A stretch of 64,000 nt of DNA from Dehalococcoidia bacterium (GTDB taxonomy: Bacteria; Chloroflexota; Dehalococcoidia; Lucifugimonadales; UBA3495), in contig DAOULB010000054.1 of NCBI GenBank assembly GCA_034420695.1, positions 78,207 through 142,206 of the forward strand. Reading direction: 5' to 3'. The notes beneath the pieces are model-generated. The model was not told the DNA's origin. It saw nothing but the letters and a program-made list of their open reading frames with translations, and made no database searches. Numbering within the stretch: the first letter of the stretch is position 1; each line of letters begins with the position of its first letter. Shown piece by piece: positions 1 to 64,000 of this stretch. A program made the position numbers and the translations under genes.

Positions 1-371
1 TTTGCCGAAGAGGAGTAGTTGCTGAGGCAGAATACGGAGGCAGCATATTCCTGGAATTCGCTGAAGTGGAAGCGATAACCAAATTACGGGCAGCCGCTAC
101 TGCCTTGGCAGGCCCCGTCTCTGGACCGGAGTCCGACGGCGCTGCCCTGCGTTTTGCTCTGATGCGGCACGCCGGTGTTCCGGAATCGGTGTTCCGGAGC
201 GCAGTGACCTTCGCGGAAGGACTGGTGGAAGGGCTGGAATTGCCCAACTATGCCACGCTCGGGCAATTGGTCTTCATTCGCTTCGAGTCCGACGCCGCCG
301 GCGAAGACTGGAGTACGGGCGGCTGGGCTACCGATCTGCGCTGGCGTATTCTGGCCAGCTATCCCCTGTGA
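1..371 (+). CDS. hypothetical protein, 5'-partial (frame open to left edge of window)
   Basis: The frame of track ORF 66..371 has no stop back to nt 3, so the GTG at 66 is probably internal. No family recognised. Confidence 0.35.
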   Translation, partial: CRRGVVAEAEYGGSIFLEFAEVEAITKLRAAATALAGPVSGPESDGAALRFALMRHAGVPESVFRSAVTFAEGLVEGLELPNYATLGQLVFIRFESDAAGEDWSTGGWATDLRWRILASYPL

Positions 372-404
372 ACCGCAATAAAAGACCTTGAGGAGGACCC
401 TGTC

Positions 405-1283
405 ATGAGCGCCAACGTCAAGCCCACGGCGCGCCTGCGCCAAATGCTCAATTCCGGAGAGCTCATCGTGGCCCCCTTCATCCTCAACGCCCTCCACGCC
501 AGGATAGCCGAGTCTGAGGGCTTTCAGGCGGTGTACATGACCGGCGCCGGAACGGCGGCTGAGCGCGGCTTCCCTGACGTGGGCTTGCTGACCATGACCG
601 AAATGGTGGCCAACGCCAAGTACATCGCCAATGCGGTCGACATTCCTGTGGTCTGCGACGCCGACACCGGTTACGGCAACCCGCTGAACGTGCAGCGTAC
701 CGTGCGGGAGTACGAGTCAGCCGGGGTTGCGGCCATCCACATCGAAGACCAGCTCTTCCCCAAGAAGTGCGGGTTCTTCGATGGCAAGCAGGTGATCCCC
801 AAGGAGGAGATGGTGCAGAAGATCCGGGCGGCCCTGGACGCCCGCTCAGACCCGGACTTTGTCGTCATCGCCCGTTGCGATGCCTACGCCGTCACCGGTT
901 GGCAGGACACCTTGGATCGCTGCCGGGCCTACGTTGAGGCCGGAGCCGACATGGTGTTCGTAGATGGCATCAGGACCGTGGACGACCTCAGAAACTATGC
1001 AACGGACTTGGCCGACCTGCCCAGGCTGTACAACGGAGACCTGCTGCCTACCAATGAGGTGGCCGAGCTTGGCTACCGGCTGATGATATGCGGCAGTACC
1101 ATCTGGCTGGTGTACCAGCAGGTGCGGGACGCATTCCGGGAACTCAAGAGCCAGGGAAAAGTTGATTCTGCCAGGTATGGCACCCGCATGGACGTGGCCG
1201 GGTTGCTGGGACTCGACCAAGTCTACGAACTAGAGCGGAAGTACGGCGTCACCGAGCCCCAGGCGGTGCCAACGGCCGATTAG
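405..1283 (+). CDS. isocitrate lyase / PEP mutase superfamily protein (methylisocitrate lyase / carboxyvinyl-carboxyphosphonate phosphorylmutase-like)
   Basis: GAGGAGG SD just upstream of the ATG. Superfamily motifs VVCDADTGYGN and AAIHIEDQLFPKKCG (K-K/R-C-G active-site loop with Cys retained). Confidence 0.85.
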   Translation: MSANVKPTARLRQMLNSGELIVAPFILNALHARIAESEGFQAVYMTGAGTAAERGFPDVGLLTMTEMVANAKYIANAVDIPVVCDADTGYGNPLNVQRTVREYESAGVAAIHIEDQLFPKKCGFFDGKQVIPKEEMVQKIRAALDARSDPDFVVIARCDAYAVTGWQDTLDRCRAYVEAGADMVFVDGIRTVDDLRNYATDLADLPRLYNGDLLPTNEVAELGYRLMICGSTIWLVYQQVRDAFRELKSQGKVDSARYGTRMDVAGLLGLDQVYELERKYGVTEPQAVPTAD

Positions 1284-1382
1284 AACCCGGTCCCGGTCTA
1301 TATCCTGTTAACATTCGCTCAGGGCGAAATGCGGCTCAAGAGGCAGGCCTAAACGCGTAACAACGCCTGCGGCACTAGCGCG

Positions 1383-2270
1383 TCAGTGCCCCACCCGGTC
1401 CTGGAAGTCCCGTTCGGTGGTCTCGGCTTCTACCTGCTGGTATTCCGGCAGGCTGATCAGGGCTTCCACCTCCGCCCGCATCTGGGCCACCTGCGGAGCG
1501 TTTATCCCAATGTGTCCTGTGTCCCTAAGGCTCTGATAGATGCGCCGTACACCGTCCACCGCGGCGATGATCGAGGACGTGGCGTAGATAATCGCTTGGC
1601 ACCCCAAGTCGTGGTACTCCTGTACCGTGATGTCGTCGGCGCCCGCAATGACTATCAAGGGCACGTCCGGCACGCCTTTCCGGAAAGTGTCCAAATCTTC
1701 CCTCTGCCGCACTCCCCTGGGCATCACCATGTCAACCCCGAGGTCCCGCAGTGCGTTGCCCCGGCGGATGGCCTCGTTCATATCGCCTTCGACGGCCGAG
1801 AAGGCGTCGGTGCGCCCGATAATCATGAAGTCGGGGTCCCGGCGGGCCTGCAGCGCGTATCCAATCTTCTGCAGGAATTCGTCCAAAGGAATGACGTGCT
1901 CCAGCCCGGCGTGGTACGAAGCCCGCTTGGGGAAGAACTGGTCTTCTATGTGGATGGCGGCGATGCCCGCCGCTTCGAAGGAACGCACCGTGTGCATGGC
2001 GTGCACCGGCTCGCCGTATCCGGCGTCGGCGTCGCAGATCACCGGCAGCGCCACCGCCCTGGCCACCTTCTCCCCGACCGAGATCTGTTCGGTCATGGTC
2101 ATCAACGGCTCGGTGACCGCCAAGTGTGCTCCTGAGATGTAGCCGCCGCAGTAGATGGTGTCGAACCCCAGCGACTGAACTAGCCGTGCGGTAATGGGAT
2201 CGTAAGCTCCCGGGGCCACTATGGGCTCTCCGGCATTCAGCCTGGCCCGCAAATCGGTCCTAACTGACAT
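1383..2270 (-). CDS. isocitrate lyase / PEP mutase superfamily paralog lacking the loop cysteine
   Basis: Motifs VICDADAGYGE and AAIHIEDQFFPKRASYH. Same fold signatures as 405..1283, but the K-R-C-G-H cysteine is replaced by Ala-Ser. Confidence 0.85.
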   Translation of the reverse strand: MSVRTDLRARLNAGEPIVAPGAYDPITARLVQSLGFDTIYCGGYISGAHLAVTEPLMTMTEQISVGEKVARAVALPVICDADAGYGEPVHAMHTVRSFEAAGIAAIHIEDQFFPKRASYHAGLEHVIPLDEFLQKIGYALQARRDPDFMIIGRTDAFSAVEGDMNEAIRRGNALRDLGVDMVMPRGVRQREDLDTFRKGVPDVPLIVIAGADDITVQEYHDLGCQAIIYATSSIIAAVDGVRRIYQSLRDTGHIGINAPQVAQMRAEVEALISLPEYQQVEAETTERDFQDRVGH

Positions 2271-2325
2271 TCTCTTTACACCTTCGTACCGGGCTGGGTT
2301 CCTGCCTTACCCTTAAAGCTCCCCG

Positions 2326-3279
2326 TCAGTCCTGCGGCACCAGGGTCATCACTTCCCGGGAAAAACGTTCCATGTTCTCCTGCAACGCCGCCGCCTCATC
2401 GCCGGCAAAGCCGATGATGAAATTCTTCACTCCCAAGTCCTGGTACTGACGCAGGTCCGCCGCTATCTGCTCGGGGCGCCCGCTCATCATGCGGCGGTCC
2501 CGGCCGGCCGGCTCTTCAAAAACGACGTTGGTGCTGAATGTGACATCCACCGCATCTTCGGGGCGTCCCGCCCGGGCCGTCAGGGTGCGCAGGCGGGATA
2601 TTTTGGCCGCCATTTCCTCGGGCTCCAGTATTGCCGGAGGGCGGAGGCCGATGGGCATCCAGCCGTCCCCCAATTGGGCCGCCCGGCGAATGGCAGGCCC
2701 GGTATGCCCGCCGACCCAGATGGGTATATGGGGTTTCTGCACCGGCTTCGGCTCGAACCCGGCACCCGAGAGCTTGTAGTATTCCCCATCGAACTCGGCG
2801 AGATCCTTGGTCCACAGCTCTTTGTACAACCGCAGGTACTCGTCAGTCACTGCTCCCCTGACCGGATAAGTGTCCAAGCCCAAGGCCTGGAACTCCTCCT
2901 CCATCCAGCCTACCCCGATGCCCAGGATAACCCGGCCCTCCGAGAGCACGTCCAAGGTGGACAACTGCTTGGCGGTGGTAACCGGGTTGCGGTAGGGAAC
3001 AATCAGGACATGGGTGCCTAAGCGCACCCGTTGAGTGCACCCGGCCAGGAAGTTCAAGGTGGCTATCGGCTCATAGTAGGGTTGGTCTGGCTTGAAGGTT
3101 GCCACGCCGTCTTCGGCGTAGGGATAGAAGGACTTCACATCATGGGGCAGAATGATGTGGTCGCTCACCCAGATTGAGTCGTACCCCAAGTCTTCGGCCC
3201 GCTGGGCCAGGGAACGGAGGGACTGGGGGCTGGACATCGGCCCGCGGGATGGCATTGAACATCCGAAAGTTGCCGTCAT
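2326..3279 (-). CDS. LLM-class (luciferase-like) flavin/F420-dependent oxidoreductase
   Basis: Luciferase-like motifs (LGYDSIWVSDHI, LGIGVGW, IPIWVGG). I prefer the ATG at 3279 (MTATFG..) because GGAGG lies 6 nt upstream. The track ATG at 3294 overlaps that SD. Confidence 0.8.
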   Translation of the reverse strand: MTATFGCSMPSRGPMSSPQSLRSLAQRAEDLGYDSIWVSDHIILPHDVKSFYPYAEDGVATFKPDQPYYEPIATLNFLAGCTQRVRLGTHVLIVPYRNPVTTAKQLSTLDVLSEGRVILGIGVGWMEEEFQALGLDTYPVRGAVTDEYLRLYKELWTKDLAEFDGEYYKLSGAGFEPKPVQKPHIPIWVGGHTGPAIRRAAQLGDGWMPIGLRPPAILEPEEMAAKISRLRTLTARAGRPEDAVDVTFSTNVVFEEPAGRDRRMMSGRPEQIAADLRQYQDLGVKNFIIGFAGDEAAALQENMERFSREVMTLVPQD

Positions 3280-3374
3280 GGGAAACCTCCACAAAGTAAA
3301 ACGGAAGCGGTTGGGTGCTTGAAGAGTTGCGGGAAACCCCCCAAGGCTGCAGGCTTGGGGTTGGATTGGCCGGA

Positions 3375-3403
3375 ATTTTAGCCGTGGGCAATAGTGGTGT
3401 CAA
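3375..3403 (-). promoter_or_regulatory. sigma-70-like promoter TTGACA-N17-TAAAAT for the LLM gene
   Basis: Minus strand reads TTGACA ccactattgcccacggc TAAAAT. The ~90-nt leader contains the hairpin CCCCAAG..CTTGGGG (3337..3358). Confidence 0.4.
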
Positions 3404-3499
3404 TTTGGGTTCTCCCTTGCCGGAGGGCCAGCGCTGGAAGCCATCCGAGTTGAACGGCTATATCCCCTGTGCTAGGCTGGATATCGAGGAATCGCAGAT

Positions 3500-4597
3500 A
3501 TGTCGGAAAGAGTTGTAGTCGCAATGAGCGGCGGGGTGGACTCGTCGGTGGCCGCCTTGCTGTTGCATCAACAGGGTTATGACGTGGTCGGCGTCACCAT
3601 GAAGTTGTACAGCCTGGAAGAAGCCGACCTTCCCCCCTACTACCAGGGTTGCTGCACCCTGGACGACGTGGAAGACGCCCGGCGGGTCTGCGGCCTCCTG
3701 GGAGTGCCCCACTACGTGCTGAATGTACAACGGGAGTTCCAAGAGCACGTCATCGATTACTTCTGCTCCGAATATGGCAAGGGCCGCACTCCCCATCCCT
3801 GCATTGCCTGCAATGACAAGATAAAGTTCAATTTCCTGATGAACCGGGCGGCGGCGCTGGACGCATCCTGCGTCGCCACAGGACACTACGCCAGGATTGA
3901 ACGCGGCCCCGGCGGCTATACCCTGAGCAAGGGTGTGGATGCCTCCAAGGACCAGTCATACGTACTGTTCGGCATGGGCCAGCAGGAACTTGCCCGCACC
4001 TTGATGCCGGTGGGCGGGTTCCCCAAGGATGAGATTCGCCGGTTGGCCCGGGAGGCCGGGCTGGTTAACGCCGATAAGCCCGACAGCCAGGACATCTGCT
4101 TCATTCCCTTCGGGGACTACAAGTCCTTCCTGAAGGAGAACACGATCCAACGGCCCGGCGACATCGTGGACATGGAAGGAACCGTGCTGGGCCGCCACGA
4201 GGGGATTGAGTTCTTCACCGTGGGGCAGCGCCGGGGTCTGGGGCTTCCCGCCGGCGACCCCCGGTACGTTATACGTTTGGAGCCCGGCTCCGACCGGGTA
4301 GTGGTGGGTCCTGCCTCCGCGCTTTTCAGTGACCGGATGCTGGTGTCCAACGTCAATTACGTGCAAGGCCTTCCGTCAGAGGCGGAGCTAAACGTGTCGG
4401 TGAAGATTCGCTACAAGTCCCAGGAGTCCAAGGCCGTGCTCCACCCTCAGGGTGAAAATGTTCTCGTTCATTTCGAAGAGCCGCAGCGGGCTGTAACACC
4501 GGGTCAGGCTGCTGTCTTCTACCAGGGAGACCTTCTGCTGGGCGGCGGGTTCATCGAGGCTGGTGTGCCGGCCCCTTTGACCACGGTGGCGGGATGA
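3500..4597 (+). CDS. mnmA: tRNA-specific 2-thiouridylase MnmA
   Basis: N-terminal PP-loop VVVAMSGGVDSSVAA. Full-length colinear MnmA-like sequence (365 aa). Confidence 0.95.
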   Translation: MSERVVVAMSGGVDSSVAALLLHQQGYDVVGVTMKLYSLEEADLPPYYQGCCTLDDVEDARRVCGLLGVPHYVLNVQREFQEHVIDYFCSEYGKGRTPHPCIACNDKIKFNFLMNRAAALDASCVATGHYARIERGPGGYTLSKGVDASKDQSYVLFGMGQQELARTLMPVGGFPKDEIRRLAREAGLVNADKPDSQDICFIPFGDYKSFLKENTIQRPGDIVDMEGTVLGRHEGIEFFTVGQRRGLGLPAGDPRYVIRLEPGSDRVVVGPASALFSDRMLVSNVNYVQGLPSEAELNVSVKIRYKSQESKAVLHPQGENVLVHFEEPQRAVTPGQAAVFYQGDLLLGGGFIEAGVPAPLTTVAG

Positions 4598-4696
4598 AGG
4601 AGCCAGTCAGATAGCCCCTGCTTTTGGGGTACGTCCCGGGTAACCGGTTTTCGGCTGATAGACCTCGTAGTTGGGAATGACGATGGGAGGTGGTCC

Positions 4697-5344
4697 ATGC
4701 CGGACTTGACAATGGAGCTTGAATTGCGCCGGCGGGGCATAAACTTGGTTGCCGGGGTGGACGAAGCGGGAAGGGGCCCCTTGGCCGGGCCCGTTGTTGC
4801 AGCCGCCGTTATCCTGCCGCCGGACCTGACCGGAGATGAGCCCTGGCTGGAGTTGCTGGACGATTCCAAACGGCTGCTTCCGGCCCGGCGCCTGCGGGCG
4901 GTGGAGGCGGTGCAGAAGCACGCTCTTGGCATGGGAGTGGCCCAGTCCTCGCCCCAGGAAATCGATGCCCTGGGAATTGGTGCCGCTACTGTGGAAGCCA
5001 TGATGAGGGCCGTGGAAAACCTGGCTTGGCAGCCCGCGCACCTTCTGCTGGACTTTGTGCATATCTCCAGTTGTCCCTTGCCCTACGATACAGTGGTCAA
5101 GGGAGACAGCCGCAGCTATTCCATAGCCGCCGCCTCCAACGTGGCCAAGGTCACCCGGGACCGGCTCATGCAGGAGGCTGACGCCCTCTACCCCGGTTAT
5201 TTCTTCGCCCGCCACAAGGGCTACCCTACCCGGGAACACATGGCCAGGTTGAACGCCCTGGGGCCTTGCCGCATTCACCGGCGCTCCTTCGGGCCGGTCC
5301 GGGACGCCGCCCGTCAACCGGCTGATGCGGCCAGCATGGCGTGA
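4697..5344 (+). CDS. rnhB: ribonuclease HII
   Basis: AGVDEAGRGPLAGPVVAAAV and DSKRL motifs. GGAGGTGG SD upstream. Confidence 0.95.
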   Translation: MPDLTMELELRRRGINLVAGVDEAGRGPLAGPVVAAAVILPPDLTGDEPWLELLDDSKRLLPARRLRAVEAVQKHALGMGVAQSSPQEIDALGIGAATVEAMMRAVENLAWQPAHLLLDFVHISSCPLPYDTVVKGDSRSYSIAAASNVAKVTRDRLMQEADALYPGYFFARHKGYPTREHMARLNALGPCRIHRRSFGPVRDAARQPADAASMA

Positions 5345-5345
5345 T

Positions 5346-5756
5346 ATGCCGTCGGCTAGGTCCAGGCTCGGCGACTGGGGAGAAGATATCGCCGGCAGGT
5401 TCTTGGAAGCCCGGGGGTTTCGGATACGGGACCGCAAGTACCGGTGTCCCCGGGGCGAGATAGACTTGGTGGCAACGGAAGGCAAAGAACTGGTCTTTGT
5501 GGAAGTGCGCACTCGCCGCAGCAACCTTTATGGGACCCCTGCTGAATCAATCACCCCTGCCAAGGCCCAAAGGCTCATTGCCGCTTGTCACCATTACGTT
5601 CAACACTTGGATTTTTCTGGTGATCAGGTAACAATGGAAGCCGGGTCCGCTCCCGCGCCGGCTTGGCGAATAGACTTGGTGGCGGTGCAACCGGTGCCTG
5701 GGAAGCCCCCTCTAATTGACCACCTGCGGAACGCAGTGGAAGAGCAGAGCGTCTAA
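5346..5756 (+). CDS. yraN: YraN-family (UPF0102) endonuclease
   Basis: GEDIAGRFLEARGF..GEIDLVA..VFVEVRTRR motif. The ATG at 5346 directly follows the rnhB stop (TGATATG). The track start 5325 is an alternative. Confidence 0.85.
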   Translation: MPSARSRLGDWGEDIAGRFLEARGFRIRDRKYRCPRGEIDLVATEGKELVFVEVRTRRSNLYGTPAESITPAKAQRLIAACHHYVQHLDFSGDQVTMEAGSAPAPAWRIDLVAVQPVPGKPPLIDHLRNAVEEQSV

Positions 5757-5945
5757 AATGGCGCTGTCAGGCGGCAGGTGAACAGGCCCAGCAGGAATAT
5801 CAGGGCCACCAGTACCATGATTGCCAGGCAGGAGTAACGTCCCATTTCAGGTCAACCAGCAGCTAAAGGGAATTCCGGGCTGCGCTTCAACTATAGGCCG
5901 GCAGGTCGGATAATTGGACAGAGTATATCTTAGAACCCTTGGCTC

Positions 5946-7091
5946 GTGGCCGGCAGGAGGAATAATTTGCCCGAAGACCCTAGAGACGCCGTTATAGTGG
6001 GCGGAGGCATAGTTGGATGCTTGACCGCCTATCTCCTGGCCAAGGAGGGACTGAAGGTCACCCTTTGTGAAGCCGATTCGGTGGGCAGCCACGCCTCCGG
6101 GTTCGCCTTCGGTGAAATGGGGGCCACCGAGGGGGCGGGAATTCCGGACCCCCTTCTGGACTTCAGCATCTGGTCGCTTCAACGCCACATAACCTTGGCC
6201 GATGAACTCAAGAGCGTATCCGGCGTCGACAACCAGCACCAAGTATGCAACCGTCTCAAGCTGGCTTTCACTCCCGAAGAGGCTGCGGACTGCAAGAAAG
6301 ACCTGCCATGGCAGCAGAATGTGAAGGAATTGCAAGTGGACTGGCTCGAGCCCTCGGAAGTGATCAAGGTGGAGCCCTCGGCCAACCCCGGCTGCATCGG
6401 TGCTACCCTAGTTCAAGGAGCAGGTTCGGTCGAGCCCTACCGTTATACCTTGGCGGCGTGGCAATCGGCGGAAAAGCTGGGCGTGGAATTCATCCCCCGG
6501 CGGGTTACAGGCCTGGTTTCTGAGGGAGGTAAGTGCTTGGGTGTGTCTTACGATGGCGGCCGGGTTGACGCCGGAATTGTAGTCCTGGCAATGGGTCCCT
6601 GGAGCGGTCAAGCCTCTGATTGGTGTCGCTTCCGCGTGCCGGTGGAGCCCCTCAAAGGGCAGATTCTGAGGCTGCAGCACGGCGGCAACCCGGTGAAGAC
6701 CTCCATCCACTACGGAGGCAGCTACGTGGTCACCAAGCCCGACGGCTTAACCTGGGCTGGGACTACCGAGGAACGGGTGGGCTTCGACGACCACCCAACC
6801 CCCGCGGCTAGGGACAAGATAATGGCCGATCTCCTGACCATGGCCCCCTCATTGAGCGACGCGGAGTTGGTGCAGCAGACGGCCTGCCTGCGCCCATTGT
6901 CTGCCGATGGCCTGCCCATCGTCGGCAGGGTGCCCGGCTGGGAGAACCTCTACCTGGGGACGGGGGCGGGCCGCAAGGGCATCCTTTGGAGCACCGGCAT
7001 GTGCCATGGCTTGGCCAGCCTGATACTGAAGGGTTCAACCGAGGTGCCCGGCGTGTCGGCCTTGGACCCGGCCCGTTTCAGCGGAGACTGA
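5946..7091 (+). CDS. FAD-dependent oxidoreductase (DAO / glycine-D-amino-acid oxidase family)
   Basis: N-terminal dinucleotide fold VIVGGGIVGCLTAYLLAKEG..V.L.E. Length and C-terminal GxG..G pattern are typical of the DAO family. GTG start. Confidence 0.85.
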   Translation: MAGRRNNLPEDPRDAVIVGGGIVGCLTAYLLAKEGLKVTLCEADSVGSHASGFAFGEMGATEGAGIPDPLLDFSIWSLQRHITLADELKSVSGVDNQHQVCNRLKLAFTPEEAADCKKDLPWQQNVKELQVDWLEPSEVIKVEPSANPGCIGATLVQGAGSVEPYRYTLAAWQSAEKLGVEFIPRRVTGLVSEGGKCLGVSYDGGRVDAGIVVLAMGPWSGQASDWCRFRVPVEPLKGQILRLQHGGNPVKTSIHYGGSYVVTKPDGLTWAGTTEERVGFDDHPTPAARDKIMADLLTMAPSLSDAELVQQTACLRPLSADGLPIVGRVPGWENLYLGTGAGRKGILWSTGMCHGLASLILKGSTEVPGVSALDPARFSGD

Positions 7092-7149
7092 TTCCCGTGC
7101 CTGGTCACTTAGCTCGGCCGTTTTTCCCTGGGGCGTCGCAGGCCCGTTC

Positions 7150-7839
7150 TCAGCCGGTGGATTTGCGGGCCACCAGCAGGCCGTTTTCCCTTGATACTTT
7201 CATGGCAAAGGGGTAACGGTTGACCTCCAATGCCAGTTCCACGTCCTTGGGATGGTACTGCGGCTGAGATGGATCAAAGAACTTGACGGTGGCGCCGCCT
7301 TCCATGATCAGTTTCGCTGCCGACGGAGCGTCGGGACTCCGTCCCTCCAGCAGGTTCCGCAGGAACAGCGCGCAATGCTCGTCCTCGTCGGAACGCACCC
7401 TTCCTTGGTCCCCCATGGCCACCACCGTCACCAAGCCGGGATTCTCTGCTCTTACGGCGTCGACGGTCGCTTGGGCCACTACGAACGAACCCAGGTAGAT
7501 GGTGTCGGCCGCTGCCGCTGCAGCCACTCCCACGGTACCCGCTCTGGTGGACTGGATGACCGTCTTTCCGGAGAAGTCGTAAGAGGACGCCTCGTAGGGA
7601 GAATTGCCCAAGTCAAAGCCGTCGGGACGGCGGCCGTCAACTTCCCCCATCAGGATGTCGTGACCACCCCGGCGGTACAGCTCCAGGGCGTCTTCCGCCT
7701 CGGCGACCAAAGTAATGCTCCGGGCGCCCCGGTCAAAGGCGATTGCCGCCGTGGTGAATGCCCGGAATACGTCGATGATGATGACGACGCCCCGGGCCTC
7801 TTGGGCCCCGCGGATGAGACTTCCCAGTTCAACTTGCAT
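7150..7839 (-). CDS. comB: 2-phosphosulfolactate phosphatase (ComB) family protein
   Basis: VIIIDVFRAFTTAAIAF near the N-terminus and GNSP motif. ~230 aa, as expected for ComB. Confidence 0.8.
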   Translation of the reverse strand: MQVELGSLIRGAQEARGVVIIIDVFRAFTTAAIAFDRGARSITLVAEAEDALELYRRGGHDILMGEVDGRRPDGFDLGNSPYEASSYDFSGKTVIQSTRAGTVGVAAAAAADTIYLGSFVVAQATVDAVRAENPGLVTVVAMGDQGRVRSDEDEHCALFLRNLLEGRSPDAPSAAKLIMEGGATVKFFDPSQPQYHPKDVELALEVNRYPFAMKVSRENGLLVARKSTG

Positions 7840-8028
7840 GGCTGTCCTTGGCTGGTGTGGCCGGTGGTATAGATTCGCCGGGAGACAATCCGGGGAAATT
7901 CTAGCACCAATCCTGCTGAGCGGCCCGCCGTTGCCTGGAGCTTTGGGCGGTTGCTATCATGGAACCGTCAACCGGGCGGTTCCTCAAGCGCGGGATTGTC
8001 CCGGCAATCGTTAAGGAAGGTGGGTTGA

Positions 8029-8736
8029 ATGACCCAGGCAGAGGAACCCAAGGGCAGGCGCGACTTCGTAAAGTACTCCTTCTTCAAGGTCTCCCCTCAG
8101 TGGCGCCAGTTGCCCCAAGACCGCCGGGAGCGGGAAAAGCGAGAATTTGCCGACGTAATCGGCGAGTTTTCCGACCGGGTAACCATGGCCAGCTACAGCT
8201 TGGTGGGCACCCGCGGCGACGTGGATTTCCTGTTGTGGAAGATCAGCCCCGAGCTGGACGCCATAGACCAGATGATGGCCCAGCTCAACCGCACCGCCTT
8301 GGCCGGCCACTTGGCCATGCCCCACTCCTACCTGGCCATGACCCGGCGCTCACCCTACGTCGACCAGCACCAGCACGCCGGACAGGAAGGAACAACCGCC
8401 ACCATGCGCATAGTGGGCCGCAAGTTCCTTTTCATCTATCCCTTTGTGAAGACCCACGAGTGGTACCAGTTGCCCTTGGAGGAGAGGCAACGGTTGATGA
8501 GTGAGCACTTCACCATCGGGCACCGCTACCCCGACGTGAAAATCAGCACGGCCTATTCCTTTGGCTTGGACGACCAAGAGTTTGTGCTCGGGTTCGAGAC
8601 CGATGACCCGGCCAACTTCCTCGACTTGGTGGCCGACCTCAGGGAGTCCCAAGCCCGCCCCTACACCGAAAGGGACACCCCCATTTTTAGCTGCCTAGCC
8701 AAGCCACTTGAGGCCTGCCTTGGCGATTTGGGCTAG
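8029..8736 (+). CDS. hemQ: chlorite dismutase-family protein, HemQ/ChdC-like coproheme decarboxylase
   Basis: YSFFKV..WRQLP N-terminus and FLFIYPFVKTHEWYQLP..R..M.EH motif, typical of the Cld/HemQ family. Confidence 0.85.
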   Translation: MTQAEEPKGRRDFVKYSFFKVSPQWRQLPQDRREREKREFADVIGEFSDRVTMASYSLVGTRGDVDFLLWKISPELDAIDQMMAQLNRTALAGHLAMPHSYLAMTRRSPYVDQHQHAGQEGTTATMRIVGRKFLFIYPFVKTHEWYQLPLEERQRLMSEHFTIGHRYPDVKISTAYSFGLDDQEFVLGFETDDPANFLDLVADLRESQARPYTERDTPIFSCLAKPLEACLGDLG

Positions 8737-8776
8737 CCCGGGCTGCCCGGGAGGGCTGAAGCACAGAAACGGAAAC

Positions 8777-8809
8777 GGGGTGCGCCACTCGGCGCACCCC
8801 GTTCTCTTT
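8777..8809. terminator. bidirectional intrinsic terminator between convergent hemQ and aconitase
   Basis: GGGGTGCGCC actc GGCGCACCCC 10-bp stem. T-rich runs on both sides (gttctcttt on plus, gtttccgtttc on minus). Confidence 0.6.
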
Positions 8810-8841
8810 GAGGCCAAGGGAGGGTTTCCCGGGGAGACTCG

Positions 8842-11124
8842 TTACCCTGAGCTTTCCAGGTTCTTCATGTGGTTCATCGCCGAGCCGGCCCGGAACCAGG
8901 CTATCTGGCCTTCGTTCAGGGTGTGGCGCAGGTTCAGTGTTTCCTCGGTGCCGTCTGCGTGCTTCAACACGCACTGCACCGGCCTCCCCGGCGCCAAGCC
9001 CTGCAGGCCGGTCAAGCTCACCCGGTCGTCGGCTTGCACCCGGTCGTAGTCGGCAGGGTCCTCGAAGGTCAGGGGCAAAAGTCCCTGTTTCTTCAGGTTG
9101 GACTCGTGGATGCGCGCAAAGCTGCGGGTGATTATCGCCGCGGCTCCCAGCATGCGGGGCGACATCGCGGCGTGCTCCCGGCTGCTGCCCTCACCGTAGT
9201 TATGGTCTCCCACGGCAACCCAGCGGATGCCCTGGGCCAAGTACTCCCTCGCGATCTGCGGTATCGGCAGGACCTCTTCCCCGGACAACTGGTTCTTGCC
9301 GGTGCCCGGGTCGTCGGTAAACGCGTTCACTGCCCCCAGGAACATGTTGTCGCTGAGGTTGTTCAGGTGTCCCCGGAAGCGCAGCCACGGGCCCGCCGGT
9401 GAGATATGGTCCGTGGTGCACTTGCCTTGGGCCTTGACCAGCACCGGGATATCCACGAAGTCGGCGCCGTCCCAAGCCGGCCAAGGGTCCAGGATCTGTA
9501 GCCGGTTGCTCCCGGGGTCCACGGCGACGGATATGTCTTCCCCGGATTCCGGCGGGTCAACGTAGCCCGACTGTCCTGGGTCGAAACCGTTGAGCGGCAC
9601 TTCCGGGGCTGGCTGGGGTGGTTCCAGCTTGAACTCCTGGCCGTCGGCCCCGGTCAGCGTGTCGGTCAGGGGGTTGAAATTGAGGCTTCCACCCAACCCC
9701 AAGGCGACCGCCAGTTCCGGGCTGGTGATGAAGTTCATAGTCTCGGGGTTGGCGTCGTTCCGGGCCGGGAAGTTCCGGTTGTAGGACGACACGATGGAGT
9801 TCTGCTCGCCCCTGCTTATCTGGGTGCGGTTCCACTGGCCGATGCAGGGGCCGCAGGCGTTGGCCAGCACAGTCCCGCCCACTTCCTCCATGGCCTCCTG
9901 CAGGCCGTCCCTCTCGATGGTGGCCCGTATCTGCTCGGAACCGGGCGTGACCATCAAACCGCTGGCCACCTTCAGGCCCCGAGCGCTAGCCTGCCGGGCC
10001 ACGTCGGCCACCCGGCTCATGTCCTCGTAAGAGGAGTTGGTGCAGCTTCCCACCAAGGCCATGGATATCTTTTCCGGAAAGCCGCTCTCCGCTGCCTCCT
10101 TGGCCAGGGCGGAAATTGGCCTGGCCCGGTCCGGCGAGTGAGGGCCGGTGACCTGGGGCTCCAGCTTGTCCAAGTCGATTTCTACTATCTGGTCGAAGAA
10201 CTGGCCCGGTTCCCGCTCAACTTCGGGGTCGGCGGTCAACAGGTGCTTGAATCGCTCTGCCACCTCTACCAACCCGGCCCGGCGGGTGGCGTTCAGGTAG
10301 GAGGCCATGCGTCGGTCGTAGGGATAAATGTCGCCGGTGGCGCCCAGTTCGGCCCCCATGTTGGTGGTGGTGGCCTTGCCGGTGCAGCTTATCGACTCGC
10401 AGCCTGGGCCGAAGTATTCGATGATGGCGTTGGTGCCGCCCGACACCGTGAGGACGCCCGCCAAGTAGATGATGATGTCCTTGGGAGCGGTCCAGCCGTG
10501 TAGCTCCCCGGTCAGGTGCACCCCGATGAGCCTGGGATAGCGCACTTCCCAAGGCAGCCCCGCCATCACGTCGGCGGCGTCGGCCCCGCCGACCCCGATG
10601 GCCAGCATGCCCAAGCCCCCGGCGTTGGGAGTGTGTGAATCGGTGCCGATGAGCAGCCCGCCCGGGAAAGCGTAATTCTCCAGCACCACTTGGTGGACGA
10701 TGCCGCTCCCCGGCTTCCAGAAACCCATTCCGTACTTGCGGGCCGAGCTCTCCAGGAACTGGTACACCTCGTCGTTCTCGTTCAGCGCGTCCTGCAGGTC
10801 TGAGGAGGCGCCCACCCGGGCCTGAATCAGGTGGTCGCAGTGTATCGTGGTTGGCACTGCCACGCTGGACCGCCCGGACTGGGCGAACTGCAGGATTGCC
10901 ATTTGCCCGGTCACGTCCTGGTGGGCCACCCGGTCTGGGTTGACGTTGATGTAGCTTTCTTCCGGGGTGAGGTCGGAGTTCGCCGGGTCGTCTAGGTGGC
11001 CCAGCAGCACCTTTTCAGCCAGAGTCAACGGGCGGTTCAGCCGCGATCTGACGACCTCCAGGTTCCGCTCCATCTTCTGGTAGGCGGTGGTGACAAATTC
11101 GGGGGTGGAGTCAATACCGTTCAT
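8842..11124 (-). CDS. acnA: aconitate hydratase (760 aa, mitochondrial-type monomeric aconitase)
   Basis: Full-length aconitase pattern: IHCDHLI, GTDSHTPNAGGLG, SCTNSS, NACGPCIGQW, and a swivel domain with HISPAG..GEGSSREHAA. Confidence 0.95.
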   Translation of the reverse strand: MNGIDSTPEFVTTAYQKMERNLEVVRSRLNRPLTLAEKVLLGHLDDPANSDLTPEESYINVNPDRVAHQDVTGQMAILQFAQSGRSSVAVPTTIHCDHLIQARVGASSDLQDALNENDEVYQFLESSARKYGMGFWKPGSGIVHQVVLENYAFPGGLLIGTDSHTPNAGGLGMLAIGVGGADAADVMAGLPWEVRYPRLIGVHLTGELHGWTAPKDIIIYLAGVLTVSGGTNAIIEYFGPGCESISCTGKATTTNMGAELGATGDIYPYDRRMASYLNATRRAGLVEVAERFKHLLTADPEVEREPGQFFDQIVEIDLDKLEPQVTGPHSPDRARPISALAKEAAESGFPEKISMALVGSCTNSSYEDMSRVADVARQASARGLKVASGLMVTPGSEQIRATIERDGLQEAMEEVGGTVLANACGPCIGQWNRTQISRGEQNSIVSSYNRNFPARNDANPETMNFITSPELAVALGLGGSLNFNPLTDTLTGADGQEFKLEPPQPAPEVPLNGFDPGQSGYVDPPESGEDISVAVDPGSNRLQILDPWPAWDGADFVDIPVLVKAQGKCTTDHISPAGPWLRFRGHLNNLSDNMFLGAVNAFTDDPGTGKNQLSGEEVLPIPQIAREYLAQGIRWVAVGDHNYGEGSSREHAAMSPRMLGAAAIITRSFARIHESNLKKQGLLPLTFEDPADYDRVQADDRVSLTGLQGLAPGRPVQCVLKHADGTEETLNLRHTLNEGQIAWFRAGSAMNHMKNLESSG

Positions 11125-11172
11125 CTTTCATCTCCGGGCGGTGGTCATGTCCGGGCTGTCATAATGTTGGTT

Positions 11173-11220
11173 CTGCAACGATAGAAAACCTTTAAAGGAA
11201 GCCCTTTAAAGGTTTTGCAG
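11173..11220 (-). terminator. strong hairpin / twin palindrome downstream of ferredoxin and upstream of aconitase
   Basis: AAAACCTTTAAAGG aagc CCTTTAAAGGTTTT forms a perfect 14-bp stem, extended by CTGCA/TGCAG. Each arm contains the self-palindrome CCTTTAAAGG. Confidence 0.5.
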
Positions 11221-11260
11221 ACCCTCGTACGGGAGCGTATTTAGAAGTGGGAACTACTGG

Positions 11261-11530
11261 CTATTTTCGCTTCAGGTCCGAAGGGTCGTTGTTCTTGAAG
11301 TAGTCGTAGTTTATCGTAACGTAGTTGGCCCACTGGGCAGGGGTGGCGTCTTCCGCGAAAATTGCCGTCACTGGACACACCGGTTCGCAGGCCGCGCAGT
11401 CAATACACTCGTCGGGATTGATGAAGAACATGTCGTCCTCGTCCCGGGTGTAAATGCAGTCCACCGGGCACACGTCAACGCATGCTGAATCTTTCACGCC
11501 GACACAGGGCTCGGTAATAATGTAGGTCAT
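11261..11530 (-). CDS. fdxA: ferredoxin (7Fe-type, [3Fe-4S][4Fe-4S])
   Basis: MTYIITEPCVGVKDSACVDVCPVDCIY ... CIDCAACEPVCPVTAI cysteine clusters. Confidence 0.9.
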   Translation of the reverse strand: MTYIITEPCVGVKDSACVDVCPVDCIYTRDEDDMFFINPDECIDCAACEPVCPVTAIFAEDATPAQWANYVTINYDYFKNNDPSDLKRK

Positions 11531-11661
11531 CCTTCTAGGGCTCCTTTAGTTGATGCTTGGCTGCCGGATCGGGACCGGATTTCCCTCCCTGGCCGGGCCA
11601 GCAGAATTATAGCATAGCGGTTACCGTTTGCAATAACGCCCCACGCCTGTAGCCTGGGTGG

Positions 11662-12102
11662 CTAGAGCACCAGCCCGTAGGTGCGCTTCTTGATGGCCAG
11701 GTTGACGAAGGTCTCGGTCCGCTGGACCCCGTCGATGACGCCGATCTTTGTGCGGAGGAAAGTTCCCAGGCTCTCGGCAGACTCCAGCCCGGCCCAGATG
11801 AAAACGTCGTACGCCCCGGTGGTGATGGCCACGTAGTGGGCTTCGTTCAGTGCGGCGATGGACTCTGCAACCGAGTCTGACTTGCCGGGGCCGGTCTGTA
11901 GCCCGATGAGCGCGGTAGTGGCGTAGCCAAGCTTTTCCAAGTTGGGGACCGCGATTACCTTGACCACGTCATCCTGGATGAGCCGGCGGAGACGGCGCCG
12001 GACGGTGCCCTCGCTTACGCCAACCTCCCGCGCTATCTTGGCGTTGGAGGCGCGCCCATCCATCTGCAAAAGGGCGATAATCTTGCGGTCCAGTTCGTCC
12101 AT
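11662..12102 (-). CDS. Lrp/AsnC family transcriptional regulator
   Basis: MDELDRKIIALLQMDGRASNAKIAREVGVSEGTVRRRLRRL HTH domain plus a C-terminal RAM/AsnC domain. Confidence 0.9.
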   Translation of the reverse strand: MDELDRKIIALLQMDGRASNAKIAREVGVSEGTVRRRLRRLIQDDVVKVIAVPNLEKLGYATTALIGLQTGPGKSDSVAESIAALNEAHYVAITTGAYDVFIWAGLESAESLGTFLRTKIGVIDGVQRTETFVNLAIKKRTYGLVL

Positions 12103-12144
12103 TTAACCACTCCCGTAAATTTTCAGTGAATCATGGCAAAAATT

Positions 12145-12173
12145 ATCTTAGAATAGGGCTATATAGCTGTCAA
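12145..12173 (-). promoter_or_regulatory. sigma-70-like promoter TTGACA-N17-TAAGAT for the Lrp/AsnC gene
   Basis: Minus strand reads TTGACA gctatatagccctattc TAAGAT, about 45 nt upstream of the start codon. Confidence 0.4.
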
Positions 12174-12458
12174 TACCGCAATTCCGAGGACGAATTGCGT
12201 CTAACACAACAAAAATGCCGCCACTATGTGAAATGCGTCAGCGGCAAATAGTATCCGACCTAGCCGCGGAAAGCCACATCATTCTGGCAGGTTGTAAAGA
12301 TTTCCATAGACTTTCGGAGCCTTGCTGGCGGTTAAAGACACTGGGCACTCCGAAGGGTAGGCTGAGCCCGGTATCCGGGTTGGGGGGGCGGCGCATGCGT
12401 CAATTTGCCGGGAGTATTGAAGCGTATAGGGCCATTTGTTACCATTGAATATCAACGT

Positions 12459-12550
12459 GGAGGGATCGCATAGTGGCCGAGTGCGGGCGCCTGCTAAGCG
12501 CTTAACCCGCGAAAGCGGGTTCATGGGTTCAAATCCCATTCCCTCCGCCA
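12459..12550 (+). tRNA. tRNA-Ser (anticodon GCU), CCA encoded
   Basis: Hand-folded cloverleaf: acceptor GGAGGGA/TCCCTCC, anticodon loop CT-GCT-AA, long variable arm (cccgcgaaagcggg), T-arm ATGGG TTCAAAT CCCAT, discriminator G plus CCA. Confidence 0.9.
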
Positions 12551-12725
12551 TGCAGAAAATTACCGCCGGGCCCCGTCGCATCAGCCAGTCCTTTTCCCGG
12601 GTTCCCTGAGCCTGTCCCAGGTGGTTACCCTTAAAACACCACCAATTTTGTATTTTTTTGATAGCGCTCGGTCACATCGCCGGGGGCCCGGCCAGCGAAT
12701 TAAGATTTCACTTCGGCAGTTGCAG

Positions 12726-14072
12726 ATGACCTTAGCTCAGAAATTCCCGGCAACCGGCGAAGCTGCAGGTGTCCCCCGCAGCTATTACCTGTGGACCATC
12801 GGCTGCCAGATGAACCAAGCCGACTCGGAAAGGCTGGAGTCGGCCTTGGGTCAATTGGGCATTGATCCCGTCGACCGGCCCCAGGACGCCGACGTCTTGG
12901 TGTTCAACTCCTGCGTCGTCCGCCAGCAGGCGGAAGACAAGGTAGTGGGCAATCTTACCGCCACCGCTCCCATCAAGAAGCGGCGCCCCGGCCAAGTAGT
13001 CGCCCTGATGGGGTGCATGGTGGGGCCCAACACCCAGGAGCTGCGCCGCCGCTTTCCTCACGTCGATGTGTTCATGCGGCCCCAGCAGTACACTCCCCTG
13101 CTGGACCTGCTGGGCGAGCGCTTGAATGTGGACTGGGAGGGCTGCGTTGGCGAGTTGACCCCCAACCGCCCCGGTGTCACCTGCCACGTGCCCATCATCC
13201 ACGGCTGCGACCTGATGTGCACCTTCTGCATCATCCCATACCGCAGGGGGCGGCAGGTCAGCCGGCCACCGGAGGAAGTGGCCAGGGAAGTGGAAATGCT
13301 GGTTTCCCGGGGGGTGAAAGAGGTCACCCTGCTGGGCCAGACCGTGGATGCCTACGGGCTTGACCTGCCCGGCAAGCCCGACCTGGCCGATTTGATGACC
13401 CGCCTGGAGGATGTTGCCGGCTTGGAGCGGGTGCGGTTTCTCACCTCCCACCCCTCCTTCATGAGCGAGGGCATCATCCGGGCCGTGGCGGAACTGCCCA
13501 AGGTCTGCGAACACGTAAACCTGCCGGTCCAAGCCGGCGACGACCGGGTGCTGGAACGCATGCGCCGCCCCTACACCCAGCAGGAATACCGGGAACTGGT
13601 CGGCCGCATCCAGGAAACGGTGCCCGGCGCATCCATGAGCACCGACATCATAGTCGGTTTCCCCGGTGAGACCCGGGAAGAATTCCATAGGTCCTTGCAA
13701 CTGGTGTCCGACCTGCGGTTCGATAAGGTGCACTGCGCCGCCTATTCCAGCCGGCCCGGCACCACGGCGCATCGGACTATGGCGGATGACATTCACCGGG
13801 AGGAGAAGGTGTGGCGCCGAGGGCAGATTGACGCGCTCCAGGAAGAAATACTCCGGGAAACCAACTCGGCGCTGGTGGGTTCCAATGTGGAGGTGCTGGT
13901 AGAGAGCAGCCAGAAGGGGAAGTGGCAGGGAAGGACTCGCAGCAATAAACTGGTCTTTTTCGAGGACGATACCGACCAACTGGGACGATTGGTTGACATA
14001 AAAATAACCCAGGCATCCCCGTGGTCCTTGCAGGGAGCAGTCTCTGCCGGGGCTGCCCCGGCAGGTAGGTAA
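12726..14072 (+). CDS. miaB: tRNA-i6A37 methylthiotransferase MiaB
   Basis: YYLWTIGCQMNQADSE N-terminal UPF0004 domain, radical-SAM CDLMCTFC motif, and TRAM C-terminus. I prefer the ATG at 12726 over the track start 12621. Confidence 0.95.
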   Translation: MTLAQKFPATGEAAGVPRSYYLWTIGCQMNQADSERLESALGQLGIDPVDRPQDADVLVFNSCVVRQQAEDKVVGNLTATAPIKKRRPGQVVALMGCMVGPNTQELRRRFPHVDVFMRPQQYTPLLDLLGERLNVDWEGCVGELTPNRPGVTCHVPIIHGCDLMCTFCIIPYRRGRQVSRPPEEVAREVEMLVSRGVKEVTLLGQTVDAYGLDLPGKPDLADLMTRLEDVAGLERVRFLTSHPSFMSEGIIRAVAELPKVCEHVNLPVQAGDDRVLERMRRPYTQQEYRELVGRIQETVPGASMSTDIIVGFPGETREEFHRSLQLVSDLRFDKVHCAAYSSRPGTTAHRTMADDIHREEKVWRRGQIDALQEEILRETNSALVGSNVEVLVESSQKGKWQGRTRSNKLVFFEDDTDQLGRLVDIKITQASPWSLQGAVSAGAAPAGR

Positions 14073-14139
14073 CCCAGGTAGGTAACCCAGGTAGGTAACC
14101 CAGGTAGGCAACCCAGGTAGGCAACTCAGGTTAGTAACC
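14062..14139. repeat. 13-nt tandem repeat CAGGTAGGTAACC x6 (3 perfect, 3 degenerate copies)
   Basis: Copies at 14062, 14075, 14088 (perfect) and 14101, 14114, 14127 (1-2 changes). The first copy supplies the miaB stop codon TAA (14070..14072). Confidence 0.95.
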
Positions 14140-14176
14140 GCGGATGTCTGGGGCCTCTTCCCAGGAAGGTGAAGCG

Positions 14177-15385
14177 ATGGCTACTAGAGCACGTTCAGCC
14201 ACCATTCCCATAACGGAAATTGAGCATTCCGCGTTCTGTAAGACCGAGGACGAACTGCCCTCCAAGTCTTTGGCGGAAGAATTGTCCATCAACGTCAGGT
14301 GGCAAAGCATCCCCAATGATTACCTGCACCTGAGCGCAGAGGAACTGGATAGCAGGATTAACCAAGTCAGAGGCCGCTTGGGAGAGTCCGTCACTATCCT
14401 GGGCCACCACTACCAGCGGGAAGAGGTCATAAAGTACGCCGATTTTCAGGGCGACTCCTTCCTGCTCTCCCAGGAGGCGGCTTCCCGCCCCCAAGCCAAC
14501 TACATCGTTTTTTGCGGCGTGCACTTCATGGCGGAAACCGCTTGTATCCTGTGCGCTCCCCATCAGCAAGTGGTGCTGCCCAACATCACCGCCGGGTGCT
14601 CCATGGCCGATATGGCCCCCATGGATGACGTCGAGGACGCTTGGGACGACCTGCAGGAGGTCTTGGCAGGCCACGGTGGCATCCTGCCGGTAACCTACAT
14701 GAACTCCGTTGCCGGCATTAAGGCCCTTTGCGGCCGCAATGGCGGCGCCGTCTGCACCTCCTCCAACGCCACGGCGGTGCTGGAATGGGGATTCCAGCAG
14801 GCCGATCGAATTCTGTTCCTGCCGGACCAGCACTTGGGGAGGAACACCGGCATCAAGCTGGGAATCTCCCCTGAAGAGATGGTGGTCTGGAACCCCTTCA
14901 AGGCTCTGGGGGGAAACACGCCCCAGCAGTTGCGGGACGCCAAAATGGTGCTTTGGCAGGGCCATTGCTCGGTGCACACCCGCTTCACCGTCAAGCAGAT
15001 ACAGGCCGCACGGGAGCGGTTCCCCGACGTAACCGTCCTGGTGCATCCGGAATGCCCCATGGACACCGTGGCGGCGGCCGACCTGAACGGCTCCACCGAA
15101 GTCATACGGAAGACCATCAACGAGGCTCCGCTGGGCACCAAGTGGGCCGTGGGGACCGAAATCAGCCTGGTAAACCGGCTGGCCCTCAACAATCCGGACA
15201 AGACCGTCTTTTGCCTGGACCCGGTAATCTGTCCCTGCTCCACCATGTACCGCATTCACCCGGCCTACCTCCTGTGGGTGCTTGAAGGCTTGGAACGGGG
15301 AGAGGTCATAAACCGCATTACCGTGTCCGAGGAAGTCCGCCGGGACTCCCAGGTCGCCTTGGACCGGATGCTGGCCCTGCGGTAG
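14177..15385 (+). CDS. nadA: quinolinate synthase NadA (Bacillus-like long type)
   Basis: ILGHHYQ, FCGVHFMAETA, AGCSMADM, LPDQHLGRNT, VHPEC and CPCSTM motifs. The ATG at 14177 has a GAAGGTG SD. The track start 14144 has none. Confidence 0.95.
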   Translation: MATRARSATIPITEIEHSAFCKTEDELPSKSLAEELSINVRWQSIPNDYLHLSAEELDSRINQVRGRLGESVTILGHHYQREEVIKYADFQGDSFLLSQEAASRPQANYIVFCGVHFMAETACILCAPHQQVVLPNITAGCSMADMAPMDDVEDAWDDLQEVLAGHGGILPVTYMNSVAGIKALCGRNGGAVCTSSNATAVLEWGFQQADRILFLPDQHLGRNTGIKLGISPEEMVVWNPFKALGGNTPQQLRDAKMVLWQGHCSVHTRFTVKQIQAARERFPDVTVLVHPECPMDTVAAADLNGSTEVIRKTINEAPLGTKWAVGTEISLVNRLALNNPDKTVFCLDPVICPCSTMYRIHPAYLLWVLEGLERGEVINRITVSEEVRRDSQVALDRMLALR

Positions 15386-15408
15386 CAACACCTCACTGAA
15401 AGAGACAC

Positions 15409-15645
15409 ATGCGCATTTCGGAACGCGGCCAGATCACTATCCCCAAGAAGCTTAGGGACCGCTTCGGCCTCACTCAAGGCGCCGAATTGGAGATTGCGCC
15501 GGTCGAAGACGGGCTTCTCATCAGAAAGCGAAAGGAGCAACCGGAGCACCCCTTTCAAGGCGTGGTCGGCATCATTCCCCCAGGCGGCATCGTCGACGAG
15601 TTGGGCGGCGTTGACGCTTACATTCGAGAGATGAGGGGAGGGTGA
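15409..15645 (+). CDS. vapB: AbrB/MazE/SpoVT-type antitoxin (VapB-like)
   Basis: MRISERGQITIPKKLRDRFGL swapped-hairpin DNA-binding motif. The stop overlaps the downstream PIN gene start (GTGA). Confidence 0.8.
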   Translation: MRISERGQITIPKKLRDRFGLTQGAELEIAPVEDGLLIRKRKEQPEHPFQGVVGIIPPGGIVDELGGVDAYIREMRGG

Positions 15646-16049
15646 CAAGCGCAGTAGATACCAACGTCTTGTTGGACCTGTTCCTGGCCATTGAGCAATT
15701 CGAACACCAGTCAATGAAATGGCTTCAAGAAGCTGAAGAGCAAGGGCCAATTGTCATCTGTCACGTGGTCTATGCGGAACTCATTCCGGCCTTTGGCGAC
15801 CGGGACGCTCTGGAAAAGGCGCTGCAAAGGCTCAACGTGGTCATTTCCCCGATTGATACAGCGATTGCTTGTGAAGCCGGTTTGCCGTGGCGGCAATACC
15901 GGTGGGCTGTGGGTCCCAGGAATCGGATTCTGGCCGATCTCCTGATAGGCGCCCACGCACGTTCTACTGCTGATGCCTTTCTCACCCGGGACCGGGGTTT
16001 CTATTCCACCTATTTCCCGGAGTTGCAGATTCCACGAAGCTTCTCTTGA
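15642..16049 (+). CDS. vapC: PIN-domain ribonuclease toxin (VapC-like)
   Basis: N-terminal VDTNVLLD acidic motif, ~135 aa, 4-nt overlap with the antitoxin gene. Confidence 0.85.
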   Translation: MTSAVDTNVLLDLFLAIEQFEHQSMKWLQEAEEQGPIVICHVVYAELIPAFGDRDALEKALQRLNVVISPIDTAIACEAGLPWRQYRWAVGPRNRILADLLIGAHARSTADAFLTRDRGFYSTYFPELQIPRSFS

Positions 16050-16140
16050 ATATTCTTCTGAAGGAACAAACCGGAAGAGCAGTAATTGGCTGCTTTTGGT
16101 CAGTCCACCGGCAAAGACTTTCCATCGGAGAAGATAAACA

Positions 16141-17007
16141 GTGTCACAATTGCCGCCGGAAGTGTACCGGCTCATCGACTCCGCCCTTTCCGAAGACCAA
16201 GCCTTCAACGACCCCACAACACAGGTCCTGATTCCTCCGGACGTGATGGGAATCGGAATGCTGCGGGCCAAGGCCCACGGCGTCTTGGCCGGCGCCGGCG
16301 TCGCCATGGAGGTCTTCCGCCGCATCGACCCGGAATTGGAAACCGGCGTGCTGTTGGACGACGGGTCGCCTCTCTCCCCCGGGACTGACATCGCCGCCGT
16401 CCGCGGCAGCGCCTCCAGTATCCTACGGGGTGAGCGGACCGCCCTTAACTTCCTGCAGCGAATGTGTGGCATCGCCAGCGACACCAACCTGTACGTCCAA
16501 GCCATCCAGGGAACCCGTTCCCGGATCGTGGACACCCGTAAGACCGCGCCGGGCCACCGTTACTTGGATAAGTACGCCGTTCGTATGGGGGGTGGCTACA
16601 ATCACCGTCTCAACTTGGCCGACGGCATCCTCATCAAGGACAACCACATCCAGGCCCTGCATTCCCAGGAAGTCGGGCTGAAGGACGTAATCCAGATGGC
16701 CTTAGCCCGCGCCTCCCACACCATCAAAGTCGAAGTGGAAGTGGAAAGCCTGGAAGAGGTGGAAGAAGCCATTGAGGCCGGCGCCCATATCATCATGCTG
16801 GACAACATGCCCGTGGACATGATGGCCCAAGCCATGGGAATTATCGGCGGCCGGGCCGTGGTGGAAGCCTCCGGCGGCATCAACCACGAAACGGTGCGGG
16901 CGGTGGCCGAAACCGGCGTTGACCTCATTTCCGTCGGGGGCCTTACCCACTCCACCAAGGCCCTGGACATCAGCTTGGACCTGGAATTCAGCAGGGAGGG
17001 CGGCTAA
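16141..17007 (+). CDS. nadC: nicotinate-nucleotide diphosphorylase (carboxylating) NadC
   Basis: ALSEDQAFNDPTT N-terminus, RTALNFLQRMCGIA, DTRKT.PG.R, IMLDNM and ASGGI motifs. Confidence 0.95.
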   Translation: MSQLPPEVYRLIDSALSEDQAFNDPTTQVLIPPDVMGIGMLRAKAHGVLAGAGVAMEVFRRIDPELETGVLLDDGSPLSPGTDIAAVRGSASSILRGERTALNFLQRMCGIASDTNLYVQAIQGTRSRIVDTRKTAPGHRYLDKYAVRMGGGYNHRLNLADGILIKDNHIQALHSQEVGLKDVIQMALARASHTIKVEVEVESLEEVEEAIEAGAHIIMLDNMPVDMMAQAMGIIGGRAVVEASGGINHETVRAVAETGVDLISVGGLTHSTKALDISLDLEFSREGG

Positions 17008-17534
17008 TGCCAGCTATTGACGGTACCCGCACCGCGCTGGAGCGCAACTGGGCGATGATTGACGCCGCCGTGGAAGACTTGGACAATGAGATCCTGGCCA
17101 GGATTCCTGCGGAGCAGTGCAATTCCATCGCCTGGCTGATCTGGCACTTGGACCGGGTGATGGATACCTTCATCCACACCGGTCTACGGGATCTGCCCCA
17201 AGTCTGGATTACCGGAGGATGGGCCGAAAAGTACGGCATGGCAGTAGACGCCAATGACCGTGGGGTCGGTTGGACTGCAGAACAGGTCGCCGCTTGGAAG
17301 CCTCCCACCCGGGAGGTGCTGCTGGGCTACTACGAGGCGGTTAAGGACGCTGCCAGACAGTACTTCGAGTCTGTAACCGTGGAAGACTTGGAGCGTCAGG
17401 TGGTCTGGCCCCCAACGGCCGGGCCCCGCACCACCGCGGCGGCCTTGGGCCAGATGACTTGGGACATAGTGTCCCACGGAGGGCAGATTGCCTACCTCCG
17501 CGGCTTGTACCGGGGCATGGGCTGGCACATCTAG
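17007..17534 (+). CDS. DinB-superfamily protein
   Basis: Four-helix DinB pattern with conserved His residues (IAWLIWHLDRV ... DIVSHGGQIAYLRG). TAATG overlap with the nadC stop. Confidence 0.75.
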   Translation: MPAIDGTRTALERNWAMIDAAVEDLDNEILARIPAEQCNSIAWLIWHLDRVMDTFIHTGLRDLPQVWITGGWAEKYGMAVDANDRGVGWTAEQVAAWKPPTREVLLGYYEAVKDAARQYFESVTVEDLERQVVWPPTAGPRTTAAALGQMTWDIVSHGGQIAYLRGLYRGMGWHI

Positions 17535-17590
17535 TCCCGGCGGTTTCTGGCCATACCGCGGGTTCCCGAAGAGAATGGGAGGAGAGGATA

Positions 17591-17800
17591 TTGGAAGATC
17601 GCGTGAGAAACCTTGAGAACTTCGCGCAACTCTCCGCGGACTTTGCGGTGATGATGGAGGAGAACCTCCGCCGCATGGAAGAGAACCAGCGCCGCATGGA
17701 AGAGGACCAGCGCCGCAGGGGTGAGCTCCTGGAGCGCTTGCTCCAAGCTGTAGCGGTAATACAAGCGGAGATAGTCCGTATAGACGAGACCCATTCCTAG
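17591..17800 (+). CDS. small hypothetical coiled-coil protein (69 aa, TTG start)
   Basis: GGAGGAGAGG SD precedes the TTG at 17591. Heptad-like charged repeat EENLRRMEENQRRMEEDQRRR. No family recognised. Confidence 0.3.
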   Translation: MEDRVRNLENFAQLSADFAVMMEENLRRMEENQRRMEEDQRRRGELLERLLQAVAVIQAEIVRIDETHS

Positions 17801-17841
17801 CTGGTTGCCTGGTTGGCCGCTGGTCTGGGTCGGCCTCTTCC

Positions 17842-18306
17842 CTATCCCCGGCGGGGCAACTCCCGCTCGGCGCTGTCCAGCATGATGGTGACCGGCCCGT
17901 CGTTTTCCAGGCTAACCTGCATGTACGCCTGAAAAACTCCGGTGGCCACTTTCAGACCCTCCTTGCCCAAGGCTTCGACGGTATATTCATATAGGCTTTG
18001 GGCTTCCTCGGGAGCGGCGGCCCGGGAAAAACTGGGGCGCCTCCCCCGGCGGGTGTCGGCGTAGAGGGTAAACTGGCTTACCACGAGAAGTTCCGCCCCA
18101 ATGTCCAAGGCCGATAGATTGAACCTGCCCTCGGCGTCGGAAAAAATCCTCAGGTTGACCAGTTTGCCCACCAAGTAGTCGGCGTCGGCCCTTTCGTCCC
18201 CGGAAGCAACCCCCAAGAACACCGCCAAGCCCGGGCCTATCCGGCCTGCCTCTTCCCCTTCTACGGCAACCGAGGCGTGTTTTACCCGCTGGATCAGTGC
18301 CCGCAT
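17842..18306 (-). CDS. dtd: D-aminoacyl-tRNA deacylase
   Basis: [11 protein letters not shown]...GPGL.VFLGV and [17 protein letters not shown] motifs. Confidence 0.95.
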
Positions 18307-18513
18307 TGGGCTACCCCCGCAGGTGACAAAGGGACCGCGGATGGGGGAAGGCGATGGGGAGAGCGGCGGAACGGAGACGTGCAGGCCTGCTGGAAATGAA
18401 GGACCTCAATGAAGCGTCCCACCGTAGCGGCCTTGGCGCATTGCTGCCAAACCTGGTGAGCGCCAATGACAGGAAAGAGTTGGTTGACGCCGGAGAGAGC
18501 GTTCCCTGGTCAG

Positions 18514-18855
18514 TCAGGAGGAGGAATCGCTCCCCGCCTGCACCGTGGACCCGCTGTCGGAAGTGGAACTGGAGGAGGAACTCTCCGATGCCGCCACCTT
18601 TTCCTTGGCGGTGCTGGATGAATCTCCGTCGGAAGAAGTCTTGGACTCTTTGCTGCCGTTTTCGGCCGGCGGCTTGGGCCGTCCGTAGTCTGTGGTGTAA
18701 AATCCGGAACCCTTGTAGATGACCGGGACCGCGTGATAAACGCGCTGGCCTCGCCCGGCGCAACTGGGGCAAGTGCCCGAACCGGCTTCTTTGAAGCTCT
18801 GGACTAGTTCAAATTCGTGGCCGCAACTAACGCATCGGTAGTCGTATCGTGGCAC
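18514..18855 (-). CDS. FmdB-family zinc-ribbon protein with Ser-rich acidic tail
   Basis: VPRYDYRCVSCGHEFE...CPSC matches the FmdB/CxxC_CxxC_SSSS pattern. GTG at 18855 is preceded by AGGAGGG. The track start 18930 is unlikely. Confidence 0.8.
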   Translation of the reverse strand: MPRYDYRCVSCGHEFELVQSFKEAGSGTCPSCAGRGQRVYHAVPVIYKGSGFYTTDYGRPKPPAENGSKESKTSSDGDSSSTAKEKVAASESSSSSSTSDSGSTVQAGSDSSS

Positions 18856-18936
18856 CGGGTCCCTCCTGGGAATAAGCTCATTTACGCACAAGAACCTGCA
18901 CATTTGCAGGCCCGGTAAACCAATCCCCAATTTCCA

Positions 18937-18965
18937 AATTTACCAGCAGGGATACCGGGTGTCAA
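18937..18965 (-). promoter_or_regulatory. sigma-70-like promoter TTGACA-N17-TAAATT for the FmdB-like gene
   Basis: Minus strand reads TTGACA cccggtatccctgctgg TAAATT. The leader contains the hairpin CCTGCA aatg TGCAGG. Confidence 0.4.
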
Positions 18966-19355
18966 ATAAGCCGGCGCCTGTCTCAGGGAAACCGCCTCTG
19001 GAGACTGCATCCTTGGCGGTCCCTCGTCCTCCCCAGCCCATATCTTTCCCAATTTTTACCCCGGTATGTTAATCAAGGCCGGTTAACCCAAGCCCGCCGC
19101 GGGTCAGGGCTCCGCCGCCCGTGGACCCTGCATGGCCCGACGCCAACCCCGTCCTGCCCGTGCCTTGGATCCCTCATGAACCTGGTTCAGCCCAAACTTC
19201 GCAAGGAAAAATGGAAACATCGCCCTGTTTACTGACACTTGTCGCTTGCCACTCAGGATTGCAGCTCTCTAGCATGAATTTCAGGGCATCACGCAGCCCT
19301 CTGCCGCAATGCCCGAATACAACCGCCACTGAAGCGACCAAGAGTCCAATGCTCA

Positions 19356-19735
19356 AAAATCGATTCCAAGGGAACCCTTCCCAGGCCAAGTCCCTCCGGC
19401 CCGGACAGCACCCCTCCTCGTACCCCACCGGACACCCAAAATGGAGGGAAATGACGGGAAATGGCAGGGAAAATAAGATTTCCGGCCCTCAGCTCTCCCC
19501 GCAGCCCTCGGCCTTCCCGGACTCTGCTGAACCCGCAAAATGGCGGAAAATGACAGGAAATGGTGGGGAAATTAAAAGTTTCGGCCCCCAGTTCCCACTG
19601 AACCCCGGGCCCTCCCCGGACCCCACCCGGCCTCTAAAATGAGAAGAAATGAGAGGGAATGAGAGGGAAACCAAAAAATCCGGCCCGGCCTCCCGGCTGC
19701 TGTAAGCCATGCCCTTTATAGACCCCGGCAATCCC
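19356..19735. repeat. nested tandem repeat: 3 copies at an exact 99-nt period (19438, 19537, 19636) plus a shorter degenerate copy (19356)
   Basis: Each copy begins AAAATGG/A followed by three 10-11-nt subrepeats ATGnnGGGAA, then a T(C/T)CGGCCC box. Copies were aligned by eye. Confidence 0.85.
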
Positions 19736-19767
19736 AACAATTAGCTGGTAAAGGAGAACATCGCACT

Positions 19768-20100
19768 ATGAACCTCAATGAAATACGCCGCCGCATCGAC
19801 GCCCTTCGCAGCAAGCTGGCCCTGGAGTTGGCCGTTATCGAACTCCACCGCCTGGTCTGTGAATTTGCCCTCAAGTGGGGCATCGCCTTAGCCGGAGACC
19901 GGCCCCTGCCCGAACCCCACACCTTCCCCAGCAAGGTCGCCGCCGCCGGCGTCAAGCTGACCTCCCACATGGGCGCCGTCAAGTACCTGGAAGAGTGCCG
20001 GAGCAAGAACACCGCTCCCGAAGCCCAGAAGCTGCTCTACCGGCTGTTGCCCTGCGCCCGTGACTTCCCTTACAACGCCCTCCTCGCCTTGGACGCCTAG
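19768..20100 (+). CDS. hypothetical protein (110 aa)
   Basis: AAAGGAGAA SD upstream of the ATG. Helical-looking sequence, no family recognised. Confidence 0.5.
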   Translation: MNLNEIRRRIDALRSKLALELAVIELHRLVCEFALKWGIALAGDRPLPEPHTFPSKVAAAGVKLTSHMGAVKYLEECRSKNTAPEAQKLLYRLLPCARDFPYNALLALDA

Positions 20101-20417
20101 AGCCGGGAAGGAATTCGGGGACAGGGAAGGTTCCATGGGACCGGGAAAGAATCTTGAGTAGGAGGACTGACCGGCTGCACGGCGACCATACATTTTAGGC
20201 AGGCCATTTCCCGCAACCGCCGGGACGATAGGGCAATACTCTCCTCCCAGCCGCCATTTACTTTCCTTGTAGAGGAAAGGGGCGCCTGTGGCTGTGTATA
20301 ACTCGGCCCAGCCGAACAATTTCCTCGCCAAGCATGCCCTTCCCGATAGCAGTTCTTTTCAACCGCTGGTGATACACTCTCGCAGATAGCGGGAAGAATG
20401 TGTAAAGCGAGCGGGTA

Positions 20418-22403
20418 TTGAACTGTTCCAATTGCGGGGAAGAAATTCCCCAAGGCTCCAACTTCTGCCAGTATTGCGGCGGAGCCTTGGCTGGTGCGCC
20501 GGTTGCTGGTAGCGGCGGCTCATCTCTCGATGCTGAGACGGCTGGCGATGCTGAACCGGTAGCCCTGCGGGAAACTGTCCTGGGACTCCAGGCCGAAGTT
20601 GCCGAATTATCCCGGCGTTTGCGGGCACTGGAGAGCGTCCGGCCTGTCCCCGGCTCTGCTCCGGCGCCTGCCCGGCCTGTTGCGCCGCCCCCAACGGTAG
20701 CGCAATCCGCCGCCCCCAGGGCGGACGCTCCACCGTCCGGCGCCGCTTCCGCCCCGCCGGACGCTCCCGCGGGCGGCGGACCTCCCGGAAACCTGCCGGG
20801 CATACTGTCACCCAGCGAATGGGAGTGGCTGCTGGGGGGCAACTGGCTGGCCCGGGTCGGTATCCTGGCCTTGATCTTCGGCATTGGGTTCTTCCTCAAG
20901 CTGGCATTCGACAACGACTGGATAGGCGAGACTGGACGGGTGGTTCTGGGACTGGCGGTGGGTGTGGCCCTGCTGGGCGGCGGGGAGTATTGGAGCCGGC
21001 GCTACCCCGCGTGGGCCCAAGCGGTCACCGGCGGCGGCATAGCAGTCCTATACCTTTCCATCTTCGCCGCCTTCGCCCTCTATGACTTGGTGCCTTCCCT
21101 GGGGGCCTTGGGCTTCTCATTCCTGGTGACCCTGGCCGCGGCCGGGCTGGCCTTGCGCTACGAGTCCCGTGCCATTGCCGTGCTGGGCATTCTTGGCGGG
21201 TTTGCTACTCCGCTGATCCTGGCCGATCGGCTGCCGGAGCAGTGGGCCTTGCTGGCCTACGTCCTGGTGCTGGACCTGGGAGTGCTGGCGCTGGCTACCT
21301 TCCGGAACTGGCGCTGGTTCACTTTGCTGGCCCTGATCGGGTCGCTGGTTCTCTTCGGATTCTGGTACTTTGAACTGGAGCCTGGCCTGCTGCTGGCCCA
21401 AGTGGGCATCACCGTTATTTTCCTGATTTTTGTCGGGGCCACCACCCTGTTCCACCTGCTCTGGCGGCGGCCCCCGGGGCCGCTGGACCAAGCCCTGATG
21501 GTCTTGAATGCGGCGGCCTACTTCGGGATAAGCTATGCCCTGCTCTTCGAAGAGTTCAGGGTCTGGATGGGCGGCTTCACCCTGCTGCTCGCCCTGTTCT
21601 ACGGCCTGCTGGGATACGGGATTGTGGCGCGGCACCGGGAACAGGCGCACCTGGGCCTGTTTGCCTTGGGCATTGCCTTGGTGTTCCTGACCATCGCTGT
21701 GCCAGTCCAGTTGGGCGGGCCCTGGATTGGCGTAGCCTGGGCCGTCGAGGGCGTGGTGCTAATCTGGCTGTCCTTCTTCGTGGGCATGCCCCAGTTGCGC
21801 TGGTTCGGCCTCGCCGCCTTCGTCATCACCATCGGCTACTTGCTGCTGCTGGACCTTCCCCTCGACTTGGGTGAGTCCGGCCCCTTCGTCGCCTACGAGT
21901 ACTCCTACTGGCCTGTAATCAACCTTCGATTCCTCTCCTACGTTCTCATAATCGCAGCATCGTATGCATCGGCCTTCGCTTGGTGGCGCTGGCGGGACAA
22001 TTACGTCTCCCCCGAGGAGCGGCACTTCATACCTGTCTTCCTGGGGGTGGCTAATGCCTTGTCCCTCTGGATACTGAGCATCCAGGTTGTTATGGCGGTT
22101 GACCAAGCCGCCATTGAACCAAACATCGCCGGCAACGTTATAAGCTTGTCCCTGAGCGGGCTATGGGCCCTGTACGCTGCCGTATTGATCGTTCTGGGCA
22201 TCGTCCGCCGCTTCCGCTTGTTGCGCTTGAGCGGGTTGGGCTTGCTGGCCGTTCCCATAGCCAAGCTGTTCGTCTATGACGCGTTCAACTTGGAGCAGGA
22301 ATATCGGGTGGCGGCCTTCATCGGGTTGGGCGTCCTCCTGGTGGTCGGGGGATTCCTGTACCAACGCTACAGCAGGGTCATCCGGGAGTTCCTGCTTGAG
22401 TAA
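20418..22403 (+). CDS. zinc-ribbon + DUF2339-like polytopic membrane protein
   Basis: N-terminus NCSNCGEEIPQGSNFCQYCGG (zinc ribbon), a Pro/Ala-rich linker, then about 18 hydrophobic segments with the repeated W..R/GG pattern I associate with DUF2339. TTG start. Confidence 0.75.
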   Translation: MNCSNCGEEIPQGSNFCQYCGGALAGAPVAGSGGSSLDAETAGDAEPVALRETVLGLQAEVAELSRRLRALESVRPVPGSAPAPARPVAPPPTVAQSAAPRADAPPSGAASAPPDAPAGGGPPGNLPGILSPSEWEWLLGGNWLARVGILALIFGIGFFLKLAFDNDWIGETGRVVLGLAVGVALLGGGEYWSRRYPAWAQAVTGGGIAVLYLSIFAAFALYDLVPSLGALGFSFLVTLAAAGLALRYESRAIAVLGILGGFATPLILADRLPEQWALLAYVLVLDLGVLALATFRNWRWFTLLALIGSLVLFGFWYFELEPGLLLAQVGITVIFLIFVGATTLFHLLWRRPPGPLDQALMVLNAAAYFGISYALLFEEFRVWMGGFTLLLALFYGLLGYGIVARHREQAHLGLFALGIALVFLTIAVPVQLGGPWIGVAWAVEGVVLIWLSFFVGMPQLRWFGLAAFVITIGYLLLLDLPLDLGESGPFVAYEYSYWPVINLRFLSYVLIIAASYASAFAWWRWRDNYVSPEERHFIPVFLGVANALSLWILSIQVVMAVDQAAIEPNIAGNVISLSLSGLWALYAAVLIVLGIVRRFRLLRLSGLGLLAVPIAKLFVYDAFNLEQEYRVAAFIGLGVLLVVGGFLYQRYSRVIREFLLE

Positions 22404-22413
22404 CCGCAATGGG

Positions 22414-23754
22414 TTGGGCGGGCGGCCTTTCCGCAGGCGCCTCGGCGTGGTGGCTGCCGCATTGTTCCTTCTGCTGGCCGCCGGCGCCTTCTGGGGGTCG
22501 GCAACTCTCCCCACGGCCCGCGCAGACTTTGACCTGGCCCTTTGGCGCTTCTTCAAGGTAGTCACTGTACCTCCGGGAACGGCTGCCGGGGACTTGGCCG
22601 AGCTTGCCTTGGACCGGGAGGTGTTTCAAGAATCGTCCGGTGGTCAGGCGGATTTGCGGCTGCTGGCCGGGGGAGAAGAAGTCGCCTACCAGTTGGTTGT
22701 GGCAGAGGGCCGGGAGGAACGCCGTTCCGTTCCTGTCAAGGTGCGTGACCTGGGTTACGTCCCCGGCGAATATGCCGGCTTCATGGCTGACTTGGGCGAT
22801 GGTGGAAGCCTGCATAACGAAATGGAAATATTCACCAAGGGTAAGAACTTTCGCCGCAGCGTGGTCGTAGAAGCCGGCAGCGACGCCGAAACTTGGGCCG
22901 TGCTGGAAGAAGGTTCGGAAATCTACGACTTTTCGGTTGAAGAACAGGGCTTCAACGCACGAAATACCCGGGTCGGCTATCCGGAAAGTGCGGCCCGGTA
23001 CCTGAGGGTCCGGGTCTTGGACGGCGGCGCCGGCCCGCTGGGGATAGACGGCGCTGGCGTGGCTTTCTCTGAAGAAGTTCCGGCTGTTGAAATCCCCTAT
23101 GCGCCAAGGGTCTTGAGCAGCGGTGAGGGCGCCGGCGACCGCTCCAGTTTCTGGATATTGGACTTGGGTAATCGGGGCATCCCCGCCGGGCGCCTGTCCT
23201 TTCACACCACGGCCTCGAATTTTCACCGCACCGCCACTGTCGAAGGCAGTGATGACCGGGAAGACTGGCAGTTGCTGGGTAGCGGCCCCGTATATTCCTA
23301 CGATACTTCCAAGTTCACCGGCAGCAGCTTGTCACTGGACTTCCAGGAAGGTAGCTACCGGTACTATCGCTTCACCGTACAGGACTTGGATGACCCGTCC
23401 CTCCCGGCGGAGGGATTTACCCTGCATGGCTTGGAACGGAAGTTGATTTTCCAATCACAACCGGGTGTCGAATATTTTCTCTATTACGGAAATCCGGAGG
23501 CTCGTCAGCCATCCTACGATTTGGAACGAATAGTCCCCTACCTGGAGACCGGCAACCTGCCCGCCGCCTCGCTGGGAGTTCAACAGGCTAATCAGTCATT
23601 TACCGGCCCCGACGTGCCCCTGACCGAACGTTACCCTTGGTTGGCCCCCGTAGGCGTCGTTGTAGCGGCGCTGGCCGTGGGGGCGTTGCTGTTCGGCGTC
23701 TTCCGCCAAGCCCGCAAGTTGCTGCCCCCGCCGGACTCTGGCCCCGCAGGTTGA
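22414..23754 (+). CDS. DUF3999-like secreted/anchored protein
   Basis: TTG at 22414 gives the signal peptide RRRLGVVAAALFLLLAAGAFWG..ARA. Two beta-sandwich-like halves (YLRVRVLD / YYRFTVQD) and a C-terminal TM anchor. Starts 10 nt after the DUF2339 stop. Confidence 0.65.
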   Translation: MGGRPFRRRLGVVAAALFLLLAAGAFWGSATLPTARADFDLALWRFFKVVTVPPGTAAGDLAELALDREVFQESSGGQADLRLLAGGEEVAYQLVVAEGREERRSVPVKVRDLGYVPGEYAGFMADLGDGGSLHNEMEIFTKGKNFRRSVVVEAGSDAETWAVLEEGSEIYDFSVEEQGFNARNTRVGYPESAARYLRVRVLDGGAGPLGIDGAGVAFSEEVPAVEIPYAPRVLSSGEGAGDRSSFWILDLGNRGIPAGRLSFHTTASNFHRTATVEGSDDREDWQLLGSGPVYSYDTSKFTGSSLSLDFQEGSYRYYRFTVQDLDDPSLPAEGFTLHGLERKLIFQSQPGVEYFLYYGNPEARQPSYDLERIVPYLETGNLPAASLGVQQANQSFTGPDVPLTERYPWLAPVGVVVAALAVGALLFGVFRQARKLLPPPDSGPAG

Positions 23755-23857
23755 CCGCCCACGGGGGCAATGCTAAATTCGACCCCTGCCGGGTATTCAG
23801 TGCTACGGTTCCTCGGCAACCGGTGTAATAGCCAGCCGCTTAAAGGTGAGTTGAGCC

Positions 23858-24940
23858 ATGAAAGCTGCAGTATTGAGGGAAGTGGACCGCCCCCTGGAGG
23901 TCGAAGAGGTGCAGGTGGACAACCCCAGCCCCCGCGAGGTGCTCATCCGCACCGGGGCCACTGGCGTTTGCCACAGCGACCTCCATTTCGTCGAAGGCAA
24001 ATATGCGATAGCCATGCCGGCGGTGCTGGGCCACGAAGCCGCCGGCACCGTGGAGGCTGTGGGCAGCCAAGTCAACTACCTGAAGCCGGGGGACACGGTG
24101 ATAACCTGCCTGTCGGTGTTTTGCGGCCTCTGTGAGCGCTGCCTGAGCGGGCGGCCCAACCTTTGTTACCGGGAGGACGTGGTCCGGTCGCCGGACGAAC
24201 CGCCGAGATTGAGACAGGGGAGCCAGGCGGTAACCCAGATGGCTCAGCTCTCGTCCTTCGCCGAACAGATGCTGGTTCACGAGAACGCCACGGTTAAAGT
24301 CCGGGAAGATATCCCCTTCGAGCAACTGGCCCTCATCGGTTGTGGCGTGACCACCGGGGTCGGCGCTGCGCTGAACACCGCCAAGGTGCAACCGGGCAGC
24401 ACCGTTGCCGTCATCGGCTGCGGCGGCGTGGGCCTCAGCGCCATCCAGGGAGCGATCCTGGCCGGCGCGTTGCGGGTCATCGCCATCGACCGGGTGGAGA
24501 CCAAGTTGACCATGGCCACCCAGTTCGGGGCCACCGATGTGGTGGACGCCTCTTCCGGAGACGTGGTGGAGAAAATCCGGGACCTGACCAACGGCGGCGT
24601 GGACTATTCCTTCGAGGCCATCGGCACCAAGGAGACGGCTGAGCAGGCCTTCAACATGCTGCAGGCCGGGGGTACTGCCACCATAATCGGCATGATCCCC
24701 CAAGGCACCAAGATAGAGCTGGACGGGCCCTCATTTCTCCGGGAGCGGAAGATCCAGGGCAGCAGCATGGGTTCCAATAGGTTCCGCACCGACATGCCCC
24801 GGTTCATCGAGTTCTACTTGCAGGGCCGCCTGAAGCTGGACCAGATGGTCTCCCAGAGGCTGAGCCTGGGCGACGTCAACGGCGCCTTCGAAGACATGAA
24901 GGCCGGCGCCGTCGCCCGCAGCGTGATCACTTTCGGCTAG
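23858..24940 (+). CDS. zinc-dependent alcohol dehydrogenase family oxidoreductase
   Basis: GVCHSDLH, GHEAAG.V, structural-zinc Cys cluster CGLCERCLSGRPNLC, and GCGGVGLS Rossmann motif. Confidence 0.9.
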   Translation: MKAAVLREVDRPLEVEEVQVDNPSPREVLIRTGATGVCHSDLHFVEGKYAIAMPAVLGHEAAGTVEAVGSQVNYLKPGDTVITCLSVFCGLCERCLSGRPNLCYREDVVRSPDEPPRLRQGSQAVTQMAQLSSFAEQMLVHENATVKVREDIPFEQLALIGCGVTTGVGAALNTAKVQPGSTVAVIGCGGVGLSAIQGAILAGALRVIAIDRVETKLTMATQFGATDVVDASSGDVVEKIRDLTNGGVDYSFEAIGTKETAEQAFNMLQAGGTATIIGMIPQGTKIELDGPSFLRERKIQGSSMGSNRFRTDMPRFIEFYLQGRLKLDQMVSQRLSLGDVNGAFEDMKAGAVARSVITFG

Positions 24941-25010
24941 TGCCAACTGGTTGAAAGAATCTATTTGTTGCTGTTAAGGTTGCTACAGCAGACAAAGCAC
25001 TGGGCGGGAC

Positions 25011-25394
25011 ATGCAGGCACGGGAGTCCACAGCTGAAAAACACACACGGCTCGCTCATAAATTGCTGGCCGACGCCGAGGGGGAGATAGCCGCCGGGGAC
25101 TTGGTTCAAGGGGCAGAGAAGCTATGGGGTGCTACTAGCCAAGCCCTAAAGGCCTACAGCGCAAGCCGTGGCCTGCCCCATAGTAAATATGCCCAACGCC
25201 GTAGAGCCGTGATGGACCTAGCAGCCCGGCAGGATGACTCCTTCATACGCGCTGCCTTCGGCGTTGCCCAGTCATGCCACTCCAATTTCTACAACGATTG
25301 GATGGAGCAGGAAGACTTGGATAGCTACCTGCCGGACATACGTCAACTGGTCGACTTAGTCCTCAGTGCCAAGGAGCCACCTGCTTCCTGCTGA
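25011..25394 (+). CDS. hypothetical helical protein, PaREP1-like
   Basis: LLADAEGEIAAGDLVQGAEKLWGATSQALKAY resembles the archaeal PaREP1/PaREP8 helical family as I recall it. Weak call. Confidence 0.45.
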   Translation: MQARESTAEKHTRLAHKLLADAEGEIAAGDLVQGAEKLWGATSQALKAYSASRGLPHSKYAQRRRAVMDLAARQDDSFIRAAFGVAQSCHSNFYNDWMEQEDLDSYLPDIRQLVDLVLSAKEPPASC

Positions 25395-25462
25395 TGCTCT
25401 CCCTCATGCAGGTTCCGGCTCCAGGTTCCCGGATGGTCAAGCATGCCTGAGGACCGGCCCCG

Positions 25463-26236
25463 TCAGTTCTTCCAGTGGGGCTCCCGCTTCTCCAGGAAGG
25501 CGGTGATGCCTTCTTGGGCGTCCTCTTCCATAAGGTTGTCCACCATCACCTGCTGTGCCATCTGGTAGGCCGCCGGGCGGTCCATTTCAATTTGTTGATA
25601 GAAGGCGGGCTTCCCCAAGGCCAGGGTGCGGGAACTGGCCTTGGCTATGCGCCGGGCCAATTCCATCACTTCTTCTTCCAGCTTATCCGGGGCCGTAACT
25701 CGGCTGATCAAGCCGAACTCCAGGGCCTCGGTGGCCGGGATTGGGGCGCCGGTTAGCAGCATTTCCATGGCCTTCTTGGGCATCACCGCCCGGGCAACCG
25801 CGACCCCGGGAGTGGTGCAGAACAACCCGATCTGGACGCCGGGAGTGGCGAACCTGGCGGTGTCGGCAGCCACCGACAGGTCGCAGGTGGCCACCAGTTG
25901 GCATCCCGCAGCGGTGGCTAATCCCTGCACTTGGGCGATGACCGGCTTTGACAGCAGGCGGATTAGTTCCATGACCTCGGTGCAGTCGGCGAACACTCCC
26001 GAATAGCTCTCCCTGTCTTGGCCCACCAACTCGTTCAGGTCGTGCCCTGAACTGAACACCGGCCCGGTGGAACGAATGACGACGACGCGAACGCTGGCAT
26101 CTTTCCCGGCTTCGGTCAGGTACCGGTGAAGCAGTTCCAGAGTCGGCGTGGACAGCGTGTTGCGCTGTTTCGGATTGTTAAGTGTCAACACCGCTATCCC
26201 TTCTTCTAGGTGGTACAGTACCGGGTCTTCCGACAT
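25463..26236 (-). CDS. enoyl-CoA hydratase/isomerase (crotonase) family protein
   Basis: Crotonase fold motifs ([35 protein letters not shown]). AAGGAGG SD. Confidence 0.9.
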
Positions 26237-26330
26237 GATATTGCCTCCTTGGTCTTACGAGTCGCAGGCTGGGGACGGCCTAAAAGGCTGACCGGCAGCT
26301 CCATCCCATGGTCTAGCAATTAGGCTTCGG

Positions 26331-27209
26331 TTACTCTTTTACGACATCCCTGAATTGTCGAATGATTTCGAGCCGTTCTTCCAGAGAACGCAGGCCAGCT
26401 TTACGGGTCTCCACCACCAAGTGAGTGGCCCCCAGTTCCTCCCACTGCTTCGCCTCTCCCAACCAGTCCTCCGGCTGCTTGCCGGCGGTCCAGATGCGAC
26501 CTTCCAACTCAAGGCTGGACGGATTCCGCCCCGCTTCTTTCATGTAGTCCCTGACGGTCTGGACCAACTCCCGTCCTTTTTGGTCCGGGCCGAATCCGGG
26601 GCACCATCCGTCGGCAATGGCCGCAACCCGGTGCAGAACGGACTTGGTGCCCAATGACCCTCCTCCCAGCCACACGGGAATGGGCCGCTGCACCGGCAAG
26701 GGATTCAGACCCGCGTTGTCCACCCGGTGCCACCTCCCATGGAAGTCAACCACTTCATCGGTCCACAGGGCCCGCATCAGGGCGATCTGCTCTTCGCTGC
26801 GTCTGCCCCGGTTGTGAAAATCTTGGTTGAGCGCCTGGTACTCCACGTCGTTCCAGCCAACCCCGATGCCCAGCCGTAACCTGCCGCCGCTGAGCACGTC
26901 CACCTCCGCAGCCTGCTTTGCCACCAAGACCGTCTGGCGTTGGGGCAGTATGAGGATTCCCGACGCCAGCCCTACCGTGGTGGTCACGGCAGCCAGATAG
27001 CCCATGGTGGTCATGATTTCGTGGACTACGCTTTGGTGGTGGTAAGTCTGCAGGGAGGGGTGGCTGTGGTGCTTGGGGTCCGCGCCCAGAACATGGTCCG
27101 CAACGAAAATGTGATCATACCCTAAGCCTTCGACCGCCTGGGCGAAATCCTTGATTTCCGAAGGGTCCGGCCCTATCTCGGTCTGAGGGAAAATGGCGCC
27201 TATCTTCAA
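26331..27209 (-). CDS. LLM-class F420/flavin-dependent oxidoreductase
   Basis: MKIGAIFPQ, LGYDHIFVADHV, RLGIGVGW and IPVWLGG motifs. TTG start. Confidence 0.85.
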   Translation of the reverse strand: MKIGAIFPQTEIGPDPSEIKDFAQAVEGLGYDHIFVADHVLGADPKHHSHPSLQTYHHQSVVHEIMTTMGYLAAVTTTVGLASGILILPQRQTVLVAKQAAEVDVLSGGRLRLGIGVGWNDVEYQALNQDFHNRGRRSEEQIALMRALWTDEVVDFHGRWHRVDNAGLNPLPVQRPIPVWLGGGSLGTKSVLHRVAAIADGWCPGFGPDQKGRELVQTVRDYMKEAGRNPSSLELEGRIWTAGKQPEDWLGEAKQWEELGATHLVVETRKAGLRSLEERLEIIRQFRDVVKE

Positions 27210-27250
27210 TTGGGAACAACCTTTCCTACTTGCTGCGGCGTGGTGATTTC

Positions 27251-28129
27251 CTAACCTACCTTGCGGTACTTTAGCAGGCGCTGTCCTTCAAGGTTCTGGT
27301 TGATGTACAGGTCGCCCCGGGAGTCCAACCAGATGGCGTGGGCTCCGGCGTCGGCAGGTCCTAGCCACCGGGCCAGGACTTCCCCCTCAATGGACACTAC
27401 GCTCATGAAGGCGTCCAGTTCCGGGATGAACAGCACCTCGTCCTGGTCAATGTAGATGTCGCAGGGGCGTGAGAAGCCCCTCCACTCGGTCAGGAAGTTG
27501 CCGTCGGGGTCGAAAATCTGGATCCGGTTGTTTTCCCGGTCGGCCACGAAGACCCGCCTGTCGGTATGCACCCACACGCCGTGGGGCACGTGGAACTCTC
27601 CCTGTTCGGTCTTTCCAGGTTCACCCCATGAAAAGAGCAACTCCCCCCCGGCGGTGAACTTGTGCACCCTGGCATTGCCGTAGCCGTCGGAGATGTACAT
27701 GTCGCCCTCAGGAGTAAGGGCGACATCGGTGGGACGGTTAAAGGGGCCGGCGGCCCGCTGCACTGTGTCCGAAATATTGCCGGACCAACCGGTGTCAGAG
27801 GGCTGGTCCCTGGTGCCCAGGGTCATCAGCAGGTTGCCTTGAGAATCGTATTTGAGCACCACGTGATTGTTCTTGACCGGCAGATATATGTTGTCGTCAG
27901 AGTCGATGTACATGCCGTGGGCGTCGGTCAGGACGCCTTCTCCCCAGGAAGTGAGAAAGTGCCCCTCGCGATCCAGGACAATCAGCGGATGGTCGCTGCG
28001 GTTGAAGAGGTACACTCGGTCAAGGGAGTCGGTGACTATGGCGGTCTGGCCCAACTCCCATCCTTCGGGTAGGGAGCCCCAACCCTCCACGATTTCGTAG
28101 GTGTATTTTCCGGAACCAACTGTAGCCAT
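27251..28129 (-). CDS. NHL-repeat six-bladed beta-propeller protein (peptidyl-alpha-hydroxyglycine lyase-like)
   Basis: Repeated blades (HGMYIDSDDNIYL, PTDVALTPEGDMYISDGY, HGVWVHTDRRVFVADRENNRIQIFD). The ATG at 28129 has an AGGAGGG SD. The track start 28174 is less likely. Confidence 0.8.
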   Translation of the reverse strand: MATVGSGKYTYEIVEGWGSLPEGWELGQTAIVTDSLDRVYLFNRSDHPLIVLDREGHFLTSWGEGVLTDAHGMYIDSDDNIYLPVKNNHVVLKYDSQGNLLMTLGTRDQPSDTGWSGNISDTVQRAAGPFNRPTDVALTPEGDMYISDGYGNARVHKFTAGGELLFSWGEPGKTEQGEFHVPHGVWVHTDRRVFVADRENNRIQIFDPDGNFLTEWRGFSRPCDIYIDQDEVLFIPELDAFMSVVSIEGEVLARWLGPADAGAHAIWLDSRGDLYINQNLEGQRLLKYRKVG

Positions 28130-28185
28130 GGCTTCCCTCCTGGAACCGGATTGGTTGGACGCGCCTGCCTGCAACTGGCGCCGGA

Positions 28186-28761
28186 CTAGCTGCTTCTGGT
28201 AAGGGCCTCAACTACTTCGTCGACGATCGACTTCGCCCTCTCTTGGACTGCCTCGGGAGTCAGACCGCCCAACGGATGGGGGATGCCGATGGGTTGAAAC
28301 CCCTCGCGCTTGAAGGTCCGGGCGTGGATGTGAGCCGAGTTGAGAAAGGGGTTGGTGCAGATGACCACCGTGGGAATGCCCCGGTTTTCCAAAGTCATGG
28401 CGTCGTGCACACTGCACGACGTGCAGGACCCTCAATCTGCGATGGCTGTTACTACGAAGTCGCACCGGTCTGCCAAGGACTCGATGATATCCGGGGCTGC
28501 AGGCCGGGAATAGATGTACTTGTCAACGGCAATGCCTTCACCCAGTTCCAACCTCTGGCACATGAGGTCCTTCACCGCCTCCAGCAACAGCCCGGAGTTG
28601 GCCTTCTTGTTGCCGAGGAAGCCTCCTGTCTTGCCCTCCAGCCTGTTCAACCGGGGAGCGGCGTTCCAGCGGCTGGACGCCTCCGGGTCCACCGGGCTCC
28701 GAATATCCAGAACCTTCAGCCGCTCTTCCAGGGTGCGGGCTGGACTTGTGGCGATTACCAT
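28186..28761 (-). CDS. candidate selenoprotein with U-G-S-C motif (191 aa, Sec at codon 110; UGA at 28434..28432)
   Basis: Track ORFs 28432..28761 and 28186..28410 share one frame and are separated by a single TGA. Read-through gives ..VVTAIAD-U-GSCTSCSVHDAM... There is no independent SD for the second half. A SECIS-like hairpin lies downstream. Confidence 0.65.
28401..28421 (-). promoter_or_regulatory. SECIS-like stem-loop downstream of the in-frame UGA
   Basis: The mRNA reads CGUCGUGCA-GUG-UGCACGACG, a perfect 9-bp stem beginning 11 nt after the UGA. The apical G/U lie about 20-24 nt from the UGA. Confidence 0.5.
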
Positions 28762-28785
28762 TGCGCTTCTCCCATTGTAACTCCC

Positions 28786-29823
28786 TCAGGGAAATTCAAT
28801 CTTGCGGATAGCCCGGCGTGACCCCCAGCCGGGCACGTACACCGAGTGGGGCCCGCCGGCGCCTCCGGCTACGAACACGTGGATATCGTCGGGGCGTCGG
28901 ACCACCGGGACCATTTCCTCATCCCGGTTCGGGTCCACGAACTTGGGCCACAGCATCTCCCGCCGGTCGTCCCCTTGGGCGGGGCCGCCGCGCCGCAACA
29001 GGGACACTGGCTTGCGGGCGTGCTCGAACAGGAACTGCTTGACGTCCGCCTTCCGCCATCCGTCGGCGGCCAGCATTCGAGCGTGCTCCGGGCCCAGGAA
29101 CACCAGGGTGTCGCCCATCACGTACATCTGGACGTTGCCCAATGGGCACATCGTGTCGGCCAGCACCGTCAGGAAGTTCCTGGGGTTCACAGCGTGGTAC
29201 ATGATGTTGTGGGGGGCCTCTCCCGGAAACACCGTGACCGTGCTGTCTTCCGTGGAAAACCCTGACTCGACGTGGTAGGGGGCCCAGGGGTTGGCGTCCT
29301 CGTTCTCCGCTACGCAGTAAGTGTAGGCCCCAGGGTGGCCGAAGGTCGCCTTGTTGGTCTCTCCCGGTGTCGCTCCACCCAAGTTCACCAGCGCCAGCTT
29401 GACCGCCCTTCCGATTGTGGCATTGGCCCGCCAGCCCTGACCGAAGCAGTTGTAGCCGGAGTTGATACTAAGCTCCCTTACGATGGGTCCATTGACGATT
29501 ACCAGGGGCGAGTGGATGCCGGTGGAGCACTGGACGCCCCGAAGATTGAACCGGTCGTCCATCAAGGCCTGGATGGCAGTGACGACCACCGGCATGTATT
29601 CCGGAAGGCAACCGGCCATGACCGCGTTGACGGCAATGCGTTCGACGGTGGCGCGGCCCCCCAAAGGCGGTATTTCGGCTATTAGCTCGTCTACCGCTCG
29701 GCCGCTGGCAGCCGCCATTGCTTCCACCAAGTCGCCCGTGGGCGGCACCACCGGCAACCCGTCGGTCCAACCGGTCTGGTACATCAACTCAACGGTTTCG
29801 GAAATCACCGGGGAAAGGGTCAT
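28786..29823 (-). CDS. conserved-looking protein of unknown function (345 aa)
   Basis: The ATG at 29823 (MTLSPVISETVELMYQTGWTDGLPVVPPT) has an AGGAGAAGA SD. The track start 29925 is unlikely. No family recognised. Tightly linked to the selenoprotein gene (24-nt gap). Confidence 0.7.
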   Translation of the reverse strand: MTLSPVISETVELMYQTGWTDGLPVVPPTGDLVEAMAAASGRAVDELIAEIPPLGGRATVERIAVNAVMAGCLPEYMPVVVTAIQALMDDRFNLRGVQCSTGIHSPLVIVNGPIVRELSINSGYNCFGQGWRANATIGRAVKLALVNLGGATPGETNKATFGHPGAYTYCVAENEDANPWAPYHVESGFSTEDSTVTVFPGEAPHNIMYHAVNPRNFLTVLADTMCPLGNVQMYVMGDTLVFLGPEHARMLAADGWRKADVKQFLFEHARKPVSLLRRGGPAQGDDRREMLWPKFVDPNRDEEMVPVVRRPDDIHVFVAGGAGGPHSVYVPGWGSRRAIRKIEFP

Positions 29824-29858
29824 TCTTCTCCTATGGAAACCATTACTCGGTGGCTGGC

Positions 29859-31097
29859 CTAGTCCGCGGGAACGGCGGTCTCCACCCTGCCCTTGAAGGC
29901 CGGCATCACGTCCTTGGCAAACCACTCTAGTTGTTCCAGGATGACTTTCTGGGGAGTACCCATCGGGTGACCTACCTCGATCCTCTCCAATCCTGGGTAG
30001 TTTTCCTCCACTCCTTTCAGTTGTTCGATCACCCGCTCCGGCGGCCCCACGAGGAAGGCGCCCTGCTTGACGGCGGCCTCCATGGTGGGAAGGTCGGCGA
30101 AAGGGGCCCGGGCCGGGTCGGCGATGTCCAGCATCTGCTGTTCCGACAGACCCCGGTGCAGGCGCAGGGGGCCGAACATTTTCACGTTCTCCTCGTAATA
30201 GGCCGATGCTGCCTTGACGGCCTCTTCCGGACTGTCCGCCAAATAGAAGTGGAAGCCGACGCTAAGGTCGCCACCCAGTTCCGTCTCCCTTCCGTGGCGG
30301 GCTAAGGCAGCCCGGTAGTTGACCATGACGTCGTCCATCACGCCGCCTTCGGCAACCCCGCCACCGATAATCCCCTTGATGCCATGCCTCGCCATGAAGT
30401 CCAAGGCCCGCTGGGTGCCGCCTTGAATGGGTTGCCAGCACTCCACCGGCAGGTGTTTGGGCCGCGGGACCAGTGTAAGGTCCTTCAACTGGTAACCCCG
30501 GTAAGGAATGTCGGGGGGAAGGTCGTAATATTTGCCGTGGTGGGAGAAAGACGGCTCGTTAAACGCCTTGAAAATAACCTCCACCTGCTCTTCGAACATC
30601 TCCCTGTTGGCGTCCTGGTCCAGCAGGGGAGCCCCGAAGGTCTCAACCTCCCTGGTGTGATAGCCCCGGCCCACGCCGAACACCACCCGCCCGTCGGTGA
30701 GAACGTCGGCGGTGGCAAAGTCTTCCGCCAGCCTGAGGGGGTGCCACATGGGAGCGATGTTGAAAGCGCATCCCAGCCTGATGTTCTTGGTCAGGTGGGC
30801 AAGGTGGACGTTGAACAGGAGGAGATTGGGGATGCACTCGTAGCCTTCCGGCTGGAAGTGGTGCTCGGCTTGCCAGAGGGTGTCGAAGCCCAGCTTGTCC
30901 GCCAGAATGCCGATGGCCTCCGCCTTGCTGAAGGCAGTCGAAAGATGGTCATTGTCGTAGATTCGGTCGTTGACCGGTGTGCCGGCGTAACCCACGTTGT
31001 CCATGTCAACGTGGCCTGCAAAAAGGGTATCGAATTTGGTAATCAAAACGACCCTCCCTTTATCAAAAACAGTTGGGACCGCCTGCGTGGCCTCCAT
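29859..31097 (-). CDS. LLM-class (luciferase-like) flavin-dependent monooxygenase, ~400 aa type
   Basis: LGFDTLWQAEHHF, RLGCAFNI and VFGVGRGY motifs. The true start may be the TTG at 31046 (GGGAGG SD), because a consensus promoter overlaps the ATG at 31097. Confidence 0.85.
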   Translation of the reverse strand: MEATQAVPTVFDKGRVVLITKFDTLFAGHVDMDNVGYAGTPVNDRIYDNDHLSTAFSKAEAIGILADKLGFDTLWQAEHHFQPEGYECIPNLLLFNVHLAHLTKNIRLGCAFNIAPMWHPLRLAEDFATADVLTDGRVVFGVGRGYHTREVETFGAPLLDQDANREMFEEQVEVIFKAFNEPSFSHHGKYYDLPPDIPYRGYQLKDLTLVPRPKHLPVECWQPIQGGTQRALDFMARHGIKGIIGGGVAEGGVMDDVMVNYRAALARHGRETELGGDLSVGFHFYLADSPEEAVKAASAYYEENVKMFGPLRLHRGLSEQQMLDIADPARAPFADLPTMEAAVKQGAFLVGPPERVIEQLKGVEENYPGLERIEVGHPMGTPQKVILEQLEWFAKDVMPAFKGRVETAVPAD

Positions 31098-31123
31098 TGT
31101 AGGGGGCGGTATATTGGTGTCAA
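31096..31123 (-). promoter_or_regulatory. sigma-70-like promoter TTGACA-N16-TACAAT for the LLM/selenoprotein operon
   Basis: Minus strand reads TTGACA ccaatataccgccccc TACAAT. The -10 hexamer overlaps the track ATG at 31097. Confidence 0.4.
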
Positions 31124-31267
31124 CCCTGGCGGAGCGCGTAAGTAAGGTGACGCGAGTCCAGACTGGAAAGGGGCAAATTTCACTCTTCTCGTCCCGTGTT
31201 ATACTCGCTGGGGCAGGCTCGGCCGGTTACAGGCCGGCGGCTAACCAGTGAGTTGAGAGGAACACTT

Positions 31268-32023
31268 ATGGCGGACCAGCTTCAGGGTAAAGTGGCCGTG
31301 GTAACCGGGTCGGGCCGGAACATCGGCCGGGCAACAGTTCTGAAACTGGCCGGCGAAGGGGCCAACGTGGTTGTGAACGCGCGAGGCAACCAGGAGCAGG
31401 TTGAATCGGTGGCCCGGGAAGCCCGGGAACTGGGCGTGGAGGCTCTGGCTGTCCTGGCCGATGTTTCCGACCGCGAGCAGGTCAACAGCATGATGGGCCA
31501 GGCCATGGATCACTTCGGCAAGGTGGACATCCTGATAAGCAATGCCGCCATCCGTCCCCACAAACCCTTCATGGAATTGACCTTGGAGGACTGGGAACGG
31601 GTTCGGGGAGTGGTGCTGGACGGGGCCTTCGACTGCGCCCACGCCGTGATTCCCTCAATGGTGGAAAACCAGTTCGGCCGGATAGTCTTTTTGTCCGGGG
31701 GCGGGGCTTGGGCCGGCACCGCCGAGCGTTCCCACGTTTCAGCGGCCAAGATGGGGCTGGTTGGATTCTCCAGGGGCTTGGCTTCGGAGTTTGCCCCTCA
31801 CAACATCAGGGTCAACGTCGTCGCTCCCGGCAGCATCAACACCAGCCGGGAGAACCCCCAGTGGTATCCCCAGAGCCGCACTCCCGGTACCTCGGGAATT
31901 CCCATGGGCCGCCAGGGAGACGTGAACGAAATCGCCTCGGCCATCCTGTTCATGGTCACCGATGACGGAGGTTTCGTTACCGGTCAGACCCTCCACGTGA
32001 ACGGGGGCGCCGCTTACTTCTGA
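31268..32023 (+). CDS. SDR-family oxidoreductase
   Basis: KVAVVTGSGRNIGRA (TGxxxxIG) and NAA motifs, plus a catalytic S...Y-type region (SAAKMGL). I prefer the ATG at 31268 over the track start 31196. Confidence 0.9.
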   Translation: MADQLQGKVAVVTGSGRNIGRATVLKLAGEGANVVVNARGNQEQVESVAREARELGVEALAVLADVSDREQVNSMMGQAMDHFGKVDILISNAAIRPHKPFMELTLEDWERVRGVVLDGAFDCAHAVIPSMVENQFGRIVFLSGGGAWAGTAERSHVSAAKMGLVGFSRGLASEFAPHNIRVNVVAPGSINTSRENPQWYPQSRTPGTSGIPMGRQGDVNEIASAILFMVTDDGGFVTGQTLHVNGGAAYF

Positions 32024-32038
32024 CGCTTGGTTGTTAAC

Positions 32039-32716
32039 CTAGCTCCGCAGCCGCACCTCCCGGATGTCCTCGGGGACAATCAATTTCGCTTCGGTCAGTT
32101 CCTGGATTTCCTCGGGTGTCCAGCCGGGGGCGTGCTCCCGAAGGACAAATCCCTCTCCCGTAACCTCGAAGAACCCTAGGTCGGTGGAGACCATCTTCAC
32201 AACCCCCGGCGCAGTAATCGGCAGCTTGCACTTCTTGAGTAGCCGGGGTGAGCCGTCCCTGGGATTGCAGTGTTCCATGGCGATGAACACCCGCTTGGCG
32301 CAGGCCGCCAAGTCCATGGCCCCGCCGATGCCGCCGCCCTTCCGGTTGGGCAGCCGCCAATTGGCAAAGTCCCCGTTTTCGGCAACTTCGTAGGCTCCCA
32401 GTACCGTCACGTCCACCATCCCGCCCCGGATGATGCCGAAGGAATCGGCGTGGTGGACGATGGCCATCCCCGGCAGGCTGGTCACGTACTGGCCTCCGGC
32501 GTTCACCAAGTGCCTGTCTTCTTCTCCTTCCGGGGCCAAGGGACCGTAGCCAATGACGCCGTTCTCCGACTGGTTGATTATCTCCCGGCTGGGGTCAACG
32601 TAATTGGAGCACAGGGTCGGGATGCCAATCCCCAGGTTTACAACCCATCCGTCTTGGAACTCCATGGCCAGCCGGTCGCACATAGCCTGCCGGTCCAACC
32701 TTGCTTTCTCCGCCAT
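32039..32716 (-). CDS. scoB: 3-oxoacid CoA-transferase subunit B
   Basis: DGWVVNLGIGIPT and SENG (catalytic Glu) motifs, plus GGAMDL. Confidence 0.9.
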   Translation of the reverse strand: MAEKARLDRQAMCDRLAMEFQDGWVVNLGIGIPTLCSNYVDPSREIINQSENGVIGYGPLAPEGEEDRHLVNAGGQYVTSLPGMAIVHHADSFGIIRGGMVDVTVLGAYEVAENGDFANWRLPNRKGGGIGGAMDLAACAKRVFIAMEHCNPRDGSPRLLKKCKLPITAPGVVKMVSTDLGFFEVTGEGFVLREHAPGWTPEEIQELTEAKLIVPEDIREVRLRS

Positions 32717-32832
32717 TGGGCACCCTCCGGAACGTTGCTATCAAGTTCGAATTGGAACAGTCTGAATTGGAAATAGTGAGCGAAAGGGGTTGTCCTGACG
32801 GGCGCTGCCTGCCGTCCTTCCATGCTGTGGGC

Positions 32833-33531
32833 CTAGTCCTGGATTCCATCCTCCGGAATCCGCACCACCCGGTTTACGTAGATGCCTGGAACGTGGATGT
32901 GGTCCGGGTCAATGCCACCTATGGGCACGATGTCATTTTCTACTTCCACTATGGTCGTGGTGGCGGCCATGGCCATCACGGGGTTGAAGTTGCGTTGGGT
33001 CAACCGGAACTGGAGATTGCCAAAGGTGTCGGCCTTCCAAGCCCGGATGAAAGCGTAGTCGGTGCGAAGGGGGTGCTCCAGAACGTAGGTGCGGCCGTCT
33101 ATCACACGGTGCTCCTTACCTTCCGCCAGTTCGGTGCCCACGCTGGTGGGGGTGAAGAACCCCCCAATTCCGAAAGCGGCGGCCCGCAACCGTTCAACCA
33201 ATGTCCCTTGGGGCACGGTCTCAGCCTCAATCTCGTCGTCGTTGTACATACGCACGAAGTCTGTAATGCGGGACGGGTGCGTGGCGGCGGTAAAGGCGCA
33301 GATCATCTTCCTGAACCGTCCCGCTCCTACCAGCAACCCCACGTCCACCCGGTCGTCCAATGCCCCGGCGTTGTTGGATATTCCCACCATATCCTTGGCT
33401 CCCTGGCGGTGCAGGGCTGCTATGAGGTTGCGGGGAAAGCCGACGTTGCCGAAGCCGGCGAAGGCTACGGTGCAACCGTCGGGAATGTCGGCCACCGCCT
33501 CGTCGAAGGTGGCGAAGACCTTGTTCTGCAT
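32833..33531 (-). CDS. scoA: 3-oxoacid CoA-transferase subunit A
   Basis: KVFATFDEAVADIPDGCTVAFAGFG and PQGTLVERLRAA motifs. Confidence 0.9.
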   Translation of the reverse strand: MQNKVFATFDEAVADIPDGCTVAFAGFGNVGFPRNLIAALHRQGAKDMVGISNNAGALDDRVDVGLLVGAGRFRKMICAFTAATHPSRITDFVRMYNDDEIEAETVPQGTLVERLRAAAFGIGGFFTPTSVGTELAEGKEHRVIDGRTYVLEHPLRTDYAFIRAWKADTFGNLQFRLTQRNFNPVMAMAATTTIVEVENDIVPIGGIDPDHIHVPGIYVNRVVRIPEDGIQD

Positions 33532-33725
33532 CTTCCGATTCTCCCAAGGGTGCCAAGTCTGTATGTTGCCTCCATACTACCCCACCGCGGCATGGGTTGC
33601 CAGTTACGCCAGGCCTGCAACCCTTGACAAGGCTTTGGAATGGTCGAACAATCCTTTACACACAAGGAATGCAGGCCAGTGTTACAGGCCAGAATGCCCG
33701 GTTATCCTTCCGGCAGGAGCGACCA

Positions 33726-34802
33726 ATGGGTGATAATGGACACAAGACCTACGTGTATGTGGGACTGGGTGGCGAGAGCCCTTTGTTGGTGGGCTCTGAA
33801 GGCCCACCGCTGGACCAGGGCGGGCTTTACCGCCGTGGGGACGGCGATGAGACTTGGGACGAAAAGACCTGTGGCCTTCCGTCTCATCCCCAAGTGAGGG
33901 CCTTGTTGGTCGACCCCCGGGACCCTGCATCAATCTTCGCCGGCACCCAGGACGGAGTCTATCGCAGCAACGACCGCGGAGAAAACTGGGAAAGGCAGGA
34001 CTCACCCCGGGGAGACGTGTGGTCCCTTGCGGCCCACCCCCATGACCCTGAAGTGATGTTTGCCGGGTATGACCGGGGCACAGTTTGTCGCTCCCGGGAC
34101 GGCGGGTCTTCCTGGCAGAAGATGAACACCGCCGACGTCATATACCCCCACATCACCATGCATCCCAACGAAATCGTCAAACGTGTCATTGGAATAGCCG
34201 TTGACCCGGGAAACCCCGATGACGTTTACGGGGCCGTTGAGGTGGGTGGGCTGGTTGCCAGCAGGGACGGGGGCGAAAACTGGGTGTCGGCCACCGACGG
34301 GCACTATACCAGCACCGGCCCGGTGGACCTGCACGGGGTGCAGGTCAGTCCATCGGCCCCGGGCTTGGTTTACATCATCACCCAGCTTGCTATGTTTCGC
34401 AGCCGGCAGCGGGGCCGCCACTGGGAGTTGGTGGCCCTGAAGCAGATGTTCCCCGGAGGAAGTTACTGCCGCGGCCTGATTGTGGCTCCCGACGACCCGG
34501 CCACTATGTACTTGGCCGCCGGAGCCGGGGGCGGTGCAGCCCCTGCGGGAACCGAGCAGGCCGGGGCGTTGTTCCGCACCGTGGATAGCGGCGAGACTTG
34601 GGAAGAAATGGACATAGGAGCGGTCCCGGACAGCCGGATGTTCCAAATCGCCATCGACCCCGCCCTGCCCTCGCACCTGTACTGCTGCACCAGGGACGGC
34701 CTCGTCTGCAGCAGCTACGACCGGGGCGATACCTGGAGCCGCAGCCAGATCCCGGTGGAAATGTCCCGCACCAATCACGTCTATCCCATGGTTTGCGGAT
34801 AG
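33726..34802 (+). CDS. BNR/Asp-box repeat beta-propeller protein
   Basis: At least five S/T-x-D-x-G-x-x-W boxes (SNDRGENW, SRDGGSSW, SRDGGENW, VDSGETW, YDRGDTW). The ATG at 33726 has an AGGAG SD. Confidence 0.75.
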   Translation: MGDNGHKTYVYVGLGGESPLLVGSEGPPLDQGGLYRRGDGDETWDEKTCGLPSHPQVRALLVDPRDPASIFAGTQDGVYRSNDRGENWERQDSPRGDVWSLAAHPHDPEVMFAGYDRGTVCRSRDGGSSWQKMNTADVIYPHITMHPNEIVKRVIGIAVDPGNPDDVYGAVEVGGLVASRDGGENWVSATDGHYTSTGPVDLHGVQVSPSAPGLVYIITQLAMFRSRQRGRHWELVALKQMFPGGSYCRGLIVAPDDPATMYLAAGAGGGAAPAGTEQAGALFRTVDSGETWEEMDIGAVPDSRMFQIAIDPALPSHLYCCTRDGLVCSSYDRGDTWSRSQIPVEMSRTNHVYPMVCG

Positions 34803-34848
34803 TAATCGACCGGGATGGGGCGCTCCGCCCTTCCCAAAATCGGAGGAA

Positions 34849-35475
34849 TTGGACACTGCTATGGCAATGGAACGGGCTACCTTTGGCGTTGACGAGAACT
34901 CCTTGGAGTTCATGGTGTTGGAGAAAAGTGAATTGCCCCCGGAATTTGCCGGACACCAGCTTGTTCGGGAGGGGCCCTTGGACAATGCCACCATGGCCCG
35001 CCAAGGATTTCCCGGGAACACGGCAAAGAAATTCATTGACGCCGGCCGGGTCGGCGGATACCTGCGGGAGTTCGGACCCACCAGCAACATGGGCGCCGAG
35101 GACGGGTTCGACATGCTGGGGGCCACCGTCGCCCATCTCTTCGACTCACCGGAGTCGGTGCCCCGCTGGATGAACGATATTTTCATCAAGGACTTCGAAG
35201 ACAACGTTGGAGAGAAGGTGGGTGACGACCATCAACTGGTGTCGGTCACCCACTTGGAACCCCAGGGCTTTTACGACGAAGCGGTAGCCCTCAAGGTAGT
35301 GCAGGGAGGCGCCCAAGGGCTGGTGTCCTCCACCGTCATCGACTTCCGGGTCGGCCGCCTGCTGGGCGTAGCCTTCGTAGCCACCATCGGTGACCACACC
35401 CGCCTGGAGCTGACCACCCAACTGGGCTTGGCCCTGGAAAGGCGCATGGTGCGGGTGATTCTGGGGTCTGGGTAG
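34849..35475 (+). CDS. hypothetical protein (208 aa)
   Basis: Long ORF with host-like G+C composition. No family recognised and no signal peptide seen. Confidence 0.5.
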   Translation: MDTAMAMERATFGVDENSLEFMVLEKSELPPEFAGHQLVREGPLDNATMARQGFPGNTAKKFIDAGRVGGYLREFGPTSNMGAEDGFDMLGATVAHLFDSPESVPRWMNDIFIKDFEDNVGEKVGDDHQLVSVTHLEPQGFYDEAVALKVVQGGAQGLVSSTVIDFRVGRLLGVAFVATIGDHTRLELTTQLGLALERRMVRVILGSG

Positions 35476-35532
35476 GGAGCCGCCGGTGTAGCCGGTCGAA
35501 CCATCAAGGTCGGTCGCTGCAATGTCCACATT

Positions 35533-36318
35533 GTGAATCTACAACTCGACCCCAGTGTCGGTGCACAGTACCGAAGCCGCAGCCAGATTGCTCGCATAGT
35601 CACTGAGCATTGGGCCAATGGTAACCTTTATTGCATTGCCTGTTCTTCAAACAGAGTTGTCCCCGAGCCCACCAACACACCAGTGCGCGACTACAGATGC
35701 CCCGAATGCGGAGCCATTTACCAGCTTAAGAGCAGGAATGGGCGGTTCGGACGTTCAGTTTCGAATTCCGCTTACGAAAGCAAGCTGGCTGCAATCAAAA
35801 GCGGCGCCGTTCCACATTACGCATTTCTAAGGTATTCCGAACCTGCCTGGACTGTGGACGAATTGTTCATCGTCCCGGGTCACTTCATCAACCTCTCGGT
35901 AATCCAGCGCAGAAACCCATTGGGTCCCAAAGCCAGGAGGGCCGGCTGGGTGGGTTCCAACATATTGATGGCGAAGCTGCCGAGCGAAGCCCGCGATTCG
36001 GTGATTGAGAACGCGACATGCCGAGACCCCGCTGAAGTAAGAAGAGACTGGAATGCATTCGATTTTCTGAAATCCGACACTCGCGCTTCCGGCGGTTGGG
36101 GAGCAGAGACTCTTACCTGTGTTCGAGAGTTGCAACGCGCATCGGGGCTGCATGAGTTTACTCTCAAGGAATTCTACTCGCGCTTTACCGACGAACTATC
36201 CTCGCGTCACCCGGAGAACAACAACGTTCAAGCCAAAATCCGCCAACAGCTCCAAGTCTTGCGGGAGGGGAAAATTCTGGAATTCATGGGCCGTGGGCGC
36301 TACCGGATTATTGACTGA
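35533..36318 (+). CDS. DpnI-like methyl-directed (type IIM) restriction endonuclease
   Basis: Colinear with S. pneumoniae DpnI as I recall it: SQIARIVTEHW, YC.AC, Y.CPEC....QLKS, IQRRNPLGPKARRAGWVGSNI, and C-terminal winged helix KIRQQLQVLREGKILEF.GRGRYR. Confidence 0.85.
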   Translation: MNLQLDPSVGAQYRSRSQIARIVTEHWANGNLYCIACSSNRVVPEPTNTPVRDYRCPECGAIYQLKSRNGRFGRSVSNSAYESKLAAIKSGAVPHYAFLRYSEPAWTVDELFIVPGHFINLSVIQRRNPLGPKARRAGWVGSNILMAKLPSEARDSVIENATCRDPAEVRRDWNAFDFLKSDTRASGGWGAETLTCVRELQRASGLHEFTLKEFYSRFTDELSSRHPENNNVQAKIRQQLQVLREGKILEFMGRGRYRIID

Positions 36319-36368
36319 AAGAGGTATGTTGCGTCGTCCTTGAGTGGCTTGATTTCTTCACAAAATCT

Positions 36369-36611
36369 CTATTCTTCGCTATCGTCCAACATTTTGACCT
36401 TATCTGGCACTACATCTGGGAGCACTACTAGCCCAATCGCGTCGACTATACGATAGCCGCGCTCAAGCCAATTGCGTCTCCCTACGGTCTTCCAAGTGTA
36501 AACATGGCCGCCAGTTGACTCAGCAAGTTGTTCAGCGTTTTCGATTTCTGAAGTGTCGAAGCATTCTGCGTCTATTAGCAGTCCTAGGGTTAACTTCACA
36601 TCGACTCCCAT
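36369..36611 (-). CDS. hypothetical protein (80 aa) in A/T-richer DNA
   Basis: ORF only. One hand-counted 60-nt line here is about 42% G+C, against roughly 60% in surrounding genes. No family recognised. Confidence 0.35.
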   Translation of the reverse strand: MGVDVKLTLGLLIDAECFDTSEIENAEQLAESTGGHVYTWKTVGRRNWLERGYRIVDAIGLVVLPDVVPDKVKMLDDSEE

Positions 36612-37208
36612 CAGTACAAGTTAACATCGACAGGCGACCGTTAGTTTCCAGTTAGAATTTGGCGCTTTCGATCGCTTCGGCAATTGTAGATCGAAATGTT
36701 CAGAGGATCGAATTGACGTCTTGAGCAAAGCCGGAGGATGCCGGGAAGGCGCATTCCGAAGGCACGCCCTTATAAGTCGAAACACCCTCGGAGTCTATCT
36801 CGGCCATCAGCTATGTGCTGGTTATGCGTTCGTAGGCCTGCACCTAGCGCTTCTGGATGATGTTTGCGTCTTCCAGTTCCAGGCGGCATGAGTCCAAAAT
36901 TTCCTGTGTAGCCAAGTCTATGTCAGACCGGAGCATCGAGTTCCCGGCTGACCGGGAGCCGTAAAATAATATTTCGGTCGTTCCCGCTCCTTCTTACGCC
37001 AGCCTCCGGTTGCTGACATTTGCCCCTTGCCTTTTAGGGTAGCGCCTCTCTAACATGGTAATTGCCATGTTTTTCCACCCGGCTCTGCCGTTCAATAACA
37101 CCTTGAGTCCGTCCTCCCGCACCGCCGGGGCCGGCTTCGGAATCCTTCCCGCCTGGGGAAATGTCGCTTTTTGTCGCAAAAATCCCAAATTTCAAAGCTG
37201 CCAGCTAC

Positions 37209-37287
37209 GACAAACGTGGACAAATCCCGACAGACCGGACCAAAACGCCGACAAATCGGGTCAAATCACGGACAAACTGGGACAAAA
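37209..37287. repeat. eight helically phased direct repeats of GACAAA
   Basis: GACAAA-like hexamers start at 37209, 37219, 37229 (GACAGA), 37238 (GACCAAAA), 37250, 37260 (GTCAAA), 37271 and 37281. Spacing is 9-12 nt. Confidence 0.8.
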
Positions 37288-37451
37288 TCGGCCAAGACTC
37301 GACACACTTCCGGTAACCGCCCGGTTCGCTCAGCCAAAGCACCGTTGACCGGATGCACTTCCTGGGCCGACAGTTTCCGGAAAGGTTCTGAACAAGAAAC
37401 ACTGAGGTCTCGCCCTGGCGGCCTGAATCGTACCATTCCCGCCGTCAACCT

Positions 37452-38525
37452 CTACCCACCGCTCAGCAGGCGCACCACCTCGTCGGCTACCTGTGAAGTT
37501 GAGGCGCTGCCTCCCAAGTCCGGGGTCAGGACCCGGCCGTCGCTGAGGCACCGGGCCACCGCTTGGTCAACCCTTTTCGCTGCTTCAGCCTCGCCCAAGT
37601 GGTCCAGCATCATCGCCACCGCGGAAATGGTCGCCAATGGATTGGCGATGCCCTTGCCGGTGATGTCGAAGGCGGCCCCGTGCACCGGCTCGAACATGGA
37701 TGGGTGTGCTCTCTCCGGGTTGATGTTGGCGCTGGGCGCCAAGCCCATGCTCCCGGTGACCACGGCGGCGACGTCGGAAAGGATGTCGGCGAACAGGTTG
37801 GAAGCCACCACCACGTCAAAGTCCTCGGGCCACCGGACGAAGTCCATGCAGGCCCGGTCCACCAGCAGGGACTCGGTCTCGATATCCGGGAATTCGGCGG
37901 CTACCTCCTGGAAGACCTCGTCCCAAAAGACCATGCCGAAGGCTTGGGCGTTGGACTTGGTCACCGACGTGACCTTGTTCTTCCGGCCCCGGCGGCGGCA
38001 GTATTCGAAGGCGGCCCGGATAATCCGCTCTGTGCCCCGGCGAGTGAAAACGTTGGTTTGGATAACCGTTTCGTGGGACGTGGCCGGGTATAGACGGCCC
38101 CCGATGGGTGCATACTCCCCCTCGGTGTTTTCCCTGAAGATAACCAGGTCAATATCCCCCGCTTGCTTGCCCGACAGGGGCGATTCCACGCCGGGATACA
38201 GGTAGGCCGGGCGGATGCACACCCCTTGGTCGAAGGAGCGCCGCATGGGAAGCAAGAGCCCGTGGAGGGTGACGTGGTCGGGGATTTGCGGGTCTCCCAC
38301 CGCGCCGAAGAGGATGGCGTCGAAGGCTTCAAGTTGCTCCAGGCCGTCTTCCGCCATGAGCCGCCCCGTCTCCCGGTAGTAATCGGAACCCCAAGGAAAG
38401 TCGGTGCAGTTGAATTTGAGGCCCGCCTGGGAGGTGGCCACGGCATTCATCACCCTTCGCCCCTGCGCTATCACTTCGGGGCCAACCCCGTCTCCGGCAA
38501 TAACCGCTATTTTGTACTCTGGCAT
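37452..38525 (-). CDS. tartrate dehydrogenase/decarboxylase (D-malate dehydrogenase) family, isocitrate/isopropylmalate dehydrogenase superfamily
   Basis: YKIAVIAGDGVGPEV, W..DYY..TG.LM..DG, FGAVGDP..PDH and NLFADILSD motifs. I prefer the ATG at 38525. Confidence 0.8.
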   Translation of the reverse strand: MPEYKIAVIAGDGVGPEVIAQGRRVMNAVATSQAGLKFNCTDFPWGSDYYRETGRLMAEDGLEQLEAFDAILFGAVGDPQIPDHVTLHGLLLPMRRSFDQGVCIRPAYLYPGVESPLSGKQAGDIDLVIFRENTEGEYAPIGGRLYPATSHETVIQTNVFTRRGTERIIRAAFEYCRRRGRKNKVTSVTKSNAQAFGMVFWDEVFQEVAAEFPDIETESLLVDRACMDFVRWPEDFDVVVASNLFADILSDVAAVVTGSMGLAPSANINPERAHPSMFEPVHGAAFDITGKGIANPLATISAVAMMLDHLGEAEAAKRVDQAVARCLSDGRVLTPDLGGSASTSQVADEVVRLLSGG

Positions 38526-38593
38526 GTGTGATTCCATCCCTTACGAGACTTACCTGCAGACCTCTGCTTAAGGGCAAAGGTCACTTGGCGCGG

Positions 38594-39583
38594 TCAGGCC
38601 GCGGTTTTGACCACCCTGACGCCCCCTCCCAGCACCCGGAAGTGGTGTACTGCCTCTGCCTCTGGAAATTCTGCCTTAGCTCTTCGGAATATCGAAAGGC
38701 CCCGCTTTTGACGAGCATCCAGCAGCACCCCAATGACTGTGCCGCTGTGAGCCACGTTCACACCGGCGGCGCCGTTGGCCTCAGCAAATTCGATGACCCT
38801 GGCAAGTTCCTGCTTGGGCAGGACTCTCTGCCCGGCCAGTGCGCTGATGGTGGCCCCTTGGCCCACTAATACCGGCTCTCCCTCTTGTATCCCCCGGCGC
38901 ACCAAGGCCAAGGCTTGTGCCGTCTCTTCCGCTGCCGATTCCCACAGTGAGCGTCGGTCCACCCGGTTGAAGTCCAGGGTGTCCACGTTTCCGCCCCAGT
39001 CCAATGCCACGATCTCTAGGGGAGGCGGCGGTCCCAGGCGCTCCATTACCGTTCCGGCCCGGTGGTCGAACAAGGCGATGCCGGGAAACATTACCCCGTC
39101 GGTGGGCTCCACCCGCAGCGCCAGGCAGGCAATCTCCTCCGGCGTCAGTTCCTTGCCGCAGGCAAGGCTGGCAGCGGCTATGGCGGCCGTCGCATCGGCG
39201 CTGCTGCTTCCCAGGCCCTTACCCCTGGGGATGGGGCTGCTTATCTCCACCCGGACTGCCAAGCCGGACTGGTTCAGCGAATCCAGGGTCAACGCTACTG
39301 CCTGGCAGGTCTTGTCGAATCCCTCCGGGGCGTCAATCTCGTTTTCGACCTTCCCGGAGCCGCCAGAGCGGAGTTCCACCCTGACCCGGGAGTAGAAGTC
39401 CACAGGGCAGGACACTAGGAAGTAGCCCCCCCGGTGGATTCCCTGGACCAGTTCGCCACAAGACCCGGGAGCGCGCGCTTCTGCAACACCCAGAAGAGCG
39501 CTGCCGTGGGCCTGCCGGTATGACGTTGGGCTTGATGGTTCTTTGGGCAAGTTGCTCACCGGGTATCTGAAAGCGATTGTCAC
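38594..39583 (-). CDS. pduX: GHMP kinase, PduX-like L-threonine kinase (cobalamin linker synthesis)
   Basis: SCGELVQG....G.FLVSCPVD.YS and IPRGKGLGSSSADATA (GHMP motif II), then EPTDG..F. Sits in a cob gene cluster. The exact start is uncertain. Confidence 0.75.
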   Translation of the reverse strand: MTIAFRYPVSNLPKEPSSPTSYRQAHGSALLGVAEARAPGSCGELVQGIHRGGYFLVSCPVDFYSRVRVELRSGGSGKVENEIDAPEGFDKTCQAVALTLDSLNQSGLAVRVEISSPIPRGKGLGSSSADATAAIAAASLACGKELTPEEIACLALRVEPTDGVMFPGIALFDHRAGTVMERLGPPPPLEIVALDWGGNVDTLDFNRVDRRSLWESAAEETAQALALVRRGIQEGEPVLVGQGATISALAGQRVLPKQELARVIEFAEANGAAGVNVAHSGTVIGVLLDARQKRGLSIFRRAKAEFPEAEAVHHFRVLGGGVRVVKTAA

Positions 39584-39596
39584 AGTGGGCCGCGGC

Positions 39597-40178
39597 TCAG
39601 CCGCTTCCGGAGATGGTGGTGTCCTTGATTGCCAGGGGCGCTCCGGCTACCACGAGGCTGACTCGGGCTGACGACTCTGCAAGCCGCTGGTTTACCAGTC
39701 CCAACAGGTCTTGGAATCGGCGTCCCAGGGGTTCCGGGGGCACCAGTGCCAGCCCCACTTCGGCGCTGACCAGGAGCAGGGTTGCCTGCCGTTTCCGGCC
39801 AACTTCCATCAATCGTGCGGCCTCATCCAAGGCCAAGGATTCAATCTCTGCCTCTGCCCTGTCTTCGTGGCCCATAAGCAGGTTGGACACCCAGAAATCT
39901 ATGCTGTCCACGATTACAGCAATGGGGTTGCCCGCCGATTGCAGATGGTTGTTCAGGACTCCGGCAAGCTCCAGGCTCTCTTCTAAGGTCTCCCAATGGC
40001 TGGGCCGCCGTTGGCGGTGCCGCCGGATTCGCTCCTTCATCTCATCGTCACCGGCCTGCCCGGTGGCAAGGTACACTGTGGGAATCCCCAGGTCCAACGC
40101 CAGCCTTTCGGCATAGGCGCTCTTGCCCGAGCGCACTCCGCCTAGGATGAGGTGCGCCGGACAAGCTGTGGAGTGCAT
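39597..40178 (-). CDS. cobU: adenosylcobinamide kinase / adenosylcobinamide-phosphate guanylyltransferase
   Basis: P-loop ILGGVRSGKSAYAE, ~190 aa, cob context. Confidence 0.9.
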   Translation of the reverse strand: MHSTACPAHLILGGVRSGKSAYAERLALDLGIPTVYLATGQAGDDEMKERIRRHRQRRPSHWETLEESLELAGVLNNHLQSAGNPIAVIVDSIDFWVSNLLMGHEDRAEAEIESLALDEAARLMEVGRKRQATLLLVSAEVGLALVPPEPLGRRFQDLLGLVNQRLAESSARVSLVVAGAPLAIKDTTISGSG

Positions 40179-40188
40179 TACCGTGGGC

Positions 40189-41757
40189 CTATTCGGAGCC
40201 GGCTGCCGCTGGGCTGGGGTCGTCGAGGCCGGGGGAGCGTGTTAGCCCCGTCATAGCGTAGACCAAGTCCATGTCCAGGCTGTTCCTGACCCAGTCGGCC
40301 AGCTTGTCGAATTCCGAGTCCAGAGCCGGGTCCACGCCCAGCGGCAGAGCAAGACCCTTTTGCCTGGCGAGATTCTCCAGAATAGCCCGCCGTACGGCTT
40401 GATTGTGGAGCAGTCCGTGGATGTAGGTGCCCATGACCCGGCCCGATTCGTCCATGCACCCGTCACTTGATGTGCCCGGGGTTACTGCAACGTCAGTCCG
40501 GTCATGAACTAATATGGGCGCACCCGTTGAGGTGCCGTGGGTCCGTCCCATGTGGATTTCATAGCCAACCACTTCGGCCCCTGATGCGCCCGACAACAGG
40601 CCCCGGGCGGCCCCGACCCGGCCCCGCACCCGGTGGGTCTCCTTGGAGCCGAAGAACTCCGTTGTGATGGGCAACAGCCCCAGCCCTTCGATTTCTCCCA
40701 TGCTGGACTCGATGCGTTGGGGGTCCAGGATGCGGGTGCCAAGCATCTGGTACCCACCGCAAATTCCCAGCACAGCCGCCCCTTGTTGCCGAAGGGACTC
40801 CACGGCTCGGGTCAAACCGCGGGAGTTCATCCAGTCCAAGTCGGGTATCGTGGTTTTGGTGCCTGGAAGGATCACCAAGTCCGGACGACCCAGGGAGGCT
40901 GGCGAGTCCACGTACCTCAGGGACACTCCCGGTTCCCGGGCCAGCACGTCGAAGTCGTCAAAGTTGGATATGTGGGGCAATTGCACTACGGCGATGTCCA
41001 GGACCGGGTCGGCGGTCATGGGAGAGGGCAGGTCCAACGCCACCGAGTCTTCTTCGGGGATGTGAATGTCCCGGAAATGGTGCACCACTCCGGCCACTGG
41101 TATGCCGGTGCGTTCCTCCAGCCAGGTCAGGCCGTCGGTCAGTAAGCTCTCGTCCCCCCGGAACTTGTTAATCACGAACCCCTTTATGGTCCGTCTTTCC
41201 TCTTGCTCCAGCAGCTCCAGGGTGCCCACAAGGGAGGCGAATACACCGCCCCGGTCGATGTCGCCACAAAGGAGCACGGGGGCATCCGCATACCGGGCCA
41301 CCCGCATGTTGACGATTTCAGTGGCCTTCAGGTTAATCTCGGCGGGGCTCCCGGCGCCTTCCGCGATGACGAGGTCATGAGAGTCCCGCAGTCGGTCCAA
41401 GGAAGAGCTGACCGAGGCCCAAAGCTGGGACTTCAGGGCAAAGTAGTCCCTGGTCCGGGCCGACTGCATCGGCCGCCCCATAAGCACTACTTGAGAAGTA
41501 TGGTCTGCCTCCGGTTTCAACAGGACCGGGTTCATTTCCACCAGGGCTTCCACGCCGGCGGCCTCGGCTTGCACCGCTTGGGCCCGCCCAATCTCGCCGC
41601 CGTCCCCGGTGACGTAGGAGTTGTTTGACATATTCTGGGCCTTGAACGGGGCGACCCGGAACCCGTCCTGGCGGAAAATGCGGCAGAGGGCAGCCACCAG
41701 CACGCTCTTGCCCACGTGGGAAGCGGTGCCTTGTACCATCAAGACTCGTCCAGGCAT
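40189..41757 (-). CDS. cobQ: cobyric acid synthase
   Basis: LMVQGTASHVGKS, APFKAQNMSNNS, and a C-terminal GATase domain (GICGGYQMLG). Confidence 0.95.
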   Translation of the reverse strand: MPGRVLMVQGTASHVGKSVLVAALCRIFRQDGFRVAPFKAQNMSNNSYVTGDGGEIGRAQAVQAEAAGVEALVEMNPVLLKPEADHTSQVVLMGRPMQSARTRDYFALKSQLWASVSSSLDRLRDSHDLVIAEGAGSPAEINLKATEIVNMRVARYADAPVLLCGDIDRGGVFASLVGTLELLEQEERRTIKGFVINKFRGDESLLTDGLTWLEERTGIPVAGVVHHFRDIHIPEEDSVALDLPSPMTADPVLDIAVVQLPHISNFDDFDVLAREPGVSLRYVDSPASLGRPDLVILPGTKTTIPDLDWMNSRGLTRAVESLRQQGAAVLGICGGYQMLGTRILDPQRIESSMGEIEGLGLLPITTEFFGSKETHRVRGRVGAARGLLSGASGAEVVGYEIHMGRTHGTSTGAPILVHDRTDVAVTPGTSSDGCMDESGRVMGTYIHGLLHNQAVRRAILENLARQKGLALPLGVDPALDSEFDKLADWVRNSLDMDLVYAMTGLTRSPGLDDPSPAAAGSE

Positions 41758-41877
41758 TAGCGGGACTCCTTCAGTGCCGAAGACGTTAGGAATCCGTAGC
41801 CCGACAGGAACGGCCGTTGTGCAGAATTAGAAGCTTCCCGCGGGTCCTGCAGACTGTCGGAGCCGTCCCTCCGTCCG

Positions 41878-42537
41878 CTACCTGGCATGGCCGGTCACCG
41901 CATTGGCTTCCCCGGCGGCCGGAAGCGGGACTGCCGCCAAGTGGGAGGTGTCGTTGTAAAGCCGGAGCACTGCATTGTCCTCGTAGGTGTCGATTATTGT
42001 AAGGCTGCAATTGGCCATCACGAATTTCCAAGTGGATTCCGGAGGAAGCTCCAACAGGGCCATGACGCCGCTTCGAAGGGAGCCTCCGTGGCCAACTACC
42101 AGGACTGTGTCATCGAGGTGTTTCCTTTTCAGCTCGCCCATGACCGACGTCATTCGTCTCAGGGTCTCCCGAGCGCTTTCACCTCCGGTGGGCGCAAAGT
42201 CCAAGTCTTTGACTATGGAGGCTATGAACATTGCGGGGTACCTTTCCTGCCGCTGCTCTACAGTCAGGCCTTCAAAGACGCCGTAATACCGTTCTCGGAG
42301 TAGCTCTTCTTCTGTCAGCGGGGTTTCCCTTCCCTCCAGTACTATCTTGGCGGTCTCCGAGGCCCTCACGAGGTCGCTGCTGTAGGCAGCGTCTACGGAG
42401 ACTGTGGCCAGGCGCCGGGCCAATGCTTGGGCTTGCAATACTCCGCGCTCCGACAGCGCTACGTCGGAATGTCCTTGGATTCGTCCCTCGACATTCCACG
42501 AGGTTTCGCCGTGGCGTACGATAAGGAATCTTCCCAT
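41878..42537 (-). CDS. cobC: histidine phosphatase family protein, alpha-ribazole phosphatase-like
   Basis: LIVRHGETSWN..GR.QG motif and a later HGG motif. The specific CobC role is inferred from cob neighbours. Confidence 0.7.
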   Translation of the reverse strand: MGRFLIVRHGETSWNVEGRIQGHSDVALSERGVLQAQALARRLATVSVDAAYSSDLVRASETAKIVLEGRETPLTEEELLRERYYGVFEGLTVEQRQERYPAMFIASIVKDLDFAPTGGESARETLRRMTSVMGELKRKHLDDTVLVVGHGGSLRSGVMALLELPPESTWKFVMANCSLTIIDTYEDNAVLRLYNDTSHLAAVPLPAAGEANAVTGHAR

Positions 42538-42712
42538 GGGTCCGGAACTCCGGGTCTGCTGGTTGGCCCCGCCGGGACCGTCCTGGCCGTACCCAGTGAT
42601 TGTAACAGAGAGACTCTGTACAACCGATACAAGCCCTGAGCCATCCAGAATTGCCTGATTTCAAGTGATCGGACAGTCTTGTGCAATTTTTGAGAATCAG
42701 TTATACACGATA

Positions 42713-42741
42713 TTGACACTCAGGCTCGCCATATATACAAT
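42713..42741 (+). promoter_or_regulatory. sigma-70-like promoter TTGACA-N17-TACAAT
   Basis: TTGACA ctcaggctcgccatata TACAAT, about 30 nt upstream of the small zinc-ribbon ORF. Confidence 0.5.
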
Positions 42742-42771
42742 ATAGCGACCTTAGATGGAGTGAGGTGTGTG

Positions 42772-42915
42772 ATGGAAGCCTATTGTGTGAAGTGCAGGTC
42801 CAAGACAGAGATCAAGGACCCTCAAGCCATCACCATGAAGAATGGCAAGCCCGCCACGTCCGGAATTTGCCCTGCCTGCGGTACCAAGGTGTTCCGCATC
42901 GGTGCCGCTCGCTAG
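42772..42915 (+). CDS. small zinc-ribbon protein (47 aa), DUF5679-like; absent from the ORF track
   Basis: MEAYCVKCRSKTEIKDPQAITMKNGKPATSGICPACGTKVFRIGAAR: a CxxC...CxxC pair. GGAGTGAGG SD and a consensus promoter upstream. Confidence 0.75.
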   Translation: MEAYCVKCRSKTEIKDPQAITMKNGKPATSGICPACGTKVFRIGAAR

Positions 42916-43290
42916 AACGTTTCATACCAAAGCGCCCCCGTCAAGGCTGGTTGACGCGCTTTCGCCGGAGGATGGCTGCCTCCGGAATGGTGGAATTCGG
43001 GGTGCTTTTTCATCCATAGGCTGACAGCTATGGTGTTGGGTAAGGACAGCACCATAGCTGGCAAAGTGCGCCTAATTTAGCAGCAAGTCTTGCTTCCAAC
43101 CTTGGAGGTGGGATCGTTGTTTCCATCCCTCTGACCCGCCCAGTCCGAAGCGTGCTCCCAAGCCACGTCTTTCCCCATTGTCCCATTGTTTTGCCCTGCT
43201 GTTCCTCCCTTGGTATCATTTCCCTTGTTGCTCCTTGTCAAGCGATTGGCTCAAGGAGCGCCAGAATAGCCGCATAGGGGAGGTAATCAG

Positions 43291-43596
43291 ATGACTCAAG
43301 CTCAGGCTGCGCCGTGGCAGGTCGCTTTGGAAACGCATGCCCCGGAATTGTTCGGCGAAGTATCGAAGGTTCGGGAATCCGTCCTAAGCGAAGGGGCTCT
43401 TCCCCTCAAGGTTAAGATTCTCATGACCATGCTTTGCGATGCTCTGCTCGCTTACTCCGACGGTGTCGCCGCCATTGCCCAAAGGGCTAGGGCCGCCGGC
43501 GCCACCGAAGCCGAAATAGCTGAAACCGTGGGTGTTGCCTTCATTATGGGAGGGATGCCCGGGTTGGTTACCGGCGCGAACGCCTTTAAGGAATAA
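43291..43596 (+). CDS. carboxymuconolactone decarboxylase (AhpD-like) family protein
   Basis: ~100-aa helical CMD-domain pattern (L..K.K.L...L.DA......G.......A...GAT..EI.E). GGGGAGG SD. Confidence 0.75.
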   Translation: MTQAQAAPWQVALETHAPELFGEVSKVRESVLSEGALPLKVKILMTMLCDALLAYSDGVAAIAQRARAAGATEAEIAETVGVAFIMGGMPGLVTGANAFKE

Positions 43597-43672
43597 CGAC
43601 CTAGGATTTGCAATTCCGGCACCGGAAAGCGTTGCTGGCGTTACCGAAAGCCGTTTCAAGAGAGGTGCCACA

Positions 43673-44593
43673 ATGCCCGACCAAGACCAGGTAGTCTTCT
43701 TTAATGGCAGTCTCAAGCTGGAGAAAGAGGTTGGCATTTCTATCCGTGACCGAGGATACCTTTACGGAGATGCAGTTTTCGACGCAACCCGTACATTCAA
43801 TGGGACCCCTTTCAAGTTAAGGGAACATATTCGCCGGCTGTACGATTCCCTCCGCTACCTGCGGATTGACCCCGGAATGGACCCGGAAGCCATGGAACAC
43901 TGGTCCCTGGAAGTGGTGGCGCACAACTACCCTTTGCTGCCTCAGAACCAGGATATGTGGGTGATGCAGAGGATCAGCAGGGGCGTGGAAGCGTCCAATC
44001 CCGACGACGCCCACGCCACGGTGTTGATTGAAAGCCATGCCATACCCTTTGCCAGCCGGGCGTCCCTTTACAGAGACGGCGTCAAGGTTAGGACCCCGTC
44101 CGTGCCCCGGACTCCACCCAGGTTTATGAGCCCCAGGGCCAAGACTCACAACTATCTGAATCTGGTGCTGGGGGACCTGGAAGCTCAAGGAGTGGACCCC
44201 GGCTCGTGGGCTGTGCTACTTGATGAGAATGGCAACCTCACCGAAGGGCGCGGTTCAAACATTTTTCTTGTGAAGGAAGGGCAGTTAAGCACTCCCCACG
44301 GCCAGTATGTGTTGGAAGGCATCACCCGTGAAACGGTGCTGGAATTGGCTGGAGGGCTGGACCTGCCGGCTGTGGAAAAAGACTTGGACCTGTTCGACGC
44401 CTATACTGCTGACGAGGCGTTCCTCACTTCCACAAGCCTCTGTATCTGTCCGGTAGCTTCCGTCAATGGGGCAGTGATTGGCGACGGCGGCCTCCCCGGG
44501 CCAGTTACCAGCAGATTAATGGCGGCCTTTTCCGACTTGGCCGGAATGGACTACGTTTCCCAGTATCTGTCCCACCTTCCTGAAGAGGCCTGA
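43673..44593 (+). CDS. class IV aminotransferase (branched-chain / D-amino-acid aminotransferase family)
   Basis: RGYLYGDAVFD.TRTF.G, K..NYLN and EG.GSNIF..K.G motifs. I prefer the ATG at 43673 over the track start 43532. Confidence 0.85.
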   Translation: MPDQDQVVFFNGSLKLEKEVGISIRDRGYLYGDAVFDATRTFNGTPFKLREHIRRLYDSLRYLRIDPGMDPEAMEHWSLEVVAHNYPLLPQNQDMWVMQRISRGVEASNPDDAHATVLIESHAIPFASRASLYRDGVKVRTPSVPRTPPRFMSPRAKTHNYLNLVLGDLEAQGVDPGSWAVLLDENGNLTEGRGSNIFLVKEGQLSTPHGQYVLEGITRETVLELAGGLDLPAVEKDLDLFDAYTADEAFLTSTSLCICPVASVNGAVIGDGGLPGPVTSRLMAAFSDLAGMDYVSQYLSHLPEEA

Positions 44594-44645
44594 CTTCCGG
44601 CGGCCCCGGCACAATTCAAACTGGGAGAACCGGTAGGAGAAGGCA

Positions 44646-45569
44646 ATGCCTGACGATTTGGACCAAGTATTGGAATCCAGGGACAGCGAGCAGCTGGCTA
44701 CCGGTTTCGAATTCACCGAGGGGCCGCTTTGGCATCCCGGAGGCTACTGGCTCTTCGTGGACGTCCGCCGCAGCATCATCTATAGGTTGGCTCCCGGAGG
44801 GCAGCCGGAGGTGTTCCGGGACAACAGCGGAGGCTCCAATGGACTGACCTTTGATTCGCAGGGCCGTCTCATCATGTGCGAAGGGGACAACCGGCAGATT
44901 GCTAGGATGGAACTGGGCGGCGCCATAACTCCGATAGCCAGCCAACTGAATGGCAAGAGAATCAACCGTCCCAACGACGTGGTGTGTCACAGCAACGGCA
45001 GCATTTACTTTACGGACCCTGGCGGACGGATTCCTGCCGAAGAAAGGGAATTGGACTACTTCGGAGTGCACCGAATTGCCCCCGACGGGACCGTAACCGC
45101 CGCTACCACCGAAACCGAATACCCCAACGGGTTGGGGTTTTCCCCGGACGAGTCCACCCTGTACGTCACCATTACCCGCAGGGATGATGACTGCCCTGCC
45201 GAAAAGGAGCGTGAGGAGGCATGTCCCCACCAGACAATCCGCGCCTTCGACGTTGCGCCCGACGGGTCCCTGGTCAACAACAGGGTCTTTGCCGAGTTGT
45301 CCTCCGCCGAGGACGGCGTTCCCGATGGAATGAAGGTTGACGTTGAGGGCCGTGTCTACAGCACGGGAGCCGGCGGATGTTGGGTATTTGACCCTTCGGG
45401 CAACCACCTAGGGACCATCGTGCTGCCTGAGATTCCCGCCAACTGCGCATGGGGCGGCGCCGACAACCGGACCATGCTCTTCACTGCCCGCAACTCGGTG
45501 TACACCATGAGGATGAAAACGCCGGGCACCACAATCCACGGAGCGGCCCAGGCCGTTTCCTATGGATAG
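44646..45569 (+). CDS. SMP-30/gluconolactonase/LRE family protein
   Basis: FTEGPLWHP, NGLTFD.QGRL..CE, NRPNDVV..S.G.IYFTDP and PNG..FSPDE motifs. Confidence 0.85.
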   Translation: MPDDLDQVLESRDSEQLATGFEFTEGPLWHPGGYWLFVDVRRSIIYRLAPGGQPEVFRDNSGGSNGLTFDSQGRLIMCEGDNRQIARMELGGAITPIASQLNGKRINRPNDVVCHSNGSIYFTDPGGRIPAEERELDYFGVHRIAPDGTVTAATTETEYPNGLGFSPDESTLYVTITRRDDDCPAEKEREEACPHQTIRAFDVAPDGSLVNNRVFAELSSAEDGVPDGMKVDVEGRVYSTGAGGCWVFDPSGNHLGTIVLPEIPANCAWGGADNRTMLFTARNSVYTMRMKTPGTTIHGAAQAVSYG

Positions 45570-45602
45570 CAGCGCAGGCCCCGGCTCTGGTAGGCCCTGA
45601 TC

Positions 45603-45974
45603 ATGCTCTGGCTGATGGTGGCCTTGGGGGGTGGGCTTGGATCCGTGCTTCGTTACTGGGCCCAGAGACTGGCAGTAGCCTACGCGGGCCCGGAAACCGT
45701 CTGGGGCACACTGGCCGTAAACCTGATAGGATCCTTTGCACTTGGCTTTCTATTCACCCTGTTGCTGGTGCGGATTCCAGTGACTCCGGAGGTCCGCACC
45801 TTCCTGACCTTTGGGTTTCTGGGCGGCTTCACCACCTTTTCCACTCTCAGCTATCAGACGGTCAACCTGCTGGAACACGGAATGATCGTCCCTGCATTGG
45901 GAGGCTTGGCGGCCAACGTCGTCTTAGGTTTGGCCTTGGCCTACGCCGGGGTGTTCTTGGCTAGGGCATTGTAG
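45603..45974 (+). CDS. crcB: fluoride efflux channel CrcB/FluC
   Basis: GGGLGSVLRYW and GFLGGFTTFST motifs. 123 aa with four hydrophobic segments. Confidence 0.9.
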   Translation: MLWLMVALGGGLGSVLRYWAQRLAVAYAGPETVWGTLAVNLIGSFALGFLFTLLLVRIPVTPEVRTFLTFGFLGGFTTFSTLSYQTVNLLEHGMIVPALGGLAANVVLGLALAYAGVFLARAL

Positions 45975-46155
45975 TCCGCTAAGGATTGCCAGGGGCATTC
46001 CCGCGACCTGTCGAGGCCGCCGTCCATCAATGGCTCGCCTTGTGTGGCATTCTTGGTGGGTGCTACACTGGTTGAGCGATAGGCCTATTTTCGGCGGCCC
46101 GTGCGGGCGGGTGGTCTCCCCTCTCTATCATCCCAAGGAGTTGGCCTTGCCTTCC

Positions 46156-47067
46156 ATGAACCACCTGATTGTTCACCAGGAGCTGCAGAGGAGCTATGAC
46201 TGTTTGGTGGTGGCCTTCGGCGGGTGGGCCGACGCCGCCGAAGCAGCTACTACTCCAATTAAGTACCTGAACCGCAACTTGCAGGCAGCTAAATTTGCCG
46301 AATTGGACCCTGAGGAGTTCTACGACTTCACTCAGACCCGCCCCTACACTACCAGGAACAGGAGCGGCAAGAGGCGAGTCCACTGGCCGGCCAATGAGTT
46401 TTACCATTGGACGCCGGGGGACTCGATCAAGGATGAAGTCGGCCAGGGAGTGATCTTTTACTTGGGAGTTGAACCCAACCTGAAATGGAGGACCTTCACG
46501 GAAACCGTCATTGGAATGGTCCAGGGCCTGGGTGTTAAAACAGTGGTTCATTTGGGGGCCCTGTTGGATGCGGTCCCACACACTCGGGAATGCCGCCTCA
46601 CCGGTTCTTCCACCCGCCCCGACATCCAGGAAATCTTCGACGACGCGGGCATTCGCTCTTCCAAATACCAAGGCCCTACGGGTATCAGTTCGGTGTTCAT
46701 GGAAGGCTGCACCAACGCCGGGATGGACTACGTATCCCTTTGGGGACACACGCCTCACTATTTGCAGGCTGCCCCCAACTACCGGGTGGCCTACACTCTG
46801 TTCAGAAGACTCCAGGCATTCCTCGAGTTGCCAGTGGGCGCCAGAGAACTCCGGTCCGCCGCCGAGACTTTCGACAAAGAAGTAGACAAGGCCATCGAGC
46901 AGGACGAGCAAGTGCGCAACTACGTCCAGAAGTTGGAAAACCAATATGACGAGTCGGTGGCTGAAACAGAAATTCCCGACCCGTTGGACATGGTCCGTGA
47001 CTTGGAGCAGTTCCTCAGGTCAGAACAGCAGCAGAGACGGCGGCCAGGCTCCGGCGATGGCGACTAA
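46156..47067 (+). CDS. PAC2 (proteasome assembly chaperone 2-like) family protein
   Basis: LVVAFGGWADAAEAAT.....L near the N-terminus and overall length fit the bacterial PAC2 family as I recall it. I prefer the ATG at 46156. Confidence 0.6.
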   Translation: MNHLIVHQELQRSYDCLVVAFGGWADAAEAATTPIKYLNRNLQAAKFAELDPEEFYDFTQTRPYTTRNRSGKRRVHWPANEFYHWTPGDSIKDEVGQGVIFYLGVEPNLKWRTFTETVIGMVQGLGVKTVVHLGALLDAVPHTRECRLTGSSTRPDIQEIFDDAGIRSSKYQGPTGISSVFMEGCTNAGMDYVSLWGHTPHYLQAAPNYRVAYTLFRRLQAFLELPVGARELRSAAETFDKEVDKAIEQDEQVRNYVQKLENQYDESVAETEIPDPLDMVRDLEQFLRSEQQQRRRPGSGDGD

Positions 47068-47142
47068 CCCGTAACTGGCGCAGGATCCGGATTCCCTCGC
47101 GGCATTGGCCGAGTCCATCGATTTGCTAATAAGTACGTTTAA

Positions 47143-47976
47143 ATGGCCCGCCGGATGACAACCCAGAAGAAAACGAGGTCCACCAAGGTCGCCCTCGCCA
47201 AGATCCCTCAGTACGTTCAGTTAATGACGGACGCCTACGGCCCCTTCGAAGAGGAACCCAGGCTCGACCCCGCGCATGAAGCCGTGTTCACCATCCTTTC
47301 CCAGCACACCTCGGACATCAACTCGGGACGTGCCTTCAAGATGCTGATGGACCGGTTCGATAGCTTGGAGAAGGTCGCAGAGGGTGATGTTGCCGACATA
47401 GAAGACGCCATAAGCCCCGGCGGACTGGCCAGGGTCAAGGCGCCCCGGATCAAGGAATTCCTGAACCGCGTGCTGGAGCTGAACGGCTCCCTGGACCTGT
47501 CGTTCCTTGCAGAAATGCCCTTGGAGGAGGCAAAGGCCTGGCTTCGCCAACTCCCCGGGATCGGTCCCAAGTCTGCTGGAATAGTTTTGAACTTCGCCTT
47601 GGGGATGCCGGCAATGGCCATCGACACCCACATCTACCGGGTTTGTCAACGGTTGAAATTCATCGGCCCCAAGGTCTCGGTGGATAAGGCCCACGAAGTG
47701 CTGGAGGCCGCCGTGGCTCCCGGTCAAGTGTTCCAATTCCACGTTGCTATGATTAATCATGGCCGCCGGGTATGTAAGGCCCAGCGGCCCCTCTGTGATG
47801 AGTGCATCGTCGCTGAAGATTGCCCGTCACGGCGCCAGATCCAGCGCCGTATGCTGCAGGCTGCCAAGAAGGCTAGGTCCTCCCGAACCAAGGGACGCGG
47901 GGAGTCGCTAATGACCATGCCCCACGTCCCGGAAGCAGTGCCCCGGAAGAATGGTGATTCGCCAGAGGAATCGTGA
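47143..47976 (+). CDS. nth: endonuclease III-like HhH-GPD DNA glycosylase
   Basis: LPGIGPKSAGIVL helix-hairpin-helix, IDTHI.RV, and a C-terminal C.....C..C.....C FeS cluster loop. Basic C-terminal tail. Confidence 0.85.
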   Translation: MARRMTTQKKTRSTKVALAKIPQYVQLMTDAYGPFEEEPRLDPAHEAVFTILSQHTSDINSGRAFKMLMDRFDSLEKVAEGDVADIEDAISPGGLARVKAPRIKEFLNRVLELNGSLDLSFLAEMPLEEAKAWLRQLPGIGPKSAGIVLNFALGMPAMAIDTHIYRVCQRLKFIGPKVSVDKAHEVLEAAVAPGQVFQFHVAMINHGRRVCKAQRPLCDECIVAEDCPSRRQIQRRMLQAAKKARSSRTKGRGESLMTMPHVPEAVPRKNGDSPEES

Positions 47977-47988
47977 GGGAGATTAGCC

Positions 47989-49020
47989 GTGAAAGTAGGA
48001 ATAGTTAACGTAACAGGTTACGCCGGATCCGAACTGGCCCGGATCCTTTACCAGCACCCGGACGTGGAAATCGCCTGCGTTACCGGCCGGAGCGAGGCCG
48101 GGAAGCAACTTGGCGACGTGTTCCCCCATCTTGCGTCCTTGGATCTGACAATTGAACCAGAGCTCACCGGGAGCCTGGATCTGGTGTTCTCTGCCCTTCC
48201 CCATAAGGCCAGTGCCGAGGCGGTGATTCCGGTGCTGGAGCAGGGTGTCAAGGTGGTGGACATAAGCGCAGACTTCCGTTTGAAACAGGCCGACGAATAC
48301 GAGGAGTGGTACGGGGTTGCTCATCCCGATGCAACTTACCTTGAAGATGCGGTGTACGGCCTGACCGAGCTGCACCGGGACGAAGTCAGAGAGGCCCAAC
48401 TGGTCGCCAACCCCGGCTGCTATCCCACCAGCGCTATCCTTGCCTTGGCCCCCGTGGTGCAAGAGGAATTCATCGATAACGACGTAATTGTCGACAGCAA
48501 GTCCGGAGTCTCTGGCGGCGGCCGTACCTTGAATCTGACCAACCACTATTCGGAAGTAAACGAGAACGTCTTCGCCTATGGACTGAGCGGACACAGGCAC
48601 CTGCCGGAGATAGTGCAGGAGCTGGCCCCTCTTACCCGGGAGACACTCCGCGTCACCTTCCTGACCCACCTCATCCCGATGACCCGGGGAATCCTCAGCT
48701 CCTGTTACGCGGGTTCCCGGGAGGGAAGACTGCAGGACGGGGCCGCCGGGGTGGAACAGTTGCGGGAGCTTTACCAGGACTACTACGCCGGCCACCCCTT
48801 TGTGCGAATCACCAGCCAGCCGCCCCAGACCAAGCAGACTCTGGGAAACAACCTGTGCCTCCTCTATCCGACGCTGGACCACCGCACCGGCCGTGTAATC
48901 GTAATAAGTTGCTTGGACAACCTGGTCAAGGGGGCCGCAGGACAGGCCGTACAGAACATGAACCTGATGTGCGGGTTCCCTGAAGGCGAATCATTGGATG
49001 CACTGGCAGTTTACCCGTAG
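47989..49020 (+). CDS. argC: N-acetyl-gamma-glutamyl-phosphate reductase
   Basis: KVGIVNVTGYAGSEL and the catalytic region NPGCYPTS. GTG start. Confidence 0.95.
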   Translation: MKVGIVNVTGYAGSELARILYQHPDVEIACVTGRSEAGKQLGDVFPHLASLDLTIEPELTGSLDLVFSALPHKASAEAVIPVLEQGVKVVDISADFRLKQADEYEEWYGVAHPDATYLEDAVYGLTELHRDEVREAQLVANPGCYPTSAILALAPVVQEEFIDNDVIVDSKSGVSGGGRTLNLTNHYSEVNENVFAYGLSGHRHLPEIVQELAPLTRETLRVTFLTHLIPMTRGILSSCYAGSREGRLQDGAAGVEQLRELYQDYYAGHPFVRITSQPPQTKQTLGNNLCLLYPTLDHRTGRVIVISCLDNLVKGAAGQAVQNMNLMCGFPEGESLDALAVYP

Positions 49021-49070
49021 CCAAACCGGGGTTAGCCAAGCGTAGGGTAACTATAGTAGAATGGAAGGGT

Positions 49071-49147
49071 GCCCCGGTCGTCTAGCCTGGCAGGACGCCA
49101 CCCTTTCAAGGTGGAGATCAGGGGATCGAAGCCCCTCCGGGGTACCA
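49071..49147 (+). tRNA. tRNA-Glu (anticodon UUC), CCA encoded
   Basis: Hand fold: acceptor GCCCCGG/CCGGGGT, anticodon stem CCACC/GGTGG with loop CT-TTC-AA, T-arm AGGGG ATCGAAG CCCCT. Confidence 0.9.
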
Positions 49148-49163
49148 GGCAAGACTCGAACAC

Positions 49164-49200
49164 AAGAGCCCGGCAGAAACATCGCCGGGCTCTTCTTCGT
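49164..49200 (+). terminator. intrinsic terminator after tRNA-Glu
   Basis: AAGAGCCCGGC agaaacatc GCCGGGCTCTT 11-bp stem followed by CTTCGTTCC. Confidence 0.6.
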
Positions 49201-49439
49201 TCCTTCCATGAAGGCGTTCCTCTGTTGGGACTAGCCCTTCTGTGAGTAGCCCAGTAGGGCGGCTAATTGCACGTGCCGGTCTCTCTTGAGCCGCTTCGGT
49301 TGCCGGAATCATGCCCGCTGAGTGTAGACACCCGTTCTCCCAACCATCTCTCAATACGTACTCTGCGGTGGGACAGGAGCGAACGTCCATGTAAGTGTTT
49401 CTGTTCCCGCCCATTCTTGTCTGCCCTGACCCTTCACGC

Positions 49440-49469
49440 TTGGAATGAGCCCTTTAGGCGTGCTATGAT
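49440..49469 (+). promoter_or_regulatory. possible promoter TTGGAA-N18-TATGAT for ybeY-dnaX, bracketed by an inverted repeat
   Basis: TTGGAA tgagccctttaggcgtgc TATGAT. The inverted repeat TGAGCCC (49446..49452) / GGGCTCA (49471..49477) flanks the -10. Confidence 0.3.
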
Positions 49470-49539
49470 TGGGCTCAGTTCGGCCTGTGTTTTTGAGGCG
49501 TGGAAGAGCCTTTCGACCCCTTGCTTATTTCCAAGGTGC

Positions 49540-50121
49540 GTGTTGAGTTCCCGGACCAGCAGGCAAGTCTACGTCACCATTGAGGAACCTTTTCAAGGGG
49601 AACTTTCGCCCGATTGGGTGTCCCTGGTGACTACCGCAGCCATGTCGCAAGCCTTGTCTCCCGGTCGGGAAGCCCAAGTAGCGGTGCTCATCACCGGGGA
49701 CGAGACCGTAAGACAGCTCAACCGGGACTACCGTGGGGTTGATGAAGTGACGGATGTACTCTCCTTTTCGGCCGAGCACTCCGGCCCTTGGCAGGGAGAT
49801 TCCCCGCCTCTAGGAGATTGGTTCCCTGAGCAGGGGAACCCCGGAGAAAGCTTCGAATTCATGCTGCCCCCCGGTGAACTTCCGCCCTTGGGAGAGGTTG
49901 TCGTTTCATATCCTCAGACCCGCCGCCAGGCCTTGGAGCGTCAACCCCTCGAGCCGGATGCAGTGGGCCGGGAACTCGCTCTCCTGCTGGTCCACGGAGT
50001 GCTTCACTTGGTAGGCTACGACCACGGCGAGTCGGCGGAGACCGCCAGGATGCAGGCAAGAGAGCGGGCGACCTTGGCCTCCCTCAATCCATACGGAGAT
50101 GCGGGAACCGGACTGAAATGA
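49540..50121 (+). CDS. ybeY: rRNA maturation RNase YbeY
   Basis: TDVLSF and the zinc motif HGVLHLVGYDH. The track ORF (from 49267) is far too long for YbeY. GTG 49540 or TTG 49543 follow AAGG. Confidence 0.85.
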   Translation: MLSSRTSRQVYVTIEEPFQGELSPDWVSLVTTAAMSQALSPGREAQVAVLITGDETVRQLNRDYRGVDEVTDVLSFSAEHSGPWQGDSPPLGDWFPEQGNPGESFEFMLPPGELPPLGEVVVSYPQTRRQALERQPLEPDAVGRELALLLVHGVLHLVGYDHGESAETARMQARERATLASLNPYGDAGTGLK

Positions 50122-51785
50122 CATCTCAAGTCTTCTACCGCAAATGGAGGCCCTTGAGCTTCCAGCAGTTGGCAGGCCAGGAGCACGTCGCCGCCACTTT
50201 GCGTCAGTCCATTAACTTGGACAGGATTTCCCATTCCTACCTTTTTTGTGGCCCCAGAGGCAGCGGAAAGACCACCACAGCTCGGATAATTGCCAAGGCA
50301 GTCAATTGTTTGAACTTGTGCCAAGGCGACCCATGCAACGAGTGCTCGGTTTGTCAATCGGTTAACGACGGCCGGTTCATGGACATTATCGAAATGGACG
50401 CCGCCAGCAACCGTGGCATAGATGAAATCCGGGACATCCGGGAAAAGGTGAATTTTGCGCCGGTGCAGGGTCGCCGTAAGGTTTACATAATTGACGAAGC
50501 CCATATGCTCACGGATCAAGCCTCAAACGCCTTCCTGAAGACGCTGGAAGAGCCTCCGGCCCACGTGATGTTCATCCTCTGCACCACCGAAGCGCACAAG
50601 ATTCTTCCTACGATTGTGTCCAGGTGCCAGCGGTTCGACTTCAGGCGCATCCCTTCCAACGTAATTTTCCAGCGGCTGGAAGAGATTACCCAAGCAGAAG
50701 GTTCAGCGGTCAGTGCTGATGCCCTTCGGTTGGTGGCCCGCTATGCCGAGGGAAGCCTGCGGGACGCCGAAAACCTGCTGGAACAATTGGTGGTTTCCAG
50801 CGGTGAAGAAGTTAACCTGGAAGCCGTGGAAGAATTGCTTGGCTTAGGCAACAGTGAAAGATGGCTGGAACTGGCTGAGCATCTGCTTATGGGCAACACA
50901 AACGGCGGCTTGGATGTGGTCAATCAGGCCGCTTGGAGTGGCACAGACGTTCGGCAGATGCACCGCCAGACCGTGGACTTGCTCCGGGCATCCATGCTTT
51001 TGAAATGGGGCAACGCCTCCATGGTTGAATTACCTGACCACGTAACCATCCAGTTGCAGGAACTGGTGGGACAGTTGCCTCCCTGGCGCATTATGAAAGC
51101 GTTGAAGATATGGGGAGAGGTCAATCTGCGTTACGATGCCCCATCCACCTTGCCTCTGGAGTTGGCGGTGGTGGAGATCTGCGATGACCAGGCTGTTCCA
51201 TCAGCAGTTCTTCGAGCTGCTGTCCCACCATATCAGGCTGCGTCTCCGGACCGAGCTCAACCAAGGTCGGTGCAGTATGGTCCCATAAGACCTCCGGCCG
51301 CGGAACCCATTGATGCGGCCCGCTCCGGCCCGCGCGCCGATCTTCGACACAGGCAGCCGGCAGCGGTAGCAAACTTGTCCGGCACCACCTCCCATTCAGT
51401 GGCAGCCGTCGACGGGGACTTCGAGTCCCGCTGGATGGCGGCCGTCAAAGAATTGGGCCGCCACAAGGGGAAAAAGTACAACCTGGGCGCGCTCCTCCGG
51501 GATTGCAAGTCCGACGGAGTCAGCGTGGAAGGCGATACTATGGTCCTGGCTTTTAGCCACCGCACCCATTTGGAACGCATGCAGGAAGAGATGGATGACC
51601 CAATGGGCAAGAGGACAGTAGGGGAAACGGTGGCCAAACACTTCGGCTCCCCATACGACTTCAAACTCGTACTGGCTGGGAGTGATGGAAACGGAGGGGG
51701 CAATATCAAGCCCTCCCAGAGCAGTCCACTGGTACGTACTGCCTTGGGAATGGGAGCGCGCATCCTGGAGGAAACAGCAGAATGA
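50118..51785 (+). CDS. dnaX: DNA polymerase III subunit gamma/tau
   Basis: YRKWRP..F..L.GQEHV, GPRGSGKTTTARI, Zn module C..C..C, and IIDEAHML. Confidence 0.95.
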   Translation: MTSQVFYRKWRPLSFQQLAGQEHVAATLRQSINLDRISHSYLFCGPRGSGKTTTARIIAKAVNCLNLCQGDPCNECSVCQSVNDGRFMDIIEMDAASNRGIDEIRDIREKVNFAPVQGRRKVYIIDEAHMLTDQASNAFLKTLEEPPAHVMFILCTTEAHKILPTIVSRCQRFDFRRIPSNVIFQRLEEITQAEGSAVSADALRLVARYAEGSLRDAENLLEQLVVSSGEEVNLEAVEELLGLGNSERWLELAEHLLMGNTNGGLDVVNQAAWSGTDVRQMHRQTVDLLRASMLLKWGNASMVELPDHVTIQLQELVGQLPPWRIMKALKIWGEVNLRYDAPSTLPLELAVVEICDDQAVPSAVLRAAVPPYQAASPDRAQPRSVQYGPIRPPAAEPIDAARSGPRADLRHRQPAAVANLSGTTSHSVAAVDGDFESRWMAAVKELGRHKGKKYNLGALLRDCKSDGVSVEGDTMVLAFSHRTHLERMQEEMDDPMGKRTVGETVAKHFGSPYDFKLVLAGSDGNGGGNIKPSQSSPLVRTALGMGARILEETAE

Positions 51786-52138
51786 ACCGCCAATTCAGGC
51801 GAAGGCAAATGAGGGCCAGCGGCCAAACAGGTGGCGGCGGACAGGGGGCCCAAGCCCAACAACTGCAGGCCCAGCTTCAGAAAATCCAGGAACTCCAATC
51901 TGAACTCGAGGCTATGACTGTCGAGGGTTCGTCCGGCGGCGGCGTGGTGAAAGTCACCATGTCGGGTAAGCAGACCGTAGAGTCTGTATTTATTGCCGAA
52001 GAAGCTGTGGAAGATATAGAACTCTTGCAGGACTTGGTAGTTGCCGCAATTAACGACGCCATGACCAAGGCCCAGGAGATGGCGGCAGAGAAAATGGGGG
52101 GCATCACCGGAGGTCTGAACATACCGGGATTGTCCTGA
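51782..52138 (+). CDS. ybaB: YbaB/EbfC nucleoid-associated protein
   Basis: GGGVVKVTMSGKQ....I.......D.E.L.DLV.AA.NDA pattern. ATGA overlap with the dnaX stop. Confidence 0.9.
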   Translation: MNRQFRRRQMRASGQTGGGGQGAQAQQLQAQLQKIQELQSELEAMTVEGSSGGGVVKVTMSGKQTVESVFIAEEAVEDIELLQDLVVAAINDAMTKAQEMAAEKMGGITGGLNIPGLS

Positions 52139-52142
52139 AAGA

Positions 52143-52757
52143 ATGGCCACCGAACCCTTGCCATCGGCTTCCCCCTCCTTGACCAAGCTTGTAGCCGAGT
52201 TGAACAAGCTTCCCGGCATTGGTCCCAAGTCTGCCCAGCGGCTGGCCTACTATCTCATAAGATTGCCGGAACTGGACGCTTACGCCTTGGCCGACGCCAT
52301 AACCGCGGTCAAGAAGAGCGTCGTTTACTGCCAGTTATGCCAGAACGTGAGCGACTCCTCCCCCTGCCCAATCTGCGCCGATTCCCAGCGCAATTCGGAG
52401 GTGGTCTGCGTGGTGGAGGACCCACTGGACGTCTTGGCCTTGGAGAAGACCCGCTGTTTTCATGGTTTGTACCATGTCCTTCATGGGGCCATTTCACCCC
52501 TTAACGGCATCGGCCCCGACCAGTTGAAGATTAAGGAACTTCTGAAAAGGTTGGCCGGTGGCCAGGTGAAAGAGTTGGTAATAGCCACCAATCCCACCTT
52601 GGAAGGAGAAGCCACCGCCATGTTCATTCGCCGCAACGTGGACTCGGCAGGGTTGAAGATCACTCATCTTGCCCGTGGTTTGCCCGTGGGCGGCTCTCTG
52701 GAGTATTCCGACGAGTTGACTCTCAGCCGGGCATTTCAGGGTCGCCAGGAGCTATAG
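52143..52757 (+). CDS. recR: recombination protein RecR
   Basis: LPGIGPKSAQRLAY HhH, C4 zinc finger C..C.....C..C, and Toprim domain. Confidence 0.95.
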   Translation: MATEPLPSASPSLTKLVAELNKLPGIGPKSAQRLAYYLIRLPELDAYALADAITAVKKSVVYCQLCQNVSDSSPCPICADSQRNSEVVCVVEDPLDVLALEKTRCFHGLYHVLHGAISPLNGIGPDQLKIKELLKRLAGGQVKELVIATNPTLEGEATAMFIRRNVDSAGLKITHLARGLPVGGSLEYSDELTLSRAFQGRQEL

Positions 52758-52784
52758 AGGGGACTCCGTTTCTGGAGCCCAAGT

Positions 52785-53558
52785 ATGCCTGCTCCCAGGC
52801 TCTATCAGTCCGAAGCCTTGGTACTAAGGAAGGTCTCTCTGGGAGAGGCTGACCTCCTTGTGACCTTGTATTCCAAGGCCCAGGGTAAGTTGCGGGCCGT
52901 CGGCAAGGGGGCTCGCAGGAATTCCAGCAAACTCGTGGGCCACTTGGAACCCCTCACCCAGGTTGACCTGTCTTTGGCTCGTGGTAAGAACCTGGATGTC
53001 ATTACTCAAGCCCAGGTCCTGACCAACTTTCCGCCGCTCAAGGACCACCTCGAGGCCATCACCAAGGGTATGTACGTGGCCGAGTTGGTGGACGGCTTTG
53101 GCTCTGAGGGCCAGCCTAATCCAGCCCTCTATCTCCTGGCATTGCAAAGCCTGCGCAACATTGCCGCCGCGCCCGAGTCCAACTTGCCCTTGCGCTATTT
53201 CGAGTTTCGGTTGCTGCAAGTCTCGGGTCTGATGCCCGAGCTATACCATTGCGTTGAATGCCGACGGCCCTTGGAGCAGGGAAAGCACCGTTTCAGCCCC
53301 AACGTGGGCGGAGTGGTCTGCCTGGATTGCAATCCGGAAGAGGCCAGGTTGCGTAACTTATCGCTACGGGCACTCAAGGTTCTCCGGCTGTTCCATCGAG
53401 GTTCCCCGGAAGAAGCCATCAAGATCCGTCTCGATGTCAGCTCGGACCAGGAGCTAAAGGCTCTACTGGTTTCCTCGGTGTCCTTCTGGCTGGAAAAGGA
53501 AATTCGCTCTAACTCGCTGATAGAGCGCCTTCAACAGAGTCAGGATTTAAGAGTATAA
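52785..53558 (+). CDS. recO: DNA repair protein RecO
   Basis: EALVLRK...GEADLLVTLYS...GK..AV.KGARR OB-fold N-terminus and zinc motif C..C.......C..C. Confidence 0.9.
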   Translation: MPAPRLYQSEALVLRKVSLGEADLLVTLYSKAQGKLRAVGKGARRNSSKLVGHLEPLTQVDLSLARGKNLDVITQAQVLTNFPPLKDHLEAITKGMYVAELVDGFGSEGQPNPALYLLALQSLRNIAAAPESNLPLRYFEFRLLQVSGLMPELYHCVECRRPLEQGKHRFSPNVGGVVCLDCNPEEARLRNLSLRALKVLRLFHRGSPEEAIKIRLDVSSDQELKALLVSSVSFWLEKEIRSNSLIERLQQSQDLRV

Positions 53559-53669
53559 ATTAGCCGATTGCCAAAGGGCCCTTATTGAGACCTTGAAACG
53601 AAATGATGTGGCCGAGGCACCGAGAAATCGGGGTGGAGCGGCCAGCTTCCGCATAGTGAGAATGGGAAC

Positions 53670-55235
53670 GTGTTTAGAAAGATTTTAATAGCTAATCGAG
53701 GGGAGATTGCCTGCCGGATAAACAAGACCTGCCGCAGGCTCGGCAGTGCAACCGTCGCGGTCTATTCTACCGCCGATAAAGATGCTGCCCACGTGAAACT
53801 GGCAGACGAAGCCTATCTAGTGGGGAATGCTCCCCCCAAAGAAAGCTACCTGAATTTGGAACGTATCCTGCAAGTTGCCAGGGATTGTGGTGCAGATGCT
53901 GTGCACCCGGGCTACGGCTTCCTTTCCGAAAACCCGGACTTTGCTCGTCGCTGTCAGGAGGAGGGAATTAGTTTCATTGGGCCCAGTCCTTCCGTCATGG
54001 AGAAAATGGGCGACAAGCTTAAGGCGCGGAAGTTGGCCAAACGAGCAGGACTACCCGTCTTGCCTGCTACTGACCAGGCGATTGCCGATCACGAGGCCGT
54101 GGACAAGGCGCAGGAATTGGGATTTCCCCTGATGGTGAAGGCCGCTGCCGGAGGTGGAGGGATCGGCATCCACGTGGTGAATTCCATGGAAGGGCTGCTT
54201 CCAATCCTGGAACGCACCCGTCAGGTTGCCGAATATGCTTTTGGCAGCCCCAGGATTTATTTAGAACGTTACCTGGGTAGCGCCTCCCACATAGAAGTCC
54301 AGCTCATTGGCGATCAGCACGGCAATCTGGTCCACCTTAACGTACGGGACTGTTCGATTCAGCGTCGCAACCAGAAACTTATTGAAGAGACCCCTGCCTC
54401 CAAATTGACTCCCAAGCTCCGGCGTAAGATCTGTGAACTGGCCTTGAAGTTTGGGCGGTACATCGGCTATACCAATGCGGGGACCGTCGAGTTCCTCGTG
54501 TCCCGGGAGCATCAGGTCTATTTCATGGAGATGAACACCAGGCTCCAAGTTGAACATGGTGTCACTGAAATGGTCACCGGGCTGGATGTGGTGGAGTTGC
54601 AAATCCGGGCTGCGCTGGGCGAACCCCTTCCCATTGGCCAGCCTGACGTTGCTTGCATCGGCCATGCTATCGAGGCCCGGGTTTACCCTGAAGATCCTGA
54701 GACATTTCTTCCCAAGGCGGGCGTTGTAAGCGATTTCAACCTCCCCACCGGGGAGAACATCAGGGTGGACACTGCGCTTTTCAACGGTTATGAAGTTACG
54801 CTACACTATGAGCCGCTGCTGGCCAAGGTGATTTCTTGGGGGCCGGACCGGAAACAGGCTATCAAGGGACTCCTGCGGGCCCTGTTGGAGTTCAGGTTGG
54901 ACGGGCTAGACTCCAACCTGCCGCTTTTGCGGGAGATGGTTCTACATAAGGAATTCGCTTGCGGCGCCTACCACACTGGGTCTCTTCCCCAGTGGCTGAA
55001 GGACAACTTCAAGGCTTCAAGACGCAGGGGGGACAGCCATAGGATGCAGTCTCAAGACCAAGCCGGTGACGACCGGGAGAAAGCTGCCGCCATAGGCGTG
55101 GCGTTAGCCCTCGCTTTGGGCTCTGAGGTCCAACTCAACGTCCCGCAGCGGCTGCCCCGGCCCAGCCAGTGGCGGGCTTCCGGCCGCCGCGAACAGTTTC
55201 TGTCCAGGGCCATGTCCCAAGGGGGCTGGCGATAG
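53670..55235 (+). CDS. biotin carboxylase (ATP-grasp) subunit/domain of an acyl-CoA carboxylase
   Basis: ILIANRGEIACRI, HPGYGFLSEN, GGGGIGI, EMNTRLQVEH. GTG start. About a 70-aa tail after the BC domain ends at TAG 55233..55235. Confidence 0.9.
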   Translation: MFRKILIANRGEIACRINKTCRRLGSATVAVYSTADKDAAHVKLADEAYLVGNAPPKESYLNLERILQVARDCGADAVHPGYGFLSENPDFARRCQEEGISFIGPSPSVMEKMGDKLKARKLAKRAGLPVLPATDQAIADHEAVDKAQELGFPLMVKAAAGGGGIGIHVVNSMEGLLPILERTRQVAEYAFGSPRIYLERYLGSASHIEVQLIGDQHGNLVHLNVRDCSIQRRNQKLIEETPASKLTPKLRRKICELALKFGRYIGYTNAGTVEFLVSREHQVYFMEMNTRLQVEHGVTEMVTGLDVVELQIRAALGEPLPIGQPDVACIGHAIEARVYPEDPETFLPKAGVVSDFNLPTGENIRVDTALFNGYEVTLHYEPLLAKVISWGPDRKQAIKGLLRALLEFRLDGLDSNLPLLREMVLHKEFACGAYHTGSLPQWLKDNFKASRRRGDSHRMQSQDQAGDDREKAAAIGVALALALGSEVQLNVPQRLPRPSQWRASGRREQFLSRAMSQGGWR

Positions 55236-55654
55236 TCTCTTTCCGCATCAAGATAGGCCAGCAGTGGCATACCGTAGAAGTTGGAAGCCTGGCCTCCTCC
55301 CCCGTTGAAGTCATTGTTGACGGCGAGACCTTCCAAGTGGAGGTCGAGCGGCCTTCCGGCCAGCCGGAAAGAAGCAGGCCACGGCCGGGCTGGCGCCCCC
55401 TCACTCCGCCCCGAATTGCCGGGACTTCCTCCGGTCTGCACGACGGGGTTGTTACTTCTCCAATGCCCGGACGCGTGATTTCGATTCTGGTGCGGCCGGG
55501 GGATACAGTGGCGGCCGGTGATGAATTGTGCGTCGTGGAAGCGATGAAGATGGAGCAAAGCATTCGCGCCGCCCGGGAAGGGGTGGTCAAGGTGATTCAC
55601 GTGCAACCCATGGATTCCGTTGCCGCTAACGACGCATTGATGGAGCTAGAATAG
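55169..55654 (+). CDS. biotin carboxyl carrier (biotinyl/lipoyl) domain protein; start unresolved, possibly fused to the upstream BC
   Basis: CVVEAMKMEQSI biotinylation motif. The expected N-terminus (SFRIKIGQQWHTVEV) has no ATG/GTG/TTG nearby. The only in-frame start is the GTG at 55169, which overlaps BC by 67 nt. Confidence 0.7.
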   Translation: MAGFRPPRTVSVQGHVPRGLAIVSFRIKIGQQWHTVEVGSLASSPVEVIVDGETFQVEVERPSGQPERSRPRPGWRPLTPPRIAGTSSGLHDGVVTSPMPGRVISILVRPGDTVAAGDELCVVEAMKMEQSIRAAREGVVKVIHVQPMDSVAANDALMELE

Positions 55655-55730
55655 GGCCGCTTCGCCGGAAAGACCCATCTTCTTGCATCTATTTCGTTTC
55701 GAGTTACCGTCTTCCTTTGGTCGCTATCTG

Positions 55731-55758
55731 TTGACACCTATTCTATCTGGGGTATAAT
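55731..55758 (+). promoter_or_regulatory. sigma-70-like promoter TTGACA-N16-TATAAT for SBP gene 1
   Basis: TTGACA cctattctatctgggg TATAAT. About a 190-nt leader to the ATG at 55950. Confidence 0.5.
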
Positions 55759-55949
55759 TTCGCGCCTTAGACCTTGTAAATCCGTAACCTGATTCACGGT
55801 TTCAGGCTAAAAAAGCGAGGCCTCTTGGTGTTGTTTTTGGGCATCAAGAACAACACCGGCTTTGCGAAGCCCAACTTCGGGTCCATGGGGAGGAAGTTGG
55901 GTTAAATTTTTGACCTATTGGCCTTGGTCATTCGACAAGAGGAGGAAGG

Positions 55950-57857
55950 ATGTCTCGAAATTGGTTCAGGGTTCCACGGATACTGGGGCTGGTGCCACTG
56001 GTACTAGCATTGGTATTTGCCGCCGCCTGCGGTTCCACTGCTCCTGCCGAGCCGGAGGTAGTGGAAAGGGAGGTGGTGAAAGAGGTAGAAGTAGTAACCG
56101 AAACTGAAGTTATTAAGGAAGTCCCCAAGGAAGTGGTCAAAGAGGTGGTGGTCGAGAAAATGGTGGTGGCCACGCCCAAGCCCACTGCCACGTCGATACC
56201 CCTGGTTGTGACCAAGGGGCAGAGCTTCAACTTCCCGGTGAAGCCCGCTTGGGTGAGAAGTGGTAAGCAGAGCAATACGGTGCTGGAAATCGGCGCAAGG
56301 CTCAATCCCGGAGCGTGGGATGCCCACTTTGCCGGCAACTTGTTCTCGGCCCTGATTCCCACGGCGCCCCAGTTCAGCCAGTTGACCCGGTTCAACCCGG
56401 TGGACACCAGCGAGATAGTGGGAGACCTCGCCCGGGGATGGGATGTCAACGTCACGGGCGATGAATATACCTTCTACCTGCATGACGCCGCATGGAGCGA
56501 CGGGCAACCGGTGACCGCGGACGACATTGTTTACTCTCTGGACAGGATCACCGACCCAGACGCTGTAAGAGCTCGGACCAGGGTACTCAGCAACTTCTAT
56601 GAGAGGGGCACCGCCAAGGCTATCGACGACAAGACGGTGCTGGTGCCGCTGAAGTTCCCGGCGGCCCTATTTTTGCCCAACCTTTCCACCGACTACATGA
56701 AGATGTACGCCAGGCACAACGCCGAGCCGTTGGGCCAGGACGAGGCCAACCGGGCTTTTGGCCTGATCGGTTCAGGCCCCTGGATTCTGAAGAAGTTCGA
56801 ACCCAACGTGGTTTACGAATACGAGAGGAACCCCAACTACTTCGCAGATGGGCGGCCCTTCATGGACGGCCTGAAATTCAATATCGTCGGGCGTAACTTG
56901 CCGAGGATGTATAACTCATTGACCGTAGGACAGATTTACATGACCGAGGGCCCCTTGAGTTCCGGCTACCGGCCTCCGGACGTGTTCCAAGTCCAAGAGG
57001 ACACAAACGGCCGGGTCCGGGCGCTAACCTTGGAGAACGGGTCCGGGTCCGTGTTCATTATGCATACCAACCAGCCACCCTTTGACGACCCCCGGGTCAG
57101 GAGAGCCCTCTACTTGGGGATAGACCGCGACGAAGCCGCGGACATCCTCTATTGCCAGAACGACTACGGACGGTGCTTTGGCCGGGCCAACTACTACGGG
57201 GTTGGAATCGTAGGCGGGATTGCTGTGGAGTCCCAGGATGAGCTGGCCCAGAGGCCCGGGTACAAGCCCTCTGCCGAAAGGGCGGAAGACTACGCCGAAG
57301 CGAAGAAGCTATTGGCCGACGCCGGATACCCCAACGGCATAGAAGTCACTCTGAACATAGGAAATACAACGTCCTCAGTGCAGCAGGCGGAGATATTCAC
57401 CGAGCAATTGCGAAAAAACGTCGGAATAGACGTAACGATAGACGCCGTGGATACCGCCAGCAACATGCAGCGGTTGAACGAGTCCTTCCACGAGTTGACC
57501 CATAACACGGCAGCGACCATCATCCCCGATGCCGCTGACAACATCAACCAGCACTTCCTGCAGAATATCACCAAGAACCCGGACAACTGGTCCGATCCCA
57601 GGGTCGACGAACTGCTGGAAGCGCAGGCCAAGGAGATAGATGCTGAAAAGCGGCTGGCAATGTTCCAGGAGATAGTCGAAATTCTGCACAAGGGCGAAAG
57701 CCACATTGTGCCCTTGGTGAGGTTCGACCAAGGCGGCCTGATGGACTACCGGATACAGGGGTACCACGTACCCACTTCCATCCAGTTGGTTCACTCTTGG
57801 GACCAGATCTGGTGGGACGACGACGCTGATTGCCCCATAGAGGGAGGGTGTCAGTAA
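55950..57857 (+). CDS. ABC-transporter family-5 (peptide/opine/nickel type) solute-binding lipoprotein, copy 1
   Basis: Signal peptide with lipobox LVFAAAC, an E/V/K-rich linker, and SBP_bac_5-like core (GSGPWILKKFEPNVVYEYERNPNYF). GAGGAGGAAGG SD. Confidence 0.9.
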   Translation: MSRNWFRVPRILGLVPLVLALVFAAACGSTAPAEPEVVEREVVKEVEVVTETEVIKEVPKEVVKEVVVEKMVVATPKPTATSIPLVVTKGQSFNFPVKPAWVRSGKQSNTVLEIGARLNPGAWDAHFAGNLFSALIPTAPQFSQLTRFNPVDTSEIVGDLARGWDVNVTGDEYTFYLHDAAWSDGQPVTADDIVYSLDRITDPDAVRARTRVLSNFYERGTAKAIDDKTVLVPLKFPAALFLPNLSTDYMKMYARHNAEPLGQDEANRAFGLIGSGPWILKKFEPNVVYEYERNPNYFADGRPFMDGLKFNIVGRNLPRMYNSLTVGQIYMTEGPLSSGYRPPDVFQVQEDTNGRVRALTLENGSGSVFIMHTNQPPFDDPRVRRALYLGIDRDEAADILYCQNDYGRCFGRANYYGVGIVGGIAVESQDELAQRPGYKPSAERAEDYAEAKKLLADAGYPNGIEVTLNIGNTTSSVQQAEIFTEQLRKNVGIDVTIDAVDTASNMQRLNESFHELTHNTAATIIPDAADNINQHFLQNITKNPDNWSDPRVDELLEAQAKEIDAEKRLAMFQEIVEILHKGESHIVPLVRFDQGGLMDYRIQGYHVPTSIQLVHSWDQIWWDDDADCPIEGGCQ

Positions 57858-57906
57858 CCTTCCACAGGCCGGCTTCGCCGGTCCCGAAAATGGCTGGAAG
57901 CCATTT

Positions 57907-57949
57907 TAACGACCCTCGGAAAACTCTTCCGGGGGTCGTTACTTTTTTT
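57907..57949 (+). terminator. intrinsic terminator after SBP copy 1
   Basis: TAACGACCCTCGG aaaactctt CCGGGGGTCGTTA stem followed by CTTTTTTT. Confidence 0.7.
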
Positions 57950-58092
57950 CGAAGGTCGGCTTGGCTGTCTCTGACTTGGGAAGCTTGTTCCGGCTCATCC
58001 GATTATCTCCACCTAGCGCAAATCACGGTTTTCGCCTCGATTCCCTTGAGGCTGGCTTACTTTGGGTTCTAGCCGGACTGCGATTCCCGGTG

Positions 58093-58120
58093 TTGACATT
58101 GGTGTTGCCTACGGTATAAG
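58093..58120 (+). promoter_or_regulatory. sigma-70-like promoter TTGACA-N16-TATAAG for SBP gene 2
   Basis: TTGACA ttggtgttgcctacgg TATAAG. About a 180-nt leader to the ATG at 58301. Confidence 0.5.
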
Positions 58121-58300
58121 TTTGTGTACCAACTCTGGAGGTACCATATCTACAACAGTTTTCTGAACTTAAGAATCAAATAGAACTTGCACAGATTTCC
58201 TGGCACAAAAGAGACTCCAGCTCTTAAGGAAAGGGTTCCTTGTCATAGCGGGATACGCAGACTTCACCCCGAGGCGGTCAGCCAACTAGGAGGAAGAAGG

Positions 58301-60208
58301 ATGTCTCGTAATTGGTTCAGGGTTCCACGGATACTAGGGCTAGTGCCACTGCTCTTGGCCTTGGTGCTTGCCTCTGCCTGCGGTTCCACCGCTCCGGCCG
58401 AACCGGCGGTGGTTGAAAAAGAGGTCATCAAAGAGGTTGAGGTCGTAACGGAGACCGAAGTCATCAAAGAAGTCCCCAAGGAAGTGGTCAAAGAGGTGGT
58501 TGTGGAGAAAATGGTGGTTGCCACTCCCAAGCCTACCGCTACGTCAATTCCCCTAGTTGTGACCCAGGGCCAGAGCTTCAACTTCCCGGTGAAGCCTGCT
58601 TGGGTGAGAAGCGGAAAGCAGAGCAACACAGTATTGGAGATCGGGGCTAGGAGCAACCCGGGAGCGTGGGACGCCCACTTTGCCGGGAACCTGTTCTCGG
58701 CGTTGGTGCCCACGGCGCCCCAGTTCAGCCAGTTGACCCGGTTCAACCCGGTGGACACCAGCACCATTGTGGGTGACTTGGCCCGGGGCTGGGACATCAA
58801 CGTCGCCGGTGACGAGTACACCTTCTACCTGCACGACGCCGCGTGGAGCGACGGGCAGCCGGTTACCGCAGACGATATTGTGTACTCGCTGGACCGGATA
58901 ACCGATCCCGATGCCATCAGGGCCCGGACCCGCGTATTGGGTAACTTCTACGAAAGGGGCACCGCTAAGGCCATCGACGACAAGACGGTGCTTGTGCCGC
59001 TGAAGTTTCCTGCGGCGCTTTTCCTGCCCAACTTGTCCACGGACTACATGAAGATGTACGCCCGGCACAACGCGGAGCCGATGAGCCAGGACGACGCCAA
59101 CCGGGCCTTCAACCTCATCGGTTCCGGCCCCTGGATATTGAAGAAGTTCGAACCCAACGTCGTCTATGAATACGAGCGGAACCCCAACTACTTCGCCGAA
59201 GGTCGTCCTTTCATGGACGGGTTGAAGTTCAACGTAGTCGGACGAAACCTGCCCCGGATGTACAATTCTTTGACGGTGGGGCAGATTTACATGACTGAGG
59301 GCCCCCTGAGTTCCGGCTACCGGCCTCCCGACGTGTTCCAAGTCCAAGAGGACACCAATGGGCGGGTGCGGGCGCTGACCCTGGAGAACGGGTCCGGGTC
59401 GGTGTTCATTCTGCACACCAACCGGCCTCCCTTTGACGACCCCCGGGTCAGGCGGGCCGTGTACTTGGGGATAGACCGGGATGAGGCCGCTGATGTCCTG
59501 TACTGCCAGAACGACTACGGACGGTGCTTCGGCCGGGCCAACTACTATGGAGTTGGGATAGTGGGCGGCAACGCGGTGGAGCCCCTCGAAGAACTGGCGC
59601 AGCGGCCGGGATACAAGCCCTCTGCTCAAAGGGCGGAAGACTACGCCGAGGCCAAGAAGCTGCTGACTGACGCTGGGTATCCCGACGGCATCGAGGTCAC
59701 GTTAAACGTAAGTAATGCGACCAGTTCGGTGCAGCAGGCTGAGATATTCACCGAGCAGTTACGGAAAAATGTCGGTATAGACGTGACTATAGATGCAGTG
59801 GACACCGCAAGCAACATGGCGCGCCTGAACGAGTCGTTCCACCAGATAACCATGAACACTGCTGCCACCATCATTCCCGACGCCGCCGACAACATCAACC
59901 AGCACTTCCTGCAGAACATCACCAAGAACCCGAACAACTGGTCCGACCCCAGGGTGGATGAACTGCTGGAGGCCCAGTCCAAGGAACTCGATCTGGAGAA
60001 ACGGCTGGCTATGTTCCAGGAGATTGTGGAGATACTCCACAAGGGAGAGAGCCACGTGGTGCCTTTGGTGCGGTTCGACCAGGGAGGCCTGATGGACTAC
60101 CGGATACAGGGATATCACGTGCCCACTTCCATCCAGCTGGTCCACTCCTGGGACCAGATATGGTGGGATGCCGACGCTAAATGCCCTGTTGAGGGAGGCT
60201 GCCAGTAG
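58301..60208 (+). CDS. ABC-transporter family-5 solute-binding lipoprotein, copy 2 (paralog of 55950..57857)
   Basis: Same 635-aa length as copy 1. By hand alignment about 45 substitutions and no indels. Lipobox LVLASAC. I prefer the ATG at 58301 (AGGAGGAAGAAGG SD) over the track start 58187. Confidence 0.9.
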   Translation: MSRNWFRVPRILGLVPLLLALVLASACGSTAPAEPAVVEKEVIKEVEVVTETEVIKEVPKEVVKEVVVEKMVVATPKPTATSIPLVVTQGQSFNFPVKPAWVRSGKQSNTVLEIGARSNPGAWDAHFAGNLFSALVPTAPQFSQLTRFNPVDTSTIVGDLARGWDINVAGDEYTFYLHDAAWSDGQPVTADDIVYSLDRITDPDAIRARTRVLGNFYERGTAKAIDDKTVLVPLKFPAALFLPNLSTDYMKMYARHNAEPMSQDDANRAFNLIGSGPWILKKFEPNVVYEYERNPNYFAEGRPFMDGLKFNVVGRNLPRMYNSLTVGQIYMTEGPLSSGYRPPDVFQVQEDTNGRVRALTLENGSGSVFILHTNRPPFDDPRVRRAVYLGIDRDEAADVLYCQNDYGRCFGRANYYGVGIVGGNAVEPLEELAQRPGYKPSAQRAEDYAEAKKLLTDAGYPDGIEVTLNVSNATSSVQQAEIFTEQLRKNVGIDVTIDAVDTASNMARLNESFHQITMNTAATIIPDAADNINQHFLQNITKNPNNWSDPRVDELLEAQSKELDLEKRLAMFQEIVEILHKGESHVVPLVRFDQGGLMDYRIQGYHVPTSIQLVHSWDQIWWDADAKCPVEGGCQ

Positions 60209-60251
60209 GCAGTACTGCCCCAAAGCCGAACAGCGGCAAGACCACAGCATC

Positions 60252-60285
60252 GACCCCCGGCCAAGCGGCCGGGGGTCTGCTTTTT
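60252..60285. terminator. intrinsic terminator between convergent SBP copy 2 and amidohydrolase
   Basis: GACCCCCGGCC aagc GGCCGGGGGTC 11-bp stem followed by TGCTTTTT. Confidence 0.7.
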
Positions 60286-60399
60286 CCCGGACAAGCTCGC
60301 CAGTAGGACTCCCAAATGGAACACCCCCTGTACTACCCGCTGCCCGCGCTGCCGTGGGGGCGTTCTGCGTCGTTACCGGCTTTGATTGACGGGGCTGGG

Positions 60400-62076
60400 C
60401 TAGCCGACCATGTCGTAGCTGCGCATCAGCTTGCCGGGCAGGGCCCCGGTGCAGTTATTTTCCTCGAAGGTCACCGTTCCGTTGACCAGGGTGTATCTCA
60501 GGCCGGTGGGTTTCTGCACCAGCCTCCGTTCGCCACCGGGGAAGTCGGTGTCGAATTTGGGCTTGTCGTACATGAACCCCAGTTGGTCCATGTCGTACAC
60601 GATGATGTCCGCCCAGTCGCCCACCCGCAGGGTTCCCCGGTTCTTGAAGTCGGCGAACCAAGCCGGATAGGCGCTGATCTTCTGATGGGCCTGCTCCAGT
60701 GTCATCAACCCACGATCCCTCACCCAGTGGGTCAGGAAGTACACCGGCCAAGTGCTGTTGGTCAAGAACCGCGTGTGGGCTCCGCCGTCGGATAGCGAAA
60801 TGTGGGTATAGGGGTTCAGGATGCGGTCCGCACGGGCATCATCGCCTTGGGGGGCCGCCGGGTGGCTGAACTCGGTCTCCAGATCCTCGTCCAGGGCCAA
60901 GTCCAGGAAAGAGTCCACCGGGTGTTTCCCTTCGGCTTCCGAAATCTCGGCTATGGTCATGCCGGCGTACTTGGAATTACGTTCTTGGGCTACCTCGACG
61001 ACGATGACCCTCGACCAGTCGGTCCTGGCGTTGGAGCGTTCCTCGACGTCTCGCTTCATGCCCACTCGCACTCCGTCTTCGGACAGCTTGGCGATGCGCT
61101 CTTCCTTGGTGCCCACCAGGGGCTGGACCCAGTTGGGCATGTAGTCGAAGAGGTTGTATTCCGAAAGCTTGAACTCGGCGTCAGTGGGGACGGAGCCAAC
61201 TTGGGCCAGCACGGGCAGTCCCTCCGCGCGCACCTCCTTCAACCACTCGAATCCCGCGTCGTCTCCCAATACTACGTGCAAGGGGCGGCCGCTCATCCTG
61301 ACCATCTCGGCCAGCATGTCCCGCTGGGAGGCCCGGTCGTCGGAAATGCCGATGGTCCAGCCGAGGTGCCCCACGCCAAACTGGCCCAGCACTTGGGCCA
61401 TGGCGTAGTATTCTTCCTTGGAAGCTACGTGGCTGGGAAGCCAGCTTCCGTCCTCGGGCCGGTCTTCCAAGTTCTTGTCGGCGGAGATTCCGAAGGCCCC
61501 GGCCTTCATGGAGTCGAAGAGAATCTGCTTCATCTGGTCCAGTTCTTCCGGGGTCACGGAAGTCCTTTCCCGGGCCGGGATCATGCCCAGCACGTACCCC
61601 CTCAGCGGGGAAAAGGGGACCAGCGCTCCGACGTTTACCCCCAAGCCTTGTCGGTCGAGGCTGTCCAGGTATTCGGGGAAGGTCTCCCAGTCCCAGCGCA
61701 TGCCCAGCCGCATGGATTCCAAGGGAATGGCCTCAATACGGTTCATCATCCGCATGTTCAAGTCCCGGTCTTCCGGGCGGGTAGGGGCAAAGCCGAAACC
61801 GCACTGGCCCACGGTCAGGGAGGTCACTCCAAACCAGCCCGACAGGGAGGCGTAGGGGTCCCAGTTCAACTGGGCGTCGTAGTGGGTATGGAGGTCGATG
61901 GCTCCCGGGGCTACGATGCAGCCGCTGGCGTCTATCTCCTTGGTCCCGGCGGCGCTGATTCTTCCGCTCACCATGGCCACCCGGCCGTCCTTGACGGCCA
62001 AGTCGGCCCGGAAGCGGGGGATGCCGGTGCCGTCGACGACGGTTCCTCCCCGGATCACCAAGTCGAATTCAGACAT
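60400..62076 (-). CDS. amidohydrolase, N-acyl-D-amino-acid deacylase (D-aminoacylase) family
   Basis: DLVIRGGTVVDGTG....D.AV.DGR, PGAIDLHTHYD metal-binding motif, ~560 aa. Confidence 0.85.
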   Translation of the reverse strand: MSEFDLVIRGGTVVDGTGIPRFRADLAVKDGRVAMVSGRISAAGTKEIDASGCIVAPGAIDLHTHYDAQLNWDPYASLSGWFGVTSLTVGQCGFGFAPTRPEDRDLNMRMMNRIEAIPLESMRLGMRWDWETFPEYLDSLDRQGLGVNVGALVPFSPLRGYVLGMIPARERTSVTPEELDQMKQILFDSMKAGAFGISADKNLEDRPEDGSWLPSHVASKEEYYAMAQVLGQFGVGHLGWTIGISDDRASQRDMLAEMVRMSGRPLHVVLGDDAGFEWLKEVRAEGLPVLAQVGSVPTDAEFKLSEYNLFDYMPNWVQPLVGTKEERIAKLSEDGVRVGMKRDVEERSNARTDWSRVIVVEVAQERNSKYAGMTIAEISEAEGKHPVDSFLDLALDEDLETEFSHPAAPQGDDARADRILNPYTHISLSDGGAHTRFLTNSTWPVYFLTHWVRDRGLMTLEQAHQKISAYPAWFADFKNRGTLRVGDWADIIVYDMDQLGFMYDKPKFDTDFPGGERRLVQKPTGLRYTLVNGTVTFEENNCTGALPGKLMRSYDMVG

Positions 62077-62188
62077 TTCACGCTCCTTAGAGGTTGGATT
62101 GCACTACATCCGGTGGTCTAGGTATCGACTTTAGCATGTTAAGTGCGCCTTGGACCCTTGACAAGCACCGGTCTCGGGCCGGTTACGG

Positions 62189-63214
62189 CTAGGAATCTAT
62201 CCGGTAGACCCTGGCGGCGTTGTCGTGAAACATGCCGGCCCGTTCGCTGGGAGAATAACCTTGGGAGAGCCTCTTGAAGGCGTTGTACATCACGTTGTAG
62301 GAGTAGGAAACTTTGTCCACCGGGAAGTTGCTTTCGAACATGCTTCGCCCCGGCCCGAACTGCTCAATGCAGTATTCCATGAATGGGGACATGGAGGCGG
62401 CCAGTTCCTCGGAACCGATGGGCTGGTCCCGGAGGTGCCAGTCGAACCCAGTGCGCGGCATTCCGATGCCGCCCAGCTTTATAACAACGTTGGGGCACTG
62501 GGCCACGGCGGCGATGCCGCTGCGCCAAGTGCCCAGCACCTCTTGGTCCCGGTTGGCGTAGGGGCCGTCCCGCAGCAGGCCTCCGATGTGGTTCAGGATT
62601 ATCGTCAGGGCCGGCACCGCCCGGGCAAAGTCGGCCAACTCCGGCAACTGGTGGAAAAACATCCAGCCTTCCAGGGAGAGTCCCATCCGGGCCAGAACCC
62701 GTGCGCCGGCGCGAAAACCGTCGCTGCCCAACTGTCCCTGGATGGGGAAGGCCGCAGTGTTCTCCACCGCGGGGTTGGCGTCCCAAGTCACCGAGTGCCG
62801 TATGCCGCGGAACCGGTTGGGACTGGCCGCTTGGAGGGCCTCCAAGACCGGTTCGACCCGGTCACCCAGGTTCAGATTGGCGTGGCCGACGATTGCCGCT
62901 GCGGCGCGGCCGGGGCCGTAAAGCCCGCTGGCGCTGGCGGCCGCCAGGCCTTGGACAAATTCCACCTCGCCCACGGGCCGCATTTCTTCGGGTCCATCGG
63001 TGCGGTACATGGACCGGGCCTCCACAAAGACGGTTGACCGCACGTTGTGGCCGCTGTTGATGTCATCGGCCAGTTCGTGGAGCAAATACCGCTGGTAGGG
63101 GATGCGGGCGGTGCGGTAGTCCCAGAAGTGATGATGAGGGTCGCAGATAGGCAGTTCAGGCTCCAAGGTGGGTTCCTGGGCGAGGGCCAGCCAGTCATTT
63201 CCGCCGAAAGGCAT
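62189..63214 (-). CDS. amidohydrolase-2 (TIM-barrel metal-dependent hydrolase) family protein
   Basis: ICDPHHHFWD motif near the N-terminus, ILNHIGG and FESNFPVD motifs, typical of PF04909-type hydrolases/decarboxylases. Confidence 0.85.
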   Translation of the reverse strand: MPFGGNDWLALAQEPTLEPELPICDPHHHFWDYRTARIPYQRYLLHELADDINSGHNVRSTVFVEARSMYRTDGPEEMRPVGEVEFVQGLAAASASGLYGPGRAAAAIVGHANLNLGDRVEPVLEALQAASPNRFRGIRHSVTWDANPAVENTAAFPIQGQLGSDGFRAGARVLARMGLSLEGWMFFHQLPELADFARAVPALTIILNHIGGLLRDGPYANRDQEVLGTWRSGIAAVAQCPNVVIKLGGIGMPRTGFDWHLRDQPIGSEELAASMSPFMEYCIEQFGPGRSMFESNFPVDKVSYSYNVMYNAFKRLSQGYSPSERAGMFHDNAARVYRIDS

Positions 63215-63354
63215 TTGGGGGGCCTCCTTTTCGGGATTTGGAGGCCCAATCGTACCACACAGCCCTCAGAAACCCGCTTGGCGCAGCTTCCTGGGATTTG
63301 CCGGATGGGCTTTGGTGTGTTAAGTAAGAAATGCGCAATTTTGGAGGTGGAGTA

Positions 63355-63990
63355 ATGATTTCCCAACTTCGCACCTATACGGTCAACCGGGGCATGATGG
63401 ACCCGTGGGTGAAGCTGTTCGCCGAGACCCTGGTCCCCATGCAGGAGAGGCACGGAATCAGGATCGACGGGATGTGGGTCAACCAGGACCAGAACCAGTT
63501 CATCTGGATTCGCAGCTTCAACGATGCCGCGGACTTGGCAGCCAAGGAGAAGTCTTTCTACGAGTCCGAGGAATGGAACGGGATCATGGACCATGCCCGC
63601 AGTCACTTGGCCAGGGTGGTGGTGCAGCAGATGGAACCGGCCTCCAGCGGTGACGCCCGCATCGACCAAGGCGGCAACCAGGTCTCCCAGCTTCGAATTT
63701 ACACTGTGAACCGGGGGATGATGGACGCTTGGGCAAAGCTGTTTACTGAGTCCTTGGTCTCCATCCAGGAAAACCAGGGCATCAAGATCGACGGGATGTG
63801 GGTCAACGATGACCAGAACCAGTTCATCTGGATCCGCAGCTTCGCCGACGCGGATGACGTGAAGGCCAAGGAAGCGGCCTTCAGCGAGTCAGCGGAATGG
63901 AAGGCGATAGTGGACCACGCCCGGAGCCACTTGGCCCGGCTGGACGTTCAAACGATGCAGCCCGCCGCGGCGCCGGTGAGCGCCTCCTAG
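63355..63990 (+). CDS. tandem NIPSNAP-like (dimeric alpha/beta-barrel) domain protein
   Basis: Two ~100-aa repeats (ISQLRTYTVNRGMMDPWVKLF.. / VSQLRIYTVNRGMMDAWAKLF..). The ATG at 63355 has a GGAGGTGGAG SD. Confidence 0.75.
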   Translation: MISQLRTYTVNRGMMDPWVKLFAETLVPMQERHGIRIDGMWVNQDQNQFIWIRSFNDAADLAAKEKSFYESEEWNGIMDHARSHLARVVVQQMEPASSGDARIDQGGNQVSQLRIYTVNRGMMDAWAKLFTESLVSIQENQGIKIDGMWVNDDQNQFIWIRSFADADDVKAKEAAFSESAEWKAIVDHARSHLARLDVQTMQPAAAPVSAS

Positions 63991-64000
63991 GGAATCCCGG

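What the first reader, a model, noticed from the sequence alone, without database searches (positions are those of the whole stretch)
19356..19735. Nested tandem repeats (exact 99-nt period containing 10-11-nt GGGAA subrepeats) in a 0.8-kb gene desert
The region between the FmdB-like promoter (about 18965) and the hypothetical gene at 19768 has no credible CDS. Three units start at 19438, 19537 and 19636, exactly 99 nt apart, with a shorter degenerate unit at 19356. Each unit opens AAAATGG, then carries three subrepeats (ATGGAGGGAA ATGACGGGAA ATGGCAGGGAA; ATGGCGGAAA ATGACAGGAA ATGGTGGGGAA; ATGAGAAGAA ATGAGAGGGA ATGAGAGGGAA), then a T(C/T)CGGCCC box. If transcribed, the nine or more (A/G)GGA motifs resemble protein-titrating sRNAs of the CsrB/RsmZ type. 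As DNA they resemble an array of regulator sites just upstream of the 19768 gene.
Basis: seen in the sequence. Interest (0 to 1): 0.6.

Follow-up and report, generated by a model that had tools for sequence, protein, structure and literature searches.

The report
Relic repeats of dispersed two-gene module
The nested repeats are the leftover front end of a deleted terminase-small-subunit-like DNA-binding gene, sitting before a conserved small orphan gene in a cassette present about 17 times in this SAR202-type genome, and they most likely still act as protein-binding DNA, not as a CsrB-like RNA.

Summary
The repeats are real: three units start exactly 99 nt apart (19438, 19537, 19636). They are 62-76% identical, and each carries three 10-11-nt subrepeats and a CGGCCC box. 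The claimed fourth unit at 19356 is not a unit.

The array is not a local oddity. It belongs to a roughly 900-nt module (window about 19228-20113) that occurs about 17 times in this genome. The module has three parts: a conserved promoter-like box, 1-4 units of 99 nt, and a strongly conserved 110-aa gene (gene B, 19768-20100).

In one copy in this genome, in sister genomes and in metagenomes, an intact gene A fills the space before gene B. Gene A encodes a helix-turn-helix protein with a terminase-small-subunit (TerS) fold. In one relative the 99-nt units lie in frame inside gene A as 33-residue repeats, which explains the period. In the window the HTH part is deleted and the remnant ORF is decaying.

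The subrepeat core (AATG every 10 nt) is conserved at the nucleotide level across genera. It also stays conserved in non-coding copies.

Best reading: a phased DNA site array for the gene A protein, supplied in trans. The CsrB-type reading fails: no CsrA gene, no RNA structure, and no GGA conservation in relatives. Transcription could not be tested.

The parts
19121..19227 (+). Optional 5' extension of the module, shared by only a subset of copies (the long form).
   Evidence: blastn of the region against the genome: copies C51, C40, C5 and C45 extend to window 19121-19143. The alignment of 5' flanks shows two classes and no sharp terminus.
19228..19287 (+). Conserved 60-nt 5' box with a promoter-like site: TTGCCA (19246-19251), 18 nt, TAGCAT (19270-19275). 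A CTGACA motif lies upstream.
   Evidence: 18 copies in the genome with 1-11 mismatches. It is the least variable non-coding part (entropy 0.124). The promoter scan scores 9/12. The same TTxCCA-N18-TAxCAT layout is seen in G001, G004 and G018 modules. The promoter function is inferred.
19326..19351 (+). Conserved leader motif CCACTGA(A/G)GC, followed by a Shine-Dalgarno-like AAGAG and the ATG (19349-19351) of the ancestral gene A.
   Evidence: Found in all 15 HTH-less copies. GCCACTGAGGC is also present in G001, G004, G009 and G018.
19349..19642 (+). Remnant of gene A: a 97-codon ORF covering the N-terminal tail and repeats, with the HTH part deleted. The 173-aa ORF 19121..19642 is its GTG-extended form. 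It is a pseudogene.
   Evidence: The homologous remnant ORFs in 15 copies are 1-154 codons long. Substitutions show no 3-nt periodicity (0.52/0.52/0.43, against 0.157/0.088/0.216 in gene B). Intact versions are L037:3357-3866 and L042:1748-2467.
19438..19536 (+). Unit 1 (99 nt): three subrepeats (ATGGAGGGAA, ATGACGGGAA, ATGGCAGGGAA), an A/T-rich stretch, TCCGGCCC, then a C-rich spacer.
   Evidence: Unit profile hit at window 19435-19501, E 1.5e-16.
19537..19635 (+). Unit 2 (99 nt).
   Evidence: Unit profile hit at window 19534-19599, E 9e-18.
19636..19767 (+). Terminal unit (ATGAGAAG/ATGAGAGG type; core 19636-19699), followed by the remnant 3' end of gene A and the gene B ribosome-binding site AAAGGAG.
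   Evidence: Unit profile hit at window 19633-19699. The terminal unit sits at -130 from the gene B ATG in most copies. It is the best conserved unit (entropy 0.243). The last ~40 nt align with the 3' end of intact gene A.
19768..20100 (+). Gene B: a 110-aa all-helical orphan protein, the conserved cargo of the module.
   Evidence: 17 paralogues in the genome at 86-97% amino-acid identity. Substitution pattern is coding-type. No Pfam, NCBIfam, PADLOC or PHROG family. 144 cluster representatives among 1.84 billion proteins. AF2 pLDDT 89.6, with no Foldseek match in PDB or BFVD.
20101..20125 (+). 3' edge of the module: similarity between copies ends 13-25 nt after the stop codon.

Best explanation
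WHAT IT IS (shown, about 0.9). The array is the tandemly triplicated 5' segment of a gene that has lost its body. The genome carries a dispersed two-gene module. Its order is: a promoter-like box, gene A (a helix-turn-helix protein with a terminase-small-subunit fold), then gene B (a 110-aa orphan protein). One main-family copy is intact (contig C15). About 16 copies, including the window's, are internal-deletion derivatives. They keep the promoter-like box, the start and N-terminal part of gene A, and gene B. In an intact relative the 99-nt units are in-frame 33-codon repeats in the disordered N-terminal tail of protein A. That explains the exact 3n period. In the window they are an untranslated or pseudogenic leader of about 420 nt before gene B.

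HOW IT MOST LIKELY WORKS (inferred, about 0.4). The nested subrepeats (core AATG(G) every 10-11 bp, three per unit, then an A/T-rich near-palindrome) are a DNA-level element. It is embedded in the 5' part of gene A in every lineage. The closest parallel is the direct repeats of the SPP1 pac region, which span the promoters and the start of the terS gene. I propose they are the recognition sites of protein A. On this model the A oligomer, supplied in trans from the master copy, binds the phased A-tract-rich sites that lie between the module promoter and gene B. Binding gates transcription of gene B and possibly read-through into the co-oriented downstream operon. Multiplied units in A-less copies would raise avidity. 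Binding, the direction of the effect and transcription itself have not been shown.
For: Module and copy number:
- blastn and tblastn against the genome give about 17 copies of window 19228-20113.
- A unit profile finds 61 units. Modules carry 1-4 units, and 21 of 27 internal units are exactly 99 nt from the next.

Gene A in place of the array:
- Seen in the C15 copy (L037), G018, G009 and G004.
- Every genome with gene B has at least one intact gene A next to a gene B.
- L042 has three units in frame inside an intact 239-aa gene A, spaced about 99 and about 102 nt.

Decay of the remnant:
- Remnant ORFs are 1-154 codons long over 15 copies, and show no codon periodicity.

Nucleotide-level constraint:
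- The 10-nt repeat is read in two frames (E-M and G-N).
- The Asn codon inside the motif is AAT in 17 of 18 gene A sequences, against AAT:AAC = 7:32 elsewhere in the same genes (Fisher p 4e-8; about 9 independent lineages).
- G001 and G004 have perfect TGTCCGGAAA x3 only at modules (15 hits, 0 in the reversed-pattern control).
- In non-coding copies the cores are about half as variable as the spacers (0.24-0.43 against 0.51-0.86).
- Solo cores survive without the rest of the module.

Protein A is a DNA binder of TerS type:
- Pfam PF13022 at 28.6 bits against a cut-off of 27.9; PHROG 'terminase small subunit' at 9e-7.
- AF2 model with an HTH plus a long helical hairpin. Best Foldseek hit is 2AO9 (probability 0.99, E 0.02). 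2AO9 is described as a putative nonameric TerS (PMC7672466).
- The SPP1 pac region has direct repeats spanning the promoters and the start of terS (PMC4737164).

Position:
- The array lies between the promoter-like box and gene B.
- The next gene is co-oriented in 14 of 14 own copies and 15 of 16 copies in relatives.
Against: - No binding, transcription or expression data exist.
- The master copy's own motif is weaker (about 2.5 subrepeats) than those of the A-less copies.
- The Foldseek match to 2AO9 has high probability but a weak E-value (0.02) and TM 0.33-0.47. The Pfam hit is only just above its cut-off, and the C15 protein itself falls below it (17.1 bits).
- For SF6/SPP1, the isolated TerS DNA-binding domain showed little preference for the box repeats (PMC4737164). 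Repeats near a terS gene are therefore not proof of specific binding.
- 99 bp is 9.4 helical turns, so successive units are not in phase on B-DNA.
- Concerted evolution (gene conversion between copies) could mimic purifying selection on the cores.
- The binder could be protein B or a host factor instead of protein A.
Confidence: 0.45

Rival explanations
1. Pure relic. The array is only the pseudogenised, slippage-amplified 5' end of gene A and has no present function. Its apparent conservation comes from recent spread and gene conversion among module copies.
For: Remnant ORFs decay: lengths run from 1 to 154 codons and there is no codon periodicity. Unit number varies from 1 to 4. Six of 27 internal units have spacings other than 99 nt (88-100). 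The module ends are ragged.
Against: In non-coding copies the cores are about twice as conserved as the spacers, and the terminal core (0.243) approaches gene B (0.154). Solo cores persist after the rest of the module is lost. The AATG x3 pattern at 10 nt is held across genera against codon preference.
Confidence: 0.2
2. RNA-level element. The array is transcribed as the leader of gene B or as a separate sRNA. It acts either by titrating an RNA-binding protein (CsrB-like) or through its purine-rich SD-like AUG-bearing motifs and CCUCC-rich spacers, which would modulate ribosome loading on gene B.
For: It lies on the sense strand between a promoter-like box and gene B. In this lineage each subrepeat looks like SD+AUG (GGAGGGAAAUG), and the spacers and the post-array segment carry CCUCC. 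Orientation is strictly kept relative to downstream genes.
Against: There is no CsrA gene and no Rfam hit. Fold z-scores are +1.34 and +0.69. RNAalifold gives -3.6, -1.2 and -4.8 kcal/mol with no compensatory pairs. The purine-rich character is lineage-specific, since relatives have TGTCCGG or TGGCCC. A 10-10.5-nt period fits the DNA helix. Several solo units lie upstream of sigma-70-like promoters rather than inside leaders.
Confidence: 0.12
3. pac-like mobilisation sites. Protein A is a true small terminase, and the repeat arrays are packaging-recognition sites. These either spread the module or direct packaging of adjacent chromosomal DNA into particles of a helper phage or gene transfer agent.
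For: Protein A has a TerS-like fold and family. The layout of direct repeats over the promoter and the 5' end of the gene matches SPP1 pac. The distribution is all-or-many and patchy among relatives: 0 copies, or 1-25. A-less derivatives outnumber intact copies, as with non-autonomous elements. A distant gene A relative lies 2.5 kb upstream of a TerL on a viral contig.
Against: No TerL of families PF03237 or PF03354 is found in the genome. No phage genes lie next to any of the copies inspected. There are no sharp ends, terminal inverted repeats or target duplications. Copies are 75-93% identical, so they are old, not recently moved.
Confidence: 0.1
4. The binder is not protein A. The phased sites are operators of protein B (encoded directly downstream, in every copy) or of a host nucleoid protein that recognises curved A-tract DNA.
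For: Gene B is present in every module copy, whereas gene A is mostly deleted. B and A are fused in one metagenomic ORF, P0147. A3-5 tracts recur every 10-11 bp, four to five times per unit (consensus).
Against: The protein B model has no recognisable DNA-binding fold and no structural neighbour. The site sequence changes between lineages, which suggests a co-evolving specific binder, not shape read-out alone.
Confidence: 0.13

Closest known systems
Phage SPP1/SF6 pac region with its small terminase gene (TerS; structural relative PDB 2AO9)
   Same: Both have an HTH protein with a TerS-type fold. In both, the 5' gene region and upstream promoter region carry sets of short direct repeats (PMC4737164).
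   Different: Here there is no large terminase or any phage gene nearby or in the genome. The unit is a 0.9-1.5-kb cassette present in 1-25 copies per genome, and most copies have the TerS-like gene deleted. It is always paired with an orphan 110-aa gene. Neither cleavage nor packaging is known.
Modular dispersed intergenic repeats with a variable number of internal tandem subunits, such as pneumococcal BOX elements (boxA-boxB(n)-boxC) (from my own knowledge, not checked here)
   Same: Both are multi-copy and intergenic. Both have a conserved head, 1-4 tandem internal units and a conserved tail. Both sit upstream of genes, where they could affect expression.
   Different: This module carries a protein-coding gene under purifying selection. 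Its internal units descend from coding sequence. No stable RNA or DNA hairpin was found, nor terminal inverted repeats.
CsrB/RsmZ-type protein-sponge sRNAs
   Same: Many (A/G)GGA motifs are clustered in a non-coding stretch of about 300 nt.
   Different: There is no CsrA partner and no Rfam match. GGA is not presented in conserved hairpin loops. The motif is not conserved in sister lineages.
Autonomous and non-autonomous pairs of mobile elements (a master copy plus internally deleted derivatives acted on in trans)
   Same: There are one or a few intact two-gene copies and many copies with an internal deletion of the DNA-binding gene. The deleted copies keep its cis sites. Distribution among related genomes is patchy.
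   Different: There is no transposase, integrase or recombinase in the module. There are no defined termini or target duplications. Copies are diverged (75-93%) and show a strict orientation bias towards the downstream gene.

Membership tests
CsrB/RsmZ-type titrating sRNA | A cognate CsrA/RsmA-family protein is encoded in the genome. | tested here: not met
   PF02599 search of the whole 95%-complete genome gave 0 matches. Controls were positive in E. coli, B. subtilis and T. maritima.
CsrB/RsmZ-type titrating sRNA | Repeated GGA motifs are exposed in the loops of conserved hairpins. | tested here: not met
   The MFE is no better than shuffles (z +1.34 and +0.69). The consensus fold of 27 units is -3.6 kcal/mol without compensatory changes. 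GGA is absent from the homologous subrepeats in G001, G004 and G018.
CsrB/RsmZ-type titrating sRNA | Match to a curated RNA family. | tested here: not met
   Rfam 15 with permissive thresholds over 17000-22000 gave only one chance-level hit elsewhere.
CsrB/RsmZ-type titrating sRNA | Transcribed as a discrete, abundant small RNA. | not testable with these tools
Type III toxin-antitoxin (ToxIN-like: tandem RNA repeats upstream of a toxin gene) | The downstream gene belongs to a ToxN/AbiQ-type endoribonuclease family or another known defence family. | tested here: not met
   Gene B has no PADLOC, Pfam or NCBIfam hit. Its all-helical model has no structural neighbour.
Type III toxin-antitoxin (ToxIN-like: tandem RNA repeats upstream of a toxin gene) | The repeats are a dedicated non-coding antitoxin array. 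| tested here: not met
   The units are homologous to in-frame coding repeats of gene A, and many relatives have only one unit.
Small terminase (TerS) with pac site | An N-terminal HTH DNA-binding domain followed by a helical oligomerisation core. | tested here: met
   This refers to gene A, which is not in the window (C15 copy or L042). AF2 pLDDT is 81.7, with helices H48-82 (HTH region) and H84-120/H125-164. Foldseek best hit is 2AO9 at probability 0.99, E 0.02. PF13022 scores 28.6 against a cut-off of 27.9 for the G018 copy, and PHROG terminase small subunit scores 9e-7.
Small terminase (TerS) with pac site | Encoded next to a large terminase and head genes. | tested here: not met
   Neighbours of all copies are unrelated cellular genes. 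No PF03237 or PF03354 TerL is found in the genome.
Small terminase (TerS) with pac site | Direct repeats in or beside the 5' end of its own gene that serve as the recognition site. | tested here: inconclusive
   The repeats are present and conserved at the nucleotide level. Binding was not tested.
MITE/BOX-type non-coding dispersed repeat | Terminal inverted repeats and/or target-site duplications, and no coding capacity. | tested here: not met
   No terminal inverted repeats were found. The 5' ends are ragged and the 3' end lies at the gene B stop codon. The module carries a conserved gene.
MITE/BOX-type non-coding dispersed repeat | Many dispersed intergenic copies with a variable number of internal tandem subunits. 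| tested here: met
   61 units lie in about 17 modules plus about 16 solo sites, with 1-4 units per module.

The most novel reading that the evidence does not exclude
The arrays are pac-like recognition sites of a domesticated or satellite-type small terminase, scattered through SAR202 chromosomes. Protein A would nucleate on them. With a helper phage or GTA-like packaging motor, it would start directional packaging of the co-oriented downstream genes. The module would then be a minimal 'transduction beacon' that promotes horizontal spread of itself and of neighbouring catabolic and housekeeping genes. Alternatively, the A/B pair is a new kind of selfish cassette that moves without a recognisable recombinase.
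Probability: 0.1. Interest if true: 0.8.

Novelty: new variant of a known kind. Interest (0 to 1): 0.5.

Why it matters
SAR202 Dehalococcoidia are abundant deep-ocean bacteria that cannot yet be grown or manipulated, and almost nothing is known about their gene regulation or mobile DNA.

This finding defines a compact, recurrent cassette: a promoter-like box, a TerS-fold DNA-binding gene with embedded phased sites, and an orphan 110-aa gene with a confident but unmatched fold. The cassette sits upstream of, and co-oriented with, all kinds of operons in several genera. Its deleted derivatives keep and even multiply the cis sites.

If the sites are bound by protein A, two things follow. It would be an example of a phage packaging-type DNA recogniser reused in a cellular, multi-copy context. 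It would also give a concrete protein-DNA pair that can be tested in vitro without culturing the organism.

On the practical side, the family breaks this assembly at six contig ends, and its remnant ORFs are likely to be mis-annotated as genes.

Tried and rejected
- CsrB-like sponge: rejected (no CsrA; no Rfam hit; no structure).
- Type III toxin-antitoxin reading (RNA repeats plus toxin): rejected (no defence-family hit; units derive from coding sequence).
- Real 173-aa protein: rejected.
- Each unit as its own promoter (ATGACA-17-TAAAAG-type matches seen by eye): not pursued. The matches are weak, fall below the scan threshold and are not conserved in G018.
- SD-sequestering hairpin before gene B: alifold gives only -4.8 kcal/mol with no covariation.
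- Fold of gene B: Foldseek against PDB and BFVD gave nothing below E = 1.
- Named relatives: the search for related loci in genome contigs found none.
- Empty-site search through synteny in the genus failed. Only one distant orthologue of the downstream DUF2339 gene was found, so insertion boundaries could not be defined that way.
- Same-locus strain comparison: the only other record (L041) is identical over 3333 nt, so copy-number variation between strains could not be judged.
- Literature search for SAR202 repeat elements found nothing relevant.
- One Python run timed out and was repeated in part.
- DNA curvature was not computed, because I would have had to recall the wedge parameters from memory.

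Full report
**1. The observation**

The stretch 19438-19735 contains three head-to-tail units that start at 19438, 19537 and 19636, exactly 99 nt apart.
- The copies are diverged: 71% and 62% identity to the first copy, and 76% matches in TRF. 'Exact' applies to the period, not to the sequence.
- Each unit opens with AAAATG. It then has three subrepeats of 10-11 nt (AATGnnGGGAA type), an A/T-rich stretch, (T/C)CGGCCC, and a C-rich spacer.
- The subrepeat pattern GRAAATGRNRG occurs 9 times in the window against 1.8 expected.
- The reported fourth, 'shorter degenerate' unit at 19356 is not a unit. A profile built from the units does not find it. That stretch is the start of an ancestral ORF.

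**2. The array is one copy of a genome-wide module**

Searching the assembly (3.43 Mb, 61 contigs, 60.7% G+C) with the array gave 24 matches. Extending the query showed that the repeated entity is about 900 nt, window about 19228 to 20113.

The module has three parts:
- (i) A 60-nt conserved box (19228-19287) with a promoter-like TTGCCA-18-TAGCAT.
- (ii) A leader with 1-4 units of 99 nt.
- (iii) The 110-aa ORF 19768-20100, called gene B here.

tblastn finds 14 full-length and several truncated copies of gene B at 86-97% amino-acid identity. Six copies lie at contig ends, which shows that the family breaks the assembly.

A unit profile finds 61 units in the genome. Twenty-one of 27 internal units are exactly 99 nt from the next; the others are 88-100 nt. 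Distances from the box to the gene B ATG fall in four classes (-302, -411/-424, -490 to -540, -623), corresponding to 1, 2, 3 and 4 units.

Flanks outside the module are unrelated between copies.

A metagenomic relative (L038, gene B 89% identical) has the same layout with three units 99 nt apart.

Earlier notes of this scan describe the genome as a SAR202-type Dehalococcoidia MAG. I did not test that.

**3. What the units were**

In one own copy (C15; L037), an intact gene fills the space between the box and gene B. The same holds in G018, G009 and G004, which belong to the same family. This gene A has 136-249 codons and carries a helix-turn-helix ('...LSFRQQSALP...TLRRWL.D.DFR').

Every genome that has gene B also has at least one intact gene A directly upstream of a gene B.

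The decisive locus is L042, from a metagenome. There an intact 239-aa gene A contains three units inside its coding region, in frame, about 99 and about 102 nt apart. They encode 33-34-residue repeats (SPEWVEMAGNGGENEI...) ahead of the HTH. The 99-nt period is therefore 33 codons of the disordered N-terminal tail of protein A.

In the window, the HTH-encoding body is deleted. What remains:
- The conserved leader motif CCACTGA(A/G)GC.
- The Shine-Dalgarno-like sequence and the ATG (19349).
- The N-terminal tail with the units.
- About 40 nt of the gene A 3' end before the gene B ribosome-binding site.

**4. The remnant ORF is not a gene**

Measured from the conserved ATG, the remnant ORF in the 15 A-less copies is 97, 154, 121, 121, 70, 1, 70, 103, 100, 40, 40, 6, 121, 121 and 26 codons long. 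The copies whose unit spacing is not a multiple of three are among the truncated ones.

Substitutions between copies show no codon periodicity in this frame (mean column entropy 0.52/0.52/0.43). Gene B shows the coding pattern (0.157/0.088/0.216).

**5. The nested subrepeats are a nucleotide-level element**

I aligned gene A sequences from distant lineages on the 'L(S/T)xRQQ' anchor. All carry (A)ATG three times at a 10-nt period, with lineage-specific filler:

| Lineage | Subrepeat filler |
|---|---|
| This genome | TGGnGGGAAA |
| G001, G004 | TGTCCGGAAA |
| G009, G018 | TGGC(T/C)C, TGTCCCA |

The supporting points are:
- A 10-nt period cannot be a peptide repeat. The same DNA word is read as E-M in one copy and as G-N in the next.
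- The Asn codon inside the motif is AAT in 17 of 18 sequences (about 8 of 9 independent lineages). Elsewhere in the same genes AAT:AAC is 7:32 (Fisher p 4e-8 on the raw counts, which overstate independence).
- In G001 and G004, perfect TGTCCGGAAA x3 occurs only at modules (15 hits, 0 for the reversed control).
- In this genome's non-coding copies, the cores are about half as variable as the spacers (0.43/0.36/0.24 against 0.86/0.51). The terminal core approaches gene B at 0.154.
- About 16 solo cores survive away from gene B. About 12 of them lie upstream of, and co-oriented with, the next gene, and several are followed by sigma-70-like promoters.

**6. RNA-level readings fare badly**

- There is no CsrA gene and no Rfam match.
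- The 298-nt array folds worse than its dinucleotide shuffles on both strands (z +1.34 and +0.69).
- RNAalifold on 27 internal units gives -3.6 (+) and -1.2 (-) kcal/mol with only G-C/G-U variation. The terminal unit to gene B segment gives -4.8 kcal/mol with no covariation.
- The GGA or purine-rich character is specific to this lineage.

**7. The proteins**

Protein A:
- It matches Pfam PF13022 (HTH_Tnp_1_2) just above the cut-off for the G018 copy and below it for the C15 copy.
- It matches PHROG 'terminase small subunit' families.
- Its AF2 model (pLDDT 81.7) has a disordered tail (residues 1-45, where the units are), a small HTH domain and two helices of 37 and 40 residues.
- The best PDB neighbour is 2AO9 (probability 0.99, E 0.02, TM 0.33-0.47). 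The literature treats 2AO9 as a putative nonameric small terminase of a B. cereus prophage (PMC7672466).
- A profile search of PDB sequences gave nothing significant.
[quoted passage not shown] That is the same layout as here. The same paper found that the isolated DNA-binding domain has little preference for those repeats, which is a caution.
- A distant relative of gene A on a viral contig lies 2.5 kb upstream of a Terminase_6N large subunit.
- In this genome there is no large terminase of families PF03237 or PF03354, and no phage gene beside the copies inspected.

Protein B:
- It has no family.
- It has 144 cluster representatives among 1.84 billion proteins.
- Its all-helical model is confident (pLDDT 89.6), with no neighbour in PDB or BFVD.
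- One metagenomic ORF (P0147) fuses A and B.

**8. Genomic behaviour**

- Among 40 relatives, the family is absent from 32 genomes and present in 1-25 copies in eight.
- Intact A copies are a minority: 1 of about 17 here in the main family, plus three divergent A-B pairs on C13, C31 and C10.
- The next downstream gene is on the same strand in 14 of 14 own copies and 15 of 16 inspected copies in relatives. These downstream genes include housekeeping genes such as uvrA, alaS, leuS, dnaJ and dnaG. Upstream neighbours point either way.
- No transposase or recombinase lies in the module. No terminal inverted repeats or target duplications are found, the 5' edge is ragged, and copies are 75-93% identical.
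- How the module multiplies remains unknown.

**9. Explanation and confidence**

Identity is well supported (about 0.9). The array is the triplicated 5' coding segment of a deleted TerS-like gene, within a dispersed A-B module.

The mechanism is inferred (about 0.4). The phased AATG subrepeats plus the A/T-rich near-palindrome are recognition sites for protein A, acting in trans from the master copy. They lie between the module promoter and gene B, and so would gate gene B transcription and perhaps read-through into the downstream operon.

The rivals and their odds:

| Rival | Odds |
|---|---|
| Functionless relic | 0.2 |
| Binder is protein B or a host nucleoid protein | 0.13 |
| RNA-level leader or sponge | 0.12 |
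| pac-like mobilisation or packaging site | 0.1 |

**10. Novelty**

The components resemble known things: the TerS fold, direct repeats at a terS 5' end, and modular dispersed repeats with variable internal subunits. The combination appears undescribed. I found no literature on it, and neither family carries a name in the protein collections searched.

What is unusual:
- It is a cellular, multi-copy, phage-free cassette.
- It is always paired with an orphan gene.
- It has deletion derivatives that retain and multiply the cis sites.

I rate it a new variant of a known kind, of moderate interest.

Noticed in passing
window 20203-20213 and 20253-20266: Two reverse-complement subrepeat-like motifs (GCCATTTCCCG and GCCATTTACTTTCC) lie 50 nt apart, about 150-200 nt upstream of the DUF2339 gene (20418). 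They may be a degenerate inverted unit. The stretch 20128-20301 is also found after another gene B copy (C28:268-441, 75%).
   Followed up: partly
downstream of gene B copies on contigs C28, C55, C52, C40, C45, C24, C51, C15, C19, C12 (own genome, outside the window): Three other small dispersed palindromic repeats recur just after gene B copies: GTAGGGGCGGGTTTGAAACCCGCCC, GTAGGGGCGTCCCTTGTGGGCGCCC, and CTTCTCCCTTnnnGGGAGAAGGTTGCACAATGAGG. They look like REP- or terminator-type elements.
   Followed up: no
own genome C45:80489-80815 (-): The module's 5' box and leader are fused to a fragment of a different, XRE-like HTH ORF instead of the units and gene B. This is a recombinant and shows that the 5' part can travel alone.
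   Followed up: no
own genome C5:98696-99233 (-): This copy has the 5' box and three units but no gene B. It is followed directly by a strong TTGACA-17-TATATT promoter and a luciferase-like monooxygenase gene.
   Followed up: partly
contig ends C8:1-417, C44:1-640, C10:77444-78263, C28:1-183, C51:158249-158445, C54:142311-142430: Six contigs end inside copies of the module. The family is therefore a cause of assembly fragmentation, and the true copy number may be higher.
   Followed up: no
L027, L028, L030 (genome G009): Gene A copies in G009 are interrupted by a small inserted repeat that translates as ...VGAKNLSPLP.... The same repeat forms arrays downstream of L030.
   Followed up: no
protein P0147 (metagenome, 312 aa): Gene A and gene B are joined in a single ORF. 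This is either a Rosetta-stone hint that the two proteins work together or a read-through artefact.
   Followed up: no
L023:1942-2451 (-) and paralogous stretches in L022, L024 (genome G018): A MaoC/hotdog-like gene upstream of several G018 modules is duplicated together with them. Some copies therefore spread by segmental duplication with neighbouring genes.
   Followed up: no

Follow-up and report, generated by a model that had tools for sequence, protein, structure and literature searches.

A UGSC-family selenoprotein and its 345-residue partner are the conserved unit of a six-gene Dehalococcoidia locus

Within a 64,000-nucleotide stretch of a Dehalococcoidia genome (the window), a UGSC-family selenoprotein is encoded among six minus-strand genes (25463..31123, including the promoter), together with two luciferase-like oxidoreductases (LLM1 and LLM2), an NHL-repeat protein, a crotonase and a 345-residue protein of an unannotated family (UNK345). 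This raises the question of whether the six genes form one pathway, as a preliminary description proposed when it said that they look like a self-contained module, and of which reaction the selenoprotein serves. The same description knew of no pathway that joins a Sec redox protein to luciferase-like oxidoreductases and a PAL-like lyase fold, and we agree that no described pathway matches this gene set.

The six genes were checked in the sequence and are confirmed at their coordinates. Counted from the likely starts, they are separated by 35, 24, 56, 41 and 94 nt, reproducing the gap lengths reported before, and a Shine-Dalgarno sequence precedes each of them. The single consensus promoter reported upstream is in fact near-consensus: a sigma-70-type TTGACA-16 nt-TACAAT at 31096..31123 (minus strand), which agrees with the consensus at 11 of 12 positions and is the sole match in an 8-kb region. 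Chance alone would give 0.01 promoters of the class TTGACA-N16-18-TANAAT in the window, which has four. We found no convincing internal terminator. The only terminator-like minus-strand site in the cluster is weak and lies inside the crotonase gene; region-wide, there are three terminator-like sites against 7.4 expected. One strong promoter and short gaps, with no convincing internal terminator, support an operon-like organisation. A public gene call made independently for this scaffold has products of 395, 345, 109 plus 70 (the UGSC gene, split at UGA), 292, 292 and 257 aa.

Profile scores uphold the family assignments made earlier. LLM1 (29859..31046, minus strand) is a luciferase-like (flavin-dependent) monooxygenase or oxidoreductase (PF00296, 160 bits), whose best PDB relatives are luciferase alpha chains and which reaches no subfamily cut-off in NCBIfam. 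Its mechanical open reading frame (29859-31097) extends to ATG 31097, which overlaps the -10 hexamer of the promoter and is therefore an unlikely start codon; translation probably begins at TTG 31046, preceded by GGGAGG as its ribosome-binding site. The assignment as an LLM stands, and the reported length of 400 aa gives way to the likelier 395 aa, also found in the public call. The 292-aa NHL-repeat beta-propeller (27251..28129, minus strand, from ATG 28129; PF01436) follows the ribosome-binding site AGGAGG; its repeats were found, and among PDB sequences it is closest to the NHL domains of TRIM71/Thin (E 1e-35 to 1e-31), with a weaker relationship to the PAL domain of PAM (3fvz, E 1.8e-20). 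LLM2 (26331..27209, minus strand, 292 aa) is an F420-dependent LLM-class oxidoreductase of the Rv2161c type (TIGR03619, 267.1 bits against a cut-off of 166.9), and a third LLM gene occurs elsewhere in the window. The last gene (25463..26236, minus strand) encodes an enoyl-CoA hydratase, or crotonase, of 257 aa (ECH_1; PRK08139, 349 bits against a cut-off of 313). Two neighbours had been described as divergent. This holds for the SDR gene (31196..32023, plus strand; the public call starts 24 codons further in, giving 251 aa), for which we do not claim membership of the unit and which in 5 of the 20 closest relatives has an orthologue 6.5-9 kb upstream. It does not hold for the family-I CoA-transferase, both of whose subunit genes (32039-32716 and 32833-33531) are minus-strand and converge on the SDR gene.

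The UGSC gene (28186..28761, minus strand) encodes 191 aa with selenocysteine at position 110 (UGA 28432-28434), in the motif D-U-G-S-C-T-S-C. One could read this TGA as a true stop or a lesion, given that public gene calls break the gene up into frames of 109 aa and 70 aa and that neither Sec-tRNA nor sel genes were found in the window. The homologues contradict such a reading, which we regard as very improbable: in 71 of 74, from many phyla, the codon is UGA, and in the remaining three it encodes Cys. Conservation of the protein persists downstream of the UGA, and the read-through product scores 135.2 bits with NF041046, above the curated cut-off of 125, and 151.6 bits with PF24696. A SECIS-like hairpin of 9 bp with a GUG loop begins 10 nt past the UGA (28401..28421, minus strand) and is also present in the homologues. 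Loop positions G23 and U24 are invariant, and pair 21-27 is C-G in 48 sequences, G-C in 13 and unpaired in none; covariation is 0.169, against 0.073 in shuffles, none of 500 of which reaches the observed value. The compensatory changes are synonymous. This UGA does encode selenocysteine, and the selenoprotein reported earlier is genuine.

Directly upstream lies UNK345 (28786..29823, minus strand), characterised by the motifs GWTDGLPxxPP, NAVMAGC, NGP, GxRANATIGRA and AENE. The family comprises 7,067 clusters at 50% identity, with no match to Pfam, NCBIfam or PDB sequences, and has one invariant cysteine, Cys72 in NAVMAGC. Its AF2 model (pLDDT 77, pTM 0.83) has no detectable structural relative, the best Foldseek matches in the PDB reaching a TM of only 0.22-0.29. 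We surveyed 80 genome loci anchored on UNK345, 20 of them the closest Dehalococcoidia and 60 others, and counted UGSC as adjacent when on the same strand within 600 nt. It adjoins UNK345 in 69 of the 80 loci, in both gene orders, and the pair occurs in Dehalococcoidia, Methylomirabilota/Rokubacteria, Binatia, Alpha- and Betaproteobacteria, Nitrospinota, Actinomycetota and others; one 21-kb locus has three UNK345 and four UGSC paralogues. In the 11 loci with no UGSC nearby, Cys72 is kept. The two are also often fused: a UGSC domain is present in 42 of 71 long UNK345-family representatives, and there are many full-length fusions of 520-580 aa. One of these, P0402, is collinear with both window proteins (33% and 47% identity), Sec110 corresponding to its Cys95 and Cys72 to its Cys262. 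It is modelled by AF2 as a confident single body (pLDDT 89.9, pTM 0.91), in which the UGSC domain has a five-fold beta-alpha, flavodoxin/Rossmann-like architecture with no thioredoxin fold. Fusions of UNK345 to redox enzymes are rare (5 of the 71 long representatives): two carry an FTR-catalytic/FtrB-like domain and two a Redoxin/AhpC-TSA domain, and P0301 carries a thioredoxin reductase (TIGR01292, 331 bits).

The other four genes behave differently from the pair. Among the 20 closest Dehalococcoidia loci, orthologues with at least 50% identity were found for LLM1 in 12, for NHL in 18 and for LLM2 and the crotonase in 8 each; the 60 loci of other phyla have none. The conserved unit is thus the UNK345-UGSC pair rather than the six-gene set, which is a lineage-specific, variable catabolic cluster and not a conserved pathway; the proposal of a self-contained module is upheld only in part, failing in the neighbourhood comparison that the preliminary description had itself named as a refuting check. 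That all six proteins nevertheless act on one substrate, in an oxidative, CoA-dependent route joining selenoprotein, LLMs, NHL/PAL-like lyase and crotonase, is suggested by the shared promoter and close spacing, by the NHL gene following UGSC in nearly all close relatives and by the recurrence of LLM1, LLM2 and crotonase in 8-12 of them. A crotonase with a CoA-transferase or acyl-CoA ligase also occurs close to the pair in a handful of unrelated lineages (loci L036, L045, L083, L087 and L089). We consider this reading unlikely, though the strongest of the alternatives. Apart from the absence of orthologues outside the clade, only 3 of those 60 loci have a crotonase within 2.5 kb, and none has an LLM2-type gene at that distance. 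In close relatives the NHL gene and LLM2 are separated by one or more additional LLM genes and, in most, also by an FMN-dependent dehydrogenase and small unknown genes; upstream there are MFS transporter genes, and LLM1 is missing in 8 of the 20. Synteny among relatives whose anchor proteins are 73-80% identical can reflect common descent alone, and the third LLM of the window stands apart from the cluster. Elsewhere, the pair is found beside amidases, asparaginases, hydantoinases, CoA-transferases, an acyl-CoA ligase, crotonases, TctC and citrate transporters, and LysR/GntR regulators, company that favours a catabolic role. Outside the close clade, no family of neighbours shows clear enrichment, so that gene context gives no firm clue to the substrate.

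For the pair itself, we favour, at about even confidence, a two-component, thiol-recycled, selenol-based reductase that was recruited into a lineage-specific catabolic operon; its chemistry, the roles of its cysteines and its electron donor are what we infer. The functional core would be the two-gene cassette, in which UGSC, a small alpha/beta domain, may present the selenocysteine at the start of a helix, and UNK345 would be its obligate partner and probably the substrate-binding subunit. The selenol might then attack a small organic substrate held by UNK345, and the intermediate could be resolved by Cys113 of U-G-S-C or by Cys72 of the partner. The resulting selenenyl-sulfide would be re-reduced by thioredoxin or a thioredoxin-reductase-type system. 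The identity of the resolving cysteine is uncertain, because the Cys at +3 is absent in a U-G-S-S subgroup and in many fused Cys forms (C-G-T-S-T-S).

Two other chemistries have to be weighed against this reductase. The pair might be an antioxidant or thiol-disulfide system (peroxidase-like or a protein-disulfide reductase) with no catabolic role, as the U-x-x-C motif and the rare fusions to redoxin, thioredoxin-like, thioredoxin reductase and FTR-like domains suggest; selenoproteome surveys also class UGSC with Trx-like redox proteins. We find this rather improbable, because the UGSC fold in the fusion model is of the flavodoxin/Rossmann type, UGSC depends on a partner whose pocket-like set of motifs is highly conserved, many members do without the +3 Cys, and the pair adjoins regulators, transporters and hydrolases, with several paralogues in a single locus. 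Less probable still is a redox-neutral reaction (isomerase, racemase, lyase or hydrolase), in which Sec/Cys and Cys72 would serve as nucleophile or acid-base pair. The presence of two conserved Cys/Sec residues on two domains is consistent with it, as are the amidase, asparaginase and hydantoinase genes directly beside the pair in several loci, and weak Foldseek matches to class I fumarate hydratase and Toblerone-fold cyclic amide hydrolases. These matches have a TM of 0.16-0.29 with large rmsd, however, and the strong retention of Sec is typical of redox catalysis. Moreover, the fusions to thioredoxin reductase and FTR-like reductases imply an oxidised form in need of re-reduction.

Luciferase-like monooxygenases, CoA-transferases, SDRs and MFS transporters abound in SAR202-type Dehalococcoidia catabolic clusters. 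Around the pair, the window and its 20 closest relatives likewise combine several LLM paralogues with genes for MFS, FMN-dehydrogenase, SDR, CoA-transferase and crotonase, and the host genome is possibly SAR202-type. We know of no description of a selenoprotein pair within such a cluster, and searching the full-text literature for SAR202 together with selenocysteine returned nothing relevant. The pair would resemble Trx-dependent Cys/Sec reductases such as methionine sulfoxide reductases, the arsenate reductase ArsC and peroxiredoxins in its nucleophilic Sec or Cys at the N-terminus of a helix, in its probable resolving Cys and in being fused to proteins of the thioredoxin system. Neither in sequence nor in fold was a relationship to them detected, and the pair differs in having two subunits, including a 345-aa partner with no detectable structural relative.

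The closest likeness in chemistry would be to selenoprotein B of the glycine and D-proline reductases (GrdB/GrdF and PrdB), the pair acting as a net two-electron reductase without the pyruvoyl partner. UGSC is a distant relative of protein B, and its Sec region matches GrdF, GrdB and PrdB weakly (E 1.7e-6 to 4e-4, over about 65-95 residues), with scores that fall well short of the family cut-offs (26.9 against 602 bits and 22.5 against 65). In both systems Sec lies in a U-x-x-C(-x-x-C) context, with U-x-x-C-x-x-C spacing in the window protein, the selenoprotein works with a second, larger subunit, and reducing equivalents probably come from a thiol or thioredoxin system. Unlike in those reductases, the partner does not belong to the GrdE/PrdA pyruvoyl proproteins, no pyruvoyl-protein partner and no GrdA, GrdC or GrdD genes occur near the pair, and by their taxonomic labels its hosts seem to come mostly from aquatic and soil lineages rather than from amino-acid fermenters of the Clostridia type.

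The UGSC family is not new: its proteins have been catalogued in marine selenoproteome surveys since the 2000s, and a fusion to a domain named Unknown_1, possibly UNK345, was reported in 2008 (PMC2398784). The literature gives no activity or substrate for any UGSC or UNK345 family member, and reviews still call UGSC uncharacterised. The window protein is a member (NF041046, PF24696) with no family-level difference, sharing the U-G-S-C motif, the UGA/Cys position and the SECIS hairpin. To this knowledge, sequence comparison adds the size of the partner family, its near-obligatory adjacency, the frequency of fusions and the fusions to redox enzymes, and the model adds a predicted alpha/beta domain fold that is not thioredoxin-like.

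Six minus-strand genes make up the cluster, separated by gaps of 35, 24, 56, 41 and 94 nt, the same values as in the preliminary description when the starts used here are applied. They encode a luciferase-like monooxygenase (LLM1; mechanical ORF 31097 to 29859, 412 aa), an unannotated 345-aa protein (UNK345; 29823-28786), a 191-aa UGSC selenoprotein with read-through of an in-frame TGA at codon 110 (28761-28186), an NHL-repeat protein (ATG 28129 to 27251), a second LLM (LLM2; 27209-26331) and, last, an enoyl-CoA hydratase (crotonase; 26236-25463). A Shine-Dalgarno sequence precedes each of the six starts by 5-11 nt. The promoter described upstream of the cluster, TTGACA-16-TACAAT (31123..31096, minus strand), is real, and four sites of the class TTGACA-N16-18-TANAAT occur in the window, against 0.01 expected. 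Since its -10 box overlaps the ATG of LLM1 at 31097, the start of LLM1 is most likely TTG 31046, with GGGAGG upstream, giving a protein of 395 aa, the length also obtained by an independent gene call on a public scaffold copy (ENA ERZ23495130, scaffold_333, 154.6 kb). The other near-consensus promoters of this class are at 3375-3403 (minus strand), 42713-42741 (plus strand) and 55731-55758 (plus strand), of which the one at 3375-3403 closely precedes a third LLM gene (~2368-3267, minus strand) whose product is 31% identical to LLM2. The sole minus-strand terminator candidate in the cluster is weak and lies inside the crotonase gene, and terminator-like sites in the whole region are fewer than expected (3 versus 7.4 by chance). 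One strand, short gaps, one upstream promoter and the near absence of internal terminators predict a single transcription unit.

The family assignments made earlier for LLM2 and the crotonase agree with profile scores. LLM2 is predicted to be of the F420 type (TIGR03619, Rv2161c type, 267.1 bits versus a curated cut-off of 166.9), and the crotonase scores 349 bits with PRK08139 (cut-off 313) and 197.5 bits with ECH_1. LLM1 is a generic Bac_luciferase member that reaches none of the subfamily cut-offs. The NHL protein matches the PAL domain (3fvz) over residues 49-215 with E 1.8e-20, but matches the non-catalytic TRIM71/Thin NHL domains (E 1e-35 to 1e-31) better than this PAL domain of PAM. As for the neighbours, which had been called divergent, the SDR gene is indeed divergent, whereas the genes for two family-I CoA-transferase subunits lie on the minus strand and converge with the SDR gene. 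On the other side of the cluster we find a Zn-dependent alcohol dehydrogenase gene and, directly past the 3' end of the operon, a 127-aa ORF (25011-25394, plus strand) of the archaeal PaREP1/PaREP8 family (PF05942, E 1.3e-14) in what is apparently a Dehalococcoidia genome. Overlapping ORFs at 20418-23754 (plus strand) encode a DUF2339 membrane protein (661 aa, N-terminal zinc ribbon) and a DUF3999 protein, whose length is 492 aa by the ORF list and 452 aa by the public call. A 93-nt tRNA-Lys(ttt) called by ARAGORN at 56724-56816 (plus strand) falls below the gathering score of the Rfam tRNA model and is a suspected false positive.

A UNK345 profile was run against a single genome of each species, and the best 80 loci of at least 600 matches listed were compared. 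Two early clusterings with a home-made ORF caller were dropped because of antisense shadow ORFs in GC-rich DNA, so neighbours were tallied from public gene calls and from defined-query searches by tblastn and HMM. The closest 20 of these best 80 loci have anchors 73-80% identical to UNK345 and belong to Dehalococcoidia or Chloroflexota MAGs; the other 60 come from Methylomirabilota/Rokubacteria, Binatia, Poribacteria, Nitrospinota, Alpha- and Betaproteobacteria, Actinomycetota and others. A UGSC gene is found on the same strand less than 600 nt from UNK345, in either gene order, in 69 of the best 80 loci listed (TGA-reading HMM search). Among the 20 close loci, orthologues (at least 50% identity) are present in 12 for LLM1, 18 for the NHL protein, 8 for LLM2 and 8 for the crotonase; the other 60 loci have no orthologue of these four genes. 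The preliminary description had presented the six genes as a self-contained oxidative/CoA-dependent catabolic module. The cluster itself is confirmed and that reading is partly supported, but co-conservation of all six genes does not extend to distant genomes, where only UNK345 and UGSC occur together. Since only these two genes are linked across bacteria, we caution against treating the six-gene operon as a pathway.

In close relatives, the typical order is MFS, LLM, LLM, UNK345, UGSC and NHL, followed by another LLM, a small gene of unknown function, an FMN-dependent dehydrogenase, more small genes, LLM2 and crotonase. The anchor and LLM2 are 2.7-7.2 kb apart in these relatives, versus 1.6 kb in the window. 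This longer arrangement indicates that the window holds a condensed form of a variable, lineage-specific cluster. Outside the close clade, the neighbours vary by lineage and include LysR with amidase and TctC, asparaginase, CoA-transferase III, acyl-CoA ligase, two CoA-transferase III with crotonase, aconitase with PrpD-like proteins and a citrate-type transporter, hydantoinase, an MpaB-type oxygenase, and thiolase-like and ChsH2-type proteins. There, counts are small and no clear enrichment by distance from the pair was seen for crotonase, CoA-transferase III, amidase, TctC, SDR, LLM or LysR. In one betaproteobacterial locus (L040, MAG JACQGN010000246.1), a 21-kb stretch contains three paralogues of UNK345 and four of UGSC, the latter all with Sec, and TctC and amidase genes lie in between, which suggests that the family diversified by substrate. 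Two loci are from cultured strains, Mycobacterium gordonae DSM 44160 (L053) and Candidimonas nitroreducens SC-089 (L070); both have a Cys-form pair immediately followed by a CoA-transferase III gene, and L053 has, in addition, a LysR regulator gene in divergent orientation. These strains are possible genetic models for function.

The selenoprotein is a UGSC family member, as had been proposed, with 135.2 bits for NF041046 (cut-off 125) and 151.6 bits for PF24696 (cut-off 25), both computed with Sec entered as Cys. Its motif is D-U-G-S-C-T-S-C, that is U110-G-S-C113-T-S-C116. The Sec position is TGA in 71 of 74 UGSC homologues (related loci among the matches listed) and Cys in three, L053 from M. 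gordonae and L054 and L070, which include C. nitroreducens (L070) and an Actinomycetota MAG. A 9-bp hairpin at positions 14-34 from the U of UGA (window 28421-28401, minus strand) is kept in homologues. Across 61 distinct sequences, its loop residues G23 and U24 are invariant and pair 21-27 is C-G in 48, G-C in 13 and unpaired in none. The third Cys of U-x-x-C-x-x-C is Trp in many homologues. Where TGC (Cys) has become TGG (Trp), G has changed to C at the pairing base, which is the synonymous third base of a Val codon. The covariation score of the hairpin is 0.169, versus 0.073 in shuffles, none of 500 shuffles equals it, and all slid registers score lower. By these sequence comparisons, the UGA is a selenocysteine codon with a putative bacterial SECIS hairpin just downstream. 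A Sec subgroup with H-U-G-S-S-T-(S/P)-W (L036, L038, L045, L060, L067 and L072) has no Cys at +3, and many fused Cys forms read C-G-T-S-T-S in the fusion alignment; hence the Cys at +3, after which the family is named, is not a universal feature, and the Sec/Cys alone is invariant.

Public gene calls cut the selenoprotein (window 28186-28761, equivalent to 10001-10576 of locus L081) into ORFs of 109 and 70 aa, and nearly all database entries of the family end at the UGA (about 107 aa), so the family is systematically mis-annotated. With the annotation broken at this codon, the system is invisible to routine genome analysis. Marine selenoproteome surveys have catalogued UGSC-containing proteins, which continue to be listed as uncharacterised (PMC2398784, PMC9312934, PMC13188914). 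Our full-text search for them returned solely surveys or reviews, and the literature search gave nothing relevant for SAR202 with selenocysteine and no link of UGSC to SAR202, Dehalococcoidia or a function.

UNK345 has no Pfam or NCBIfam match, whether as single sequences (to E = 1 or 10) or for all 20 alignment members, and its profile finds nothing among PDB sequences, yet the family comprises 7,067 clusters at 50% identity (E<=1e-3). A census of the 71 family representatives longer than 400 aa among the matches listed shows a UGSC domain, N- or C-terminal, in 42, a ferredoxin:thioredoxin-reductase catalytic-chain domain in two, Redoxin/AhpC-TSA domains in two and a complete thioredoxin reductase in one (P0301, 695 aa). 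One of the two with the catalytic-chain domain, P0298, joins the C-terminal part of UGSC to UNK345 and to a domain matching the NCBIfam 'FtrB family double-selenoprotein'. There are many Cys-form fusions of full length (520-580 aa), one of which NCBI labels "UGSC family (seleno)protein". The fusion P0402 is collinear with the window pair, Sec110 corresponding to Cys95 and Cys72 to Cys262. Across the 43 fusions compared, neither the Sec-equivalent Cys nor the cysteine of the UNK345 motif NAVMAGC (Cys72) varies, the +3 Cys being often Ser, and Cys72 is retained in UNK345 copies without a UGSC neighbour. A 2008 paper (PMC2398784) describes a UGSC fusion to a domain "Unknown_1", which is probably UNK345.

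AF2 modelling gives a pLDDT of 77 and a pTM of 0.83 for UNK345 alone, and 89.9 and 0.91 for the P0402 fusion. In the P0402 model, the UGSC half consists of five beta-alpha units, with the Sec-equivalent Cys between strand 87-93 and helix 96-111. Foldseek found no match to this model at E<=0.001 and returned only generic alpha/beta domains (receiver-like, Rossmann-like, MccF N-terminal domain) over about 120-220 aligned columns, which by size and fold must correspond to the UGSC half; a few longer matches have an rmsd near 19 A. A thioredoxin-like fold was guessed for UGSC in the 2008 paper (PMC2398784), but the modeled five beta-alpha units and the generic alpha/beta matches do not fit it. For the UNK345 part, neither the single-protein nor the fusion model gave a PDB structural match worth using. 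The best matches of UNK345 alone were to class I fumarate hydratase, at E 4e-4 and TM 0.22-0.29 with an rmsd of 16-19 A, and also to Toblerone-fold amidohydrolases and to selenophosphate synthetase; they were set aside as too weak. By analogy with PrdA/GrdE, Gly71-Cys72 could be imagined as a self-processing, pyruvoyl-forming site; nevertheless, Cys72 is modeled in a short loop that immediately precedes helix 74-87, a position that would better fit a nucleophilic or redox cysteine.

What is new here is that UGSC is nearly always accompanied by a specific 345-aa partner, to which it is often fused, and that this partner belongs to an unannotated, structurally orphan family of about 7,000 clusters with occasional fusions to thioredoxin-system reductases. 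The cassette thus joins a known, functionally unexplained selenoprotein family to a very large unannotated one. By its adjacency and fusions the pair is one functional unit; whether this unit is a testable two-subunit selenol-based reductase is in our view about evenly balanced; such a reductase would fit the Sec at a helix N-terminus, the homology of the Sec region to selenoprotein B, the obligate larger partner and the thioredoxin-system fusions. In such an enzyme, the Sec would attack a substrate held by UNK345, a cysteine would resolve the adduct to give a selenenyl-sulfide, and a thioredoxin-type system would regenerate the selenol. The nearby transporters, regulators, amide hydrolases and CoA-activating enzymes, together with the paralogues of L040, point to small organic acids or amides as substrates, which may vary from one subfamily to another. 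A "redox protein of unknown function" would thereby become a candidate reductase with a defined complex, putative catalytic residues (Sec110, Cys113 and Cys72) and a candidate electron donor.

Selenoprotein B is among the closest known systems. The Sec region of UGSC weakly matches GrdF, GrdB and PrdB (E 1.7e-6 to 4e-4), far below the cut-offs: across the four models TIGR01917, TIGR01918, NF040794 and TIGR04483, the scores are 26.9 versus 602.2, 22.5 versus 65.45, 26.9 versus 800 and 19.9 versus 300 bits. Depending on the model, the match is confined to residues 73-140 to 93-188, and the GRDB Pfam model gives none at E<=0.01, PF24696 alone being returned. The U-x-x-C-x-x-C spacing characteristic of GrdB is present around the Sec of the window protein. 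PrdB is given as UxxC in the GOS table. Unlike the pyruvoyl-type GrdE/PrdA, UNK345 matches no Pfam or NCBIfam model, and the genes at 20418-35204 include no such pyruvoyl-type partner and no GrdA, GrdC or GrdD. Given these sub-cut-off scores and missing partner genes, we reject membership of UGSC in the GrdB/PrdB family. A reductive C-X cleavage like that of GrdB/PrdB, proposed by analogy, seems rather doubtful as the specific reaction. Equally tentative, and on balance improbable, is the broader proposal that the pair is a widespread but so far overlooked two-component selenoenzyme with a new catalytic fold, performing thioredoxin-driven reductive cleavage of C-N, C-S, C-O or C-halogen bonds in small carboxylates or amides. 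If this proposal is true, the pair would be a counterpart of the Stickland-type glycine and proline reductases outside amino-acid-fermenting anaerobes, with paralogues specialised by compound and, in Dehalococcoidia, wired into LLM-based oxidation of organic matter.
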